NCBI GenBank assembly: GCA_020726405.1
Contig: DYSB01000001.1
Location: 7,440 to 71,439 of the forward strand
Source: Acetofilamentum sp.
GTDB taxonomy: Bacteria > CAIWAD01
DNA length: 64,000 nt
Direction of reading: 5' to 3'
Within the stretch, counting starts at the first letter, position 1. Every line of letters begins with the position of its first letter. A model generated the notes under the pieces. It saw only the letters and a program-made list of their open reading frames with translations. It did not search any database and was not told where the DNA came from. Both the position numbers and the translations under genes were made by a program. Below are positions 1-64,000 of this stretch, in pieces.

Positions 1-19
1 CCCTGCGAGTGGTCCAAAT

Positions 20-215
20 AAAAGAAACCTCTATACGTCACGGTGGGTGCCCGCCTGAATGCGTCTGGAATCCGCCGGTCCCGAAGGACTCCTCACCGAA
101 ATGAGGCGCGGCCTGTCATCGGCACTCGTGAGAGACAAGCTCCCATGTTCATTCTTATACGGTTCTTTTATAAAGGTTGGCACCCGCAGGGGCATTCTTG
201 TGAAAGAACGCCCGC
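20..215 (-). ncRNA. possible 6S RNA (SsrS)-like structured RNA 3' of zapA (approximate boundaries)
   Basis: About 200 nt with no convincing ORF and visibly lower G+C than the flanks. It lies directly downstream of zapA on the same strand; zapA-ssrS synteny is established in E. coli. The minus-strand transcript contains CACAAGAAUG, a 10-mer also present in the central-bubble region of E. coli 6S RNA. GC-rich segments that could pair are present (CCUGCGGGUGCC with GGCGGGCACCCACCG). Not folded computationally. Confidence 0.25.
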
Positions 216-221
216 CGCGTC

Positions 222-512
222 TCAAACGCCGCCGGCCTCCTTGGTCATCAAGTGATTCTCGATCCGCTTGCTTAGAACATCCAATGCGCCGGAGTCCCGG
301 CCGCCCTCGCACTCCCGTCCCAGCAGTTCTCCCGCCAAGTTCAGGGCCACCAGGGCCGCCACAATAGCCGGCTCGCGATGCGTCGCGCCGTGGGCGACCT
401 GATCCATGCGCTGGCGCACCAGCAACACGGCGGCGTCCAAGTCCATGTCGGACAACTCGGTCCGCAGGGGTACCCGGATCCCATGCAAGGTCACGGTTCG
501 GCTGACACTCAT
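222..512 (-). CDS. zapA: cell division protein ZapA
   Basis: ORF 222..698 contains a 96-aa product starting at the internal ATG (512): MSVSRTVTLHGIRVPLRTELSDMDLDAAVLLVRQRMDQV...AALVALNLAGELL. This has ZapA-like length and N-terminal strand / C-terminal helix pattern. Its position after pheT matches the pheST-zapA synteny seen in many bacteria. The upstream extension in the track is Cys/Arg/Trp-rich junk. Confidence 0.7.
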   Translation of the reverse strand: MSVSRTVTLHGIRVPLRTELSDMDLDAAVLLVRQRMDQVAHGATHREPAIVAALVALNLAGELLGRECEGGRDSGALDVLSKRIENHLMTKEAGGV

Positions 513-573
513 GTTGTTTCGCTCGCGGGATTCGGTCCCGTCATCTATGGCCACGACCCGCATCCGGGTCTGT

Positions 574-876
574 TCAGATCTCCAGGGTCTCGAGCAGAGC
601 CTGCAACCGGCGCCGGGCCTCGTCCAGGCTGGCCGGATCGGGCAGGGCCGCCAGACGCTCGCGCAGGAGGCCCCGCTCCTGCTCCAGTTCATGCACACGT
701 TTCAGGGCCTGGGCCAGGCGCTCTTCCAGTTGACGCAGCTTCTGCTGGGCCTCGCCGCGTTCCCGATCACTGCGCAGCAGCTCCTGCAGCGTCCCGCCGT
801 GGGCGGTCAGCAGACGATCCACTTGCTCTTCGAGCCGCGCCAGGGGATCCACGTCAACTCCGCAGCCTGGCTCCAT
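574..876 (-). CDS. hypothetical all-helical coiled-coil protein (ZapB-like?)
   Basis: 100-aa ORF made entirely of heptad-like Leu/Glu/Arg/Gln repeats (LARLEEQVDRLL...QKLRQLEERLAQALKRVHELEQERGLLRERLAAL). It sits between pheT and zapA on the same strand. Start uncertain; it overlaps the pheT end by ~20 nt if it starts at 876. Confidence 0.4.
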   Translation of the reverse strand: MEPGCGVDVDPLARLEEQVDRLLTAHGGTLQELLRSDRERGEAQQKLRQLEERLAQALKRVHELEQERGLLRERLAALPDPASLDEARRRLQALLETLEI

Positions 877-3256
877 GCCGCTGTTCCGCCTGCTTGAGCA
901 GGTCCGTCACCACCGGGTCCACGTCGGCGTCCGACAGGCTGCGCTCCCGGTCGTTGAAGCGCAGCCGGTAGCTGCGGCTCACGCAACCGTCGGGCACACC
1001 CTTGCCCTGATACACGTCCACCACCTGGACCTGCTGCAAGAGCGGACGTCCGGCTTCCAGCAACGTGTCCGCCAAGGCGCCGGCCGGCAACTCCGCGGGG
1101 CTGATCAGGCTCAAGTCCCGCAGGACCGAAGGCTGGCGGGAGAAGGGCTGGTAGCGGGGCAGCCCCGGCGCCAGGCGCGCCACGGACTCCAGGTCCAGAT
1201 CCAAGGCGAAGACCGGCCACTCCGTGCCCATCCGTTCGCACAGACGGGGTTCCAGCTGGCCGAACACGCCCAGACGCTCCCCGTCCCGCTCGATGGCCAG
1301 CGAATTGGCCGAAAAGACGCCGTCAAGGTAGGGAAGCAAGCGGAGGCCTTCAAGGTGAAGATGGCTCAGCAACAGCAGGACGACTTCCTTGAGATCGTGG
1401 AAGCCATAGGCCTCGGCCGGGCCCTGCCAGCTTTCCGGGCGCAGCTGGCCCACCAGCAGCAGGGCCAGGTGCAGGGACTCGCGGCAGCCGGTGGCGCAGG
1501 CGGGGTCGGGATGGAACTCCCGGTCCAGTTCGAAGAGCCGCTGGCCCTCCGCGCGCCGGTTCAGGTTGTAGACGGCGGTCTCCAGCAGACTGGGCAGCAG
1601 GCTGGGCCGCAGCACGGACATCTCCTGGGAGAGCGGATTGCGGATTTGTAGCACCGGGCGCTCGGGCAGCACGCGCTCCAGCTGGCGCGGGTCCGTCATG
1701 CTGTAGCTCATCACTTGGCGGAAGCCCAGGCCGACGGCCTCCCGGCGCACGCGCTCCAGCAGCTCGCGCCGCGGGTTGCCGCGCTGGCCCAGCGGCACGC
1801 GGGCGGAATCCGGCTGGGGCACCTGCTCGTAGCCCTCCAGCCGCACGACTTCCTCGATCAGGTCGATCTCACGCTCCAGATCGTGGCGCCAGCTCGGCGG
1901 TGTCACGCGGAGGCCTTCGGCGCTGGTTTCGCACTCGCAGCCCAGCGCCTCCAGATGCGCGCGCATGCGCTCCGCGCTCAGGGCCAGGCCCAGCACGGCG
2001 TTGCAGCGCGCGCTGCGCAGAGTCAGCGGTTGGGGCTGCCAGGGCCGGGGATCGGCGTCGGCGCAGCCGCCGGCCAATTGGCCGCCGGCAGTCAGGGCCA
2101 CCAGCGAGCTGGCCCGCCGCAGCACGGCCTCCACATCCCGGGGATCCACGCCGCGCTCGAAGCGCCGACTGGAATCCGAGGACAGGCCCGCCCGCCGGGC
2201 GCCCATCCGGATGCCGACGGAATCGAAGACCGCGCACTCCAGCAGGATCTCCGTGGTGTCCGCGGCGATGCCCGAGTTCAGGCCGCCCATGATGCCCGCC
2301 AGGGCCACCGGGCGCTCGCCGTCGCAGATCAGCGTGTGCTCCACGTCCAGCGTGCGCTCCTGGCCATCCAGGGTGGTGAAACGCTCGCCCGCCGCGGCGT
2401 TCCGCACGTGGATGCGCCGACCCCGGACCTCGCGCAGGTCGAAGGCGTGGAGGGGATGGCCCAGCTCCCACATCACGTAGTTGGTCACGTCCACCACGTT
2501 GGAGATGGAGCGCAGCCCGACGGCCTCCAGGCGGTTCACCAGCCAGCGCGGACTGGGGCCCACGCGCACGCCGCTCATCCGCTGGCCCGCGTAGCGCGAA
2601 CAATCGGCGCAGGCGGGGTCGAGCACGATCTCCACGCGCTCGTCGCCATCCGCTGCCGGGGCGGCCGGCGCCTCCGGCCGGCTCAGCGGGACGCCGCGCA
2701 GGGCGGCCAGATCCCGGGCGATGCCCAGGATGGAATAAGCGTCGCCGCGGTTCTGGGTGATCTCCAGATCCAGCACCACGTCCTGCAGGTTGTAGTCCCG
2801 GGCCAGCGGATCGCCGGGCTTCCAGTCCGCTGGGTCGAGGAGTTTCAGTCCGCTGTGGTCGTCGGAAAGGCCCAGCTCCACCTCGCTGCAGAGCATGCCC
2901 TCGCTGTCCACGCCACGGATGCGGGCCTTCTTGAGCGGCTGCTCCACTCCCGGCAACACGGCGCCCAGTTGCGCCAGGGGTACGGTGAGCCCTTCGGCCA
3001 CGTTGGGCGCGCCACAGACCAAGGTCAGCCGACCTGCGCCGTGATTCACCGTGACCAGCCGCAGGCGGTCGGCGTTGGGATGGGGCTCCACCTTCTCCAC
3101 GAAGGCCGCCACCACGCCGATCAACTCACGCCCGATGCGCTGCACGCTCTCCACCTCGAACCCCAGCATGGTGAGTTCGTGGGTCAGCGCCGCCACGCCC
3201 GCCGGGCTGGTGTCCACCGGCAGGAAATCGTTCAGCCAGGAAAGGGAGATCTTCAT
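854..3256 (-). CDS. pheT: phenylalanine--tRNA ligase beta subunit
   Basis: ORF 854..3319. Conserved PheT N-terminus MKISLSWLNDF begins at the internal start (3256). Product ~800 aa with B3/4 and tRNA-binding regions. Confidence 0.95.
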   Translation of the reverse strand: MKISLSWLNDFLPVDTSPAGVAALTHELTMLGFEVESVQRIGRELIGVVAAFVEKVEPHPNADRLRLVTVNHGAGRLTLVCGAPNVAEGLTVPLAQLGAVLPGVEQPLKKARIRGVDSEGMLCSEVELGLSDDHSGLKLLDPADWKPGDPLARDYNLQDVVLDLEITQNRGDAYSILGIARDLAALRGVPLSRPEAPAAPAADGDERVEIVLDPACADCSRYAGQRMSGVRVGPSPRWLVNRLEAVGLRSISNVVDVTNYVMWELGHPLHAFDLREVRGRRIHVRNAAAGERFTTLDGQERTLDVEHTLICDGERPVALAGIMGGLNSGIAADTTEILLECAVFDSVGIRMGARRAGLSSDSSRRFERGVDPRDVEAVLRRASSLVALTAGGQLAGGCADADPRPWQPQPLTLRSARCNAVLGLALSAERMRAHLEALGCECETSAEGLRVTPPSWRHDLEREIDLIEEVVRLEGYEQVPQPDSARVPLGQRGNPRRELLERVRREAVGLGFRQVMSYSMTDPRQLERVLPERPVLQIRNPLSQEMSVLRPSLLPSLLETAVYNLNRRAEGQRLFELDREFHPDPACATGCRESLHLALLLVGQLRPESWQGPAEAYGFHDLKEVVLLLLSHLHLEGLRLLPYLDGVFSANSLAIERDGERLGVFGQLEPRLCERMGTEWPVFALDLDLESVARLAPGLPRYQPFSRQPSVLRDLSLISPAELPAGALADTLLEAGRPLLQQVQVVDVYQGKGVPDGCVSRSYRLRFNDRERSLSDADVDPVVTDLLKQAEQRHGARLRS

Positions 3257-3286
3257 CGTCACACCGCCATCTGGATTTTTCCGGAC

Positions 3287-3413
3287 GGTCACGAAGTTCA
3301 GGAAGAGGCCGAAGAACACGAAGACGAATCAGGGTGTCACCCGACTGCCGCTTCTCTTCGATCGGTCTCCCGCTTCCTGATCTTCGTTCCGCTTCGTGTG
3401 CTTCGTGTCCCGC
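3287..3413. repeat. palindromic intergenic repeat element, copy A (CGAAG-decamer arms)
   Basis: pheS-pheT spacer is unusually long (168 bp). Left arm 3287-3330: GGTCACGAAGTTCAGGAAGAGGCCGAAGAACACGAAGACGAATC. Right arm 3379-3413: GATCTTCGTTCCGCTTCGTGTGCTTCGTGTCCCGC. The arms are inverted relative to each other and each has ~10-nt periodic CGAAG/CTTCG units. Copy B at 12291-12472 shares GGTCACGAAG and the terminal CTTCGTGTCCCGC. Confidence 0.6.
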
Positions 3414-3424
3414 TCCGGGTCCGC

Positions 3425-4426
3425 TCAGAATTGTTCGAGGAAGCGCCAGTCGTTTTCGTAGAAGAGCCGGATGTCGTCCACACCGTAGAGCAGCATGGCC
3501 ATGCGCTCCACGCCCAGGCCGAAGGCGAAGCCCGTCCACTCCTCCGGGTCCAGGTCCACACCGGTCAGCACGGCGGGGTCCACCAGGCCGCTGCCGCCCA
3601 TCTCCAGCCAGCCCGAGTGCTTGCAGACCCGGCAGCCCGCGCCGCCGCAGAAGATGCAGCTCACGTCCACCTCGGCGCTGGGCTCGGTGAAGGGGAAGAA
3701 GTGCGGCCGGAAGCGCAGGCGCGTGTCCGGCCCGAACATGCGGCGGTAGAACTCCAGCAGCGTACCCTTCAGGTCGGCGAAAGTCACGCCGTGATCCACG
3801 TAGAGGCCCTCCACCTGCATGAACATCGGGCTGTGGCTGGCGTCCGGCTTGTCGTTGCGGTAGACGCGGCCCGGCGCAATGATCCGCACCGGCGGCTTGA
3901 CCTGCTCCAGCACGCGGATCTGCACCGGGCTGGTCTCCGTGCGCAGCATGTGGCCCTGCTGCAGGTAGAGGCTGTCGGACTCCATTCGCGCCGGATGCCA
4001 GAAAGGCGTGTTGAGCATGTCGAAGTTGTAGCGCTCGGTCTCCACTTCCGGGCCGTCCTCCACGGTGAAACCCATCCGCGTGAAGATGCCCGTGATGCGG
4101 TCCAGGATCTGCTGCAGCGGGTGCAGGGAGCCCGTCCGGACGGGGTGGCCCGGCAGGGTGAGGTCCACACGGGCCACGCCCTCGCGGTTCAGCAGCTCCT
4201 CCTGGCGGGCCATGAAGACGGCCTCCAGTTCCTCCTTCAGCACGTTGATCTGCGCGCCAAAGGCCGGGCGCTCTTCGGCAGGCAGCTCGCGCATCTGCTT
4301 GAAGAGGTCCTGCAGCCGCCCCTTGCGGCCCAGCCAGCCCTGATGCACGGCCGCCAGGGCCTCGCGGTCCGCGGCGGCGGCCAGGGCGGCGAGGAACTCG
4401 GCGCGCAGGCTGTCGAGGGTGTTCAT
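3425..4426 (-). CDS. pheS: phenylalanine--tRNA ligase alpha subunit
   Basis: ORF 3425..4618. The PheS-like product starts at the internal ATG (4426): MNTLDSLRAEF. Class II aaRS motifs FRPHFFPFTEPS and GLGVERMAMLLYGVDDIRLF are present. Confidence 0.95.
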   Translation of the reverse strand: MNTLDSLRAEFLAALAAAADREALAAVHQGWLGRKGRLQDLFKQMRELPAEERPAFGAQINVLKEELEAVFMARQEELLNREGVARVDLTLPGHPVRTGSLHPLQQILDRITGIFTRMGFTVEDGPEVETERYNFDMLNTPFWHPARMESDSLYLQQGHMLRTETSPVQIRVLEQVKPPVRIIAPGRVYRNDKPDASHSPMFMQVEGLYVDHGVTFADLKGTLLEFYRRMFGPDTRLRFRPHFFPFTEPSAEVDVSCIFCGGAGCRVCKHSGWLEMGGSGLVDPAVLTGVDLDPEEWTGFAFGLGVERMAMLLYGVDDIRLFYENDWRFLEQF

Positions 4427-4583
4427 GGTGTGCTCCACGTCCGTTGAAAACTCAAGCTCCCGGGATCGACCGGTTTTCCAGGTCCGCACTTTGCCGGGCC
4501 ACTCGTCTGCACTGCGCTCCGCGCGCCCCGACAAGGAAAAGTCCCCGCGCGGGGGACATTTCCAGGTGCGATTCCGGGCTGCG

Positions 4584-4934
4584 CTAGCGCAAGGATCGCA
4601 CCAGCTCGCCAAAGGCATCCGGTTCCCGGACGGCCAGGTCGGCCAGCTGGCGGCGGTCCAGCGTGACGCCCTTCACATCCAGCAGATGGATGAACGTGCT
4701 GTAGTTCATCTCGGTGTCGTGGATGCGCACCGCGGCGTTGATGCGGGCGATCCACAAGCGGCGGAACTCGCCCTTGCGAACCTTGCGGTGCATGGTCGAG
4801 GTGGCCAGGGCGCGATCCACGGCTTGCAGCGTCTGGCGCAGCAGGTTCTTGCGACCGCCGCGGAAGCCCTTGGCCAGGGCGAAGACGCGCTTGCGACGAG
4901 CCTTGGAGGCGGGATTGTTTGTTGCTCTCGGCAT
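4584..4934 (-). CDS. rplT: 50S ribosomal protein L20
   Basis: 116 aa, MPRATNNPASKARRKRVFALAKGFRGGRKNL...; typical L20. Confidence 0.97.
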   Translation of the reverse strand: MPRATNNPASKARRKRVFALAKGFRGGRKNLLRQTLQAVDRALATSTMHRKVRKGEFRRLWIARINAAVRIHDTEMNYSTFIHLLDVKGVTLDRRQLADLAVREPDAFGELVRSLR

Positions 4935-4947
4935 CTGTCAGGCCTCC

Positions 4948-5142
4948 TTAGCAGGTCAACATGCGCTTCACGCGCGGCTCATCGGCTTCCGAAACCAGGC
5001 CGGCGTGGCGCAGATTGCGCTTGCGGCCCGGGGACTTGCTGGTCAGAATGTGGCTGGCGTAGGCCTTGTGGCGCTTCACCCGACCGGTGCCGGTCAGTTT
5101 GAAGCGCTTGGCCGCGGCGCGGTTGGTCTTCATCTTGGGCAT
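4948..5142 (-). CDS. rpmI: 50S ribosomal protein L35
   Basis: 64 aa, [37 protein letters not shown]... Confidence 0.95.
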
Positions 5143-5144
5143 CT

Positions 5145-5678
5145 CTATTCCTCCGTCTTCTTCTTCATCACTTTCTTGGGTGAAAGCAGGGCGCTCATGC
5201 TGCGCGGACCGTCCATCTTGGGCTCCTGCTCGACCAGGGCCACGTCCTTGAGGATCTCGATGAACTTGTCCAGCGTGTCCTGGCCGAATTCCTTGTGCGT
5301 GATCATGCGCCCCCGGAACACCACGAAGGCCTTCACCTTGTGCCCGTCGTCCAGGAACTCCCGACCCTGCGCCGCCTTGGTCTCCAGATCGTGCCCGCTG
5401 ATCTTGGGGGTCAGGCGCACACCCTTCACCGTGATGGTGTGCTGCTTGACCTTGGCTGCCTTGTCCTTCTTGGACTGCTGGTAGAGGAACTTCCCGTAAT
5501 CCATGATCTTGCAGACCGGCGGGTCTGCATTGGGCGCGATCTCCACCAGATCCAGCCCGTCCTGGAGTGCCATCTCCCGGGCCACCTGTGTGTCCACGAC
5601 ACCCGCCTGGGAACCATCCGCCGCGATCAGCCGGACATTGGGAATGCGGATGTGCTCGTTGATCCGGTGCTTGGGCAC
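5145..5678 (-). CDS. infC: translation initiation factor IF-3
   Basis: 177 aa with GTG start (cac at 5676-5678). [16 protein letters not shown] resembles the IF3 N-domain, and a C-domain follows. Classic thrS-infC-rpmI-rplT order. Confidence 0.92.
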
Positions 5679-5799
5679 CAGGATCGTCGGGCGTTGCAGG
5701 AATTTCCTTCTGGCGATGATGGGCTCCTTGTGCTGTGCCTGCGCGGTTCAGGCGTTCGCCGTTCCCATGACCGGCGTCCCGCGACGGGATCAGGCGCGA

Positions 5800-7731
5800 C
5801 TACGCCGTCACCGACTCCTCCAGGCGGCGGCCGTCGACCAGGCCCCGCAGTTCGCTGACCAGTTCCGCCACCGGACGCACGCCCAGGTCGCCCTGGCCAT
5901 GCCGGCGCACCGCCACCAGGCCCTGCTCGGCCTCGCGCGCGCCCACCACCAGGATCCAGGGGATCTTGCGCAGCTCGGCGGCGCGGATCTTGTAGCCGAT
6001 CTTCTCCGAGCGCGTCTCCAGCTGGGCCCGCAGGCCCGCCTTGAGCAGCTCCTGTTGCACGCTCCGCGCGGCCTCCAGCTGCCCCTCGGTGATGGGCAGC
6101 ACGATGGCCTGGACGGGCGCCAGCCAGGTGGGCAGGTTGCCGGCGAAGTGCTCGATCAGGATCCCGATGAAGCGCTCGAAGGAGCCGAAGATCGCGCGGT
6201 GGATCATCACGGGGCGCTGGCGGCTGCCATCCTCCGCCGTGTACTCCAGCTCAAAGCGCTCGGGCATGCTGAAGTCCAGCTGGATGGTGGCGCACTGCCA
6301 GCGGCGCCCCAGGCAGTCCTTGATGTGGAAGTCAATCTTCGGACCGTAGAAAGCGCCGTCGCCGGGGTTCAGCTTGTAGGCGGCGCCCACCCGCGCCAGG
6401 GCCGCCTTGAGGGCGCCCTCGGCCTGCTCCCAGACTTCCAGGCTGCCGATGAACTTCTCCTCCGGCCGGGTGGAGAGTTCCATCTCGTAGCCGAAGCCGA
6501 AAGTCGAGTAGATCCAGTCCACCAGCTGGATGACCTTGACGATCTCGTCCTCGATCTGGGGCGGGGTGCAGAAGATGTGCGCGTCGTCCTGGGTGAACAT
6601 GCGCACGCGGAACAGGCCCTGGAGCACGCCGGACTTCTCGTGGCGATGCACCTGGCCCAACTCCGCCAGCTTGAGCGGCAGTTCCTTGTAGGAGTGCGGC
6701 TGGCTGCCGAAGATCGTGCAGCAGCCCGGGCAGTTCATGGGCTTGACCGCGTAGTCCTGCTCGTCGATCTGCGTGAAATACATGTTCTCGCGGTAGTGCT
6801 CCCAGTGGCCGCTCTTGTGCCAGAGACTCTCCGAGAGGATCATGGGCGTGCGGATCTCGCTGTAGCCGGCCTCGCGGTGCAGCTCGCGCCAGAAACGCAC
6901 CAGCTCGTCGTAGACCACGGTGCCGTTGGGATGCCAGAAGGGGAAGCCCGGCCCCACCTCGTGGAAGGAGAACAACTCCAGCTCGCGGCCCAGTTTGCGG
7001 TGGTCGCGCTTCTTGGCTTCCTCGATCAGGAACAGGTGCTGGTCCAGCTCCGCCTGGCTGGGGAAGCTGATGGCGCGCACGCGCTGCAGCTGCTCGTTCT
7101 TCTCGTCCCCGTGCAGGTAGGCGCCGGCCACGCTGAGCACCTTGACGGCCTTGATCTTGCCCGTATCCAACAGGTGCGGACCGCGGCAGAGGTCGGCCCA
7201 GGCGCCCTGCTCGTAGACGCTGATCGACTCGCCGCGCGCCGCGATGGCGTCGATGAGTTCCAGCTTGAAGCGCTCGCCCCGGGCCGCGAAAAAACTGCGG
7301 GCCTCGTCGGCGCAGAGCTCGCGCCGGACCAAGCGCTCCTTGCGTTTGAGCACCTCGCGCATCTTCTCTTCGATGCGGGTGAGGTCCTCTTCGCCGATGG
7401 GAGTGGGGAACTTGATGTCGTAGAAGAAGCCGGCCTCGGTGGCAGGGCCGTCGTCCAGCAGGGCCGCGGGCCACAATTCTTTGACGGCCTGGGCCAGCAC
7501 GTGGGCCGAACTGTGCCAATACACGGTCTTGCCCGCCTCGTCTTCCCAAGTCAGGAAGCGAATGCGGGCATCCTTGTGGATCGGATGGACCAAGGAAACA
7601 AGCTCGCCGTCCAAATCAGCCGCGAGGGCGGCCTTGGCGAGGGAAGGGCTGATTTCCTTGGCGACTTCCAGCGGCGTGGCGCCAGGTTGAACCTGACGCT
7701 GGGCGCCGTCCGGAAAGGTTAGGGTGAACAT
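5800..7731 (-). CDS. thrS: threonine--tRNA ligase
   Basis: 643 aa; TGS-like N-term MFTLTFPDGAQRQV, class II catalytic core (HRAIFGSFERFIGILIEHFAGNLPTWLAPVQAIVLP) and anticodon-binding C-term. Confidence 0.97.
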   Translation of the reverse strand: MFTLTFPDGAQRQVQPGATPLEVAKEISPSLAKAALAADLDGELVSLVHPIHKDARIRFLTWEDEAGKTVYWHSSAHVLAQAVKELWPAALLDDGPATEAGFFYDIKFPTPIGEEDLTRIEEKMREVLKRKERLVRRELCADEARSFFAARGERFKLELIDAIAARGESISVYEQGAWADLCRGPHLLDTGKIKAVKVLSVAGAYLHGDEKNEQLQRVRAISFPSQAELDQHLFLIEEAKKRDHRKLGRELELFSFHEVGPGFPFWHPNGTVVYDELVRFWRELHREAGYSEIRTPMILSESLWHKSGHWEHYRENMYFTQIDEQDYAVKPMNCPGCCTIFGSQPHSYKELPLKLAELGQVHRHEKSGVLQGLFRVRMFTQDDAHIFCTPPQIEDEIVKVIQLVDWIYSTFGFGYEMELSTRPEEKFIGSLEVWEQAEGALKAALARVGAAYKLNPGDGAFYGPKIDFHIKDCLGRRWQCATIQLDFSMPERFELEYTAEDGSRQRPVMIHRAIFGSFERFIGILIEHFAGNLPTWLAPVQAIVLPITEGQLEAARSVQQELLKAGLRAQLETRSEKIGYKIRAAELRKIPWILVVGAREAEQGLVAVRRHGQGDLGVRPVAELVSELRGLVDGRRLEESVTA

Positions 7732-7824
7732 GGTCCCCAGCCTTTCTGTTTGACCGGAGTGACGTGCGCCAGGACGTCATCTCCTTGTCGCGGAATGATT
7801 TCGGTCCTTCAGGACCTCCGCGAG

Positions 7825-7899
7825 TGGGCGACACGGGATTTGAACCTGTGACCTCTTGCGTGTCGAGCAAGCGCTCTAACCAACTGAGCTAGCCGCCCC
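7825..7899 (-). tRNA. tRNA-Val (anticodon GAC)
   Basis: Reverse complement reads GGGCGGCUAGCUCAGUUGGUUAGAGCGCUUGCUCGACACGCAAGAGGUCACAGGUUCAAAUCCCGUGUCGCCCA. 7-bp acceptor stem, D arm GCUC/GAGC, anticodon stem CUUGC/GCAAG with loop UCGACAC (GAC), T loop UUCAAAU. One A-C mismatch in the T stem. CCA not encoded. Confidence 0.85.
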
Positions 7900-7986
7900 C
7901 AGAAGCCGCGAAATGTAGAGTTGCCCGAGGCTGGAGTCAAGAACTCAGGTAGATTTCTCGTTGACTTTGTCGTTGGGGAGGAGATG

Positions 7987-8174
7987 TCCACAGATTACAC
8001 AAATTACACGGATCAAAAACTGTTTTCATCTGAAACCAAATTTTGTCGCAATTGATGGTCATTCTAAATACCTGCAACTTTCAAACCTATTGACAGATAA
8101 TATGAGTTTAACGATGCAGTGTAGCATTTATTCAATTTATTGCCTTAATTCGTGAAATTTGTGTAATCTGTGGA
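7987..8174. mobile_element. MITE-like element with 19-bp perfect terminal inverted repeats
   Basis: TCCACAGATTACACAAATT at 7987-8005 and its exact reverse complement AATTTGTGTAATCTGTGGA at 8156-8174 flank ~150 bp of strongly AT-rich DNA in an otherwise GC-rich genome. The repeat extends to ~24 bp with one mismatch. No transposase-like ORF; track ORF 7961..8155 inside is low-complexity. No clear target-site duplication. Confidence 0.5.
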
Positions 8175-8193
8175 TACCTGGTTTTACCTAACT

Positions 8194-9618
8194 CTACCTC
8201 CCGGCGCCGCGCAGCACCGTGCGCACCGTATAGAGCAAAATGCGCAAGTCCAGGCCCAGGCTCATGTTCTCCAGGTAGAACAGGTCCAGGCTGAGCTTGT
8301 CCTCCAGCCGGGTCAGGCTCTGGTCGTAGCGCTGGCGCACCTGGGCCCAGCCCGTCAGGCCGGGTCGGACGTTGTGGCGGCGGGCGTAGAGCGGCCAGCG
8401 GCGGATGTATTCGTCCACCAGCGCCTTCTGCTCCGGGCGTGGCCCCACCAGCGACATCTGCCCGCGCAGCACGTTCCAGACCTGGGGCCACTCGTCCACC
8501 CGGTAGCGGCGCAGCACGCGGCCCAGCGGCGTCAGGCGCGGATCATGCTCGGTCACCGGGGGCGGGGCGCCGCTCTCCAGGGTCGCGACGGTGTCGGCGT
8601 GCAGCATGGCCACGTGTTCGGCCGGGTGCAGGGTGCGGAACTTGAGCAGCGTGAACTCCCGCCCGCCGCGCCCCACCCGGCGCTGGCGGAAGAGGGCGGG
8701 CGCCCCCGGGCTCTGCCAGTGGATCAGCGGCGGCAGGATGAGCAGCAGCGGCAGGCCGGCCAGCCCCAGCAGCAGGCCCGCGCCCAGATCCAGCCCGCGT
8801 TTGAGCAGGAACTGCCAGGGCGCCATCAGGTGCGGGAAGACCTGGATGACCGGCATGCCCCAGATGTCGAAGGCCTTGAGGTTGCCCAGCACCAAGTCGT
8901 AGAGGTCGGGCACGATGAGCACGTCGGCGCCCTGGCGCGTGGCACGCTGGATCACTTCGAAGAGCAGCTCGCGCTCGGGCTCCGTGACCACCACTTCCAC
9001 CACCTGGCGCTCGCGGATCAGCGGCTCCAGCTCGTCCAGGCCACCATCGGCGGCGGACAGGCCGGCGACCTCGCCCTGCCCGGGCGGCCGCACGCGGGCC
9101 ACCACGCGGTAACCCATCCCGGGATGGAGGCGGAACTGCTCCAGCAGCTGGCGGGCCCGCTCGCCGGAGCCCACCACCAAAGTGGCGCGCTGCCCCAGCC
9201 CGCGCTCCAGCAGGCGCTTCTGCACGGTGCGGAACAGCACGCGGCCGGTGCCCGCCCCCGCCGCCAACACCAGGCCGTAGCTAAGCAGCAGCAGGCGCGA
9301 GGCCGAGAGCGCCGGGCGGCCCGGCTCCAGCGTGATCACGAAGAGCAGGATCAGGCCCACCAGCACGGAGGCCGCCACCTCCTGCACGGCGCGGTAGCGG
9401 CTGACGTGGTAGAGCTTGCGGTACTGCCCGCGCAGGGCGAAGATCGCCAGCCAGAACAGGCTGAGCACCAGGTAGGCGGCCAGAGGTAGTTGGAAGGGCT
9501 CGGGCTCCGTGAACAGGCCCGAGCGGAAGCGCAGAAACCAGGTGAGCCAAGTGGAAGCCCAGATGCTGGCGAAGTCCACCACCACCAGGAACAGCCGTTC
9601 CCAGGACAGGCGTCTCAC
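8194..9618 (-). CDS. undecaprenyl-phosphate sugar phosphotransferase (WbaP/EpsB-like initiating EPS transferase)
   Basis: 474 aa with N-terminal TM helices and a C-terminal bacterial sugar-transferase domain (LVGPRPEQKALVDEYIRRWPLYARRHNVRPGLTGWAQV). Confidence 0.85.
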   Translation of the reverse strand: MRRLSWERLFLVVVDFASIWASTWLTWFLRFRSGLFTEPEPFQLPLAAYLVLSLFWLAIFALRGQYRKLYHVSRYRAVQEVAASVLVGLILLFVITLEPGRPALSASRLLLLSYGLVLAAGAGTGRVLFRTVQKRLLERGLGQRATLVVGSGERARQLLEQFRLHPGMGYRVVARVRPPGQGEVAGLSAADGGLDELEPLIRERQVVEVVVTEPERELLFEVIQRATRQGADVLIVPDLYDLVLGNLKAFDIWGMPVIQVFPHLMAPWQFLLKRGLDLGAGLLLGLAGLPLLLILPPLIHWQSPGAPALFRQRRVGRGGREFTLLKFRTLHPAEHVAMLHADTVATLESGAPPPVTEHDPRLTPLGRVLRRYRVDEWPQVWNVLRGQMSLVGPRPEQKALVDEYIRRWPLYARRHNVRPGLTGWAQVRQRYDQSLTRLEDKLSLDLFYLENMSLGLDLRILLYTVRTVLRGAGR

Positions 9619-9636
9619 GGCGGACTCCTTGCTCTC

Positions 9637-11280
9637 TCAGATACTGCGCGCCACCAGCACAACGGTCATGATCTGGGAGGCAACCAGCAGGCCTTCCTTG
9701 AACTTCTCCCAGGCGGTGAGATCCTCCCGCGGCACCAACATCAGGGCGTCGCCGGCGGCCATTACAGTTCCCAGGGAGGCAGGGCTGAACTGGTCCTCCC
9801 CCACGTGGCGCAGGCGCAGCTCGTTGAGCCGCGCGCCACGCAGCTTGCCGCCCGCGGCTTTCAGGTAGTCGCGGACCGTCCACCCATCCCGCCAAGCCTG
9901 GACACCCGGATGCTTGACGGCGCCCAGCACCTCCACGTCGTCGGAGCGGCGCAGCACGCGGACTTCGTCGCCGTCGGCCAGAATCAGGTGCGCGGCGTCC
10001 AGGCGTCCATTCTCGTAGACCACCGACACCCTGCCGCCCTCCTGGATGACGCGGGCCTTGAGGTATTCCCGTTCGAAGCGCGAGATGTCGCTCCCCGCAC
10101 TTCGCAGCTCCGCGAAGTTCCTCTCCAAGTCCATCTCCGGCCGGCGGGTGACCTTGATGGCCATGAGCGCGGCAGACTGGCTGTCCGGCTGGGCCCACTC
10201 CAGCAATTCCGCCAACGTCGTCTGACCCGGATTGATCGCGTAGGGCCCGGGCCGCAGCACGCGTCCGTTGATGGTCACCTGTTTGGACATGTCCTGGAGG
10301 TTGTCCGCCCGCATGTAAAGGCGGTCGTAGGCTTGAATGCTGATGCCCCGGTACTCGGGGGACTGCTCACTGAAGCGCCAATTGCCGACGAAATTGCCGA
10401 AGGGATCGAAGCGCACCAGTTCGTACGCCACGCCCGTCAGGCCGATGCGCGGCCCGCCCAGAATCTCCACGATGTCCGCCGGCGTATCGCCCTCGCGGAA
10501 CTCCACTTCGTCCTGGCCTTGCCGGAAGGAGCCAAACACGCGGACGATGGAATTGCGGAAGCTGAACAGGATCCGGTCACCGCTCTCCAGCACCGGGTCC
10601 TGCTCCAGATCACCCGTGCGCAGGTATCTGAGCAGGTCCACGTGTAGAGCGCTGTCGCCGCGAACCACTTCCACGTTGCGGAAGGCCAGCGGCATTTCCT
10701 GGGCCAGGGCCGAGACCTGCTGCAGGGCGCCACTGGTGCTGGTGGAAGGCACCATCATTTGCTGAGCCGCCGCGCCACGGAAGTTGGGCAGCCAAGTGGG
10801 CGGCTTGAGCACCGTGTGCAGGCGCGTGGTGTAATTCAACTCCAGAAACCGGGGCACCAGGTCGGCGCCGCTCACCGTCACCTGGATGCGGCGGGGGCGA
10901 GCCACCCACACATCCACGGAGTCGCACCCGTACATGATGGCCAGGCGCGGTCCCAGCCTGCGACGCAGTTCCAGCAGACTCAGTCCGGCCACAGACACGC
11001 GGCCCAGACCTGGCAGTTCCAGCCGGCCGTCCGTGTCCACCAAGTCTTCCTTGCGGTTCAGATCCACGTTGAAGGCCAGATGCCCCACCAGGTCGCCGGG
11101 ACCGAGGATGTACTCCGCCGGGTCCACGGGCTGGTCCAGGATCCAGTCCGCCATGGGGGTCGCCGTGGCGCCGGAGGCGGTGGTTGTTTTCTTGATCATG
11201 CCCAGATCGAACTGGGCGACGCCCGTTCCCACCCCGGCCAGCAGGGTCAGCAGCAGCCAGCAAACCGACATTCGCCTCAT
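9637..11280 (-). CDS. polysaccharide export outer-membrane protein (Wza-like, SLBB domains)
   Basis: Signal peptide MRRMSVCWLLLTLLAGVGTGVA starts at the internal ATG (11280), whose ATGA overlaps the stop of the upstream gene. PGDLV and ILGGPRIGLTGV-type soluble-ligand-binding beta-grasp repeats typical of Wza/KpsD-family exporters. Confidence 0.8.
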   Translation of the reverse strand: MRRMSVCWLLLTLLAGVGTGVAQFDLGMIKKTTTASGATATPMADWILDQPVDPAEYILGPGDLVGHLAFNVDLNRKEDLVDTDGRLELPGLGRVSVAGLSLLELRRRLGPRLAIMYGCDSVDVWVARPRRIQVTVSGADLVPRFLELNYTTRLHTVLKPPTWLPNFRGAAAQQMMVPSTSTSGALQQVSALAQEMPLAFRNVEVVRGDSALHVDLLRYLRTGDLEQDPVLESGDRILFSFRNSIVRVFGSFRQGQDEVEFREGDTPADIVEILGGPRIGLTGVAYELVRFDPFGNFVGNWRFSEQSPEYRGISIQAYDRLYMRADNLQDMSKQVTINGRVLRPGPYAINPGQTTLAELLEWAQPDSQSAALMAIKVTRRPEMDLERNFAELRSAGSDISRFEREYLKARVIQEGGRVSVVYENGRLDAAHLILADGDEVRVLRRSDDVEVLGAVKHPGVQAWRDGWTVRDYLKAAGGKLRGARLNELRLRHVGEDQFSPASLGTVMAAGDALMLVPREDLTAWEKFKEGLLVASQIMTVVLVARSI

Positions 11281-12275
11281 CGTGTCCCGTCCTCCATTCG
11301 TCGGTGCAGGCCGCCCGTCCAGGCCTTGTTGTCGGAGTACCAATCCAGGGTGCGGGCCAGTCCGTCCTCAAAATCGACGCGCGGGCGCCAGCCTAGTTCG
11401 CGTTCCAGTTTCGTGGCGTCGATGGCGTAGCGCAGGTCATGGCCCGGCCGGTCGCCCACGAAGCGGATCAGGCTCTCGGGCTTGCCCAGCTTGCGCAGCA
11501 GCAACCTGACGATCTCGATGTTCCGCCACTCGTTGTTGCCGCCCACGTTGTAGACGGCGCCATCCGCCGCGCGGGTGAAGACGGTCCAGAGCGCCTCCGC
11601 GTGGTCCTCCACGTAGAGCCAGTCGCGCACGTTGAGGCCCCGGCCGTAGACGGGCAGTTCCTCGTCGCGCGTGGCCTTCCAGATCATCAGCGGAATCAGC
11701 TTCTCGGGAAACTGGTAGGGCCCGTAATTGTTGCTGCAGCGCGTGAGCACGGCCTCCACGCCGAAGGTGCGGCGCCAGGCCTGGAGAAGCAGATCGCCCG
11801 CCGCTTTGCTGGCGCTGTAAGGACTGGAGGGCGCAAGCTGCGTCTCTTCCGTGAAGCGCCCGCCGCCCTCGCCCAGGTCGCCGTAGACCTCGTCCGTGGA
11901 CACCTGCAGGAGGCGCAGGCGCCGGCCCCGGGCCTGCTGGGCTCGCAGGCCGTCCAGCAGCACACGCAGCCCCAGGATGTTGGTGCGCAGGAAGACGTCG
12001 GGATCGTCGATGCTGCGGTCCACATGGCTCTCGGCCGCGAAGTTGATCAGGCCGTCCACGCGCTCCAGCAGGGAATTCACCAGCCTTAAGTCCAGGATGT
12101 CCCCGTGGACGAACTCGTAGCCTTCCCGGCCCTCCAGCTCCGCCAGACTCGCGCGGCAGCCGGCGTAGGTCAACGCGTCCAGGTTGACGACGGCGTGCTC
12201 CGGGTGTCGCGCCCGCAGCCAGCGGATGAAGTTGCAGCCGATGAATCCCGCCCCGCCGGTGACCAGCAGCCTCAT
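11277..12275 (-). CDS. rfbB: dTDP-glucose 4,6-dehydratase
   Basis: MRLLVTGGAGFIGCNF Rossmann start (internal ATG at 12275). YSASKA catalytic motif and NNYGPYQFPEKLIP are typical of RfbB. Confidence 0.85.
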   Translation of the reverse strand: MRLLVTGGAGFIGCNFIRWLRARHPEHAVVNLDALTYAGCRASLAELEGREGYEFVHGDILDLRLVNSLLERVDGLINFAAESHVDRSIDDPDVFLRTNILGLRVLLDGLRAQQARGRRLRLLQVSTDEVYGDLGEGGGRFTEETQLAPSSPYSASKAAGDLLLQAWRRTFGVEAVLTRCSNNYGPYQFPEKLIPLMIWKATRDEELPVYGRGLNVRDWLYVEDHAEALWTVFTRAADGAVYNVGGNNEWRNIEIVRLLLRKLGKPESLIRFVGDRPGHDLRYAIDATKLERELGWRPRVDFEDGLARTLDWYSDNKAWTGGLHRRMEDGTR

Positions 12276-12290
12276 GCGGCCTCCGCTCCA

Positions 12291-12472
12291 GAGGTCACGA
12301 AGAGCACGAAGGCCGGAGAAGCACACGAAGAGAAGAATCGAGTTGGGGATCGGATCATTGCGGCATCATCCATGCCATGCGTCAATTGTTCGCTTGCCAC
12401 CAGACAATCCAGTTCTCTCATGCTCTGGCCCTTCGTGCCCTTCTTCCGACTTCGTGAACTTCGTGTCCCGCC
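12291..12472. repeat. palindromic intergenic repeat element, copy B
   Basis: Left arm 12291-12340: GAGGTCACGAAGAGCACGAAGGCCGGAGAAGCACACGAAGAGAAGAATCG. Right arm 12429-12472: CCCTTCGTGCCCTTCTTCCGACTTCGTGAACTTCGTGTCCCGCC, ending 1 nt from the TAG stop of the 592-aa gene. Same architecture and shared end motifs as copy A. Confidence 0.6.
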
Positions 12473-14251
12473 CTAGACCCGCGCCCGGCGGCTCTCCAGG
12501 TAGAGGGCCACGATCAGCACCAGCAGCGCCGTGCCGGCCATCACGGGCCAGGCCAGCAGATCCTGGAAGCGGCCGATGGCCAGGCTGATGCGGCCCATCA
12601 CCGTGTAGCCGAAACTGGCGCCGAAACTCATCATCAGGAAGGCGATGCCCACCTTGGAGACCACGCCCAGCGCGCCCGTGTGCTTCTTGGAGAAGAAGAA
12701 ATAGAACACGCCCGCGCAGACGCCGATCACCACCAGCAGGTTGGAAAAGATCTCCACCAGCATGTTCACGCGCATCTGGGTGGGGCTGCCCGTCACGCCG
12801 TAGGGTTCGAGGAACCCCGCCGGATCCCGGCGGAAAGCGTCCAGTTGGAGCCGCGTGTAGGGCGTCACCCGGTCCGGGCTGGTGTGCAGCGCGATGGTGT
12901 GCCGCAGCCAGCCCTGGCGCAGCAGACGCAGCTCGCGCAACACGCCCGCGCGCCAGTAACTCAGGAAGGCCGCATCGGCCGCCCGCCGGGCGGAATCCGG
13001 CAGCCCGGCGAAGATCGCCAGCTGGGCCTGCAGTTCGGACCGGTACCCGCCGTCCAGCGGGGCCAGCCGCGCCAGCAGGTTCCGCACCTGCTCGGCCTTC
13101 CATTCACCCAGCAGCACGGGCCGCGGATTGACTTCACTCAAGAGCGAGTCCGCCAGCCGACGCGTGACGGGCAGGCTCCAATCGGGCTGGCGTTCCGCGG
13201 GAAAGCCCTCGCTCTTCAGCAGCTGAACCAGGGGCGGACGGCCCGCCGGGAAGGCCAAGGCCTCCGCGGCGACAGCCGGCGCCAAGTCGAGGTAGCGGCC
13301 GCAGGCCTCCAGCAAACCCGCGCGGCCGGCGGGCGACTCCAGCCAGACGCGCGTGGCCACGAGGACCAGCCGGTCCTGCCAGGGCGCCAGCTCCGTTGTG
13401 GGCAGCTGGCCCGGAGCGGGCAGGCTCTCCTCCACGGGCATGCCGCCCAGCCCAGCGCAGAGCAGGCGCTCGAACTCCGCGTCCGCGCCCACCACCGCGG
13501 CTTGGCCCACGCGCATGGCCTTGAAACCCTCGCGCACCCGGGACTCCGGGGCTTCGATGTCGCTCAGACCCGCCAGCCCGTTGAGGCGCTGCTCCAGCTC
13601 CCCTTGCCAGGCCAGTCCGGCAGCGGCGGCGCGGCTGGAATCCTCCCCCAGCGCTTGCAGCCAGTCGGCGATCCAGTCCACCTGGGCCTGGCGACGCGCG
13701 CCCATTTCCCCTTGCGGCAGCACGCCCGCCGACTCCATGGCCGTCACCACCGTCTCCTTGCCGGAGAAGTCCTTCATGGTGGCTTCCAACTGCGGCACCA
13801 GCGCGCCCTGGGCGGCCTGGATGATCTGGATCCCGGCGAAAGCGCCGATCACGTAGGCCAGCGGCCAGCGGCTCAGCCAGTGCAGTTTGCGGCTGATTTT
13901 GAACAGCATCAGGATGCCCAGAGCCAGGAAGACGTAGTAGATGAACTGCCCGTGGGCTAGCCGCTCCAGCAGGCTGACGGGGTGGTCCGGGTAGGCCTCG
14001 GGCGCCAGTTGGCCCGCGCGGAAGAGCTGCTGGCGCACCGCGTCCACGGGCGGCAGCAGGCGGTTGATCAGATTGGGCCGGAGGATCTGGAACCAGACCA
14101 GCACCACGCCGTAGCCCGTGGAGACGCCCACGAAGACGTGCTCGGCGAACTTGTAGAAGGGGTTGTCCTGGTAGAGGAAGCTGAAGATCATCAGCGTCGA
14201 GAAACAGACCAGGAAGGCCCCCAGGACCTCCACGGAGAAGAGCGCGCCCAT
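12473..14251 (-). CDS. uncharacterised integral membrane protein (592 aa); TM helices at both ends, long Ala/Leu/Arg-rich helical middle
   Basis: Hydrophobic N-terminus (MGALFSVEVLGAFLVCFSTLMIFSF..., VFVGVSTGYGVVLVWF). ~350-aa hydrophilic helical region. 3-4 C-terminal TM segments (LVVIGVCAGVFYFFF, IAFLMMSFGASFGY, AGTALLVLIVALYL). Start at 14251 shares a nucleotide with the stop of the upstream gene. No family recognised. Confidence 0.65.
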   Translation of the reverse strand: MGALFSVEVLGAFLVCFSTLMIFSFLYQDNPFYKFAEHVFVGVSTGYGVVLVWFQILRPNLINRLLPPVDAVRQQLFRAGQLAPEAYPDHPVSLLERLAHGQFIYYVFLALGILMLFKISRKLHWLSRWPLAYVIGAFAGIQIIQAAQGALVPQLEATMKDFSGKETVVTAMESAGVLPQGEMGARRQAQVDWIADWLQALGEDSSRAAAAGLAWQGELEQRLNGLAGLSDIEAPESRVREGFKAMRVGQAAVVGADAEFERLLCAGLGGMPVEESLPAPGQLPTTELAPWQDRLVLVATRVWLESPAGRAGLLEACGRYLDLAPAVAAEALAFPAGRPPLVQLLKSEGFPAERQPDWSLPVTRRLADSLLSEVNPRPVLLGEWKAEQVRNLLARLAPLDGGYRSELQAQLAIFAGLPDSARRAADAAFLSYWRAGVLRELRLLRQGWLRHTIALHTSPDRVTPYTRLQLDAFRRDPAGFLEPYGVTGSPTQMRVNMLVEIFSNLLVVIGVCAGVFYFFFSKKHTGALGVVSKVGIAFLMMSFGASFGYTVMGRISLAIGRFQDLLAWPVMAGTALLVLIVALYLESRRARV

Positions 14252-15105
14252 CAGTTTCTCCTCCCGCGGGTCATGAAGTAGGCCACGTTGCCCAGGGCGA
14301 TGAAGGCGATGATCAGCAGGTGCCCGAAACTCTGGGCGTCCATGCCGCGCGTGGCCAGCCCGGGCACGCCCACCAGCTGCTCATAGTCCGCGCTGCCTTT
14401 CATGCCGCCCGCCAGTCCGGCGAGCTGGCCGGCCTCGTAGTAGGGGATGTTGTCCGGCGCCATCACGGCCGTGCAGGCGGCCACCATCTTCAGCCCGAAG
14501 CGGCCCTGGGCCGTCTCCACCCACTCCTTGGTGCCCGGGCTGCCGCCCGAGACGTTCACGAACAGGTCGCTGTCCCCCAGTTTGCGCAGGCTCTGCATCA
14601 GCGAGATTTGTGACACGGGCGTGCCGTCGTAGCTCTGCGGAAACGTGGCGTGGATGTTCTCGCCCATCCCCAGCATGGCCAGCTGGCGGCCGTCCTTGTA
14701 GCCCAGGTTGACGTAGTCGATTTTCTCCCGCAGCCCCAGTGGCTTGACCTCTTCCGCCTGCAGGGCCTGCTCGATGGCCTGGTTGACCAGCGGCGGTGCG
14801 CCGGCCCACAGGCAGCTCACCACCACTTTCAACTTGCGGCGGAAGATGTGGCGGAACAGCGCTTCGGTAAAGGGCTGCAGCTCGGGTTTGGAGCCTGGAT
14901 CGTAATCGCACGAGACCAGCACCACGCTGCCCTCGTCCAGGTCCTCGATGGCCTGGTAGAGGTTCTCCACCGCGGGATCCGTGCTGAACGGCAGACCGAA
15001 GGGCACGATCAGCGGCGTGAGGATGCAGAGCGCCATCAAGAGGAAAATCCAGCGCCGGTCCAGGGCCAGGAAACGCTGCAGGCCGCGCAGGAGGGCGTTC
15101 ATCAC
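14251..15105 (-). CDS. uncharacterised membrane-anchored protein (284 aa)
   Basis: N-terminal TM (WIFLLMALCILTPLIV) and C-terminal TM (LLIIAFIALGNVAYFM) flank a ~200-aa hydrophilic domain. ATGA-type overlap with the next gene at 15102-15105. Confidence 0.65.
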   Translation of the reverse strand: MMNALLRGLQRFLALDRRWIFLLMALCILTPLIVPFGLPFSTDPAVENLYQAIEDLDEGSVVLVSCDYDPGSKPELQPFTEALFRHIFRRKLKVVVSCLWAGAPPLVNQAIEQALQAEEVKPLGLREKIDYVNLGYKDGRQLAMLGMGENIHATFPQSYDGTPVSQISLMQSLRKLGDSDLFVNVSGGSPGTKEWVETAQGRFGLKMVAACTAVMAPDNIPYYEAGQLAGLAGGMKGSADYEQLVGVPGLATRGMDAQSFGHLLIIAFIALGNVAYFMTRGRRN

Positions 15106-15722
15106 TCACCTCCCAGGTAGCTGCGCTCCAGACCCAGGATCACGCGCAGACCGGTGGAGATGGCCCCCAGCGAAGCGCCGATCATGATCGCCCGCTTGCC
15201 CGCCAGGTTGGGGAAATTCATGATCCAGTCGCTGATGCCCGGCAGCCCGCTCCAGATCTTCTCCCCCACCGGGATGCGCCCGATCATCACCAGCGTGGCG
15301 CAGCCCAGCAGCAGCGTGGCCTCCAGGCTGCGGGCCCGGAAGGCGCGGAAGGCCGCGCTGGCGATGTAAAAGGCCAACAGGCTGAACATGGTGGCCTGGA
15401 GCGGCACGTAGAGATTCAGGTAGAGCCAATTGAAGGGCGAGCCCTCGGCGATGCCGCGCCAGAAGCCCAGCCCCACCATCAGGGCCAGGGCGGCCAGCAG
15501 GGCGAGCTTGGGCACGACGTCCTGGCCGCGCTTGATCCGGGCCACGTTCACCGAGACGATGCTATAGATGCCCAGCACGTAGGTGAAGGCCATGATCACG
15601 ATGCCGCCGTTGGTGATGGCCTCCTTGGTGGTGCTGACCCAGGGAATTCCCGTCAGGAAATTCTCCAGGATCATCCAGGTGCCCAGCAGGAAGGCGATGA
15701 TCAGCGGGATTTCTTTTTTCAT
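15102..15722 (-). CDS. uncharacterised polytopic membrane protein (206 aa, ~6 TM)
   Basis: MKKEIPLIIAFLLGTWMILENF... with repeated hydrophobic stretches throughout; translationally coupled to both neighbours. Confidence 0.65.
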   Translation of the reverse strand: MKKEIPLIIAFLLGTWMILENFLTGIPWVSTTKEAITNGGIVIMAFTYVLGIYSIVSVNVARIKRGQDVVPKLALLAALALMVGLGFWRGIAEGSPFNWLYLNLYVPLQATMFSLLAFYIASAAFRAFRARSLEATLLLGCATLVMIGRIPVGEKIWSGLPGISDWIMNFPNLAGKRAIMIGASLGAISTGLRVILGLERSYLGGE

Positions 15723-15764
15723 GTCGGTGTGGACTCCTCGGCGCTGCGGGCGCGGTTGCCGGGC

Positions 15765-16598
15765 CTATTGGATCAGGAACCAGTCCCGGAAGCGCCCGGC
15801 GCCCTCCAGCCAGCCCAGGGAGTCCAGGGTGACCAAGAGGGAGCCCAGCAGCATCACGGCGATGCAGACGATCTTGTACCAGTCCGTGGCCTTGAGATTG
15901 GAGAGCAGCTTGGGGTCGCGGCTCAGGTAGGCCGAGGCGGCGAACAGCTCCTCGCCGATCAGCGTGTAGTCGCAGGCCGCGATGAAGAAGGGCAGTTGGG
16001 TGACCTCAGCCGTCCCCGCCACCTGGATGGCCTTGGCCTCGAAGCCCGTCTCCGAGAGGATCAGCGACTCGGCGAAGAAGCGCCCCAGCAGCAGGTTGGC
16101 GGCGGGGCGCTCGCGCAGCATGATGCCGTTGACGCCCGCCGTGTAGGCGAACTGCTCATCCGAGATGAAACTGATGTTGCCCGGCTTGTGGTCTTCCGGC
16201 ACGCCGGCGTTGTAGAAGCCCTGGCGCACCATCTCTTCGGCCACGCTCATGACGAACGGAATGCGGCAGGGCACGAAGATCTCGGTCTTGTAGCGGGCCG
16301 CTGTCTCGGCCACCTTCCCCAGGATCAGCATCGAGGCGATGGTCTGAATGTCCTGCATGTCCTCGATGCCCGGCACGTAGAGGATGGGCCGGCCCATCTC
16401 CGTGCAGCGGCCCACGGCCTCCTCGATGGCGTCGATGCCCGCGATGCGCCGGATGAACAGGGAGCCGGGATCGCGCTTGATCCGCTGGTAGAAGTAGAAG
16501 AGCAGGACCACCATCAGCACGATGGTGCAGAAGACCGTGATCTGCCCGGCGCTGAGTGTGAGCGACCCCAGGGCGACCTGGGCAAGGGAGACCGGCAT
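15765..16598 (-). CDS. uncharacterised membrane-anchored protein (278 aa)
   Basis: Track ORF 15765..16991 runs through tRNA-Ser, so it is trimmed to the internal ATG at 16598. MPVSLAQVALGSLTLSAGQITVFCTIVLMVVLLFYFY (TM), a soluble middle, and C-terminal TM IVCIAVMLLGSLLVTL. Confidence 0.6.
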   Translation of the reverse strand: MPVSLAQVALGSLTLSAGQITVFCTIVLMVVLLFYFYQRIKRDPGSLFIRRIAGIDAIEEAVGRCTEMGRPILYVPGIEDMQDIQTIASMLILGKVAETAARYKTEIFVPCRIPFVMSVAEEMVRQGFYNAGVPEDHKPGNISFISDEQFAYTAGVNGIMLRERPAANLLLGRFFAESLILSETGFEAKAIQVAGTAEVTQLPFFIAACDYTLIGEELFAASAYLSRDPKLLSNLKATDWYKIVCIAVMLLGSLLVTLDSLGWLEGAGRFRDWFLIQ

Positions 16599-16761
16599 GA
16601 GACCCCCGGATTGTCGGATCGGTGTGCGGCCGGTGCAGCCGAATCGGCGTCTCGGCACGGCTCCGTCAGTGGCCCGCGGGTGGGTGCGGGCGCCCGGCAG
16701 TGTAACGAATGGTCGGGGCCGGAGAAAGGCTGCAAGCGGCGCGGCGGGCTGCCGAACCGGC

Positions 16762-16793
16762 CGGAAACAACAAGCCCCGCCAGGGCGGGGCTT
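16762..16793 (-). terminator. intrinsic terminator 3' of tRNA-Ser
   Basis: GCCCCGC / GCGGGGC 7-bp GC stem with 4-nt loop at 16774-16791. On the minus strand it is followed by UUGUUGUUUCC. Confidence 0.55.
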
Positions 16794-16797
16794 GCGA

Positions 16798-16888
16798 CGG
16801 AGGAGGTGGGATTCGAACCCACGGTGCACAGTTAAGCACACAACGGATTTCGAGTCCGTCCGATTCAACCACTCTCGCACTCCTCCGG
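16798..16888 (-). tRNA. tRNA-Ser (anticodon CGA)
   Basis: Reverse complement: GGAGGAGUGCGAGAGUGGUUGAAUCGGACGGACUCGAAAUCCGUUGUGUGCUUAACUGUGCACCGUGGGUUCGAAUCCCACCUCCUCCG. Anticodon stem ACGGA/UCCGU with loop CUCGAAA, long variable arm, T arm GUGGG-UUCGAAU-CCCAC, 7-bp acceptor stem plus G discriminator. Confidence 0.85.
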
Positions 16889-17246
16889 GATGCTGGTCAA
16901 CTGGTTCGCCGGAGCCAACGGCCCCTGGACGAACCACGCCTAACCAATCACCGGCGTCAGGCCGGGTCGAACGGGCAGCAACGTAACACACGAGGCAGCC
17001 GGAGCCAAGCTGCGCCGGGCTGTCCGCCGGGCTGGACAGTTGGGACGTGGCGTGGGACAGGCGGCGAGCCCGGGTCCGCGCACCTTGACGCCAGCAAAAA
17101 ATAGTGGCTCTGGGACCCCACTTTACGGGGAACCTGAATAGGCCTAAGTTCTGTTCAGCCGCTCCCCAAGCCTTTGGGCGGGTGGGGGGCGGTGGGATGG
17201 CTCGTCAATACTTACTTCCGAACTCCCCCAACAAGCTCGGCAGCGC

Positions 17247-17567
17247 TCAGCGGAAGGCCACGGCGGTCCCGCTCACGCTCACCATCAGCATGCTGCCCGA
17301 ACTCCCCACCACTTCGTAGTCCAGGTCGACGCCCACCACGGCATCCGCGCCTTTGGCCCGGGCCTGCTCCTCCAGCTCGCGCAGGGCCACTTCGCGCGCC
17401 TTCTGCAGCTCCTTTTCATAGGCCTGGGCACGCCCGCCCACGATGTCGCGGATGTTGGCGAAAAAGTCCTGGATGATGTTGGCGCCCAGGATGGCCTCGC
17501 CCGTGACGATGCCCAGATAGCGGGCAATGGGCTGGCCTTCAATACTCGGGGTCGTCGTCACGATCAT
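17247..17567 (-). CDS. YbjQ/UPF0145 family protein
   Basis: [46 protein letters not shown]... is the hallmark YbjQ start (internal ATG at 17567) and length (~106 aa). Confidence 0.8.
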
Positions 17568-18060
17568 GGAGCACCTCCGGTTGTTCACGTGTCCTGGCCA
17601 GGCGGGCTTCCGCCCGGCGCTCCCGAAAAAACCCGCGTAGCAGCTCGCCGCACTCGAGCTCGCGCACGCCGCCCAGCAGTTCCACCCGGTGGTTCAGCTC
17701 CGATCGTTGGACCACGTTGTGGACGCTGCCGCAGGCCCCGGCCTTGGGATCCCAGGCGCCGAACACCACCAGCGGAATCCGCGCCAGCACGATGGCGCCG
17801 CCGCACATGGTGCAGGGCTCCAGCGTGACATAGAGCGTGCAGGCCTCCAGGCGCCAGGAACCCAACTGATTGGCCGCGGCGGTGATGGCCAGCACTTCGG
17901 CGTGCGCCGTGGGATCCTGCAGGCTCTCCGTGCGATTGTGGCCGCGGCCGATTACCTGACCTTGGTGGACGATCACGGCGCCCACGGGCACCTCGCCCAG
18001 TTCGGCCGCCCGGCGAGCCTCGCGCAGGGCCATGTCCAGAAAGAGCTCGTGTGGATTCAC
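17539..18060 (-). CDS. tadA: tRNA-specific adenosine deaminase
   Basis: CDA-fold zinc motifs HAEVLAI and PCTMCGGAI; 173 aa. Confidence 0.9.
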
Positions 18061-18656
18061 CGCGGCTTCCGGCGCTCTTCCGGCAATTCCGCACGATGCA
18101 GCCAGCCGCTGGTCCCAGCGGGGCTCTTCACCTGCAGGAAGCCCTGGCGGCTCTCCGGGGCCAGCACCGTCAGAACCTGGCGCCCGGGCAGCACCTGGTG
18201 TTCGCCCAGCAGATCCTGCTGCGAATAGAGCAGCGCTCCGGCCAGGCTCAGGGTGTCGCCGGCCACCGGCGGTCGGCAGGCCAGGCCCCGGGCCAGCTCG
18301 GCGGGCAGCGCCACGACGCGGCCGCCCGTCCCGCTCGCCCGGACTTCCAGCTCGCTACGGTAAACCCAGACGCGCCGCCGGGGCTGGGTGTCCAGCGCTT
18401 CCAGCTCCAAGTGGTAAAACCCGCCCTGGACCCCCAGCACCTTGGCCTTGCGGTCCTGCTTGAGGGATTGGGAGGAGTCCGCGAAGGACGGGGCCAGGAA
18501 GACCCGGGTGGGAGCCAGGGTGATGGTCTCGCCCGTCTGCAGAGGCGCGCGGCCGCCGACGGGGAGGTGATCCGGCAGCAGGACTTGGGCGCCGGCCGTC
18601 CCCAGCGCCAGCAATAGGTTCATGAGCAGGTGCAAGAGCAGGATGCGTGCGTACAT
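18057..18656 (-). CDS. hypothetical secreted protein
   Basis: Signal peptide MYARILLLHLLMNLLLALGTAGAQV starts at the internal ATG (18656). No family recognised. Lies between tadA and pilD on the same strand. Confidence 0.55.
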   Translation of the reverse strand: MYARILLLHLLMNLLLALGTAGAQVLLPDHLPVGGRAPLQTGETITLAPTRVFLAPSFADSSQSLKQDRKAKVLGVQGGFYHLELEALDTQPRRRVWVYRSELEVRASGTGGRVVALPAELARGLACRPPVAGDTLSLAGALLYSQQDLLGEHQVLPGRQVLTVLAPESRQGFLQVKSPAGTSGWLHRAELPEERRKPR

Positions 18657-18744
18657 GGTCGACCTTTCGTTGGGGATCCCGGGCGGGCTCAAGGTACGCA
18701 GCCCGGCAGGCCTCCGCCAGCGCCGTTGCGCACCGGCGGACCCG

Positions 18745-19545
18745 TTACAGGCCCAGGGCCCAGTCCAGATAGGCTCGGATCCACTCCGGCCCCTGCAGCA
18801 GGGCCAGCCAGCTGCCCAGAGTCAGCCAGGGGCCGAAGGCCAGCTCCACGCCGCGCCGTTTGAGCAGCAGGCCCCCGATGCTGCCGCCCAGCGCGGCCAG
18901 GAAGATGGCCAGCAGCGTGGACTGCCAGCCCAGCAGCAGGCCCAGCGCGGCCATCAGTTTCACATCGCCGGCGCCCATGCCTTCACGCTTGAAGAGCAGC
19001 CAGCCCAGCCAGGCGAAACCCCAGAGCAGACCGCCCCCCGCCAGAACTCCCAGGAGCGCGTCCGGCAGGGCAGGCAGGCGGCTCTCAGCGCCAGCCAGGC
19101 CGCTGGCGCTGAGGATCAGGCCCAGTCCGCCCAGCGCGCCCAGGGTCGCGGTCAGCGGGTTGGGCAGGCGGCGACAGTCCAAGTCGATCACCGCCAAGGC
19201 CACCAGCAGCGCCAGGGCCGGCAGCCAGACCAGCCAGGACCAGCCCAGCGGCACGCGCCAGGCCACGCTGAGGGCCGTGAGCGCCGTCAACAGCTCCACC
19301 AGCGGATAGCGGACGGGAATCCGCCAGCCGCAACCCGCGCAGCGTCCGCGCAGGCCCAGCCAACTCAGAACGGGCACGTTCTCCCAGGGCCGGATCCGCC
19401 GGCCGCAGGACGGACACGAGGATCCCGGCCGCACCAGGCTCAGGCCCTGGGGCACGCGGTGGATCAGCACGTTGTTGAAACTGCCCAGCGCCAGCCCCAG
19501 CAGAAGGGCCAGCCACCAGGGCGTCCAGAGAACGAGGGTCTCCAT
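18745..19545 (-). CDS. pilD: prepilin peptidase (A24 family)
   Basis: N-terminal CxxC...CxxC zinc-finger pairs (SCPSCGRR, CAGCGW), polytopic membrane body, GMGAGDVKLMAALGLLLGW. Confidence 0.92.
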   Translation of the reverse strand: METLVLWTPWWLALLLGLALGSFNNVLIHRVPQGLSLVRPGSSCPSCGRRIRPWENVPVLSWLGLRGRCAGCGWRIPVRYPLVELLTALTALSVAWRVPLGWSWLVWLPALALLVALAVIDLDCRRLPNPLTATLGALGGLGLILSASGLAGAESRLPALPDALLGVLAGGGLLWGFAWLGWLLFKREGMGAGDVKLMAALGLLLGWQSTLLAIFLAALGGSIGGLLLKRRGVELAFGPWLTLGSWLALLQGPEWIRAYLDWALGL

Positions 19546-19718
19546 CCTGTCTCCTCACGTGACGGTGTCGGGCCGGCTGTGGCGCCGCATGCTCCAACTC
19601 TCCGGCCGGCCGCTCGGGTCAAATCTCCGGCAGCCCGGGGCCCAATCCCACCTCCCCGCGCGCCAAAGAAAAGGGGCCGGAGCACGCTCCGACCCCTGGT
19701 CGTCGTCGTGCGCGGGGC

Positions 19719-20966
19719 TTAGTAGCCCAACTGCTGCACGGCCTGGCCAAACTCGAAGACCGGCAGGTAAATCACAATCACGATGGTGGCGATGACCACA
19801 CCGATGCCGATGATCATCATGGGTTCGATCAAGCTGGTCAAGCGCGTGATCACCGATTCCACCTGCTTCTGGTAGAACTCCGCCGCCTTCTTGAGCAGCG
19901 TGTCCAGCTCGCCTGTCTCCTCACCCGTCTGGGTGAGCTGGATCAGGGTGGGCGGGAAGATGCTGGTCTTGATCATGGCGTTGGAGAGCGAGTAGCCGTC
20001 CTTCAGCATCTCCTGCAGGTCGCCCACACCGCGGGAGACCACGGCGTTGCCCACCACGCCCTGCACCAGCTTCAGCGCCTCGGTCACCGTGACGCCCGAG
20101 CCGAACAGGATGCCCAGGGTCTTGGCATACTTGTTCATCACACTGTCGTGGATCAAGCCGCCAAAGACCGGCATCCTGAGCAGCATCTGATCCAGCGCCA
20201 ATTCGCCGCGATCCGTCAGGGTCAGCACCCAGAGCCAGAACGCGATGAACAGGATGCCGAAGACCGAAATGAAGAAGTTCTGCGCGATGATGTCGGAGAG
20301 CGTCACCATCAGGCGCGTGGGAGCGGGCAGCGTTGCCCCCAGCTGGGTGTAGATGTCCGTGAACTGGGGAATGATCTTCCAGAGCAGGATGAACACCACC
20401 ACCAGCAGGAAGCCGAACATGAAGATCGGGTAGTACATGGCGCCCTTGACTTCCTGGCGCGTGTCCTCCACGGTCTCCAGGTAGTCCGCCAGATCCTGCA
20501 GCACGGTGTGCAGCGAGCCCGACACCTCGCCGGCCTTGGTCAGCGCGACGTAGAGGCTGTTGAAGTGATAGGGGTAGTGGGCCATGGCGTCGGAGAGCTG
20601 CAGGCCCTGCTTGATCTCCATGTGGACGCCCATCAGGGTGCGCTTGAACTTCTTGTTGCGCTCCTCCCGGGCCAGGTTGCCAATCGCCTTCTCCAGGGTC
20701 AGGCCGGCGGAGAACATGGTGGAGAGCTGGCGCGTGAAGAAGACCATGACCTTGAGCGGCACGTGGTTCTTCAGGCTCTCCATGGCCGCGTTGATCTTGT
20801 CCAGCACGGTCACGCGCTGCACCTGATCGGCCTTGACCTCTTTGAGCTGGATCAAGGTGCCCTGGTTCTTCACCACCTCCAGGGCGGCGTCGAAATTGGC
20901 GGCCGTCAGCGAGGATTCCACCCGCTGCCCGGCGGCATTGCGAATCACATAATTGAATTTCGGCAT
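19719..20966 (-). CDS. pilC: type IV pilus inner-membrane platform protein
   Basis: 415 aa GspF-family protein with two repeated cytoplasmic domains plus 3 TM. Confidence 0.93.
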   Translation of the reverse strand: MPKFNYVIRNAAGQRVESSLTAANFDAALEVVKNQGTLIQLKEVKADQVQRVTVLDKINAAMESLKNHVPLKVMVFFTRQLSTMFSAGLTLEKAIGNLAREERNKKFKRTLMGVHMEIKQGLQLSDAMAHYPYHFNSLYVALTKAGEVSGSLHTVLQDLADYLETVEDTRQEVKGAMYYPIFMFGFLLVVVFILLWKIIPQFTDIYTQLGATLPAPTRLMVTLSDIIAQNFFISVFGILFIAFWLWVLTLTDRGELALDQMLLRMPVFGGLIHDSVMNKYAKTLGILFGSGVTVTEALKLVQGVVGNAVVSRGVGDLQEMLKDGYSLSNAMIKTSIFPPTLIQLTQTGEETGELDTLLKKAAEFYQKQVESVITRLTSLIEPMMIIGIGVVIATIVIVIYLPVFEFGQAVQQLGY

Positions 20967-20976
20967 TCAGACCTTC

Positions 20977-22677
20977 CTAGAAGTCTTCCACCGTGGCACG
21001 CTTCACTTCCGCCAGCGTCGTGATTCCATTCATGGCTCGGCTCAGGCCCGCGTAGCGCAGGGAGATCATGCCGTGTTCCTTGATGGCCACTTCGCGGATG
21101 CGCTCCTGGCTGGCATTGTCATAGATCAGCTTGCGGATGTCCTGCCGCACTTCCAGCACCTCGAAGATGCCGGTCCGGCCGCGATAGCCGGAATTGCGGC
21201 AATGCGGACAACCCTTGCCGGCGTAGATCGCCTTGCCCGTGAACTTGTCCGGATCCTCGTGGATGGCCAGCCAATCCTCGGGTGTGGAGATCTTCTCCTC
21301 TTTGCAGTGGGCGCAGATCCGGCGCACGAGGCGCTGGGCCATCACCAGGTTCAGGCAGCTGCCCACCAGGAAGGGCGGAACGCCCAGGTCGATGTAACGC
21401 GTGATGGTGGAGGGCGCGTCGTTGGCGTGCAGGGTGGTGAAGACCAGGTGGCCGGTCAAAGCGAACTTGATCGCGATGTCCGCCGTCTCCTGGTCGCGAA
21501 TTTCACCGATCAGCAGGGTGTCCGGGTCCTGACGCAGGATGGAGCGCAGCGAGGCGGCGAAGGTCAGGCCGATCTTCTCCCGCACTTGCACCTGGCTGAT
21601 GCCCTCCACCTGATACTCCACCGGGTCTTCCACCGTGGTGATGTTCGAGGTGATGGAACGCACCTCGCTCAGCGCGGCGTAGAGGGTGGTGGACTTGCCC
21701 GAGCCCGTCGGGCCGGAGATGATCACCATGCCGTAAGGCTGGGTGATCCAGTGGCTGAATTTGACGTGGTCGTCGTCGTTGAAACCCAAGTTGCGCAGGC
21801 TGAACATGAAGCCCGACTTGTCCAACAATCGCAGCACCACCTTCTCGCCGAAGACCGTGGGCAGGATGCTCACGCGGACGTCCACCAGGCGGTCCTGGGT
21901 CTTGATGGAGAGGCGGCCGTCCTGGGTCAAGCGCCGTTCGGCGATGTTGAGCTTGGAGATGATCTTGATGCGGCTGACGATGCCCGCATGGCTGCTGATG
22001 GGAATGCTCATGGCCTCCATCAACACGCCGTCGATGCGGTAGCGGATGCGCAGCACGTTTTCCTGGGGCTCCACGTGGATGTCCGTGGCGCGCTCCTGGA
22101 TGGCCTGGGTGAACATCTGGTTCACCAGGCGCACCACCGGGCTGTCCGCCAGGTCGCGCTCGACTTCCAGCCCGCCTTCCTTGTCGTCCGCGTCGGGATC
22201 GGCCACGAACTCCATCTTCGAGATGGTGTCATGGATTTCCGTCGAGCGCCGGATCTTGGTGTAGAGCCGGTCCACGGCTTCGTCGATGGTGCGTTCGCCG
22301 CCCAGCCGGGCCTGGATGGGCATGGTCACCGAGCGCTTGAGGCCGTCCAGCACCACCAGGTCGTCGGTGTCGGCCATGGCCACCACCAGCAGGCCGTTCT
22401 CGATGCAGATGGGCACCGCGCGATTGGCCTTGGCGAACTCCTCGCTGACCTTGATCAGCGCGTCGTCGTCCGCCAGCAGGATGCGCTCCGAGGAGACCCA
22501 GTCCACGCCCAACTGCTCGGCCAGGCCTTCCACCAACTGGTCCTCGCTGAGCAGGTTCAGGTCCAGCATGACCTGACCGATGCGCTTGCCCATGTAATTC
22601 TGGCTGATGGCTTGCCGGACCTGATCCTGGGTGACGTACCCCTTGCGGACCAGGATTTCGCCGATCTTTTCAAACAT
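20977..22677 (-). CDS. pilB: type IV pilus assembly ATPase
   Basis: 566 aa GspE-family: Walker A GPTGSGKSTT, Asp box, His box, tetracysteine CAHC...CPHC. Confidence 0.95.
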   Translation of the reverse strand: MFEKIGEILVRKGYVTQDQVRQAISQNYMGKRIGQVMLDLNLLSEDQLVEGLAEQLGVDWVSSERILLADDDALIKVSEEFAKANRAVPICIENGLLVVAMADTDDLVVLDGLKRSVTMPIQARLGGERTIDEAVDRLYTKIRRSTEIHDTISKMEFVADPDADDKEGGLEVERDLADSPVVRLVNQMFTQAIQERATDIHVEPQENVLRIRYRIDGVLMEAMSIPISSHAGIVSRIKIISKLNIAERRLTQDGRLSIKTQDRLVDVRVSILPTVFGEKVVLRLLDKSGFMFSLRNLGFNDDDHVKFSHWITQPYGMVIISGPTGSGKSTTLYAALSEVRSITSNITTVEDPVEYQVEGISQVQVREKIGLTFAASLRSILRQDPDTLLIGEIRDQETADIAIKFALTGHLVFTTLHANDAPSTITRYIDLGVPPFLVGSCLNLVMAQRLVRRICAHCKEEKISTPEDWLAIHEDPDKFTGKAIYAGKGCPHCRNSGYRGRTGIFEVLEVRQDIRKLIYDNASQERIREVAIKEHGMISLRYAGLSRAMNGITTLAEVKRATVEDF

Positions 22678-22711
22678 GCGGATTCATTCCAATGCTAGAA
22701 ATCGTGAAGCG

Positions 22712-22750
22712 TGATGAAAACGGCGGGGGCCCACCCGGTGGACCCCCGCC
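22712..22750 (-). terminator. strong hairpin plus U-tract between the Ig-domain lipoprotein gene and pilB (intra-locus attenuator/terminator)
   Basis: GGCGGGGG-C-CCAC...GTGG-A-CCCCCGCC at 22722-22750. On the minus strand it is followed by GUUUUCAUCACGCUUCACGAUUUCU; ~40 nt upstream of the pilB start. Confidence 0.5.
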
Positions 22751-22759
22751 GGAACTGCA

Positions 22760-25717
22760 TCAGTCGCAGGGACGCGTGACCTGAATGATGCCCACGTCCG
22801 AGGACGGGCCACCCGGCTGGCGGACGGCGCCCAGGCTCAGGTTGTAGGGATTGTACCGGTAGCAGGGCGGGGTGTCGTCGTCGCACAGCACGCCCGTGTT
22901 CTCCAGCACGTCCGGACAGATGGTCAGGGTGACGGTCACCTGGCCCATGATGTCCGTGATGCCTTCGGTGGGATCGAAGGTGCCGCCGTTGGAGCACCAG
23001 AACTGGATCAGCTGATTGCTCACCAGGCAGCCGTAGCCGTCGCGCAGCGTGGCGCGCACGGTCACATCCTGACAGGGCGGCATGCCCGGGCAGGGCAGCA
23101 TGGGGAACACCACCTGGTCCGTGCTGACCTCGATGGTCAGGTTGTCGTCGCGATCGCCGGGCTGGAAGGGCAGCTGGAATTCCGCCGTGCCGTCCGGGGT
23201 CTGCTTGAAGACGCAGACGTTGCCCGTGCGCCAACCCGTGATTTCTTCCGGATCGAAGGGATTCTCGAAGAGCGGGATCTCGCCGGCCGTGCAGGCCCAG
23301 GCCGTGTCGATGACGGCGCCGATGGCCTGGCAGTGGTACAGCATGTAATCCTTGGCCACGCCGTGCAGGTCTTCCTCGTCCTCGGCGTCAAAGCCCGTCA
23401 TGCCGAAGCCGTCCATGGAGGCCAGGTTCGGCGGATCCAGGAAGAAGTATACAGCCGTGCTGTCCTTGACGTCGTTGGAATAGCGATCCCAGAAGTGCGC
23501 GGCCCAGGTGACGCGCCACATGGAGGCGCCCACCTGATCGCCCGTGGGATCGAAGTCCAGCGTGCCGTAGGCCGGCGGACCGGCCACGATGGTCACCAGC
23601 GGATAGCTGGAATACACGTCGATGCCCATGTCGTTGATCACCGCGCCCACCTGGACCACGCCCGGCCGGCGGCCGGCGTTGATCACCATCTGGGCGATGC
23701 CGTTCTGGGACACCGCGACCAGCGTGTCACCCATGAAATGGACGTCCTCCATGCCCGGGGTGGACAGATAGCTCTCCGGCGGGCTGGCCTGCAGGAAGAA
23801 CTTGACCGGGATGTCCATGGTCACCAGCGAGCCCGAGGCGTCCACCACGCGGGCCTGCACCAGCGCCTGGGAGGCCGTGCCGAAGCCCAGGATCTGGATG
23901 CGCGGCGTGGCCGTGGCCATGGTGACGTTCACGGGCAGGCCTGAGTTCACGGTCACGGTGGAGACGTTGCTCCAGAGGGTGTCGGCCTGGGTGCCCGAAC
24001 CCGTCACGAAGTAGGCGCGCACGCTGCTCACGCCCGTCTGGTTGTTCATGCTGAAGATGGCCGAGGCCTGGCCCTGCTCGTTGGTGAAGGCACCCGCGGT
24101 GACCTGGCCGATGCCGTTGGTTTTGAAGCCCAGCGGGACGCCCGAGCCCAGGCGCTGGTTCTGGCTGTTGAAGACGGTGGCCAGCACGTTGCTCTGCAGG
24201 GAACCGTTGACGGGATTCGGCAGGGTCTGGTTGTCGATGCTGAGCGTGATGTGGTGCGGCGTGCCCAGCGGCAGGTCCACCGGGTAGTCCTGCACGTCCT
24301 GCAGGTTCGTGGCCGCGCCGTAGCCCACCAGCGCCACGCTGAGGGAGAGGGTCTGGCCGGCATGGCTCTCGTCGCAGTCATGCCAGGTCACGCTGGCCAC
24401 GCCGTTGGCGTCCGTCGTGGCCGTGGCGCCCATCTGGCCGAAGGTGGCGCTGAAGGTCACGGTCTTGCCCACGATGGCCGTGTTGGTGTCGTTGTACTTC
24501 AGCGACGCCCGCACGTTGGTAACGTTCTCTTCCAGGCACTCGCTGTCGATTTCCAGCTCGCCGCCCGGCACCGGATTGAAGATCACCAGGTCGATGGGCC
24601 GCGCGTCCGCCACCTCAAAGAGATAGTTGAAGGCCCGCCCGCTGGTGTGCACCATGGAGAGCATTAGGTCGCCGCCCTCGAGCTCGCAAGAGCGCCAGGC
24701 GAAGGTCAGGATGCCGGCGTCGTCGGTGACGAGGCTGTACATGCTCTGGTCGGTCAATTCGCCGAAGCTGGGCTCGATGTTGAAGCGCGCGCCGGCCACC
24801 GGGTTGTTGCTGCGGTCGCGGTACTGATAGACGAAACGGGTGGAATCCGAACAGAGCTGGTCGCCGCGCAGCTGCGGATTCTGGGGCAGCACGCGCTGCA
24901 GGCTGTAGCCGAAGTCGTTCAGCAGGTGGACGGTAGAGGTGGTGAAGAAATCCGAGCTGCCCGAGACGGCGGCCGTGAAGCGGATCCGCACCGAGTCCGT
25001 CGGCTGGTTCGAAGAATTGGCGTAATACACGTTGTTGGTGACGCCGTCGGCGCCCGTCACGCCCTGGGCGGAAACGACGCCCGCGATGCCCGGGCCCACG
25101 GAGGCGACACTGAAGTTGAGCGCCACGCCCTGCACGCCAACGCGCTGGGTCTCGTTGCCCACAACTACATCACGATAGGCGTAGACCTGCACGGGCAGGG
25201 TTTCAGCCGCATCCTCCATCCGATAGATGGTGCTGCCGTCCGCCGGGTTGAGGAAGGCCAGCTGGATGTCGCTCTGCTCGATCAGGGTCAGGCTGGCTGA
25301 GCCGGTCCGGTTGCCCGCCGTGGCCACGAAGGTGACGGTCTGTTCGCCCTCGAAGGCCTGGTCGCTGGGCAGCACGCGGAAGGCGTAGCGCGCCTCGCCG
25401 TTGTCGTCCGTCAGGTGGTTGGTCAGCGGAATCAGGGCGCCGCCGAACGCGGACTGCACCTGGCAGCTCACCGTCACACCGGCAATGGCCGTGCGTTCGG
25501 CGTCCAGCACCAGCACGGTGACCGTGTCGCGGATGGCCGTGCGCGAGGACTGGCTGTAGTAGACCTCGCCGTTCTGCACGCTGACTTCCACCTGTGCCAC
25601 TTGTCGGCCGCCCGCGCCCGTGTTGTCCTGGTTGGTCACCGTGCGACTGTCGCAGGCCGTCCACATGAGGGCAGCGAACGCCAGGAGCGCGGGGAGTAGG
25701 AATCTCAGACTCTTCAT
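22760..25717 (-). CDS. large secreted lipoprotein with tandem invasin-type Ig-like (Big) repeats and a Cys-rich C-terminal domain
   Basis: 985 aa. Signal MKSLRFLLPALLAFAALMWTAC. Repeated DxNGxAxx motifs (DDNGEARYAFRVL, TDANGVASVTWHD, TNEQGQASAIF) typical of Big_1 domains, and a Thr/Ser/Asn/Val-rich beta composition. The last ~200 aa contain 11 Cys (CPGMPPC, WCSNGG, LCDDDTPPC). Sits between pilQ and pilB. Confidence 0.8.
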   Translation of the reverse strand: MKSLRFLLPALLAFAALMWTACDSRTVTNQDNTGAGGRQVAQVEVSVQNGEVYYSQSSRTAIRDTVTVLVLDAERTAIAGVTVSCQVQSAFGGALIPLTNHLTDDNGEARYAFRVLPSDQAFEGEQTVTFVATAGNRTGSASLTLIEQSDIQLAFLNPADGSTIYRMEDAAETLPVQVYAYRDVVVGNETQRVGVQGVALNFSVASVGPGIAGVVSAQGVTGADGVTNNVYYANSSNQPTDSVRIRFTAAVSGSSDFFTTSTVHLLNDFGYSLQRVLPQNPQLRGDQLCSDSTRFVYQYRDRSNNPVAGARFNIEPSFGELTDQSMYSLVTDDAGILTFAWRSCELEGGDLMLSMVHTSGRAFNYLFEVADARPIDLVIFNPVPGGELEIDSECLEENVTNVRASLKYNDTNTAIVGKTVTFSATFGQMGATATTDANGVASVTWHDCDESHAGQTLSLSVALVGYGAATNLQDVQDYPVDLPLGTPHHITLSIDNQTLPNPVNGSLQSNVLATVFNSQNQRLGSGVPLGFKTNGIGQVTAGAFTNEQGQASAIFSMNNQTGVSSVRAYFVTGSGTQADTLWSNVSTVTVNSGLPVNVTMATATPRIQILGFGTASQALVQARVVDASGSLVTMDIPVKFFLQASPPESYLSTPGMEDVHFMGDTLVAVSQNGIAQMVINAGRRPGVVQVGAVINDMGIDVYSSYPLVTIVAGPPAYGTLDFDPTGDQVGASMWRVTWAAHFWDRYSNDVKDSTAVYFFLDPPNLASMDGFGMTGFDAEDEEDLHGVAKDYMLYHCQAIGAVIDTAWACTAGEIPLFENPFDPEEITGWRTGNVCVFKQTPDGTAEFQLPFQPGDRDDNLTIEVSTDQVVFPMLPCPGMPPCQDVTVRATLRDGYGCLVSNQLIQFWCSNGGTFDPTEGITDIMGQVTVTLTICPDVLENTGVLCDDDTPPCYRYNPYNLSLGAVRQPGGPSSDVGIIQVTRPCD

Positions 25718-25728
25718 CGTGGCACTCC

Positions 25729-27177
25729 TTACTTGTCGTTATCCATGATCAGGTCGTCCAGGCGCAGTTCGTCCTCGACCTCCTGGATGTTGGCCGGCAG
25801 CGGCTCGGTCCAGGTGCCTTCGGGCATGAGGATGTGCGGGGTGATCTGGATGACCAGGTCAGTCTTCGAGATGCGCTCCTCGTTGGAGCGGAACAGGCCG
25901 CCAAGGAAGGGCAGCTTGGAGAGAATGGGCATGCGATAGACCACGCGGGTCTTCTGGGTCTCCAGCAGGCCGGCGATGATGATGGACTCGCTGTCCTTCA
26001 CGCGTACCGTGGTGGTCGCCGTCCGGCGCTTGACCTGGGGGATGTCGGCGTTGACGCCCTTCCAGTCCACGATGGAACTGACTTCCGGGGAGACCTCGGT
26101 GGTGATCCAGCCTTCAGGGTTGATATGGGGCAGGATGCTCAGCTTGATGCCGACTTCCTGCTCCTTGACCGTGATCTGCTGGGTCTGGCCGCCGGCGTTG
26201 AACACGTAGCTGACCACGTCCACCACACTGATGTTGGCGGGGCGGTTGTTCAGGGTGGCCACGCGGCTGGCCGCCAGAACGCTGGCCTTGTTGTTGCGCA
26301 GCATGAAGTTCAGTGTGACGTCGAAGGCGGTCATCTGGCGGCTGAAGTGGCCGATGTTGTCCAGGTCCAGCGGCTGGAAGGGCGCCGTCTGGGGCAGGGA
26401 GCCCTGCGGGATCTGGATCTCATTCATCCACAGCCAGGGGCCGCCGGCGTTGTTCTTCCAGCCCTGGTTGGAGGTCGGATTCCCCCAATCGTCCGGGATC
26501 ATCCAGTCCTGCCGGACGGTCCCGTTCTCGGCCAGGATGTTGGTGATCTTGTTCAGCTTGCCCCAGTCCACGCCCATCAGTTCCTGGTCGCCCACGACCA
26601 CTTCGATGAGCTTGGCCTCAAGCATCACCTGGGGCGCCGGGCGGTCCACCCGGGCGACCACGTCGCGCACTTCCTCGAGCACCTTGGTGGAGGTGCGCAG
26701 GATCAGCGCGTTGCCGCTGGTGTCCACCTGGGCCAGCTTGGTCATGTCCTGGACCATCTTCAGCACTTCACTGGCCGAGACGTAGTTCAGCGGGATCACG
26801 TAGCTGTTGAGGCCCACCTGGGTCTGGATCTTGGCGGGATCGGCCACCAGGAAGCTGTTGCCCACTTTTTCGTAGGAAAGACCCGCCGCGCGCACCACCA
26901 GGTCCAGGGCTTCCTGAACCGGCGTGTCTTTGATGTGCAGCGAGATGCGGCCGAAGTCGTTCTCCTTTTCCTGGCTGAGCTCGGAGCCGGTGACAATGTT
27001 GTAGCCTGACTGGCGCGCCAGAATGGCCAGAATGTCCGCCAGATTGGCATCCTGGGCGTCAATGCTGACCCGGTTGTCCAGACTGGGAGTGACGGCCAGG
27101 GCCGTCGGCGCGAGCCAGCACGAGGATGCCAGCAGGATGCCTCCGCAGCAGATGGAAAGGAGGGATCGTTTGGTCAT
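25729..27177 (-). CDS. pilQ: type IV pilus secretin (short form)
   Basis: 482 aa. Signal MTKRSLLSICCGGILLASSCWLAPTALA, secretin-N domains, and a C-terminal secretin core (VVYRMPILSKLPFLGGLFRSNEERISKTDLVIQITPHIL). Confidence 0.88.
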   Translation of the reverse strand: MTKRSLLSICCGGILLASSCWLAPTALAVTPSLDNRVSIDAQDANLADILAILARQSGYNIVTGSELSQEKENDFGRISLHIKDTPVQEALDLVVRAAGLSYEKVGNSFLVADPAKIQTQVGLNSYVIPLNYVSASEVLKMVQDMTKLAQVDTSGNALILRTSTKVLEEVRDVVARVDRPAPQVMLEAKLIEVVVGDQELMGVDWGKLNKITNILAENGTVRQDWMIPDDWGNPTSNQGWKNNAGGPWLWMNEIQIPQGSLPQTAPFQPLDLDNIGHFSRQMTAFDVTLNFMLRNNKASVLAASRVATLNNRPANISVVDVVSYVFNAGGQTQQITVKEQEVGIKLSILPHINPEGWITTEVSPEVSSIVDWKGVNADIPQVKRRTATTTVRVKDSESIIIAGLLETQKTRVVYRMPILSKLPFLGGLFRSNEERISKTDLVIQITPHILMPEGTWTEPLPANIQEVEDELRLDDLIMDNDK

Positions 27178-27210
27178 CGGGGTCTATCTCCGTGTTTCAG
27201 TGAATTCGAC

Positions 27211-27744
27211 CTAGAATTCGAAGTTGCCCTGGGACAGGCGCTTGGCCAGATCCTTGGTGGCGGCTTCCACCTTGAGGGTCAGGGATTGGCCGTTGCCGTT
27301 CAAGCGGACTTGATCGCGACCAATGTCCGCCACCTGGTAGCCCTCGAAGCGGTCACCCGCGGACACCACGTGGTTTTTGTTGCGCAGCCGGATGATCGCC
27401 CGGGGCAGGTCGCCGCTGATGATGCAGGACAGCCGGGGCTTCTTCTCCAGGGCAGCGAGGAAGTTCTTGTCGTCCATCATGATGTTCTTGGAGATCACCA
27501 CGCGGGACAGTTCCAGCGGATCGATCCGGCTCTCGAAGACGAAGGTCTGGCGCTCCTTCAAGCGGGCCTCCAGTTCGTCCACCGTGCTTTGCAGGCGCTG
27601 GTCGCTGCCCACGGTGATGTCCGGCTTGGCCTTCAACTCGGCCACCTGCTGGTGCAGGCCCCAGGCCTGCCAGCCGAACCAGCCAATGGAGACGAAGAAG
27701 AGGGTGATCAGCAGATTCCAGAACAGCTGGTTGTAGGTTTTCAT
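27211..27744 (-). CDS. pilP: PilP-like pilus assembly protein
   Basis: 177 aa: N-terminal TM, a coiled-coil, and a C-terminal beta domain. Positioned between pilO and pilQ as in canonical pilMNOPQ operons. Confidence 0.55.
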   Translation of the reverse strand: MKTYNQLFWNLLITLFFVSIGWFGWQAWGLHQQVAELKAKPDITVGSDQRLQSTVDELEARLKERQTFVFESRIDPLELSRVVISKNIMMDDKNFLAALEKKPRLSCIISGDLPRAIIRLRNKNHVVSAGDRFEGYQVADIGRDQVRLNGNGQSLTLKVEAATKDLAKRLSQGNFEF

Positions 27745-28448
27745 TTGCCCGCCTCCTTGGGGCTCTTGCCGGTTGCCTGCCCGACAGCCTGTACGTCGGA
27801 ATCGACCTTGGCACTGCCGCCCGCGTTGGCGCGCGCGCTGGCGGCCGGCTGATTGCCCGGCTCGTCCCCGGAGGCAACGGCGTCCGTGTCCTGGTCACTG
27901 CGCACCAGCGTCAGGGTGGACATCTTGATGGTGAAGTCATGCTTCTTCAGGTCGTCGAAGGTCCGGGCGAAGTTCAGTTGGACCAGGTCGTTGCTGACCT
28001 TGAAGAACTCCATCGTCACCAGACGGCTGTCCTTCTCCAGTTCGTTGAGCAGTTTGCCGAACTGGGTGAAGTTGCCCTTGAAGGAGACCTGGTAGGGCGT
28101 GCGGATGTACTCGGAGATGTTCTTGTCCCGGGGATAGGTCTTCATGTCGGTGATTTCGCAGCCCAGGCTGTTGAGCCGGCCGATGAGGCTGTTGAGGAAA
28201 TCCAGGCTGGCCTCCTCGGTCAGGCCGTCGCGCGTGGATCCCGCCAGGTTCTCGGAGATCAGGTTGGACACGCTGCGCAGCTCGCTGGCCAGGATCTGGG
28301 CGCTGATGAGCTTTTCCTGATGGAATTTCAGCTCGGCGTCCAGTTCGGCGATGCGCTGCGGTTTGGCGATCACCACGCTGCCGAAGAGCCAGCTCATGAA
28401 CAGCGCGAAGCCAATCAGCAGCACGTATCCGGTGATGTTGCGTTTCAT
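27741..28448 (-). CDS. pilO: type IV pilus assembly protein PilO
   Basis: Single TM (ITGYVLLIGFALFMSWLFGSVVIA), a coiled coil, then a ferredoxin-like domain. Start taken at the internal ATG MKRNITGY (28448); the track ORF extends to 28526. Confidence 0.7.
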   Translation of the reverse strand: MKRNITGYVLLIGFALFMSWLFGSVVIAKPQRIAELDAELKFHQEKLISAQILASELRSVSNLISENLAGSTRDGLTEEASLDFLNSLIGRLNSLGCEITDMKTYPRDKNISEYIRTPYQVSFKGNFTQFGKLLNELEKDSRLVTMEFFKVSNDLVQLNFARTFDDLKKHDFTIKMSTLTLVRSDQDTDAVASGDEPGNQPAASARANAGGSAKVDSDVQAVGQATGKSPKEAGK

Positions 28449-28468
28449 TCGGGGCTTCCTTTGCTGTC

Positions 28469-29077
28469 CTAGGATTCCGGAGTGATCGAGGCGTCCTTCG
28501 CCAGGAAGCGCGGCAAGACCTTGCACTGGATTTCGAAGAGCAGGGCCTTCTGGTCATGGCTGATGATGTCTTGGCTGGAGGCGAACTGCACGCTCTCGAA
28601 GTCCTGGTTGAAGAGCTGGTTTGCCTTGAGCTGGTCCACAAAGGCCATGATGTTGTCGATGGGATCCTGTCCCTCGCGCACCTTGTGGATGCCCACGACG
28701 TACAGGTAGCCCTTTTCGAAGCGCACGCTGGTCAGGGCCATGTCACGGGAGACTTCCATGCCCAGGCCCATGACCTTCTGGGTCCAGAGCAGGCGGCTCT
28801 TCTCCAGCTTGGCCAGTTTCAGGATGTCCCGCTTGGACAGCTTGTTGCCCGTGTCCGTCAGCTGCTGCAGGTCGGCTTTGACCTTTTCAATCTTCGCCTG
28901 CTTGTCGGCGATCATCTGGTCCAGCTGCCGGTTCTCCGCCCAGGCCATCCAGCCCACGCCGATGGAGACCAGGGCAAACACGATGAGGAGGGCCCAGCGC
29001 TGGTTGTCCAGCTGCTGCGCGATGCGCGCGGCCTTGTCCTCGCCCTTGTTCAGGTTGATGCGATAGATGTGTTGCAA
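28469..29077 (-). CDS. pilN: type IV pilus assembly protein PilN
   Basis: 202 aa; N-terminal cytoplasmic tail MQHIYRINLNKGED, a TM helix and a periplasmic coiled coil. Confidence 0.8.
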   Translation of the reverse strand: MQHIYRINLNKGEDKAARIAQQLDNQRWALLIVFALVSIGVGWMAWAENRQLDQMIADKQAKIEKVKADLQQLTDTGNKLSKRDILKLAKLEKSRLLWTQKVMGLGMEVSRDMALTSVRFEKGYLYVVGIHKVREGQDPIDNIMAFVDQLKANQLFNQDFESVQFASSQDIISHDQKALLFEIQCKVLPRFLAKDASITPES

Positions 29078-29078
29078 C

Positions 29079-30137
29079 TCAGTCCCTCCTCAGCGCCAGG
29101 CCCACGCAATGGGCGAATTGCGGTCCTCGCGCCCCGGCCGGAGCGCCTTCCATTCCGGCCAGCGGATCCCAGATCTCCACGGGCAGGGCGAACTTGTCGG
29201 CCAAAAGCTCGGGCAGGCCGGGCATGGCCGCGCCGCCGCCCGTGAGCAGCACTTTGCCGAAGTCGCTCTTGCCGGTCTCCTTGGCGTAGAAGCGCAACGT
29301 GCGCCGCACTTCGTCCAGGAAGTCCTCGATGACCGTGCGCTGCTGCAGGGCCAGCGCGGGTTTGCCGTCACTGCCGGCGCCGTGGAAGGCTTCCACGCCC
29401 TGGCGGCACTTGCGGGTCTCGGCCTCTTCCAGGGTGATGGACTGCTGGCGGGCCAGGTCCTCGCTCAGGTGGAAGCCGCCGATGGGGATTTCGCGGTAGA
29501 ACACCCGGCTCTGGTGCCCGGTGACGATGAACTGCGTGCCGCGGGCGCCCAGGCTCAGGAAGAGCACCAGGCCCTGGTCGGGCAGTTCCTGCGTCATGTT
29601 GTAGCTGTTGAGCAGGGCCAGGGGCTCGAGGTCCACCACGCCTGGCTTGAAGCCCGAGTCCTTGAGGATGGCCTCGTGCCAGCCGTACATCTTGCGCGTG
29701 GTGGCCACCAGCAGGATCCGGGACTTCTGCGGATCCTCGGGATCCTCGCCCAGGCTCTGGTGGTCGATGATGGTGTCGGAATCGTCCAGGGGCAGGTGCT
29801 TGCGAGCTTCGAAGATCAGGCTGGAGGCCAGCTCCTCATCCGACATGCGCACTGAGACGATTTCCTTCATGCTGGTGGCCGGACCACCCAGCGCCGACAC
29901 CAGGAACTTCACCTTGCCGGGATTGATGCGCATTTCGCTCATCAGCTCACGCAGGGTGAGCAAGGTCTCGGCACGGCGCAGCTTCTTGGGCTCGTAGCCC
30001 GTCTCGCCGCGGATCTCCCGCACCCCGGCCTTGAGGATCCGGGGAGTTTTGTGATGGGACTCGCACAGCACCGCCTTGATGGAGTGCGTGCCGATGTCAA
30101 GCCCCAGCGTTTGATTGGACCTTCCACCGAAGAACAT
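29079..30137 (-). CDS. pilM: type IV pilus assembly protein PilM (actin-like ATPase fold)
   Basis: 352 aa; LGLDIGTHSIKAVL FtsA/actin-like start; typical PilM length. Confidence 0.92.
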   Translation of the reverse strand: MFFGGRSNQTLGLDIGTHSIKAVLCESHHKTPRILKAGVREIRGETGYEPKKLRRAETLLTLRELMSEMRINPGKVKFLVSALGGPATSMKEIVSVRMSDEELASSLIFEARKHLPLDDSDTIIDHQSLGEDPEDPQKSRILLVATTRKMYGWHEAILKDSGFKPGVVDLEPLALLNSYNMTQELPDQGLVLFLSLGARGTQFIVTGHQSRVFYREIPIGGFHLSEDLARQQSITLEEAETRKCRQGVEAFHGAGSDGKPALALQQRTVIEDFLDEVRRTLRFYAKETGKSDFGKVLLTGGGAAMPGLPELLADKFALPVEIWDPLAGMEGAPAGARGPQFAHCVGLALRRD

Positions 30138-30174
30138 GCGCAGTGTCCTTGCTATTGCTGATCGCCCGAAAAAC

Positions 30175-32052
30175 TTACTCGTTCAATTCCGTCTGCCGCA
30201 GGCTGCGCCAGCGGTCGTAATCCGGCACCACCATCTCCGTCGCCACATCCTGGGCGCCGCTGTCGTAGGTCACGCGGAACCAGACCGGCGGCCCGCCGGA
30301 GAGGAAATTCTCGTCGTAGCGGTAGTTCTTCTGCTGATAACCGATCCAGGCCTGGCCCCAGGGTCCCACCGGGTCGCGGAAGATGAAGCCGCGGTGGGTC
30401 TGGACGATGGAGCCGCAGATGTGGATCGTCCCGCGCCGGTCGGCCAGGTCGGTGGAGCCGAGGCAGTCCGGCCGGAAGCCGCCGGGCACGTTGTCCCAGA
30501 CGGTGACGTTCTGGTTGGCCAGGCCGAAACAGCCCTCCACTTGGGGTGAGGGCGCGGGCACCGTGGCCCCCCAGGCCGTGGTCTTCCAGAATTCCGCCTC
30601 GAAACTGCAGCCCACGGCGAAAATGGCCGCGGTGATGATCACGTCCCGCCGGCCCTGGCTGCAGAGGTTGCCGATGTTGCTGTCGATGCCCGGATCGAAG
30701 TCCAGGCCACACTCCACGCCCGGGGTCAGCATGCCGTTGGCGAAGCCGTTGGCCAGCGTAGCGGCCACGATGATGTCCTTCTCGCAGGCCAGCCCGATGC
30801 GGTTGGGGCTGCCCAGCGGGACCATGCCGAAGGGCGTGTTCTCCGCGGGCGGGTCGCCCGGGCAGGGCCCCAGCACCGTGTCCTCGGTGATGATGTTGTC
30901 CATGATGAACATGCTGTCGCTGGAGAGCACGGTGACCTTGCCGCGCACGATGCCTTCCAGCCGGCAGACGCCCTTGACGTAGATCAGCTCGCGGCCCGCC
31001 CCGGTGGGCAGGTACTTGGTCTGCCAGTCCAGCCCGCCGCCGAGGACGAAGAGCGTGTCGCCCCCCGGCCCCAGGCTGTCGGCGATGTACTGGGCCACGT
31101 GGTAGCGGCTGCGGTCGAACTTGAGGTAGGTGGTCACCGGATGCTCGTTGCCGCTGTCGAGGCGGATTTTGTCCTCGTAGGTGTGGCTGGGCTGGCGCTG
31201 TTCCTTGATCTGGTCGATGGCGCGATCCGGCGGCCAGGCGATGCGCTGGTAGGGAATGATCCAGCCGCCCTGGAAGACTGACGGGTACAGGCCCTCGACC
31301 AGATTGATCACCGCCGGCTCCGTCTGGCTGAACAGGCCGTAGAAGATCGGGTTGCCCGCCGGGGACATCTCGGCGGCGCCGTTGATGTGCACGCGGCCGT
31401 AGATGCGTTCGCCCACGCCGAAGCGGACGGGGTTGCCCTCCGGGCCGATCTCGCCGTTGGAGAAATACATGAAGCGCGAGAAGTCCCCGAAGGTGACGCC
31501 CACCGCGCTGCGGTGCATGACGGAATGGTCGCGGCCCCGGTCGTCGCGCCAGGTCACCTCGCCCTGGGCGGACACGAAGTAGTAGGGCTTGGAACTGGAG
31601 ACGTCGAAGACCTTGTCCATCTTCAAATCGCGGTAGTTGAAGCGGAAGCCGTGCGCCGAATTCCCCTCCATGTAGGCATCGGCGAGGATGTCGTTGAGGT
31701 CGTTGGGCTCGATCCGGTTGTCGTTTTCGGAGCCCGCATCGGCCAGCTCCGGGTTCTGCATGAAGCGCGGCAGTCCGTGAACGGCCACGGCGTACTCCGC
31801 CGTGTAGCGGGCGTAGACCTGGGCGCGCTCGCGCATCAGCTGGAAGCGGTGCGAGCGGTTCTGCATGAAGTGCGAGGTGGCGATGCTCAGGGCCACCATG
31901 CTGAGGATGGCCGTGAGCAGCAGGATGGCCACACCACTGTCGCCCGAGGCGGCCCAGCGCAGGCTGGGACGGCGCTGCTTGAGTTCCTTCATGGCGGATT
32001 CCTCCCTCGAGGTCGGATGGAAGGCGGTTCCGGGCCGGCGGGGCGCGCTCAT
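30175..32052 (-). CDS. large membrane-anchored pilus-locus protein with Cys-rich C-terminal domain (PilY1-position analogue?)
   Basis: 625 aa. Chosen over the overlapping Arg/Gly-rich alternative frame 30152..32062. ATGA overlap with the upstream pilin-like gene at 32049-32052. N-terminal TM (GVAILLLTAILSMVALSIATS); the last ~200 aa hold ~8 Cys (GPCPGD, GLACEKD, VECGLD, GNLCSQG, RPDCLG, HICGS). Confidence 0.65.
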   Translation of the reverse strand: MSAPRRPGTAFHPTSREESAMKELKQRRPSLRWAASGDSGVAILLLTAILSMVALSIATSHFMQNRSHRFQLMRERAQVYARYTAEYAVAVHGLPRFMQNPELADAGSENDNRIEPNDLNDILADAYMEGNSAHGFRFNYRDLKMDKVFDVSSSKPYYFVSAQGEVTWRDDRGRDHSVMHRSAVGVTFGDFSRFMYFSNGEIGPEGNPVRFGVGERIYGRVHINGAAEMSPAGNPIFYGLFSQTEPAVINLVEGLYPSVFQGGWIIPYQRIAWPPDRAIDQIKEQRQPSHTYEDKIRLDSGNEHPVTTYLKFDRSRYHVAQYIADSLGPGGDTLFVLGGGLDWQTKYLPTGAGRELIYVKGVCRLEGIVRGKVTVLSSDSMFIMDNIITEDTVLGPCPGDPPAENTPFGMVPLGSPNRIGLACEKDIIVAATLANGFANGMLTPGVECGLDFDPGIDSNIGNLCSQGRRDVIITAAIFAVGCSFEAEFWKTTAWGATVPAPSPQVEGCFGLANQNVTVWDNVPGGFRPDCLGSTDLADRRGTIHICGSIVQTHRGFIFRDPVGPWGQAWIGYQQKNYRYDENFLSGGPPVWFRVTYDSGAQDVATEMVVPDYDRWRSLRQTELNE

Positions 32053-32690
32053 TCCCCATCACCGAGGTTTTGCTGACGCATTTCCTGGATGTGCTTGTTG
32101 GGAACCGTGACGATGCGGCGGAAGGAGCGGCTGACCCGCTGCTCCTGCTCCCGATCCTCCACCTCCAGGGTCAGCAGCACTTCCGTCAGGATGTTGGTGA
32201 TGCGCGAATTGACGAAGGGCCGATCTTGATAGGGCCGCAGGCGGAAGTCCGTCACGTAGACGCGGAAGCGCTTGCCGTTGTTGATGCGCGGATCCAGCTG
32301 GGGGGGCGGAAAGTCGTCGATCCATTCCGGCCGGATGCCATTGTGCTGGATGATCACCTTGCGCTCGCCCTCCCGCGAGAGGGCGGTTTCCACCTGGCGG
32401 CCGGTGTTGAAGGAGCCCAGAAAGTTGAACTCGATGTCCTCCTTGGCCCGTCCGCCGGCATTGGCGTTGCGGGTGACCTCATGGGCCGCGCCGAAGGAGT
32501 CGCAGGCTTCGGTCAGGATCTGGTCCGCGTAGAAGTGGAGGTCGTTGAGGATCTTGTCGCGGGCCATCTGGCGGGCCTGGACGATCAACACGGTGGTCAG
32601 GCCCAGCACCATGACGCCCATCATGGAGATGGAGACCATCAGCTCCATCAGGTAGATGCCCCGCTCGGAACGCAGTCGACAGGGCTTCAT
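32049..32690 (-). CDS. type IV pilin-like protein (minor pilin), paralogue 1
   Basis: Starts at the internal ATG (32690): MKPCRLRSERG|IYLMELMVSISMMGVMVLGLTTVLIV. This is the prepilin peptidase motif (Gly, then Glu at +5, then a hydrophobic helix). The track's upstream extension is junk. Confidence 0.75.
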   Translation of the reverse strand: MKPCRLRSERGIYLMELMVSISMMGVMVLGLTTVLIVQARQMARDKILNDLHFYADQILTEACDSFGAAHEVTRNANAGGRAKEDIEFNFLGSFNTGRQVETALSREGERKVIIQHNGIRPEWIDDFPPPQLDPRINNGKRFRVYVTDFRLRPYQDRPFVNSRITNILTEVLLTLEVEDREQEQRVSRSFRRIVTVPNKHIQEMRQQNLGDGE

Positions 32691-33439
32691 GTGGACTCCC
32701 CTCTGACCCTGGACGGGTCGAATGAGCGGTTGAAGCGGTTCGTGGGGGGCCACAAGGCCGTATTGGGCCGGAGACGGTCCCGCTGCTCGCGCTCGCGTTC
32801 CCAGAGCGGGGTGCGCAGGCGCAGCAGGGCGGCGTTGGGCAGGGAGACCACGCGGCGGTACTCCCGGCTCAGGCGCTGACCGTTGTCGCGGTCCTCCAGC
32901 TCCAGCACCAGCCGGAGCTCCACCAGATCCTGCCAGAGCACGTAGGGCATGTGCCACTGGCGGTCCGGGTAATCGCCCACCGTCAGCTCCCGCACGCTGA
33001 CGCGCTGGCGCCGGCCATTGCCGCGCCGGGGATCCAGTTCGGCCGGCGGGAAGTCGTTGCACCAGTCCAGCCGCTGATTGTTGCGCAGGATCAGCACGTT
33101 GCGCCGCTGATTGAGCAGCAGGCGGGTCTCCAGGGTGCGGCCCAGGTTTCGGTAGGCGATGCCGCGGAACTCCAGCTCCTCCGAAAAGCGGGCACCGGTC
33201 AAGCTGTTGGGCAGCACGCGGCTGGCCTGGGCGGCGGCGGCGGCGGCTTCATCCAGCACGGCGTCGGCGTAGAAATACAGGTCGGTGAGCACTTTGTCCT
33301 GGGCCAGCTGCCGCGCTTGAACCACCAGCAGGGTGGCCATGCCCAGCACAACCACGCCGAGGAGCGCCACACCGGCCAGCATCTCCACCAGGGAGACACC
33401 GGCGTCGGAGCGCTGCGGAGCGTGGAGCCTCATGGTCAT
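32687..33439 (-). CDS. type IV pilin-like protein (minor pilin), paralogue 2
   Basis: MTMRLHAPQRSDAG|VSLVEMLAGVALLGVVVLGMATLLVV, again G/xxxxE. Shares QARQ(M/L)A(R/Q)DK(I/V)L(N/T)DL(H/Y)FYAD with paralogue 1, so it is a tandem duplicate. Confidence 0.75.
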   Translation of the reverse strand: MTMRLHAPQRSDAGVSLVEMLAGVALLGVVVLGMATLLVVQARQLAQDKVLTDLYFYADAVLDEAAAAAAQASRVLPNSLTGARFSEELEFRGIAYRNLGRTLETRLLLNQRRNVLILRNNQRLDWCNDFPPAELDPRRGNGRRQRVSVRELTVGDYPDRQWHMPYVLWQDLVELRLVLELEDRDNGQRLSREYRRVVSLPNAALLRLRTPLWEREREQRDRLRPNTALWPPTNRFNRSFDPSRVRGEST

Positions 33440-33444
33440 CCTTT

Positions 33445-33900
33445 CTAGCGCAACTGGTTCACGGCCGTGCGCAGGGTTTCGCGGCGCATGGCGGTGCCTT
33501 CGGGCCAGGTGATGGACACGGTGATCTGGAAGGCGTCGATTCCCGCCAGACGGATCAGGTCGATCTGCGGCGCCGGTGCGAATTCCGCCAGCACGTAGTC
33601 GCGCTCCCGGCGGTTGCCCGTGTCCAGGGCCACGAAGTGCCGCGCGCTGGGCCGTGGATGGTTGATGCCGAAGACATAGACCGAGGCTTTCCAGAACTCG
33701 ATCTCGCCCTGCAACTCCTCCAGGGCCCGCATGCGGCGGTATTCCTGCTTGGTCAGCTCGTGGGCCTGGTAGATGTTCTTCACCAGGGCCGTGGAGGTGA
33801 CCATCAGCAGCAGCACGGCGATGAGCAGCTGCGGGTAGAAGGCGATGCCCGTCTCCCCCAGGATCCAGGCCCGCCGGGCCGGCGTCTCGTGTGGCCGCAT
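33445..33900 (-). CDS. small membrane protein of the minor-pilin module
   Basis: 151 aa. One TM (IAFYPQLLIAVLLLMVTSTALV) but no canonical G/xxxxE motif. Located between pilT and the pilin-like genes. Confidence 0.45.
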   Translation of the reverse strand: MRPHETPARRAWILGETGIAFYPQLLIAVLLLMVTSTALVKNIYQAHELTKQEYRRMRALEELQGEIEFWKASVYVFGINHPRPSARHFVALDTGNRRERDYVLAEFAPAPQIDLIRLAGIDAFQITVSITWPEGTAMRRETLRTAVNQLR

Positions 33901-33924
33901 GGTCCCTCCTTCCCGTCGCCGGGA

Positions 33925-34992
33925 TCAGACGTAATGGTCGCCCAGCTCCAGATCGAAGACCTTGGGATTCTCCGCGATCTGGATGGCTTCCTGCCGGTCC
34001 ACCTTGCCCTCGCGCACCAGCCGCAGCAGGTCGCCGTCCAGCGTGTGCATGCCGGACTTGGACCCGCTCTGGATCACGTTGGGAATCTGGAAGATCTTGT
34101 CTTCGCGGATCAGGTTGCGCACCGCCGTGGTGGCCACCATCACCTCCGTCACCACCACGCGGCCCTTGCCGTCCTTGGTGGGCAGCAGGCGCTGGGCCAC
34201 CACCGCCTCCAGCGACTCGGACAGCATGGAGCGGACCTGCTGTTTCTGCGCACTGGGGAAGATGTCGATGATGCGGTCGATGGTCTTGGTCGCGCTGGAA
34301 GTGTGCAGGGTGGCCAGCACCAGGTGGCCGGTCTCGGCCGCTGTCAGCGCCAGCTGCACGGTCTCCAGGTCGCGCATCTCACCCACCAGGATCACGTCCG
34401 GGTCCTCGCGCAAGGCCACGCGCAGGGCGCTGGCGAAGGAATGCGTGTTGGCCCCCACTTCGCGCTGGTTGATCATGCAGTTGCGCGAGGTGTGGAAGAA
34501 CTCGATGGGATCTTCAATGGTGATGACGTGCTTCTCGTAGGCGTCGTTGATGATGTCCACCATGGCGGCCAGGGTGGTGGACTTGCCCGAGCCCGTGGGC
34601 CCGGTGAGCAGCACGAGGCCGCGGTCCTTGAGGGCCAGTTCCGTCAGCACCTTGGAGGGCAGCCCCAACTCGTCCAGGGACTTCAGGGATTCCGGGATGG
34701 TGCGGAAGACGGCCGAGGTGCCGAGGATCTGCTGAAAGAAGTTGACGCGGAAGCGCGCCACGCCTTCCAGCTTGTAGGAGAAGTCCACCTCGTACTTCTC
34801 CTCGAAAACCTGCTTCATGCGGGAGTTCATCACCCGGGAGCCGTAGGCGTCCATCTCCTCCTGGGTCATCACTCCCATGTTCAGCTTCTTCAGCGAGCCG
34901 TGCAGGCGGATCATGGGCGTGTTGCCCACCGACAGGTGCAGGTCAGAGGCGCCCTGCTCCACCGCAAAAGTCAACAGCTGGTCGATTTCCAC
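33925..34992 (-). CDS. pilT: twitching motility retraction ATPase
   Basis: 355 aa; Walker A GPTGSGKSTT, PilT signature AIRNLIREDKIFQIPNVIQSG. Confidence 0.95.
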   Translation of the reverse strand: MEIDQLLTFAVEQGASDLHLSVGNTPMIRLHGSLKKLNMGVMTQEEMDAYGSRVMNSRMKQVFEEKYEVDFSYKLEGVARFRVNFFQQILGTSAVFRTIPESLKSLDELGLPSKVLTELALKDRGLVLLTGPTGSGKSTTLAAMVDIINDAYEKHVITIEDPIEFFHTSRNCMINQREVGANTHSFASALRVALREDPDVILVGEMRDLETVQLALTAAETGHLVLATLHTSSATKTIDRIIDIFPSAQKQQVRSMLSESLEAVVAQRLLPTKDGKGRVVVTEVMVATTAVRNLIREDKIFQIPNVIQSGSKSGMHTLDGDLLRLVREGKVDRQEAIQIAENPKVFDLELGDHYV

Positions 34993-35100
34993 GCGGACCC
35001 CAGTGCTTGGTCAGGATTGAGAAGTGGCATGTCCGGCGGTCCGGGCATTCCAGCCACTTGCCCCGATGTGTGGTCGGGAACGGTCAGGTTGAGCGTGCCG

Positions 35101-35136
35101 ATCCGGCAAACGGCCAGCCGTCCCGAAGGACGGCCG
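35101..35136 (-). terminator. GC hairpin 3' of pilA (weak U-tract)
   Basis: GCCGTCC-CGAA-GGACGGC 7-bp stem at 35117-35134. On the minus strand it is followed by UGGCCGUUUGCC. Confidence 0.35.
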
Positions 35137-35150
35137 GCCCGTGCGAATCG

Positions 35151-35558
35151 CTACTCGCCGGCAGTCTTGGGGAAGCCGTAGCCTTCCCAGCGCCCTTCCT
35201 GGATGTTGAAGGTGACCACGTTGCCCGCGCCGCCCTTCATTTCGGCGGTGGAGGTGGCCTGGATCTGCTGGTCGCCAACCAACTGGAAGGTCCACTGACG
35301 CAAGGTGGCGTTGTCCAGCTCCAGGTAGCCGCCCTCGGACATGATCGTCAAGTCCGACGGCCACGAGCCCGTCTCCTGCTCGTAGATCTTGGCCGCGTTC
35401 AGGATGGCGTTGATCTGCACCTTGGCATCGGACGCGCGGGCGCCGCGAACGGCCTGGATGTACTTGGGCACGGCGATGGCAGCCAGAATGGCCACCAGGA
35501 TCACCACGATCAGCACTTCGACCAGGGTAAAGCCGCGTTCGTCTTTGCGGAACTTCAT
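35151..35558 (-). CDS. pilA: type IV major pilin
   Basis: Internal ATG at 35558 with GGGGAGA RBS: MKFRKDERG|FTLVEVLIVVILVAILAAIAVP. Textbook type IVa prepilin leader and N-terminal helix; 135 aa. Confidence 0.9.
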   Translation of the reverse strand: MKFRKDERGFTLVEVLIVVILVAILAAIAVPKYIQAVRGARASDAKVQINAILNAAKIYEQETGSWPSDLTIMSEGGYLELDNATLRQWTFQLVGDQQIQATSTAEMKGGAGNVVTFNIQEGRWEGYGFPKTAGE

Positions 35559-35816
35559 TCCATGTCTCCCCGAGTTGAAAGGTTTCTGAGTGGCCCGCCG
35601 GCCCTTGCAGGCCTGGCCCCATTGAACGATTTCCAAAGTAGGTACCTGCCCAGAGGCAGACAAGGACAAGGATTCGGAAGGGCGCTTTCCCCTCCCCCGG
35701 CCGCGTTCATCAAACCTTACACCTTGCCTTGGCCCTTAACATGCCGCCGCCCCAGCCTGACGGACGGGCGACCCGAATCAGGCTTTCAGCCCGGTTTTCG
35801 GCCATCCCGAAACAGG

Positions 35817-35832
35817 TGCAAGAATTCGGCCA
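35817..35832 (-). promoter_or_regulatory. candidate sigma-54 (-24/-12) promoter upstream of pilA
   Basis: Minus strand reads TGGCCGAATTCTTGCA, i.e. GG-N10-GC with TTGCA at -12. About 250 nt upstream of the pilA ATG. pilA is sigma-54 dependent in several bacteria. Confidence 0.25.
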
Positions 35833-35949
35833 ATAAATGCCCTTGTTGCTTCAGGAGCGGGAACCTGGGCCGGCCTCCAGAGCGCGGCGGCCCCGGGTCG
35901 GAACCGGGAGACGGGACGGGAATCGCGGCAACTTGGCGCGGGCAGACTC

Positions 35950-38238
35950 CTAGAATTCCAAGGTCAGCCCGTAGACCGGCATGATTTTCCAGCCATACCA
36001 GGTTTTGACTTCCCCATCCGTGTGGTGCCAATAGCGGTAGGCTACATTTTTCTGGCTGTAGGCGTTCTCGATGTCCCAGAACTGGACCAGGTTGAAGCGC
36101 CGGCCCTGGATCCGGTGGTCCAGCCGCAGATCCAGCCGGTGATAGACGGGCAGCCGCTCGCTCTGGTAGTCCGCCAGGTTCAGGCGCGTGTCCCCGGCCA
36201 ATGCACTGGCTGCCACATCCACGGGCGTCGTGGGCAAGCCGCCACTGATCCGCCATTTCAGACTCAGCTCCCAGCGATGGTTGGGAATCCAGCCCAGGAT
36301 CAGCGTGCCCATGTGCCGGCGGTCGAAGGGTCCGGGCAGCCAGGGGCCGCTCGGGGTTTTGTAGCCGGAGACGGACCAGGAGTAGCTGGCGCTGCCATAG
36401 GTTCCCGCACTCAGCTTTTTCTGCGCCAGCAGTTCGAGGCCGTGGCTGTGGCCCGTCCCGCTGGATTCCAGCCGCCCCAGGTAGGTGTAGCCGTAATAGC
36501 TGCCCGCGTCCGCCAGGGGCACGTCCGGGGAGAGCTGGCTGACGGGCAGGTCCAGGTAGCGGCGCACGAACAGATCCAGCGAGACCAGCCACTCCGGCCG
36601 GGGCCGCCACTCCAGCCCGGCCTGGGCATGCCGGCTTTTCATGCTGGTGACCGCGTCCCGCTCGGCGCTTTGCACGCGCCAGGAGACGGGCAGGCCCTGG
36701 GCGTAGCCGCCCGCCGCCAGGTTGAGGGCCCAGTTCGGCGCCAGCTCCTGGCGCAGGGAGGCGCGCGGCTGCAGGTCCAGGCTGCCCGTGTCGTCGTCGT
36801 GGTCCAGCCGCAGGCCCAGCCGCAGGGAGCGGCCGGGGGCGGGGCGCCATTCCGCCTGGGTCAGCGCCCAGAACCGCTGCTGGCCGTGGCGCAGATCCAG
36901 GCGTTGGTCGGGCAGGCTGTCGCCCCAGCTGGAGCGCATCTCCGCCAGGCGCACATCGTGGACGGAGACGCTGTGGTCCAAACCCAGCCCCCATGTCAGG
37001 TCCAGCCGCCGGCCCAGCCGGACCCGCTCGTGGGCCAGGCTGAGGGTCTGTTCGCGGGCCTCGTTGCGAATCCGGTTGCTGCCGTTCCAGGCGGAGAAGT
37101 CGTGGTTGAAATCCAGGTGGTTGAGGGTGAGGCGCCAGGACTGCAGCCGCCCCTCCGCCGAGCTCCGGCGCAGGGCCAGGCCGCCGGCCAGCGTGCGCTG
37201 CAACTGGTCCACGTTGTAGTTCTGGTCCGGGTCCTCGGCCGTGGTGAAGCGGATGCGGTTCACGCCGCTAAGCAGCAGGCCCGACAGCCGCCAAGCGGGC
37301 GCCACGTCCAGCGTGAACGAGCCGCCCAGGTCGGCCATCACCGGCACGTTGGAATAGCCGATCTGGCTCTTGAGCAACTCCAGATAGCTGCGCCGCGCCC
37401 CGGCCAGCCAGGAGCCACGCCCGCCGGCCAGCGGGCCTTCCAGCTCCAGACCCAGTCCGGCCATGCTGAGGAAGGCTTCTCCCTGGGTGCGCTCCCGGTC
37501 GCCCTCGCGGAAGCGGATCTCCATCACCGAGCTGAGCCGGTCGCCGTAGCGTGTGTCGAAGCCGCCCGGCGAGAAATGCACCTGGTCGATGAAGTCCACG
37601 TGGATCATGCCCATCGGGCCGCCCGTGCCGCCCTGGCTGCCGAAGTGGTTGAGGTTGTGGATGGGGTGGCCGTCCACCAGGAAGAGGTTTTCCAGCGGGT
37701 TGCCACCGCGGACGATGATGTCGTTGCGCTGGTCGTCGGCGCCCATCCCCACGGAGGGCAGCGACTGCACCAGGCGGTTGACGTCCTCCGCGCTGCCCGG
37801 CGCCCGGCGGATCTCTTCGCGCCCGAACTCCTGGGTGACGGCGCCCGTCTGCTGGCGCCCGGAGAAGTACTCGGGACGCACGGTGACGTCCGTCAGCCGC
37901 AGATCCGTGGGAGTCAGCCGCGCCAGCAGCGGATCCTCCCGCCCCGGCCGCGCCACCACGTCCGTCAGCACCACGCTGCCGTAGCCCAGCCGGCTCACCT
38001 GCAGGGAGTAGGTTCCGGCAGGCACCTGGAGGATGCGGAAACGCCCCGCCAGATCGGTGGCGGCGCCCAGGCGTAGGCCCAGCACTTCCACGTTGGCCCC
38101 GGCCAGGGGTTGTTCGGTGCGGGCGTCCAGCACGGTTCCCGCCAGGCTGCCGCGGGGATCCGCCTGCTGGGCGGCGGGCAGCGGGTGCCCACCCAACACA
38201 AGGAGCAGGCTCAAGAGGAAGAACAAGGCGCGCCGCAT
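35950..38238 (-). CDS. TonB-dependent-receptor-like outer-membrane protein with N-terminal carboxypeptidase-regulatory-like domain
   Basis: 762 aa. Signal MRRALFFLLSLLLVLGGHPLPAAQ, CarboxypepD_reg-like GTVLDARTEQPLAGANVEVLG, plug region, beta-barrel ending in aromatic ...YGLTLEF. Confidence 0.8.
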   Translation of the reverse strand: MRRALFFLLSLLLVLGGHPLPAAQQADPRGSLAGTVLDARTEQPLAGANVEVLGLRLGAATDLAGRFRILQVPAGTYSLQVSRLGYGSVVLTDVVARPGREDPLLARLTPTDLRLTDVTVRPEYFSGRQQTGAVTQEFGREEIRRAPGSAEDVNRLVQSLPSVGMGADDQRNDIIVRGGNPLENLFLVDGHPIHNLNHFGSQGGTGGPMGMIHVDFIDQVHFSPGGFDTRYGDRLSSVMEIRFREGDRERTQGEAFLSMAGLGLELEGPLAGGRGSWLAGARRSYLELLKSQIGYSNVPVMADLGGSFTLDVAPAWRLSGLLLSGVNRIRFTTAEDPDQNYNVDQLQRTLAGGLALRRSSAEGRLQSWRLTLNHLDFNHDFSAWNGSNRIRNEAREQTLSLAHERVRLGRRLDLTWGLGLDHSVSVHDVRLAEMRSSWGDSLPDQRLDLRHGQQRFWALTQAEWRPAPGRSLRLGLRLDHDDDTGSLDLQPRASLRQELAPNWALNLAAGGYAQGLPVSWRVQSAERDAVTSMKSRHAQAGLEWRPRPEWLVSLDLFVRRYLDLPVSQLSPDVPLADAGSYYGYTYLGRLESSGTGHSHGLELLAQKKLSAGTYGSASYSWSVSGYKTPSGPWLPGPFDRRHMGTLILGWIPNHRWELSLKWRISGGLPTTPVDVAASALAGDTRLNLADYQSERLPVYHRLDLRLDHRIQGRRFNLVQFWDIENAYSQKNVAYRYWHHTDGEVKTWYGWKIMPVYGLTLEF

Positions 38239-38506
38239 CCGGGGACATCCTCAGACATGATAACGTAGAATCCTCAGCCAAATTTCCCATTGACCGTCAA
38301 CGAGATAGGCTGGCCACCTCGCCCATTCGCGGTGTTCTCGGGAGCATGGAAGCTTTCAAATGCCCTTCGATTGTACATTTTCTGAACACGAGCGCAGAAT
38401 GGCCACTTTTACCGAATAACCGCAGGCTGCTTCTACTACGTATCATGTCCTCAGATTCCCGCCCCCGGGATTCACACCCACATCGAGACCCAGGTCCACC
38501 AGGTTG

Positions 38507-40111
38507 CTACAGCAGCTGCCGGAAGAAGTCGTTGCCCTTGTTGTCCACCAGGATGATCGCCGGGAAGTCGCGCACCTCGATCTCCCAGACCGCCTCCATC
38601 CCGAACTCGACGAAGTCCAGGACCTTCTGGCTGAAGATGTGCTCCTGGGCCAGCAGCGCGGCCGGTCCGCCCGGGCTGCCCAGATAGAAGCCGCCGTTGG
38701 CCTGGCAGGCGTCCGTGACAACCTGGCCGCGGTTGCCCTTGGCGATCATCACATGGCTGCCGCCGGCCTTCTGGAAAGCGTCCACGTAGGGATCCATCCG
38801 CTGGGCCGTGGTGGGGCCGAAGGAGCCGGTGGCCTTGCCGTTGGGCGTCTTGGCCGGGCCGGCGTAGTAGATCGGGTGGTCACGGAAGTAGGCGGGCAGC
38901 GGCTGGCCGGCCTGCAGCATCTCGAAGAGCCGGGCGTGGGCCATGTCCCGGGCGACGACCAGCTTGCCGCTCAGGCGCAGCAGGGTCTTCACCGGGTACT
39001 GCGAGAGTTCCTCGCGGATCTCCGTCATGGGCCGGTTCAGGTCCACGGGCACGCCCGCGGCGAAGTCCAGCTGGCGGCCCTTCAGGAAGCGGCCCGGATC
39101 CAGCTCCAGCTCCTCCAGCCAGACGCCCTCGGCGTCGATGCGCCCCTTGATGTTGCGGTCGGCGCTGCAGGAGACGCCCATCCCGATCGGGCAGCTGGCG
39201 CCATGGCGCGGCAGGCGGATCACCCGCACGTCGTGGCAGAAGTACTTGCCCCCGAACTGGGCGCCGATGCCCAGCCGGCGGGTCTCCTCCAACAGCTCGG
39301 CCTCCAGCTCCAGGTCGCGGAAGGCTTCGCCGCCGGGGCCGCCCTGGGTGGGCAGACTGTCATACCAGCCGCAGGTGGCCAGCTTGACGGTCTTCATCAC
39401 GGTCTCGGCGCTGGTCCCGCCGATCACGAAGCACAAGTGGTAGGGCGGGCAGGCCGCCGTGCCCAGGGTGCGCAGCTTGTCCACCAGGAAGGGTTTGAGC
39501 GCCGCCGGGGTGAGCACGGCCTTGGTCATCTGGAAGAGTTGGCTCTTGTTGGCGCTGCCGCCGCCCTTGGCCACGAACAGGAAGCGGTAATCCGTGCCGT
39601 GGGAGGCCACAATGTCGATCTGGGCGGGCAGGTTGCTGCCGCTGTTCCTCTCCTCGTACATGCTCAGGGGCAGCATCTGCGAATAGCGGAAACTCTCCTG
39701 GGTGTAGGCTCGGAAGACGCCGCGCGAGAGGGCCTCCTCGTCACGCCCGGAGGTGGCCACGTGGTGGCCCTTCTTGGCGAAGATGATGGCCGTGCCCGTG
39801 TCCTGGCAGAAGGGCAAATGGCGCTCGGCGGAGATGACCGCGTTGCGCAGCATGGCCTGGGCCACGTAGCGGTCATTGTCGCTGGCCTCGGGATCGTCCA
39901 GGATGCGCGCCACCAGTTCCTGATGGCTGGGGCGCAGCAGGTAGTTGACGTCGGAGAAGGCGCGGCGGGCCAGTAAGGAGAGGGCCTCATGCCCGACGTA
40001 GAGCAGTTCGTCACCCTGGAAAGCCTGCAACTTCACGTCGTCCTGGCCCAGCAGGGCGTAGGGCGCGGTGTCCGGGCCCAAAGGGAAAGGATTGTGGTAC
40101 TTGAATTCCAT
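38507..40111 (-). CDS. class I (Fe-S) fumarate hydratase, fused alpha/beta form
   Basis: Start MEFKYHNPF (internal, 40111). Cys ligands ([10 protein letters not shown] ... [12 protein letters not shown]), 534 aa, typical FumA/FumB size. Confidence 0.85.
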
Positions 40112-40239
40112 GGCTCCTCCTCTGATCAACATCTCGGTAAATTGCGATCGCCGGCACCGTCATCCAACGCCCGGCTTCCGGCGAAGCCGGATTCCCTCGG
40201 CCTTCGTTATCACTTCGGCGCAGGTTCGCGCAGCGACTT

Positions 40240-40264
40240 CTTCCCCCGCCCCCGGCGGGGGAAG
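40240..40264 (-). terminator. perfect 11-bp GC stem-loop 3' of folE (no U-tract)
   Basis: CTTCCCCCGCC-CCC-GGCGGGGGAAG at 40240-40264. A second hairpin, CCGGCTTC-CGGC-GAAGCCGG, lies ~70 nt further downstream. Confidence 0.35.
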
Positions 40265-40300
40265 GGACTCGGGCTTCGCCGGGATTACAGGTCCCCACCC

Positions 40301-40876
40301 TCAGATGGTTTTCATCCCGATGATCGACATGAATTCCGCCCGGGTCTCCTGGTCGTCGTGGAACTCGCCCAGCATGGCGCTGGTGGTGGCGTAGCTGTTC
40401 TGCTTCTCCACGCCGCGCATCTGCATGCACATGTGGCGGGCCTCCAGCACCACGGCCACGCCGCCCGGCTCCAGCACGTGCATCATGGTCTGGGCCACAT
40501 CGTGGGTGAGGCGCTCCTGCACCTGCAAGCGCCGGGCGTGCATGTCGAGGATCCGCGGAATCTTGGAAAGCCCGATGACTTTGCCGCGCGGCAGGTAGCC
40601 CACGTGGGCGCGGCCGAAGAAGGGCAGCAGGTGATGCTCGCACAGGCTGAAGAACTCCACGTCCTTGACGACCACCATCTCGCTGCAGTCCTCGTGGAAG
40701 ACCGCGTCGTTGAGCAGCTTGTCCAGATCCATCCGGTAGCCGTTGGAGAGGAACTCCCAGGCCTTGGCCACCCGCTGCGGTGTGCGCAACAAGCCTTCGC
40801 GCTCCGGGTTCTCCCCCAGCCGGGCCAGCAGCTCGCGGGTGAGTTCCTCCACCCGGGTCAGATCGGCAGGCGTCAT
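40301..40876 (-). CDS. folE: GTP cyclohydrolase I
   Basis: 191 aa. [21 protein letters not shown] and CMQMRGV motifs diagnostic of FolE. Confidence 0.93.
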
Positions 40877-40913
40877 GCCAGCGTCCTTTCGTTATCAGCC
40901 TGTCGGACTTGGT

Positions 40914-41570
40914 TCACGCGGTCGCCGCGGGGCACAGATCCGCCAGACCGCAGTCCGCGCAGCGCGGCCGCCGGGCCACACAGACCGCCCGGCCGTGATC
41001 GATGATCCGGTGGGTGAAGGCCACCCACTCCTCCGGCGGCAGCAGCTCCGTCACCTCGCACTCGATCTGCACCGGATCCCGGGACTCCGTCAAGCCCAGC
41101 AACCCCAGGATGCGGATCATGTGCGTGTCCACCACCACGGCGGGCTGGCCGTACCAGGTGCCCAGCACGCAGTTGGCCGTCTTGCGACCCACGCCGGGCA
41201 GCCGCACCAGTTCGTCCAGCCGGTCGGGCACGCGCCCCGCGTGCTCCTCGACGATCAGCCGGCAGCAGCCCTGGATGGCACGGGCCTTCTGGTTATGGTA
41301 GCCGCAGCTGTGCACGGCCCCGGCCAGCTCCTCCAGCCCGGCCCCGGCCAGGGCCGCGGCGTCGGGCCAGCGCCCGAACAGGTCCGGAGTCACCTGGTTG
41401 ACCCGGGCATCCGTGCACTGGGCGGACAGGATGGTTGAGACCAGCAGCTCCAGTGCCGAGGTATGCCGCAGCGCGCAGCCACTGTCCGGGTAGGCCTCCC
41501 GCAGCCGGCGCGCCACCGCCCGGGCCCGGGTCCGCCGGGCGGTCGCCGACTCTCCTGCCCGCCGACTCAC
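40914..41570 (-). CDS. nth: endonuclease III
   Basis: HhH-GPD motif LPGVGRKTANCVL and the [4Fe-4S] cluster C-x6-C-x2-C-x5-C (CVARRPRCADCGLADLC). Proposed GTG start at 41570, giving the usual ~219 aa and a GTGA overlap with the stop of the upstream gene; the track ORF extends further. Confidence 0.75.
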   Translation of the reverse strand: MSRRAGESATARRTRARAVARRLREAYPDSGCALRHTSALELLVSTILSAQCTDARVNQVTPDLFGRWPDAAALAGAGLEELAGAVHSCGYHNQKARAIQGCCRLIVEEHAGRVPDRLDELVRLPGVGRKTANCVLGTWYGQPAVVVDTHMIRILGLLGLTESRDPVQIECEVTELLPPEEWVAFTHRIIDHGRAVCVARRPRCADCGLADLCPAATA

Positions 41571-41959
41571 GGGGTCTCGCCCCGGAGTGATGTTTCCGTC
41601 CAAAGATCGGCAGGCCGGCTCTCCCAATTCGGCCTGGCCAGCCGTTCCAGCAGCAGGTGGGGCAGCGGCAAGCCCAGCCCCGTGGCCCACTCGGGTTCCT
41701 GGAATTCCGTCGTCATCAGGCGTCCCAGCTTGATCGTGGCCTTCTCCCGCAGACTCTGGGCGCCCGCGGTGTTGCCGCTCTCCCGGTGCAGCTGGGACAC
41801 AACCAGCTGGATCAGCGCCTGTAGCCAGAGCCGATCGTCTCCGGTCAATTCCAGCCACAGCTCCTCCCAGATCTCGTGGGCGGAATAGGTGTGGCCGCGG
41901 CGGGCCTGGCGCAGCCCGCGGGAGGCCAACGAGCGGCGCCGATCGGCGGGTGTGCTCAC
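41567..41959 (-). CDS. DUF309-like small protein
   Basis: C-terminal 130 aa of track ORF 41567..42814 (the rest is antisense to the kinase). YSAHEIWEELWLELTGDDRLWLQALIQLVVSQLH matches the DUF309 HE-x-WE-x-LW pattern. GTG at 41959 overlaps the TGA of the hybrid kinase (GTGA). Confidence 0.55.
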   Translation of the reverse strand: MSTPADRRRSLASRGLRQARRGHTYSAHEIWEELWLELTGDDRLWLQALIQLVVSQLHRESGNTAGAQSLREKATIKLGRLMTTEFQEPEWATGLGLPLPHLLLERLARPNWESRPADLWTETSLRGETP

Positions 41960-44385
41960 GCGCCGGACTCCCGCGCGCCGGCCGGCGTCTCCAGGGCCTG
42001 GCGCACACGCCGGCTCAGGGATTCCAGCGTGAAGGGTTTGCCCAGCAGGGGCGCGCCCTGAGCGGGACTGAGGTCGTGCCGACTGAGTTCGCCGTCCGTG
42101 TAGCCGCTGCAGAACAGCACGCGCGCGCCGGGCCAGATCTCCAGCAGACGCCGCACGGCGGCGGGCCCGCTCATTACGGGCATGATCACATCGCTGAAGA
42201 TGAGGTCGGCGGGCCGGAGCTGAGCGCGGGCCAGCTCCAGGGCCTCCATCCCGTCGGCGGCGGCCAGCACGTGGTAGCCACAGTGCTCCAGGAGGCGCAC
42301 GGTCAGTTCGCGCACGGCGGGGTCGTCCTCCAGCACCAGGATGGTCTCGCTGCCCCGGGGCAGCTCGCCGCTCTCCTGCGGCACCTCGACCTGGCGGACC
42401 TGCAGGGCCCCGATGGAGGGGAAGTAGAGCCGGAAGCGCGTGCCCGAGCCCGGCCGGCTCTCCACGGTAATGGCGCCGCCGCACTTCTTGACGATGGCGT
42501 AGACGATGGAGAGCCCCAGGCCCGTGCCCTTGCCCAGGGCCTTGGTGGTGAAGAAGGGTTCGAAGATCCGGCTGTGCAGGGTCTCCTCGATCCCGTGCCC
42601 CGTGTCGCTCACTTCCAGCTGGACGTAGGGACCGGGCGACAGACTCATCACGCGCCGGGCCTGGCCGGCACTGAGTTCCAGGTTGCGCACGCGCAGGCTC
42701 AGTTTGCCGCCGTCGGGCATGGCGTCCCGGGCGTTCACCACCAGGTTGATCACCACCTGCTCGATCTGGCCGGGATCCGCCCGGATGGCCCAGCCCTCGT
42801 CGCCCGGTATCCACTCCAGTTCCACCGACTCGCCGATCAGCCGGCGCAGCATGTTCTCCAGGTCATCCAGCAGGCGCTGCAGCATGAGCGGCCGGGGGGC
42901 CATCTCCTCCTGGCGGCTGAAGGTGAGCAGCCGGCGGGTCAAATCCGCGGCGCGCTGGCAGATCTGGATCTGGTCCTGCAGGTAGCGGCGCACAGAGTCC
43001 GGCTCGTCCATGTGCTGGAGCGCCAGCTCGGCGTTGCCGCTGATCCCCGTCAGCAGGTTGTTGAAGTCGTGGGCCAGGCCGCCCGCCAGGTTGCCGATGG
43101 CGTCCAGCTTCTGGGCCTGACGCAACTGCTGCTCCAGATTGCGCAGCTCCGTGACGTCCTGGACCATGAGGATCGCCCCGCTCACGCGGCCGACGGCGTC
43201 CGCGTGGGGTGAGATCTGCACCAGCAGCTGGCTGCGCACCCCGTAAATCGAGGTGTAGTCCAGCTCCAGGTTGCGCACCACCTCGCCGCGCCCCACCCGC
43301 TTGAGCAGGTCGTCGATGGGCACGCCATGCAGGCCGGGCAGCTCGGCCAGCGGCCGACCCAGCGCCCGGGACGCCGCCTGGCGCGGTACACCCATCATCT
43401 GCTCCATGGCGGGGTTTTCGTAGACCAGGACGCCGGAGAGATCCACGTACATCACGCCCATGGGTGCGTGCTGGATCAGGCCCCGGTTGAATTCCTCCGA
43501 GGCCTTCAGGACCGCCTCGGCGTACTTGCGGTCGGTGATGTCGCGCACGATGGCCAGCAGGAAGTGGCGTTCCCCCAGATCCAGGGGCGAGAGCAAGACC
43601 TCGGCGTCGAACGTGCTGCCGTCCACCCGGGCGTGCAGCCACTCGAAGAACTGGCGCTTGCCCGCCACGGCGGCGGAGATGTGCCGGGCGGCCTGCTGCT
43701 CGCTGGAGCGTCCGTTCCGCTGCAGGGGCGGCGACAGATCCAGCGGTCGCATGCCGGTCAGCGTCTCCGCGGCACGCCCGAGCATGCGCGCGGCGGCGGG
43801 ATTGCACTCGACGAAGCGCTCACCCTCCATCAGGAAGATGGCGTCCAGGGCCTCCTCAAACAGGCCGCGGTAGCGGATCTCGCTCTGGCGCAAAGCGCTC
43901 AGGGTCTCCAGCTGCGAACTCAGGTCCTGCACGCTGCCCAACAGGCCCAGCGCGCCTTGCTGCTCGTCGCGCAGGACGCAGAGCCGGACCTGGACCGGCA
44001 GTTCTCGACCGTCCGGTCGCTTCAGGTTAGTCGACAGCTCCAGGGGCCACTGCTCCACCCCGCCCGCCAGGACCTCATCCAGCCCGAATCCGGGCATGAA
44101 CTCCGTCACCAGCCGGCCTTCCACCTGACTGTGGGCCAGACCCAGCAGGTCGCCCAGGGCTTGGTTGCAATAGGTGATCCGCCCCAGCGGGTGGATAAAG
44201 AACAGGGGCGCGGGCACCAGATCGCCCATTTCCTGCAGCATCAGGGCCGTTTCGTGGCCGAGGCGCGGACTGAGCTCACTGCCGGCGCCCAGATCCTGGA
44301 AGCGCTTCCGTAGCATGTGTTCCAGGGCCAGCAGGCGCTCGCGCAGCTGACACAGGCTTTCCGCGCGGTCCGGGTGGATCGTCAT
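41956..44385 (-). CDS. PAS-domain hybrid sensor histidine kinase (multiple PAS, HisKA, HATPase_c, C-terminal receiver)
   Basis: 809 aa. PAS repeats, H-box [16 protein letters not shown], ATPase G-boxes, and a C-terminal REC ([13 protein letters not shown]...[10 protein letters not shown]). Confidence 0.9.
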
Positions 44386-44673
44386 GCCGCACTCCTTTCC
44401 GGGCTCCGTGGGCTCCAGTTCCTCTACAAGGGCGCGTCACCCTGTGGAAATCCGGGGCGCCGGCAAGCGGAAAGCTGGTCTGGAGACGCGCTGCGTTCGA
44501 ATCAGAACGTGATTCAAGGTACTCGACAAGGCCCGATCCCCCAAGGCCTGAGTTCAACTTAGGTTCAATCCAGGCGCAATCTCCCCCGCGCAACTGCCGA
44601 TAAGCCGGGGACCAACTGGCAAAGGAAGAGAAAAACGGGCGGACGGATCCACATCAGCCAGCATCCGGGCCGG

Positions 44674-45327
44674 GTGCGCAATTCCACTGAGGACTGGGCC
44701 GCCGGCGAGGAGCGGGCGGGCCGGCTGGCCTGCGCCATCTGCGATGGCATGGGGGGCATGCGCCACGGCGACCGGGCCTCCCGGGCAGTGGCCGACCGCT
44801 TCCTGGCCCTTTGTCTGCACGACGAGCGCAGCCTGAGTGCCGTCTGGCCGCCCAGCTCCCAGCGCGTGCAGTTGGAATTGGCCGTGGTGATGGCCCGCCT
44901 GCAGGCTGAGCTGCGGGAGCGCCGGGTGGCCACCACGTTCACGGGTCTGGCACTGGCCGGGTTGCGCGGACGGCTCTACCACGTGGGGGACAGCCGGGCG
45001 TACCTGCTGCGCGACGGGTTCGCGCACCAGCTTAGCCGCGACCACCGGGTGAGCGCGGACCAGCCCCAGCTGCTCAGCCAGGCCCTGGGCTCGCCCCAAC
45101 ACGACCGGCTGGAGTGCCTGGACCTGGAGCTGGACCCCGGCGACCGCTTGTTGCTCTGCAGCGACGGTTTCACTCAAACGGGGCTGGAATCCGAGGAACT
45201 GCTGCGCCTGCTGGCGTCGAACGAAGCGGACGCCCGTGTGCCGGAGCTGCTGTTGGAAGAGGCCCTGCGGCGCGGCGCGGAGGACAACCTGAGTCTGGTC
45301 TGGATCATTCCCGAGGCGGCGGCATGA
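44674..45327 (+). CDS. PP2C-family Ser/Thr phosphatase (compact)
   Basis: GTG start. Metal-binding motif CDGMGG, plus YHVGDSRAY and LLLCSDGF. TGA overlaps the ATG of the downstream kinase (ATGA at 45324-45327). Confidence 0.8.
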   Translation: MRNSTEDWAAGEERAGRLACAICDGMGGMRHGDRASRAVADRFLALCLHDERSLSAVWPPSSQRVQLELAVVMARLQAELRERRVATTFTGLALAGLRGRLYHVGDSRAYLLRDGFAHQLSRDHRVSADQPQLLSQALGSPQHDRLECLDLELDPGDRLLLCSDGFTQTGLESEELLRLLASNEADARVPELLLEEALRRGAEDNLSLVWIIPEAAA

Positions 45328-48300
45328 ACCCCCATCCGGCAGCCGATTCCCTGCGCTTCACGGAGCTTCGCCCCCAGGGCGAGGGCGCCAGTGCGCGGGT
45401 CAGTTGTGCGCGGGACCGCTGGACGGGCCGCGAGGTCGTGCTCAAAGAGGCCCGCTCGCTGGGCCAGGACGTCCACGGTTTCCTGAAGGAGGCGCGGCTG
45501 CTCCAGATGCTGCGCTCCCCGGTCTTCCCCGAACTGGTGGAATTCGATCCCGGCGACGACCAGCATCCCGCCCGGCTGGTGCTGGAGAAGCGCCCGGGAC
45601 TGGCCCTGGCCGAGCTGACGGACTCTCCGGCCTGGTCCTTGGCCGCCGGCGAAGCGGACTGGATCACCATCCAGGTCCTGCAGGGGCTGACGGAGTTGGC
45701 CGAGCGCGGCTGGGTCCACGGCGACCTGGGTCCGGCCAACCTGCTGCTGGACGGCAGCCGAGCCAGCCTGCTGGACCTGGGTCTGGCCCGCTCCACACGG
45801 GACCGCCACCGCGCCCGCTCGGGAACGCTCAGCGTGATGCCGCCGGAAATCCTCAGCGATGGGCTGCCCCATCCGCGCTCGGATATTTTCTCCCTGGGGG
45901 CCCTGCTCTTCCAACTGCTCTGCGGCGCCTCGCCCTTCCCGGACGATCCCGACGAGGCCGTGGGCGCCATCCTGGCCGGTCGTCTGCGCCCGGCCGGCCG
46001 CGCGGCCACGCATCCGCTCTTCCCCTTCATCCTGCGCTGCCTGCACACGGAGCCCGGCCGGCGGCCCGCCCCTCAGGAAGCCCTGGCCGAGCTGACGGCC
46101 GCCCTGTCACCTGCCCGCACGGCCCTGCTGCTGCCCCGGCGCGGCCCGGGGACCTGGGAGACCAGCCTGCTGAAGCAGGTGGTGTCACGGCTCGCCGCCG
46201 GCACCTGCGTGCGCCTGCATAGCGGCAGTGCGGGACCCTGGCGCGCCCGGCTGGAACAGCTCCAGGTAGAGGTATCCGCCCGGCGCGGCCCGCTGCTCAG
46301 CATCCGGCGCGCCGAGGGGGAGTCGCTGCTGGATTGGCTGGCCCGCCGCGTGGACCATCCCGGCCGCTTGCGGCACTACCCGGAACTGGCCGGCGCCCTG
46401 GAGCGCCGCCGGGGCGGACCGGACCTGCTGCGCCTGGTGCTGGGCTTCCTGGACGACCAACTGGGCCGGCCCCGCCAAGGCCTGTGCTGGCTGACCCGAC
46501 CCGGCGACCCCGACGCCGCCCGATTGCACGATCTCGTCGCCCTCTGCGAGCGGCAGGCCCGCCCGCTTTTAATCCTGGAACTGGACTCCGACCCGGCGGA
46601 CGCTCTGCGCTTGGAAGCACCCGGCCGGGAGACCTGGCAGGGCTGGCTGCGTCGGCCGGCCCCCGGTATCGAATTGAGCGCGCCAGCCGCCGCAGCCCTG
46701 GACTCCCTCACAGGCGGGCAGAGCGAGCGCATCCCGCCGCTGGTGGCCCGCTGCATCAGTGAAGAGCGCCTCCTGCGCCGGAACGGACTCTGGGAACTGG
46801 GTCCGCTGGGCCTGCCCGCCCAGGAAGCCCGCGGAGCCGCGGACCTGGCGGCTCTGGGCGGACCCGTCCGCCGAGCCCTGCTGCGGGCCTGTGCCTGGCT
46901 GGAGCCCGCACCAGCCGGTGCCTGGCGCTCCCAGGTCCAGCAAGGCCGCGAGCGCGAGCTGGAGAGCCTGGAAGGAGCCGGCTGGTTGCGCGACCGGGGT
47001 GACGGCCAGCTGGAGCCCCAGGCCGGTGTGCGCGAGCTGCTGGGCCCGGCCAGCCTGCAGCCCGAGCACCTGCAGATCCTGCACGAACTGTGGAAGCTCC
47101 CCGAGCCGCCCGCCGAGCTCTGCCTTTTGCACCTGGGCCGCTGCGAACTGGGGCTGGCCGATCCGCTGGTGGCGCGCGACGTCCTGCTGGCCGCCCACGG
47201 GCTGGTGGATCCGGCGCGCCGGGTTCGGCTGATCCAGGAGTTGCTGCCTTTTTTGGCCCTGGGCGAGGTGGACGAACTGGAGACCCTGCTGGCCACGGGC
47301 CTGCTGGCCCAGGGCCGCCCGGCAGAGGCCCGGCGTCTGTTGCGCCGCCTGTTGCGCCGTGCCCGGGGCGAGTTCGTACTGCCGCTGATCAGCCGCCTGG
47401 CCTTCGTCTACATTTTGTTGGGCCGCCACCGGCTGGCCCTGCGCCTGCTGGACCGGGCCCGGCAACTCGCCGCCGATCCATTGGACCGCCTGCTGCTGCG
47501 GGTGACGGCGCTGGATCCGCTGCTGCGCAGCGGACAACAGGCCCGGGCAGTGGCGGAGCTGGCGGCCTGCCTGCCCGAGCTGCTGGACTGCGATCCGGCC
47601 GCCGGGCCCCAACAGGCCCACGCGCTCAATTCCGCCGGGGCCGCGGCCTTCCAACTAGGCCGCATGGACGATGCCGCGCGCCTCTGGACCCAGCTCGACC
47701 GGGCCGGCCGACAGCAGCTCCAGGTCCAGCAGCGGGTTTGGCTGGCCAACAATCTGGGCATTCTGCACCTGCAGGCCGGGCGGATCGAGCAGGCCCGCGG
47801 GGAACTGGAGCAGGCCGGACGCGAGGCCGCGCTCTACCACCTGGAACGCTACGAACTGATGGCCCGGGTCAACCTGGCGCTGGCCCAACTGCGGCGCGGT
47901 GCGGCGGACCAGGCCGTGCGCGAGCTGGAGCCGGCCTTGCAACAGGCCCGCGATCTCCAGGAGCCGGTGACGGAACTGGCCGTGCTGGATCATCTGGGGG
48001 ACTCCTGGGCCGCCCTGGGCGACCTGGAGGGTGCCGAGCGCGTCTGGCACGAGGAGCTGGCCAAGGCCCGGGAACTGGACAGCCCCAAGGACGAGCTGGA
48101 CCCATTGGCCCAGCTACTGCGCCTGGATCTGGACCTGGGGCTGGCGCCGCGCGGCGACCTACTGGCACGGTTTGAGGAATTGGCCGCGCTCCACGATTCG
48201 CCTCCGGCCCGCCAGTGGCGCCTGCTCAAGAACCTGCAGGACTGCCTGGCGCCGGAGCGGAGCAAGAGCCCAAGTCCCGGAACCGATTGGCCCGCGGACC

Positions 48301-48758
48301 TTGCCCCCGCGCTACGTTTGCAGGCCGCCGGCCGCGAGGTGCCCCGGGATGAACTGTTGCACGCGCTGCTCGAGCTGGATCCCCGCCTGGACGGCGTCCG
48401 GGTGGCGCTGGCCATGCTGGAGCACCGCCTGGCCTGGCTGGCCGACTGGTCCACGCCCTTGCGCGAGGAGCGCGAGATGCACCGACTGCAGCAGATCCGT
48501 CTGCTGGCCCTGGAAGGCGAGCTGGCCGCGCGGCGCGAGAATTGGCCCGAAGCGGGCCAGCGGCTGGGCCGCGCTGTTCGCATGCTGCACGGCATGGTCC
48601 AGGACCTGTCGCCCGCCTGGCAGGCCCGGCTGAAGGAATCACCCTGGCTGAGCCACTTGCTGACCCGGGCCGAGGATTGTCTGCATCGAGTGAACGAACT
48701 GGAGAGGAGAGACCATGGCCACACTGCTGGAACAGTTGGCCGCGCTGCAGGAGCTTGA
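45324..48758 (+). CDS. Ser/Thr protein kinase with ~850-aa C-terminal TPR-like helical repeat region
   Basis: Track ORF starts at 45114, but the ATG at 45324 (MNPHPAAD) is translationally coupled to the phosphatase. Kinase motifs: VVLKEA (beta-3 Lys), HGDLGPANLLL (HRD variant, non-RD), DLGLA (DFG variant), SVMPPE (APE-like). A long Leu/Ala/Arg-rich repeat tail follows. Confidence 0.85.
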   Translation: MNPHPAADSLRFTELRPQGEGASARVSCARDRWTGREVVLKEARSLGQDVHGFLKEARLLQMLRSPVFPELVEFDPGDDQHPARLVLEKRPGLALAELTDSPAWSLAAGEADWITIQVLQGLTELAERGWVHGDLGPANLLLDGSRASLLDLGLARSTRDRHRARSGTLSVMPPEILSDGLPHPRSDIFSLGALLFQLLCGASPFPDDPDEAVGAILAGRLRPAGRAATHPLFPFILRCLHTEPGRRPAPQEALAELTAALSPARTALLLPRRGPGTWETSLLKQVVSRLAAGTCVRLHSGSAGPWRARLEQLQVEVSARRGPLLSIRRAEGESLLDWLARRVDHPGRLRHYPELAGALERRRGGPDLLRLVLGFLDDQLGRPRQGLCWLTRPGDPDAARLHDLVALCERQARPLLILELDSDPADALRLEAPGRETWQGWLRRPAPGIELSAPAAAALDSLTGGQSERIPPLVARCISEERLLRRNGLWELGPLGLPAQEARGAADLAALGGPVRRALLRACAWLEPAPAGAWRSQVQQGRERELESLEGAGWLRDRGDGQLEPQAGVRELLGPASLQPEHLQILHELWKLPEPPAELCLLHLGRCELGLADPLVARDVLLAAHGLVDPARRVRLIQELLPFLALGEVDELETLLATGLLAQGRPAEARRLLRRLLRRARGEFVLPLISRLAFVYILLGRHRLALRLLDRARQLAADPLDRLLLRVTALDPLLRSGQQARAVAELAACLPELLDCDPAAGPQQAHALNSAGAAAFQLGRMDDAARLWTQLDRAGRQQLQVQQRVWLANNLGILHLQAGRIEQARGELEQAGREAALYHLERYELMARVNLALAQLRRGAADQAVRELEPALQQARDLQEPVTELAVLDHLGDSWAALGDLEGAERVWHEELAKARELDSPKDELDPLAQLLRLDLDLGLAPRGDLLARFEELAALHDSPPARQWRLLKNLQDCLAPERSKSPSPGTDWPADLAPALRLQAAGREVPRDELLHALLELDPRLDGVRVALAMLEHRLAWLADWSTPLREEREMHRLQQIRLLALEGELAARRENWPEAGQRLGRAVRMLHGMVQDLSPAWQARLKESPWLSHLLTRAEDCLHRVNELERRDHGHTAGTVGRAAGA

Positions 48759-50433
48759 ACTCAGGAGCGAGGGGTTGGCCCAGCGCCAGGAACGCTTCTC
48801 CCGCCGGGAGTTGGACCTGGTGATGGGCCTGGCCCGCGAACTGAACACCTGCACCACGCCGGGCGAGGCCCTGCACTTCCTGCTCCACCAGGCCATCCGC
48901 CTGGCGGGGGCCCAGCGCGGCGCCATCGTGGAACTGGACGAGCAGGCCGAGGGCGGCCTGCGCTTCACGCTGGGCGCGGATCGCGATGGCTTCCCCCTGG
49001 CGCGACCCGAGACCCAGGTCTCGCACTCCATCATCCATCTGGTGCTGGAGAGCGGCCAACCCCTGCGCAGCTCCAACCTCTCCCAGCTGGAGGAGCTGGC
49101 CCAGGCCCGCTCGGTGATCGACCTGGACTTGAAGAGCAGCCTCTGCGCGCCCCTGCGTCGCCATGGCCGGGTCTTCGGCGCGCTCTACGTGGACAGCTCC
49201 AGCACCACGCTCTACAGCGAGCACATGCTGGTCCTGCTGGACGGCTTCTGCGAATTGTGCTCGCTGACCCTGACCCAACTGCAGCTGCGCCGCTCCGAAC
49301 AAGCCCAGCAGAAGCGCTTCGACCACTTCGAGCGCCTGCACCTGCACATCGTGGACTCGCTGCCCAATGCGCTGGCGCTCTACGACGACCAGCAGCGCCT
49401 GCACTTCGCCAACCTGACCTTCCGGCGCGAGCTGGGCTCGCTCTCCCTCGTCCAGCCGGACGCCGAGTCCCCGCTGGGCTGGCGCTTCGAGAACACCTTT
49501 GCCCGCTTCCTCGCCACACTGGGCGAGCGGCAGGAGCGCACGGCGGATTGGTCCGTGGACGGCCGCCGGCTGCGTTGCCGGCCCTTTCCCCTGGCGCCGG
49601 AGGAGGGCGGCGACGCGGTCTGGGGCCTGATCCTCAGCGACGTCACCACCGAGGTGCGCATGCAGCAGGAGCTGTTGGAGAGCGAGAAGTTCGCCATGAT
49701 GAGCCGCACGGCCGGCTCCATCGCCCATGAGATCCGCAACGCGCTGGCACCTTTGCACGGCCACGTGCAGCTGGCCCGCCTGACGTTGCAGGAGCGGCCC
49801 TCCGTCCTGGACGATCTGGATCCCGACCTCCAGGTGGTGGAGGAGATGGCCGGCCGCATCGAGCGCATCGTGCGCACGCTCTCCGACCTCTCCCGTCCGC
49901 CCCAGCGCCAACTGGGGGAGGTGGACCTCAACGCCCTGGCCGCGGGCACTGTCACCCTGCTCAAGGAAATGGGCGGCAAGATCAAGCGCTTCGACCTGTC
50001 CGTGGGCGGCCCGGAACCCGACATCGACGACCGCGCCGGCCTGCGCATCCGGCTGGACGCCATGCCGCGCCTGCCCAAGTTGCTGGCCGATCAGGAGCAG
50101 CTGCAGCAGATGCTGCTCAACCTGCTGATCAACGCGGCGCACGCCGTGGAGGCTGTGGGCGGCGGCTGGGTGCAGTGCCGCACGCGCGTGATGGGCGACC
50201 AGCTGTTGCTGACGGTGGAGGACACGGGCTGCGGGATGGATGAACAGGTGCTGGCGCGGCTCTGGGAGCCCTACTACACGACCAAGGGCGAGGGCGGCTC
50301 GGGGCTGGGCATGCCCCTGGTCCGGCAGGTGGTGGAGGCACACCAGGGACTGATCCAGGTCCAGAGCAAGCCCGGCGTGGGCACCACGTTCCGCATTCTC
50401 TTCCCCGTGGCCAACCCGCGCAACCCGGCCTGA
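48715..50433 (+). CDS. cytoplasmic GAF/PAS sensor histidine kinase
   Basis: ATG preceded by GGAGAGGAGAGACC; overlaps the kinase gene by 44 nt. GAF-like N-terminal region, H-box SIAHEIRNALAPL, HATPase_c (GCGMDEQVLARLWEPYYTTKGEGGSGLGM). No TM segments. Confidence 0.9.
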   Translation: MATLLEQLAALQELELRSEGLAQRQERFSRRELDLVMGLARELNTCTTPGEALHFLLHQAIRLAGAQRGAIVELDEQAEGGLRFTLGADRDGFPLARPETQVSHSIIHLVLESGQPLRSSNLSQLEELAQARSVIDLDLKSSLCAPLRRHGRVFGALYVDSSSTTLYSEHMLVLLDGFCELCSLTLTQLQLRRSEQAQQKRFDHFERLHLHIVDSLPNALALYDDQQRLHFANLTFRRELGSLSLVQPDAESPLGWRFENTFARFLATLGERQERTADWSVDGRRLRCRPFPLAPEEGGDAVWGLILSDVTTEVRMQQELLESEKFAMMSRTAGSIAHEIRNALAPLHGHVQLARLTLQERPSVLDDLDPDLQVVEEMAGRIERIVRTLSDLSRPPQRQLGEVDLNALAAGTVTLLKEMGGKIKRFDLSVGGPEPDIDDRAGLRIRLDAMPRLPKLLADQEQLQQMLLNLLINAAHAVEAVGGGWVQCRTRVMGDQLLLTVEDTGCGMDEQVLARLWEPYYTTKGEGGSGLGMPLVRQVVEAHQGLIQVQSKPGVGTTFRILFPVANPRNPA

Positions 50434-50484
50434 AAAGGAACCGCCCCGGCGGGGCCGGGGCGGCAGGTTCCAGTCGCGGAACTC

Positions 50485-51075
50485 CTACCGGTTGCCACCA
50501 GCAGGTCTGTCGTCGGGCGGCGGGCCCGTGGCGATGAGATACTTGGAGAAGTGTTCGAGGCGGACGTCCACGCGGGCTTCCTCGTCCGCGCTCATCCAGT
50601 GCACCTCGTTGGACACCACTTCATACCAGCCATCCTGGAGGTCGTAGACCACCAGCAGTTCGTCGCCAGCGGGCAGGTCGGCTTCGCTGAGCGGCAGCAC
50701 CAGCTCGAATTCCAGCGGCGCCAGAAATTCCTGGCCCTCCGGCCCGAACTCGAAGCCGATGGCCGGCGTGGCTTCGTCGCCCTGCCAGTTGGCTACGATG
50801 GTCACCGGCGCGCTCACCGCACCGGCCGGCGCCTTCAAACTGAAGCCCGCACCCGTGTACTCGGACGCCGCGCCCGGAGTCACCACCAAGGTGAAATCCG
50901 TCATGGCATCCAGGTCGTGGGCTTTGGCGGGGAGGTCCGCCGGCGTGAGCAGGCGGATTTGGTCGCGGGACAGCAGCCGTCCGCTCGACTCAGGCGCACG
51001 GCTCCCGTCAGTGGAGCAACCGAGCGCGAGAAGCAGGGCCAGACCGGCTGCACCAAGGGGCAGGAAGCGTCTCAT
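50485..51075 (-). CDS. lipoprotein of unknown function (paralogue A)
   Basis: MRRFLPLGAAGLALLLALGCS lipobox (internal ATG at 51075). Acidic beta-rich body. C-terminus HFSKYLIATGPPPD is shared with the neighbouring paralogue. Confidence 0.7.
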   Translation of the reverse strand: MRRFLPLGAAGLALLLALGCSTDGSRAPESSGRLLSRDQIRLLTPADLPAKAHDLDAMTDFTLVVTPGAASEYTGAGFSLKAPAGAVSAPVTIVANWQGDEATPAIGFEFGPEGQEFLAPLEFELVLPLSEADLPAGDELLVVYDLQDGWYEVVSNEVHWMSADEEARVDVRLEHFSKYLIATGPPPDDRPAGGNR

Positions 51076-51223
51076 GAACACCTCGTTCTGTTGTGGGGTG
51101 GTACAACTGCTTGCTCCGGAGGACACGTCCTCAGTGGAACGCTCAGAGTTTAGTCAACGAGGTGGCTGGGAAAAAGCAAAAAGTGTGTAAAAAACAACTA
51201 CTTGCTCTCAGAAACAGGAAAGA

Positions 51224-51245
51224 CCCGTTCCAGGTGAGGAACGGG
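51224..51245 (-). terminator. hairpin plus U-rich tail 3' of lipoprotein paralogue B
   Basis: CCCGTTCC-AGGTGA-GGAACGGG. On the minus strand it is followed by CUUUCCUGUUUCUG. Confidence 0.4.
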
Positions 51246-51270
51246 CCAGGCAATGCGGCGCGGGTTTCGG

Positions 51271-51866
51271 TCAGCGCGTGGTGGTGTTGTCCGGCGGCGG
51301 GCCGGTGGCGATCAGGTAGCGGCAGAAATGGTCGATCTCGGCCCGGATCTTGACTCCGTGGGGATTGTCCAGATCCCCCTCCGGCATCGCTTCCACGACA
51401 CTGGGAATGATCTCATAGGTGCCATCCTCGTGATCGAGCACCACCAACAGGCAAGCTGGATCCAGCCCTTCCAGATCGCGCGCCTTGAGTTTAAACTCCA
51501 CCTGCAGGGGCAGCAAGAACTCCTGCAAGAACTCCAGGCCGTCGGGACCGTAGTTGTAGCCGATGACCGGATTCTCGTTCTCATCCCCCAACCAGTCGCC
51601 CGTGATGGTGGCTTCCTGGCCAACGCAGCCCCGCGGGGCACGCAGACGGAAGCCCGGCAGATCCAGCGCGGCCGATCGCTGGGGGGTCAAGTCCAGGCTG
51701 AAGTCGCCGCCCAGGTCCGCGTTCATATCCTTGGCAACCGCTGGTACCAGGATCTGCAGCTGATCGGCCTGCAGCAGTCGGGTGGCGGGTTCGTCGTCGG
51801 TGTTGGCGCAACCGCTGAAGAAGGCAGGGGCAACAGCAGCGCGAGCAAGTATCTGGGGTGACTCAT
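51271..51866 (-). pseudogene. lipoprotein paralogue B, disrupted by a -1 frameshift between signal peptide and mature domain
   Basis: ATG at 51866 (AAGGAA RBS) encodes MSHPRYLLALLLPLPSSAVA... then stops after 47 codons. The lipobox and mature domain (FFSGCANTDDEPATRLLQADQLQIL...DHFCRYLIATGPPPD) continue in the -1 frame and align well to paralogue A. No start codon exists in that frame upstream of the lipobox. The switch lies near a CCCC run. Confidence 0.55.
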
Positions 51867-52100
51867 CGGTCTGTTCCTTCGTTTAGGATTCCTACCCGTC
51901 CTCGCTGCAGACTGAGGCCAATGTCGTGCCAGAAAACTCCTGCCATATGCTTTCCACACCGTAAGGATACTTCACGACTAGAGCTGGGCCGGTCCCCATT
52001 TCGGTGCATTTACCCCACCCAATCCCGTTTGCTGGCAATTGACGCACCAAGAAAACGGGCGGCCCGGGCCGCCCGCTTCACATGCTGTTGCTGATTGCGC

Positions 52101-52556
52101 TCAGTTGCCTTCCAGCACGCGCTCGTCGTACTCGGCCTCGAAGCGCCGCTTGTGCAGGCCCTCCTCCTCTGCCAGGCGCTCGAAGAGCGCGCGCAGGGAA
52201 TCGCCGGGCGCCACGCGGGCCAGATCCAGGTAGAGCTGGCGGGCCGCCGCCTCGCGCTTCATGGCCACGATCAGGGCCTGGGCGTAGTCCAGGTCGGTGG
52301 TGATCTCCGGCATCTCCACATAGTCGGAGATCTTCAGGTCCGCGAAGGCGGCCGCCGCGGCCTGTTCGAAACCGCCCTGGTCGCGCACGGCGATCAGCCG
52401 GTCGCGGTGGCTCTTCTCTTCCTCGGCCATCTCCAGCAGGGCGTCGCGCATCTCGCGCCTCTGCATCTTCACCGAGAGCTGGGTGTAGAAGCGCGCGGCC
52501 TCGATCTCCCGCTTGATGGCGAAGTTCAGGGCCTCTTCGGCGTTGGCGAATTGCAT
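52101..52556 (-). CDS. rubrerythrin/ferritin-like diiron protein
   Basis: 151 aa, all-helical, with paired E-x-x-H-like motifs (EMAEEEKSHRDRL ... AEEEGLHKRRFEAEYDE). Confidence 0.65.
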   Translation of the reverse strand: MQFANAEEALNFAIKREIEAARFYTQLSVKMQRREMRDALLEMAEEEKSHRDRLIAVRDQGGFEQAAAAAFADLKISDYVEMPEITTDLDYAQALIVAMKREAAARQLYLDLARVAPGDSLRALFERLAEEEGLHKRRFEAEYDERVLEGN

Positions 52557-52602
52557 CGGTCGATCTCCTGCCTGCTCGCTTCTACTACATCAACCCGAGA
52601 CT

Positions 52603-52713
52603 CAACACAGAGACACAGCATCAGAGATGGCTTGGAAACGAATCGGATCCTGCACTTTCCGCCGCGCCTGTTTCTCATTCAATCTTCGTCTCTGTGCCTC
52701 TGTGCCTCTGTGG
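52603..52713. repeat. diverged third copy of the palindromic intergenic repeat (CACAGAG/CTCTGTG arms) with an 8-bp tandem repeat
   Basis: Left arm AACACAGAGACACAGCATCAGAGA (52604-52627). Right arm AATCTTCGTCTCTGTGCCTCTGTGCCTCTGTGG (52681-52713), containing TCTGTGCC x2.9. Arm ends AACAC...ATCAG and ATCTTCGT match copy A (AACACGAAGACGAATCAG and GATCTTCGT). Lies 26 nt 3' of the nfnB stop and ~45 nt 5' of the rubrerythrin start. Confidence 0.45.
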
Positions 52714-52741
52714 TGAGAGGCCTCCCCCGGTCGAATCCCCC

Positions 52742-54181
52742 TCAGGCGGCGGATCCTTCCTTGCCCATCAGGTCCTCGTGGATGGCCAGGGCCGCGCTCT
52801 TGCCAGCGCCCATGGCCAGGATCACCGTCGCCGCGCCGATCACGATGTCGCCGCCAGCGTAGACGCCGGGCATGCTCGTGCGGCCCGTGCTGTCCTCGGC
52901 CACAATGTTGCCCCACTTGTTGAGCTTCAGTTCGGGCGTGACCTCGGTTAGCAGCGGGTTGGCCCCGTTGCCGATGCTGACCACCACCGTGTCCGCTTCC
53001 ACCACGAATTCGCTGCCCTCCACGGGCACCGGCCGGCGCCGCCCACTGGCGTCGGGCTCGCCCAGCTCCATGCGCAGGCAGGTCACGCCGCTCACGTTGC
53101 CCTGGCCGTCCCCCAGGATGTTGACCGGGTTGCAGAGCAGGCGCATGTGGATGCCCTCCTCCTCGGCGTGGTGGATCTCCTCGCGCCGGGCGGGCATCTC
53201 CTCCATCGAGCGCCGGTAGATGACGCTGACTTCCGCGGCGCCCAGGCGCAGCGCGGTGCGGGCCGCGTCCATGGCCACGTTGCCGCCGCCGAAGACGGCC
53301 ACCCGCTGACCGGGCCGGACGGGCGTGTCGTTGCGGGGAAAATCGTAGGCCTTCATCAGGTTGACGCGGGTGAGATATTCGTTGGCGCTGTAGACGCCGT
53401 TGAGGTTCTCCCCGGGGATGTTCATGAAGTAGGGCAGGCCGGCGCCCAGGCCCAGGAAGACGGCCTGGAAGCCCTCCTCCTCCAGCAGCTCCTGGACGGT
53501 GATCATCTTGCCGATCACGGCATTGTAGACGATCTCCACGCCCAGTTTGCGCACGTAGTCCACCTCCGCCTCCACGATGTCCTTGGGCAGGCGGAATTCG
53601 GGGATGCCGTACATCAGCACGCCGCCGGGCTTGTGCAGCGCCTCGAAGATGGTCACCGAGTGGCCGCGCAGGGCCAGTTCGCCAGCCACCGTCAGGCCGG
53701 CCGGCCCGCTGCCCACCACGGCGATGCGCTTGCCTGTGGACGGGGCCAATGCCGGGGCCTTGACCTCGCCCTGCTCGCGCTCCCAGTCGGCCGCGAAGCG
53801 CTCCAGCCGGCCGATGGCCACGGGCGTGTGCTTGCGGCCCACCACGCAGACCTGCTCGCATTGGGTCTCCTGGGGGCAGACCCGGCCGCAGACGGCGGGC
53901 AGGGCGTTGTCGTGCTTGATCAGGTCGATGGCGCCCTGGAAATCGCCCTGGCGGATCTTCACCACGAAGCCGCGGATGTCGATGCCCACCGGGCAGCCCT
54001 GGATGCAGGCGGGATCCTTGCACTCCAGGCAGCGGCTGGCCTCCACCATGGCCGTCTCCGGCGAATAGCCGATGGGCACCTCGAGAAAATTGCGGGCCCG
54101 CACCTGGGGATCCTGCTCGGGCATGGGCTGCCGCGTCACGGCGCCTAGTTTGGCCTTGGGCAGGGCGGCGTACTCGCTCAT
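52742..54181 (-). CDS. NADPH-dependent glutamate-synthase-beta-like oxidoreductase, large subunit (NfnB/SudA/GltD family)
   Basis: Start MSEYAALPK (internal, 54181). N-terminal 2x[4Fe-4S] Cys motifs (CLECKDPACIQGCP, CGRVCPQETQCEQVC). FAD and NAD(P) Rossmann folds (VAVVGSGPAGL, VAVFGGGNVAMD). Confidence 0.85.
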   Translation of the reverse strand: MSEYAALPKAKLGAVTRQPMPEQDPQVRARNFLEVPIGYSPETAMVEASRCLECKDPACIQGCPVGIDIRGFVVKIRQGDFQGAIDLIKHDNALPAVCGRVCPQETQCEQVCVVGRKHTPVAIGRLERFAADWEREQGEVKAPALAPSTGKRIAVVGSGPAGLTVAGELALRGHSVTIFEALHKPGGVLMYGIPEFRLPKDIVEAEVDYVRKLGVEIVYNAVIGKMITVQELLEEEGFQAVFLGLGAGLPYFMNIPGENLNGVYSANEYLTRVNLMKAYDFPRNDTPVRPGQRVAVFGGGNVAMDAARTALRLGAAEVSVIYRRSMEEMPARREEIHHAEEEGIHMRLLCNPVNILGDGQGNVSGVTCLRMELGEPDASGRRRPVPVEGSEFVVEADTVVVSIGNGANPLLTEVTPELKLNKWGNIVAEDSTGRTSMPGVYAGGDIVIGAATVILAMGAGKSAALAIHEDLMGKEGSAA

Positions 54182-55050
54182 GACGTCCTCCCGGCATAGG
54201 GCTGGTCGCGGCCGATGTGGCAGACGTGGTCGGCCTCGAGGGCCTGGCGTTCCTGGGTCAGATAGGCGCGCTGGCGCTGCTGCAGCTCGGCGAAATCCAC
54301 CGCGTGGCCGTCGAATTCCGGGCCGTCCACGCAGACGAAGCGGCTGCGGCCGTCCACTGTCACGCGGCAGCCGCCGCACATGCCCGTGCCATCCACCATG
54401 GTGGCGTTGAGGCTGACCACCGTGGGAATGCCGTGGGCGCGGGTGACTTCGCTCACCGCGCGCATCATCACCACCGGGCCGATGGCCACCACCTCGTGGA
54501 TGGTCTCGCCGCGGTCGATGAGATCCTGCAGCACGTTGGTGACGAAGCCCTGGCGGCCCTTGCTGCCGTCGTCCGTGCAGATCAGCAGCTCGTCGCTGGT
54601 GGCGCCCATCTCATCTTCCATGATCAGCAGCTCGGCCGTGCGGGCGCCGAGGATCGAAATCACGCGGTTGCCCGCGGCCTTCATGGCGCAGGCGATGGGA
54701 TGGACCGGCGCGGTGCCGATGCCGCCGCCCACGCAGACCACCGTGCCCTTGTTCTCGATGTGGGTGGGGCGACCCAGCGGTCCGGCCAGGTCGAGGATGG
54801 AGTCCCCCACCTCCAGGCGGCCCAGCTCCAGGGTGGAGTGGCCGACTTCCTGGAAGATCAGGCGGATCCAGCCCGCCTCCGGATCGGCGTCGGCAATGGT
54901 GAGCGGAATGCGCTCGCCCGTTTCGCTGACCCGCAGCATGACGAACTGGCCGGCCTGGCGCTTCCGGGCGATGCGCGGAGTTTCCACCAGCAGGTCCTTC
55001 ACGCCGGGCGAGAGGATCCGTTTGCGTAGAATTTTGTTCATGTTCTCCAT
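54178..55050 (-). CDS. FAD/NAD(P)-binding [2Fe-2S] oxidoreductase small subunit (PyrK/NfnA/SudB-like)
   Basis: 290 aa with a ferredoxin-NADP reductase-like fold and C-terminal GMCGGCRV Cys cluster. Stop overlaps the start of the large subunit. Confidence 0.85.
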   Translation of the reverse strand: MENMNKILRKRILSPGVKDLLVETPRIARKRQAGQFVMLRVSETGERIPLTIADADPEAGWIRLIFQEVGHSTLELGRLEVGDSILDLAGPLGRPTHIENKGTVVCVGGGIGTAPVHPIACAMKAAGNRVISILGARTAELLIMEDEMGATSDELLICTDDGSKGRQGFVTNVLQDLIDRGETIHEVVAIGPVVMMRAVSEVTRAHGIPTVVSLNATMVDGTGMCGGCRVTVDGRSRFVCVDGPEFDGHAVDFAELQQRQRAYLTQERQALEADHVCHIGRDQPYAGRTS

Positions 55051-55340
55051 CCGTATATGGGGCGTCCTGCGGAAAAGATTAACAGCTACCGGGCGGAACT
55101 CAAAGCTCCCAGGAGACTGTTTTGCCTTTGAACTACATGCGCGCCCGCTCCGCCGGCCCTCCCGACCTCAACCTGTGCGCCTTGACATTCAATTGGCAAT
55201 CTGGCGGGAGATCAATCCGGCCGCAGAGTTGTGTTGGAAATCTACCATGAATTCCCAACCGAATGACCCCGACCCAACTGATCTGCCTCCACTGAATCCA
55301 CCCCCTGCTTTGGTCGATAGGACGGGGAAAGGAGCACGCC

Positions 55341-56125
55341 ATGAGCCAGATCCTGCGCATCCGCCTGGAAAGCCAAGGTCCCCGTGTCCTGCGCGGACGA
55401 CGGGCCGAACGCCGGCACGCGCATCCTCCCATCCAGCCGGAGGGCCGCAGCTCCACCTACGAGCTGGGCATGTATGACGTCCAGGGCCGTGAGCGCACCC
55501 TCTTGGTGACCGGCAACCCGCTGCGCAATCGTCAGGGCGGGATCGTCGGCTCCTTCGGCGTGCTCAAGGACATCACCGAGCGCAAGGCCCGGGAGCAGGC
55601 CCTGGAGACGCGCCTGCTGCTGGACCAGGCCGTCTCGGATCCGTCCGGGCCCTGGTGCGGCCGGGGCAATTCGCCGAGGCCCTGAACGTGGCCCTGGGAG
55701 GCCTGGGCATCCTGCTCAACGCCGACTGCGTGCGTGTGTACCAGCTGAATCCGGCCCGGCACGAACTGAGCTGCACCCAGGAGTGGCCGCCCCTGCGCGG
55801 CGAGCGCAGCGTGCTGGGACGCCCCTTCTCCGCGGGCCACTATCAGTGGTGGATGTCATCCTTGCGCAGCGGCGAGATCCTCTACATCAAGCAGCTGAGC
55901 GACGTCCCCGCCACGGCCACCGAGGAGCGGGAGACGATGGAGGCGCTGGCCATCCGCAGCCTGCTGGCCATCCCCCTGCTGCAGAACGGCGTCCTGCTGG
56001 GCTTCGTTTCGCTGGAGAATCCCGATCCCTTCGGCGAAGTGTTGAGCGGCGACCTGGGCAGCCTGCTGGTGTTCGGCGACGTGCTGGCCGCCGCCCTGGC
56101 CCAGCGCGAGCCATCGTCGGCCTGA
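55341..56125 (+). pseudogene. PAS-GAF sensory-domain remnant, frameshifted, with no output domain
   Basis: ORF 55341..55685 holds only the C-terminal half of a PAS fold (YELGMYDVQGRERTLLVTG...GIVGSFGVLKDITERKAREQALE). A GAF-like segment continues in the -1 frame (55655..56125: ...LLGFVSLENPDPFGEVL). No kinase or other output domain follows. Confidence 0.5.
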
Positions 56126-56327
56126 TCAGCGCCCGGTTACCCGGCCAGTTGTCAACTCTTATCTTGGACTATAATGGTTCAAGATCAATCTTCGTCGGCC
56201 CGGCAGGGCCGAGCCTGCCCGGCGCAGCGACGCCTGCCAACACGGGCGACTCCGGCCATGAGCAATGGCCTGACGGGACCACTCCTGCCGCTGGACCGAC
56301 CCCCAGTGGCCCCGCAGGAGGTGTGAG

Positions 56328-57024
56328 ATGTGGCCCTTCCTGATCGTCCACTGGTTCACCTCGCTGTTCTTCCAGACCTTCTACCATCACCGCTACGCGT
56401 CGCATCAAATGTTCAGCCTGACGCCGCGCACGGAGCGCGTGATCCACGTGCTGGCCTTCCTGGCCCAGAGTCCGTCCTTCCTCTAACCCCCGGGCCTACG
56501 CCATCCTGCACCGCCAGCACCACGCCTACAGCGACACGGCGCGCGACCCGCACAGCCCCGTCCGGCACCGCACGGTGATCGGCATGCTGCGCGACACCCT
56601 GACCCACTTCGACGCGGCCCGCCGGCGGGACAACCCCGAGATGGAGCGCCTGGCCGCCCACACGCCGGACTGGCCGGCCTTCGACCGCTTCGCGGACACC
56701 TGGACCACGCGCATCGCGTTGGGCGGCGTCTGGACACTTGTCTACCTGCTCTGGGCGCCCTCTCCCTGGTGGCTGCTGGCCCTGCCTGTCCACTGGCTGA
56801 TGGGGCCGATCCACGGCGCCATCGTCAACTGGGCGGGCCACAAGTACGGCTACGTCAACCACGGGGACACGGACGACCATTCCCGCAACACGCTGCCCGT
56901 GGACCTGCTGCTGCTGGGGGAACTCTACCAGAACCACCACCACCACGCGCCCACCCGGCTGAACTTCGCCCACCGCTGGTTCGAGCTGGATCCGGCCTAC
57001 TGGATCATCCGGCTGCTGGGCTGA
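56328..57024 (+). pseudogene. fatty-acid desaturase (membrane diiron, His-box family) interrupted by +1 frameshift and in-frame TAA
   Basis: ATG 56328 with AGGAGG RBS. His box 1 (FYHHRYASH), then TAA at 56484-56486 after 52 codons. The +1 frame continues through His box 2 (ILHRQHHAYSDTARDPHSP) and His box 3 (YQNHHHHAPTRLN) to 57024. Removing one nucleotide near CTCTAACCCCC would restore ...SPSFSNPRAYAILHRQHH. Confidence 0.6.
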
Positions 57025-57077
57025 CTGGGCGTGGTGCGGGCCCGACCCGGCGCCCGGTGAACCGCAGGGCGTCCCTG

Positions 57078-57113
57078 CAAAGAAAAAGCGGGGCGCGCTT
57101 CCGCGCACCCCGC
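57078..57113 (-). terminator. intrinsic terminator 3' of OMP paralogue 1
   Basis: Minus strand: GCGGGGUGCGCG-GAAG-CGCGCCCCGC followed by UUUUUCUUUG. Confidence 0.65.
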
Positions 57114-57139
57114 CTGGGTCCAACCGGCTGGACTGCCGC

Positions 57140-58192
57140 TTAGATCTTGAACTCGAAGTTGACGCGATAGTACGTCACCGCGTCTCGGTCGGAATCTTCA
57201 AAACTGGTCAGCCGCAGGTTGGGCGCGATGACCAGGCCCTTCACCGGGGACAACTTCACGCCCGCCAGGATGGTGGTCTCGTTGTTCTCGTCATCAGAGT
57301 CCGTGTCGGGGTCGTAGCGATCCAGCCGGGTGAAGGCCTCGAGGCCCGCCACCGGCAACTTGTAGTTGACCGTCACGCCCAGGATACTCTGGACCACGTC
57401 CGTCGCCCCCGTGGTGGTCTTGGTGTCATACTCCAGGCCCAGCCGAGCGCCCATTCCGGCCCAGCCTCCGAAGAGGCCCAGGACGGTCTTGTTCTCCACA
57501 TCATCCGCCGCCTGGAAGGGCTCCAGCGAGTAGGCCACGCCCGCGTTCCAGCCGTCCTTCTTGTTCAGCGCCTGCTCGCCGACGGACAGGTTGACTGAGT
57601 ACTTCTTGAATCGATCGTTCTCGGCCTTTTTGTAGCCACCCCCGTTGGCAATCATCGCGCTGGCCTTCACCAAGCCGAAATCCCTGCCCCAGCGCATGCC
57701 CAGGTCGGCGCTGCAGACGAAGTCGTGGGCGTCCATCAACGGCAGGTCCAGGAAACGGTTGCAGAAGGTGGCGTCCTGGGTGTAGTTCAGGTTGGTGGGC
57801 TGCACGCCGAATGTCCAGGTGCCCCAGTCCGTGCTCCAGTCCACGCAGGCATTCTTCACGTAGAGGTAGAAGCCCGCGTTCGAGCTGCTCAGGCTGTAGG
57901 TGTTGACGTCCACCACGTCGCCGTCGGAGTCCGTGAGCGTCGTGCTGCCGCTGGCCAGCGTGTAGCTCTTCAGCTGGCCGGCGTCGAACTGCACGCGGTA
58001 GGCCAGGTTGTCCGCTGGCTTGTCCGTCACGGTCAGGTAACTGCGGACGAAGTTGAATGCCCCGTCGCTGGTCCCGCCCTGGGTGGCATCATGGGTGTAG
58101 TCGAAGTAGATCAGGCTGCTGATGTCCGCCGCCAACAGGCCGCCTGCGGCCATGGACGAGAACACGACACTCAAGAGAATGCGCTTGGTCAT
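57140..58192 (-). CDS. outer-membrane beta-barrel protein of unknown function (paralogue 1, intact)
   Basis: 350 aa. Signal MTKRILLSVVFSSMAAGGLLAA. Alternating-hydrophobic beta composition rich in G/Y/T/N/D. C-terminal aromatic signature YYRVNFEFKI. Confidence 0.75.
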   Translation of the reverse strand: MTKRILLSVVFSSMAAGGLLAADISSLIYFDYTHDATQGGTSDGAFNFVRSYLTVTDKPADNLAYRVQFDAGQLKSYTLASGSTTLTDSDGDVVDVNTYSLSSSNAGFYLYVKNACVDWSTDWGTWTFGVQPTNLNYTQDATFCNRFLDLPLMDAHDFVCSADLGMRWGRDFGLVKASAMIANGGGYKKAENDRFKKYSVNLSVGEQALNKKDGWNAGVAYSLEPFQAADDVENKTVLGLFGGWAGMGARLGLEYDTKTTTGATDVVQSILGVTVNYKLPVAGLEAFTRLDRYDPDTDSDDENNETTILAGVKLSPVKGLVIAPNLRLTSFEDSDRDAVTYYRVNFEFKI

Positions 58193-58410
58193 GGTCGGCT
58201 CCTTTGTGGATGGGTGAGTTAGAATCCTGTTAAGCGCTCAGTCCCACCAGTTATCGGCAGAACTGTGGCCAATCTTCCAACCGCACGAATCCCGGTGGAA
58301 GCACCGGGCCAGGAGGCCGATTCCGGCACCTCCGTCCACAGGCAACAGGGAAACGCTCCCCCTCCCGCTCCCTGCCAGGGCCGGCCCGCCCGCCGCGCAA
58401 GGCTGGACGC

Positions 58411-58420
58411 GGGGGGGGGG
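58411..58420. repeat. homopolymeric G10 tract (C10 on the gene strand) in the OMP intergenic region
   Basis: gggggggggg at 58411-58420 flanked by c on both sides. ~220 bp upstream of the OMP paralogue 1 start and ~100 bp 3' of the degraded OMP paralogue 2. Confidence 0.9.
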
Positions 58421-58465
58421 CGAAAACTGCCCAGTGGAGGTGGCGGCCCGGCCGGACACACGAAC

Positions 58466-58489
58466 GGGGTGCGCGTCGCCGCGCACCCC
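58466..58489 (-). terminator. 10-bp GC hairpin 3' of OMP paralogue 2 (duplicate of the paralogue-1 terminator stem)
   Basis: GGGGTGCGCG-TCGC-CGCGCACCCC. The same GGGGUGCGCG...CGCGC(A)CCCC stem occurs in the terminator after paralogue 1. Confidence 0.45.
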
Positions 58490-58519
58490 GCAAGGCAATC
58501 GGACGGATCCGGCTGTGCG

Positions 58520-59527
58520 TCAGATCTTCAATTCGAAGTTGATCCGGTAGTAGGTCAGGGCGTCGCGGTCGGAGTCCTCGTAGGGAATGGTCTTCAGGTT
58601 CGGGGCGATGATCAGGCCCTTCACTGGCGCGTACTTCAGACCCAGGATGATCCCCGTCTCGTTGTTCTTGCTCTCGTCCAGGGGCGTGCCGGCGTTGTCG
58701 GTCACGTCGTCCGTGTTGGGATCGTATATGTCCAGGCTGCCGAAAACGGACAGGCCGGGGCGAAGGAGAGTTTGTAGTCGCCGTAGAGGCCGATGATCTG
58801 CTCGGTCAGGTCGGTGGCGCCCGTGGTGGTCTTGGTGTCGAACTCGGCCCCCATGCGCACACCCATGCCCGCCCAGCCGCCGAACAAACCCAGCACGGCC
58901 CGACCATCGTCGGCGTTGATGGCCTCGGTGCTGAAGGCCAGGCCGGCGTTCCACCCGTCGTTCTTGCCCAGGGCGGGTTCGCCGGCCACCAGCTGCAGGC
59001 TGAGCTTCTTGTACTTGTCGTCCTCGGCCTTCTTGTAGCCCACGCCGTTGGTGAACAGCAGGCTGGCCTGAATCAGCCCACCAAACCCGTTGCCGTAGCC
59101 GATGCCCAGTCCGCGCTGCTGGAGAAGCCGTTGGCATCCATCAGGGGCTTGGCCAGGACCGGTAACCCGAGGTGTTCTCCTGCACGTTGAACATGTTCAT
59201 GCCCTGCATGCCGAAGGTGAACTTGCCGTAGTCGGTCATCCAGTCCACGCAGGCGTTCTTGAGGAAGACTTCGAGGAACTTGTCGTTGTCGTCGGCCCCG
59301 TCCTTCATCCGCCCGACGTCGAACTGCAGCTTGTAGGACAGGTTGTCCGCCGGCTTGTCCGTGATCGTCAGGTAGGCGCGGGTGGTCTCGAAGGAACTGT
59401 CCTAGTCAACGCCTTGCGTGGCGTTGTGGGTGTATTCGTAGAAGATCAGGCTGCTGATCTCCGCCGCAACGGCACTGCCGGCGGCCAGGGTCGCGCTGGC
59501 GACACACACGAGTAAGCGATTGGTCAT
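58520..59527 (-). pseudogene. outer-membrane beta-barrel protein paralogue 2, degraded (in-frame amber plus frameshifts)
   Basis: ATG 59527 with AAGGAG RBS. MTNRLLVCVASATLAAGSAVAAEISSLIFYEYTHNATQGVD, then TAG at codon 42 (59402-59404). Homology to paralogue 1 continues in pieces across three frames (e.g. 58702..59043 GYKKAEDDKYKK...GLFGGWAGMG; 58520.. ...YAPVKGLIIAPNLKTIPYEDSDRDALTYYRINFELKI). Confidence 0.6.
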
Positions 59528-59572
59528 GGTCGACTCCTTGGTCAACGGGTGATTCAAGCTCCGCTTCGTCGG

Positions 59573-60298
59573 TCAGCATGACTGGTCCCCGGCACGATCA
59601 TCGCGATCCTTCCACACGCGCAGATCGCGCAGGGCGCCGTGGCGCGGGATTTCTCCTGTCGCCATGTAGATCACGTCTTCGGCGATGTTGGTGGCGTGGT
59701 CGGCGATGCGCTCCAGGCTGCGGCTGACGCTGATCGCGCGCATCAGGCACTCGATGCGCTCCAGGCTGCGGGCGCCCTGATCCGCCGCCAGGGTATCCTG
59801 GATCGTCGAGCGGAACAGCGAGTACAGGTGGTCCACGTCGTCGTCGGCGGCGCAGACCCGCAAGGCCAGCTGGCTGTCCTGGCGCATCAGGCTGTCCAGG
59901 CCCTGGTGCAGCATGTCCTGGCTGCGGCCGGCCAGCCGCAGCAGGATCTCCGTCAGGCGCGGGTCGCCGTCCAGGTTGATCTTGCCCGCGTTGCCGGCGA
60001 TGTTCACGGCCAGGTCGCCGATGCGCTCCAGGTCGTTGTTGAGCTTGAGCACGCCCACCAGCAGGCGCAGGTCCGTGGCGACGGGCTGATGCAGTGCCAG
60101 CACCTTCAGGCACTCCTCCTCCACCTCCACCTCGGCCAGGTCGATGGCCCGGTCGCCTTCGATCACGCGCACGGCCAGGGTCTCATCGCGGGTCATCACG
60201 CTCTGCAAAGAGTCGGCCACGGCGCGCTGCACCGTGCGGCCCAGCTCCTCCACGCGCTCCTTGAGCCGGTCCAGGGCGTGCAGCATGTGCTTGGTCAT
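59573..60298 (-). CDS. phoU: phosphate-transport regulator PhoU
   Basis: 241 aa, two PhoU repeats (ERIGDLAVNIAGNA and ERIADHATNIAEDV). Confidence 0.9.
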   Translation of the reverse strand: MTKHMLHALDRLKERVEELGRTVQRAVADSLQSVMTRDETLAVRVIEGDRAIDLAEVEVEEECLKVLALHQPVATDLRLLVGVLKLNNDLERIGDLAVNIAGNAGKINLDGDPRLTEILLRLAGRSQDMLHQGLDSLMRQDSQLALRVCAADDDVDHLYSLFRSTIQDTLAADQGARSLERIECLMRAISVSRSLERIADHATNIAEDVIYMATGEIPRHGALRDLRVWKDRDDRAGDQSC

Positions 60299-60316
60299 GG
60301 TCTCCTCCGCGCGGAA

Positions 60317-61120
60317 TCAGCCGAAGCGGCCGGTAATGTAGTCATTGGTCTGGGCGTGTTCGGGCTTGGTGAACAGGCGCCGGGTCTCGTTGAATTCGAT
60401 CAGGTTGCCCTCGTAGAGGAAGGCCGTGTAGTCCGAGACGCGCGCCGCCTGCTGCATGTTGTGGGTCACGATCACGATGGTGTAGAGGTCGCGCAGCTCG
60501 GTGATCAGGTCCTCGATGCGCGAGGTGGAGCGCGGGTCCAGGGCCGAGGCGGGCTCGTCCATCAGCAGGACGGTGGGCCCCACGGCCAGGGCGCGGGCGA
60601 TGCAGAGGCGCTGCTGCTGTCCGCCGGAGAGATCCAGCGCGCTGGACTTCAGCCGGTCCTTCACCTCGTCCCAGAGCGCCACGCGCTTCAGGCAGGTCTC
60701 GACAATCCCGTCCAGCTGTTGGCGCTCACTCTGGCCGTGCACGCGCGGCCCGTAGGCCACGTTGTCGTAGATCGACTTGCTGAAGGGATTGGATTTCTGG
60801 AAGACCATGCCCACTTCGCGGCGCAGGTCTTCCAGGGCCGTCTCCGGCGCATGGATATCCTTGCCGTGGACCTCGATCCGGCCCTTCACGCGGCAGTCGG
60901 GAATCAGGTCGTTCATGCGGTTGAAGCAACGCAGCAACGTGCTCTTGCCGCAGCCCGAGGGGCCGATGAAGGCCGTCACCCGGCGGACCGGGATGCGCAG
61001 GTCGATGCCGTGCACGCTGCGCGCGGGTCCGTACCAGACCTCCACGCCAGTGGCCAGTACAGCGGTCTCCGTCTCCTCCAGTGCCGCGCGCTCGATCACT
61101 TGCGGTTTCATCAGTTCCAT
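60317..61120 (-). CDS. pstB: phosphate ABC transporter ATP-binding protein
   Basis: Track ORF 60317..62761 is chimeric; only the last 267 aa from the ATG at 61120 (MELMKPQV) form PstB. Walker [10 protein letters not shown], signature [14 protein letters not shown], Walker B LLMDEP. TAATG overlap with the pstA stop. Confidence 0.93.
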
Positions 61121-62727
61121 TAAAACGCCGCCTGTTTGTAGCGCTTGCGCAGATGGTTGCGCAGCAGGATGGCCGTCAGGTTGAGCAGCAGCACGATGCC
61201 GATCAGCAGCAGGGCCGTGCCAAAGAGCATGGGCTTGGCCGCCTCCACGTTGGGGCTCTGGAAGCCCAGGTCGTAAATGTGGAAGCCCAGGTGCATGAAC
61301 TTGCGGTCCAGGTGCAGGAAAGGCGCGTCGCCGTCCAGGGCCAGGCTGGGCGCCAGCTTGACCACGCCCGTGATCATCAGCGGGGCCACTTCGCCAGCGG
61401 CGCGGCTGACCGCCAGAATCAGGCCCGTCAGGATGCCCGGCATGGCATTGGGCAGCACCACCTGGCGGATCATCTGCCAGCGCGTGGCGCCCAGCGCCAG
61501 GGCGGCCATGCGCGTGGTGCGCGAGACGGCGCCCAGGCCTTCCAGCGTGGCCACCACCACCACGGGCAACGTGAGCAGCGCCAGGGTCAGGCTGGCCCAG
61601 AGGATGCCGCCCGTGCCGAAGGTGGGCTCGGGCAGGCGCTCCGGAAAGAAGGCCGCGTCCAGCGTGCCACCGGTGAAGTAGATGAAGAATCCCAGCCCGA
61701 AGATGCCGAACACGATGGAGGGCACGCCGGCCAGGTTGTTGACGGAGAGCCGGATCAGCCGCACCACCAGGCCCTGGCGCGCGTAGTCGTGCAGGTAGAC
61801 GGCGGTCATCACGCCCAGCGGCGCGGCGGCCAGGGACATCAGCAGGACCATCAGCACTGTGCCGAACATGGCCGGCCAGATGCCGCCCGCGGTGTTGGAT
61901 TCCCGCGGGTCCTCCGTCAGGAAGCCCCAGAACCGGCGGCCGTACAAGCGTAAGCGGCCCAGCATGCCGAGTTCGTTGGTCGGCACCCAGCGCACCACTT
62001 GCAAAAGCGGCAGATCGGATTGCGAGCCGTCCGCCGTGTTCAGTCGCAGGGTCCAAAGGTTGGCGGCGGCGCGCAGGCTGTCCAGGCTGCGCTCCAGCCC
62101 GCTCAGGCGCAGCGCGCTGGCGTCCAGCTTCTCCTGCAAGGCCGCGACCCCGGCCGGACTCGCCTGCCGGCGTTCCAGCTCTTCTTCCCAGCGGCCGCGC
62201 TTGAGGGACAGGCGCCGGGCCCGCTCCTGCTCGCGCAACAGTTGTTCGTCCAGTTCCCCCACCCGCTCCACGGCCAAGTCCAACTGGCGGCGCAGGCGGG
62301 GCGAGTCGCCCTGGATCTCCACGCCCGGCCCGGACAGGCCGTCCAGCCAACCCAGGAAGACGCCGTTCTCGTTGCGTTCCACCAGCACGGCGTCCCGGGG
62401 CCGCGTGATGGCGGCGATCTCCGACTGGTCCAGCAGGATGATGTCCTGGCCCGTCAGTTCGCGGTTGCCCACCCGCAGCCGCAGGCGGCCGCCCTCCGGC
62501 GTCTCCAGCCGCTCCCAGATCTCGCCCAGCAGCACAGTGCCGTCCTTCAGCTCGAAGCGCTCCAGCCGCTGAGGCCAGAAGGCCGCCAGCCCGCGGGAGA
62601 GAATCAACCAGAGCACGAGGAGCAGCATCAGCAGGATCAGCACCAGGCCCAGCCCGGTGACCATCACGGGCACGCTGTCCCGCGAGCCGGAGCGGCCCTT
62701 GACCGGATGCGGCGTGCGCGCGCTCAC
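61120..62727 (-). CDS. pstA: phosphate ABC transporter permease PstA (long form with large periplasmic loop)
   Basis: 535 aa. TM1, then a ~230-aa periplasmic insert, then a C-terminal PstA core ([31 protein letters not shown]). Confidence 0.88.
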
Positions 62728-64000
62728 GAGATCCTCCCGTGGCTCTTGCGCAGGCGCTCACCGATCCAGCTGGCCGCGCTGTTGATGACGAACGTGAACA
62801 GGAAGAGCAGCAGGGCTGTCAGGAAGAGCAGGCGGTAGAGCGTGCTGCCCATGGGCGCCTCGGGGATCTCCACGGCGATGCACGCGCTCATGGCGCGGAA
62901 GCCGTTGAGTGGACTGATGTCCATCACGGGCGTGTTGCCCGTGGCCATCAGCACGATCATTGTCTCGCCGATGGCCCGGCCCAGGCCGATCATGATGGCC
63001 GCGAACACGCCCGCCGCGGCGCCGGGCAATACCACGCGGGCCACGGTGGTCCAGCGCGAGGCCCCCAGAGCCAGCGAGGCGCTCACCAGCGCGTCCGGCA
63101 CGTTGGAGAGGGCGTCCTCGGCCATGGTGAAGATGATCGGGATGACCGCGAAGCCCAGCGCGAAACCCACCACCAGGCTGTTGCGCTGATCGTAGACCAC
63201 GCCGGCCTTCTCCTGCAGCCAGACGATCAGGTTGCCTCCGAAGACCACAGAGTCCAGCCAGGGCGCCAGGCCATAGGCCAGGCCCAGGGCGAGCAGACTC
63301 AGCACTAGGCCCTGGGCCAGCTGCGGCAGGCCTTTGGGGCCCAGCCTGTGGCCCGGGATCCGCGCCCAGACGGGGACCATCGCCAGGATCAGCAGGGGCA
63401 GCAGCACCACGAAGGCCAGCAGGGCCGTGAAATGCAGCTCGAGATAGGGGGCGAAGACCAGTCCCGCCAGGAAGCCGATGATCACGCTGGGCAGCGCGGC
63501 CATGATCTCGATGGCGGGTTTGATGCTGCGCGCCAGCCAGGTGGGCGCGAACTGGGAGATGTAGATCGCCCCCAGCAGGGCCAGCGGCACGCTGATGAGC
63601 AGCGCGAAGAACGTGCCCTTGAGAGTGCCGAAGATCAGTGGCAGCAGGCTGAACTTGGGCTCGAAATCGTCCCCGCCGCCCGTGGACTGCCAGACGGACT
63701 GGCGGCCCTCGTAGGATTCGTACTGCAGGCGCCCGAACAGCGCGCGCCAACTGACTTCCGGGTGCGGGTTGGCGAGTTCCACGGCCTGCAGCAGGCCCGG
63801 TCCCGCCAGTACCAGCGCGTCGCCCCGCGGCCCGAACGAGGCGGTCGTCGCGCCCAGCTCCGCTTCCAGCAGCGTGCGGCCGGTGGTCACGTAGTGCAGG
63901 ATCCCGTGACCCGCGGCGTCCAGCGACACCAGGCTGCGGTCCCGCGGGCCGGGCAGCAGGCGCGTGATCGCCGCCGTGTGGCCCGTCAGGGATTCGCCGG
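62724..64000 (-). CDS. pstC: phosphate ABC transporter permease PstC, long form (5' end beyond window)
   Basis: Permease core at the C-terminus ([51 protein letters not shown]). The reading frame stays open upstream of the GTG at 63929 to the window edge with no stop, and the first ~110 residues are non-membrane, so the true start with TM1 lies beyond 64000. Confidence 0.85.

Follow-up and report, generated by a model that had tools for sequence, protein, structure and literature searches.

A cluster of disrupted genes in an otherwise intact window

The window, by which we mean the whole 64,000-nucleotide stretch of DNA analysed here, belongs to an uncultured relative of Candidatus Delongbacteria from the Frasassi/Acquasanta sulfidic cave biofilm metagenomes. 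Between 51.2 and 59.6 kb it carries four disrupted genes, namely a lipoprotein gene (lipoB), a PAS-GAF gene, a short delta-9-type desaturase gene and an outer-membrane protein gene (OMP2), which raises the question of whether these are real pseudogenes or intact genes broken by faulty sequence, and how they came to lie side by side. For mapping of the lesions, we used nucleotide alignment to the intact orthologues of a sister species, the closest relative known, a Candidatus Delongbacteria MAG with ~90% DNA identity in which all four genes are intact and in the same order. Its contig Ga0172380_10000012 reads lipoA, lipoB, Rbr, gltD, dhodB, five genes, PAS-GAF, five further genes, the desaturase, two OMPs and phoU, and the comparison with related genomes proposed in the preliminary description of this DNA thus yielded intact syntenic orthologues for the whole set. 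Over most of their length, the disrupted genes align to intact orthologues with protein identities of 92% (desaturase), 86% (PAS-GAF), 72% (OMP2) and 61% (lipoB). All four were found where the preliminary description had placed them, and each lesion could be positioned against an intact sister orthologue. Base-level mapping gave nine point lesions (seven single-base indels and two stops) and one 5' truncation. Decay beyond that described before comprises a third OMP2 deletion, a second desaturase stop, the loss of the PAS-GAF 5' end and the multi-gene deletions.

The other genes of the window had been described as reading through cleanly, and they do. Elsewhere in the window, 30 genes paired with their sister orthologues contained no frame-breaking indel or stop and gave omega values of 0.02-0.37, and neither GC3 frame analysis nor the ORF listing revealed a further split gene in the window. 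The four pseudogenes fall among eight consecutive genes of ~55 (scan probability ~0.005, by our own count for an interval picked post hoc in one 64-kb window). Relative to the sister species, three deletions, two of them multi-gene (~7.0 and ~4.7 kb), removed ~12 kb and roughly ten genes; they are the larger share of the decay, and the point lesions are the minor one. Gene loss appears to be concentrated in an unstable interval bounded by the gltD/dhodB genes and the pst-phoU operon. Inserts, losses and OMP copy number (one or two among relatives) indicate that this interval is unstable in relatives too: in L013 the corresponding interval contains eight inserted genes and just one OMP, L032 has a 5-gene insert adjoining lipoB, and in L031 and the LaPlata bin DUF1295 alone is retained.

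Two old pairs of envelope-protein genes, each with a decayed member

Two of the pseudogenes belong to tandem pairs, with the following features:
50464-50440: terminator-like hairpin of lipoA
50485-51075, minus strand: lipoA, intact lipoprotein gene of 196 aa, the conserved tandem member; signal peptide with lipobox LALGC, recognised from the sequence
51271-51866, minus strand: lipoB pseudogene, delimited by alignment to the intact 194-aa orthologue P0122 (L023:10001-10585)
57086-57115, minus strand: OMP1 terminator, intrinsic, with a 13-bp stem and a T run behind it, located where the desaturase and OMP1 converge
57140-58192, minus strand: OMP1, intact outer-membrane porin-like gene of 350 aa
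58463-58491, minus strand: hairpin after OMP2 (family D12), without a T run; its arm GCGGGGTGCGCG is common to the OMP1 terminator
58520-59527, minus strand: OMP2 pseudogene, delimited by alignment to the intact 358-aa sister orthologue

The lipoB lesion falls at codon 14, within the signal peptide and five codons upstream of the lipobox Cys, where CTGGCC has lost one G (GG to G; between 51826 and 51825). This 1-nt deletion relative to the intact sister orthologue, described previously as a -1 frameshift ahead of the lipobox, leaves the start codon and signal-peptide n/h-region in one frame and the lipobox FFSGC with the mature protein in another, and gene calling returned only the 151-aa 3' ORF in six of six assemblies. 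By visual comparison with the usual lipobox pattern, lipoA MRRFLPLGAAGLALLLALGC, repaired lipoB MSHPRYLLALLLPLAFFSGC and the orthologue P0122 MRHPKYLLALVLPLAFFSGC share the lipobox with its invariant Cys. LipoA shows 94% nucleotide identity to its sister orthologue without indels and an omega of 0.09, versus 0.41 for lipoB, which is fast on both branches.

OMP2 contains an amber codon (TAG, 59402-59404) at codon 42, as previously described, and three 1-nt deletions (59160/59159, 59109/59108 and 58757-58760, the last changing C5 to C4) in place of the two further frame breaks then reported, according to the succession of tblastn frames (1 to 3 to 2 to 1) and a three-frame translation. One of its surface loops is a net 69 nt (23 codons) shorter, and the gene is called as fragments of 41, 55, 113 and 61 aa in all three other assemblies covering the locus. 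OMP1 and its sister orthologue share 91% identity, with an omega of 0.17 versus 0.69 for OMP2, which is again fast on both branches. Rate tests on OMP2 disagree, giving 38 versus 18 at the protein level and 78 versus 75 at the nucleotide level. Because both lineages show fast evolution of lipoB and OMP2, the rate test cannot date their inactivation.

The preliminary description had explained these pairs by recent tandem duplication followed by decay of the redundant copy. Each decayed gene does have an intact tandem paralogue, and the duplicated terminator stem is confirmed, with the 12-nt arm lying behind both OMP genes and having exact matches nowhere else in the window. Nevertheless, this explanation is very unlikely and its "recent" part is refuted: lipoA and lipoB are only 39-42% and OMP1 and OMP2 51-57% identical in protein sequence, nucleotide repeats between paralogues reach 71-81%, and the sister species has both pairs intact, lipoA/lipoB being intact also in the more distant L032. 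Orthologues are closer than paralogues (OMP1, 91% versus 57% to OMP2; lipoA, 96% versus ~40% to lipoB). In the OMP tree, OMP1 and its orthologue form a 100%-supported clade separate from OMP2, and the distance between OMP1 and OMP2 is like that of homologues across lineages. Moreover, it is the decayed OMP2 that adjoins phoU, where L013 and L031 have their only OMP. The sister species carries the same post-OMP2 hairpin. Both tandem pairs are old, and in each the decayed copy is the fast-evolving one. We suggest that lipoB and OMP2 were lost as weakly constrained members of two ancient envelope-protein pairs, of which the conserved lipoA and OMP1 were retained.

The OMP genes come next after pstSCAB-phoU, on its downstream side. 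Phosphate-selective porins O/P are 16-strand trimeric beta-barrels with an arginine ladder, and OMP1 is probably a distant member of this superfamily, the similarity being at superfamily level only: Porin_O_P (PF07396) matches 26 of 78 OMP family members (best E=1.9e-7) and the family profile matches OprP (2o4v) with E=1.8e-4 over ~100 residues, while OMP1 itself matched no Pfam or NCBIfam model. A single-sequence structure model was unusable (mean pLDDT 30.4). The family resembles OprP/OprO in its profile match and its place beside pst-phoU and differs in length, with 320-360 aa versus 411 residues in the OprP chain.

A PAS-GAF remnant beside a lost signalling cluster

Upstream of the desaturase, the window contains:
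55124-55201, no strand: scar of deletion D1, 78 bp unaligned, where the sister species has 6.95 kb
55204-55266, plus strand: Gcw_chp remnant, the last 20 codons and the stop (window AGDQSGRRVVLEIYHEFPTE, sister LAGDQSGRRIVLEILRQFPND)
55341-55448, plus strand: small Arg-rich ORF, cut off after codon 36 (full length in the sister species, 61 aa)
55452-56125, plus strand: PAS-GAF pseudogene remnant (C-terminal half of PAS, linker, GAF) with a 1-nt deletion

At D1 the sister species encodes a CHASE4 kinase, a hybrid kinase, a response regulator-EAL protein and most of Gcw_chp, and blastn places the flanks at L020 3-2722 (window 52420-55123) and L020 9671-9918 (window 55202-55448). The small Arg-rich ORF, conserved in L020, L031 and L013, is joined in frame to PAS-GAF codon ~85 by a 332-bp deletion with an 8-bp repeat, AGGGCCGC, at the junction (55441-55448). 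This deletion took the first ~83 PAS-GAF codons, and one C is missing further on, between 55639 and 55640. Pfam finds only positions 74-109 of the 110 in the PAS_4 profile and a complete GAF. Intact homologues have 306-311 aa and consist of complete PAS and GAF domains only; the 311-aa P0132 is the intact protein to which the 86% identity applies. The -1 split described before stands. The missing output domain mentioned with it is native to the family, as the intact homologues lack one as well. Judged from its sequence, the window copy is a remnant of a stand-alone PAS-GAF family and not a functional member of it.

On the window branch the PAS-GAF gene has 37 substitutions, versus 13 for the sister (p=0.001), with no preference for any codon position, and relaxed constraint after inactivation is clear in this case. 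The PAS-GAF gene was probably hit first, by the 332-bp deletion between the 8-bp repeats, with the frameshift arising before or after it and fast unconstrained substitution following. The adjoining signalling cluster (CHASE4 kinase, hybrid kinase, RR-EAL and Gcw_chp) was removed by the 7-kb deletion.

Probable loss of a putative lipid operon and recent inactivation of the desaturase behind it

Between the PAS-GAF remnant and the OMP genes lie two features:
56126-56286, no strand: scar of deletion D3, where the sister species has five genes (DUF2878, DUF1295, amine-oxidase family, DUF1365, CFA-synthase family)
56328-57060, plus strand: desaturase pseudogene, a short delta-9-type acyl-CoA desaturase (Pfam FA_desaturase)

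The D3 scar retains a conserved promoter-like motif, CTCTTATCTTGGACTATAATGGTTCAA, at 56156-56182, and from 56287 homology resumes with the last ~40 nt of the CFA-synthase gene. The motif and this 3' homology suggest that the 4.7-kb difference is a deletion in the window lineage. The L013 desaturase also sits directly behind the motif, as it might if the sister lineage had instead gained an insertion, a reading that keeps some residual probability.

Both the +1 shift and the TAA previously reported for the desaturase were located against the intact orthologue, as an insertion near 56480 leading to a stop at 56484-56486. There is in addition a second, polymorphic stop, TGA at 57022-57024, which is GGA in one other strain; the L001 desaturase shows the stop/Gly polymorphism together with a 6-bp CAC expansion in His box 3. 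The repaired protein aligns end to end with intact orthologues of 242-243 aa at up to 92% identity, and the C-terminal fragment still scores 40.2 bits against PF00487 (Pfam cut-off 29.7). As in other short bacterial delta-9 desaturases of this family, there are three His boxes (HHRYASH, HRQHH and QNHHHH) and a full-length alignment to >3000 homologues of ~242-250 aa, whereas the window copy is frameshifted, truncated by the second stop and altered by N203H in the third box, the only exception to His boxes that are otherwise invariant across 10 aligned sequences. The window branch has 19 substitutions versus 22 in the sister, and 15 of the 19 are at third positions; relaxed constraint is thus absent here, which indicates that inactivation was recent.

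The unit that decayed was probably as in the sister species: the small ORF, the PAS-GAF gene, a five-gene lipid-modification operon and the delta-9 desaturase. The five operon genes were probably removed in one deletion, leaving the desaturase stranded behind the operon promoter region, to be inactivated only very recently, with damage still accruing and variable among strains. From gene order, which alone links PAS-GAF, small ORF and operon, we infer that PAS-GAF regulates the operon; the operon itself would modify membrane lipids. UfaD is an amine-oxidase-type flavoprotein. By Pfam labels alone, the sister operon resembles the Ufa operon in encoding a CFA-synthase-family methyltransferase, an amine-oxidase-family flavoprotein and a DUF1365 protein. 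The furan/methylated fatty-acid operon of Rhodobacter sphaeroides and Rhodopseudomonas palustris encodes UfaM, UfaD and UfaO, of which UfaM is a SAM-dependent methylase and UfaO carries DUF1365 (PMC7380195). The sister operon differs in adding DUF2878, DUF1295 and the delta-9 desaturase, and in lying behind a PAS-GAF gene and not behind sigma-E/ChrR regulator pair genes.

The lesions recur in separate assemblies

Reproducibility was judged on assembled contigs and a MAG, which leaves some room for minor intact alleles in the population. The same lesions were present with zero gap differences in separately assembled contigs of SRR404261, SRR407182, SRR1560064, SRR1560850 and SRR17737360, and without gaps in the separate MAG GCA_973787295.1; identity was 99.8-100% across the five runs and the MAG, with no gap at any lesion. 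Several runs may come from the same cave population and are then independent as sequencing, not as lineages; two of the five are cave-biofilm libraries of PMC4288042. A search of 5.8 billion proteins found no intact alleles closer than 92% (desaturase), 86% (PAS-GAF) or 61% (lipoB), every entry above those identities being the fragments themselves.

A locally error-prone region, in which faulty sequencing or assembly had broken four intact genes, is highly improbable as an explanation and largely refuted by these recurrences, even though most lesions are single-base indels and short-read contigs end near a C10 tract at 58411-58420. The preliminary description had placed two breaks in CCCC and CCCCC runs; in fact, only one indel lies within a homopolymer run (OMP2, C5 to C4), and the CCCC beside the lipoB lesion and the CCCCC beside the desaturase lesion are both unchanged. 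Errors would also not be expected to produce a substitution (TAG), four lesions in OMP2 with none in the adjoining OMP1, raised and codon-position-flat substitutions in PAS-GAF, or large deletions that leave remnants of the lost genes. Nor are the interruptions at all likely to be functional, through programmed ribosomal frameshifting, stop-codon read-through or reversible phase variation. OMP2 and lipoB do belong to the surface/envelope class that is prone to phase variation, a C run holds one of the OMP2 indels and the C10 tract lies upstream of OMP1, but an OMP2 product would require three shifts and one read-through, no lesion site reads as a slippery X XXY YYZ heptamer, and the sister orthologues are in a single frame. 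Efficient slippage would need longer runs than the 1-5 bases in which the indels lie, and no site varies in length among the assemblies compared.

With identical lesions in five runs and a MAG and intact orthologues in a syntenic sister genome, the real pseudogenisation first suggested for this locus is borne out: the four genes are very probably real pseudogenes present in all recovered sequences of one species-level population, and remnants of a larger lineage-specific loss.

Relaxed or adaptive loss

Directly established are the lesions and their recurrence, the orthologues that remain intact, the deletions and the patterns of substitution rate. Loss probably followed relaxed selection and was not itself selected for. 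Two processes probably combined, domino decay of one functional unit and loss of weakly constrained tandem-pair members. Selection for the losses, by which oxygen-dependent lipid enzymes, a sensor and exposed envelope proteins were shed in a sulfidic, oxygen-poor biofilm or against phage/predator recognition, is rather unlikely. Together the lost functions form a coherent set (desaturase, CFA-synthase/DUF1365/amine-oxidase-type genes, PAS-GAF, c-di-GMP signalling, porin and lipoprotein), the population occurs in sulfidic cave biofilms, and OMP2 and lipoB are fast in both lineages; however, the evidence here fits adaptive and neutral loss alike, and the differing ages of the lesions favour gradual decay over a single sweep. 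As a tentative extension, with a similarly low chance of being right, one oxygen-linked regulon (small ORF, PAS-GAF sensor, furan/cyclopropane-type fatty-acid operon and delta-9 desaturase) might be undergoing coordinated, ongoing dismantling that adapts this Delongbacteria-related lineage to sulfidic, oxygen-poor cave biofilms. Its loss order would be readable as sensor, operon and then desaturase, which is still polymorphic, and the in-frame fusion of small ORF and PAS would be a deletion by-product.

Significance and comparison with known gene decay

For annotation, the four loci call for a pseudogene label without any "correction", and fragment ORFs in public databases, such as the 145-aa GAF, 151-aa lipoprotein and 158-aa desaturase pieces, are relics. 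With an intact sister as reference, the locus offers a clean, datable small case in which a free-living uncultured bacterium has shed a putative regulator together with its operon, as well as redundant envelope genes. Two further subjects emerge in this little-known phylum, both uncharacterised: a conserved module of small ORF, PAS-GAF and lipid-modification operon, and a porin family beside pst-phoU.

Clustered pseudogenes and deletional loss under relaxed selection are features of reductive genome evolution in host-restricted or niche-specialised bacteria. The window locus differs in that one interval is affected and the remainder of the 64-kb window is intact, no insertion-sequence elements are involved, and coding density and selection on neighbouring genes are normal. 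It is alike in its single-base indels and nonsense mutations, in its deletion bias (six of the seven single-base indels are 1-nt deletions, plus the three larger deletions), in a deletion between short direct repeats, in the loss of regulators and envelope genes, and in the adjacency of lesions of different ages. It involves no new mechanism and is a known kind of event, lineage-specific gene loss within a structurally variable interval.

Disrupted genes and their lesions

G+C content is about 66% across the window and the third-position GC signal is strong. The ORF listing and three-frame translation gave the following gene order in 50.4-59.6 kb:

50485-51075, minus strand: lipoA, tandem lipoprotein gene, intact
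51271-51866, minus strand: lipoB, tandem lipoprotein gene, split
52101-52556, minus strand: rubrerythrin-like gene
52742-54181, minus strand: gltD-like gene
54178-55050, minus strand: dhodB-like gene
55341-56125, plus strand: PAS-GAF fragment, split
56328-57060, plus strand: desaturase gene, split
57140-58192, minus strand: OMP1, tandem porin-like outer-membrane gene, intact
58520-59527, minus strand: OMP2, its tandem partner, in four pieces
beyond OMP2 in gene order: phoU, pstBAC

The PAS C-terminal third, a complete GAF domain and FA_desaturase were matched by Pfam in the fragments. Base-level alignment to intact orthologues mapped these lesions:

lipoB, 51826/51825: CTGGCC lacking one G
PAS-GAF, 55639/55640: single C missing
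desaturase, near 56480: one extra base, leading to TAA at 56484-56486
desaturase, 57022-57024: TGA
OMP2, 59402-59404: in-frame TAG
OMP2, 59160/59159, 59109/59108 and within the C5 run 58757-58760: single-base losses
OMP2, loop: net 69 nt shorter

The four disrupted genes had been correctly spotted in the preliminary description and are real, and the decay goes further than described there. The amber codon of OMP2 stood, while its two reported frame breaks became three: OMP1 and its relatives, searched by tblastn against the OMP2 region, followed the frame path 1 -> 3 -> 2 -> 1, which implies three frame changes in addition to the TAG, as three-frame translation also indicated. Programmed recoding at the breaks is contradicted by direct tests. 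The lack of an output domain in PAS-GAF, listed in that description, is no sign of decay: intact members consist of PAS and GAF only (306-311 aa).

The lesions recur across assemblies

Public assemblies were reached by exact look-up of window proteins, giving contigs of the same species from separate assemblies of SRR404261, SRR407182, SRR1560064, SRR1560850 and SRR17737360, together with the MAG GCA_973787295.1. Two of the five runs come from libraries of sulfidic cave biofilm at Frasassi/Acquasanta Terme (PMC4288042). Identity of the contigs and the MAG to the window is 99.8-100%, no lesion site shows a gap in any of them, and gene callers split the genes identically in every one. Two breaks in short homopolymer runs had been cited for assembly error; only one of the seven single-base indels lies inside such a run, and six of the seven are deletions. 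Assembly error is contradicted by direct tests: the same lesions in five runs and a MAG, with intact syntenic orthologues elsewhere, establish real pseudogenisation.

Only one indel separates the assemblies: in the SRR404261 strain, a 6-bp CAC expansion (window 56931-56932) turns the third desaturase His box, QNHHHH, into a run of His and replaces Q and N, both invariant in a 10-sequence desaturase alignment. Genuine further decay could account for the expansion, as could an assembly effect at a short repeat. This strain also carries GGA at the TGA stop of the window (57022), and the two differences indicate that the desaturase pseudogene is still changing within the population. About 7 of 23 within-population variant events fall in the pseudogenes, which make up about 14% of the sequence, an enrichment that is suggestive only.

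Intact orthologues and the extent of the damage

Homologue searches with repaired protein sequences as queries recovered intact desaturases of 242-243 aa (identity up to 92%), an intact PAS-GAF homologue of 311 aa (86% identical) and an intact lipoB homologue of 194 aa (61% identical). The PAS-GAF and lipoB homologues share a single 427-kb contig, which comes from a Candidatus Delongbacteria MAG, the sister species; this contig is syntenic with the window at a DNA identity of about 90-95%. The comparison with relatives proposed earlier yielded a sister genome with the genes intact. Identity to the sister is uneven along the chromosome, about 95.5% in 14-36 kb versus about 87-94% in 41-61 kb, possibly through recombination.

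The rest of the window reads cleanly, as first described. Frame-plot and ORF inspection found no further split gene in the window, and none of the 30 orthologue pairs was disrupted (omega 0.02-0.37) where window and sister were compared, over 14-36, 41.5-51, 52-55 and 59.5-61.4 kb; apparent exceptions came from shadow ORFs extended by high GC or from in-frame artefacts of the alignment. The scan probability of four pseudogenes within eight consecutive genes of about 55 is about 0.005 for this interval, which was chosen post hoc.

Beside tRNA-Ser (16796-16887), the sister has an extra 452-aa membrane-protein gene (L030:18905-20263, sister DNA) where the window has 129 bp (16634-16762) and no pseudogene, a difference that may reflect either insertion or deletion. 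Rfam found two tRNAs and nothing else over the window. Two tandem paralogous genes at 32049-33439 (minus strand) encode proteins whose hydrophobic N-terminus is prepilin-like; this tandem pair of the window keeps both copies intact, with no decay in either.

Segments absent from the window

The window lacks three segments of the sister species. Segment 1 (about 6.95 kb, dhodB to PAS-GAF) holds a CHASE4 kinase, a hybrid kinase, a response regulator-EAL gene and most of Gcw_chp, whose final 20 codons are kept at 55204-55266. Segment 2 (332 bp) comprises the end of a conserved small ORF, whose first 36 codons are kept (55341-55448), and the first approximately 83 PAS-GAF codons; its junction, at the 8-bp direct repeat AGGGCCGC, puts the small ORF and the PAS remnant into one reading frame, and this fusion gave rise to the 114-aa ORF at 55341-55685. 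Because these gene remnants persist, at least the first two segments are deletions in the window lineage.

Segment 3 (about 4.7 kb, PAS-GAF to desaturase) holds DUF2878, DUF1295, amine-oxidase-family, DUF1365 and CFA-synthase-family genes. The window retains at this site a promoter-like motif, which precedes the operon in the sister, as well as a match of about 40 nt to the CFA-synthase gene end; no other significant remnant of the deleted genes lies in the 78-bp and 159-bp fillers. Loss in the window lineage is probable but not certain from these traces, since another relative, L013, likewise has the desaturase straight after the motif.

The small ORF is Arg-rich (53-65 aa, MSQILRIR...HGRRA...REGPLW), has no Pfam match and is conserved in four lineages immediately 5' of PAS-GAF or the desaturase (window 55341-55448; sister, L020:9811-9996; other relatives, L031:1843-2004 and L013:7116-7313). 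The AT-rich motif, CTTATCTTGGAC-TATAAT-GGTTCAA, is conserved upstream of the lipid operon or desaturase in three lineages (window 56156-56182; L020 about 11048-11075; L013 about 7515-7540). It contains a perfect TATAAT within a genome of 66% G+C and is probably a promoter or operator; a sigma-70 promoter scan of the region gave no match under its spacing rule.

Age of the duplicate pairs

Recent duplication followed by degeneration had been proposed for both pairs and is contradicted by direct tests. Protein identity is 39-42% for lipoA/lipoB and 51-57% for OMP1/OMP2, with nucleotide repeats between paired copies at 71-81%. The sister species has each pair intact, and the more distant L032 also has an intact lipoprotein pair. 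OMP1 and its orthologue form a clade with 100% support, apart from OMP2, which sits beside phoU, where L013 and L031 have their single OMP. Both pairs are therefore old. The duplicated terminator stem was borne out as a hairpin arm that follows both OMP genes, but not as a mark of recent duplication; the arm is present in the sister as well.

Identity of OMP2 to the sister orthologue (L020:17926-19002) is about 97-98% in the 3' third (58520-58800) and about 75% in the 5' two-thirds (58800-59527), where there are many loop indels, a mosaic that suggests recombination at the locus. The LaPlata bin has two versions of the phoU-OMP locus, one with two OMPs (L010) and one with a single mosaic OMP (L011). 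Between OMP2 and OMP1, about 220 nt upstream of the OMP1 start, lies a C10 tract (58411-58420, minus strand), the sole G/C homopolymer of at least 8 bases in the 64 kb. All three (overlapping) G/C 8-mer matches fall within it, whereas shuffles average about 12. At this place the sister has C7, and two short-read contigs stop beside the tract. Phase variation was considered and rejected, the tract length being identical in both other assemblies that span it.

Branch-specific substitutions and constraint

Substitutions were assigned to the window and sister branches with a third genome as outgroup:

PAS-GAF: 37 versus 13 (p=0.001), even over codon positions
desaturase: 19 versus 22, 15 of the 19 at third positions
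lipoB: 65 versus 71, fast on both
OMP2: 78 versus 75, fast on both

We read PAS-GAF as the oldest relic and the desaturase inactivation as very recent. A protein-level test of OMP2 gave 38 versus 18, an excess on the window branch that disagrees with 78 versus 75. Omega was 0.41 for lipoB versus 0.09 for lipoA, and 0.69 for OMP2 versus 0.17 for OMP1; the lost copy of each pair is the already weakly constrained, fast-evolving one. The losses may have been either neutral or selected.

Interpretation and relation to known systems

Across the clade, the interval is a hotspot of changing gene content, and every relative examined differs there. We read two processes in the window lineage. One presumed unit of sensor, operon and desaturase, with the neighbouring signalling cluster, probably collapsed stepwise, and each of two old envelope-gene pairs lost its dispensable member.

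Pfam and NCBIfam gave no match to OMP1, lipoA or lipoB. The lipoprotein family is small (11 matches); the uncharacterised OMP family comprises 365 clusters at 50% identity, and a scan of representative genomes with OMP1 matched the LaPlata bin and an Aminicenantes outlier, with no others. The single-sequence AlphaFold model of OMP1 was unusable (mean pLDDT 30). A profile of 10 close OMP homologues found nothing among PDB sequences, a 78-sequence profile reached OprP (E=1.8e-4), and 26 of the 78 members match Porin_O_P. We infer that the OMPs are distantly related to phosphate-selective porins at the superfamily level, with which their position after pstSCAB-phoU agrees. The desaturase falls in a large delta-9-type acyl-CoA desaturase family whose members are short (about 245 aa) and carry three His boxes. 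Judged solely by Pfam labels, the operon present in the sister and absent from the window has a likeness to the furan-fatty-acid genes ufaM, ufaD and ufaO (PMC7380195), which we offer as a lead. The feature as a whole is a fresh instance of a well-known process.
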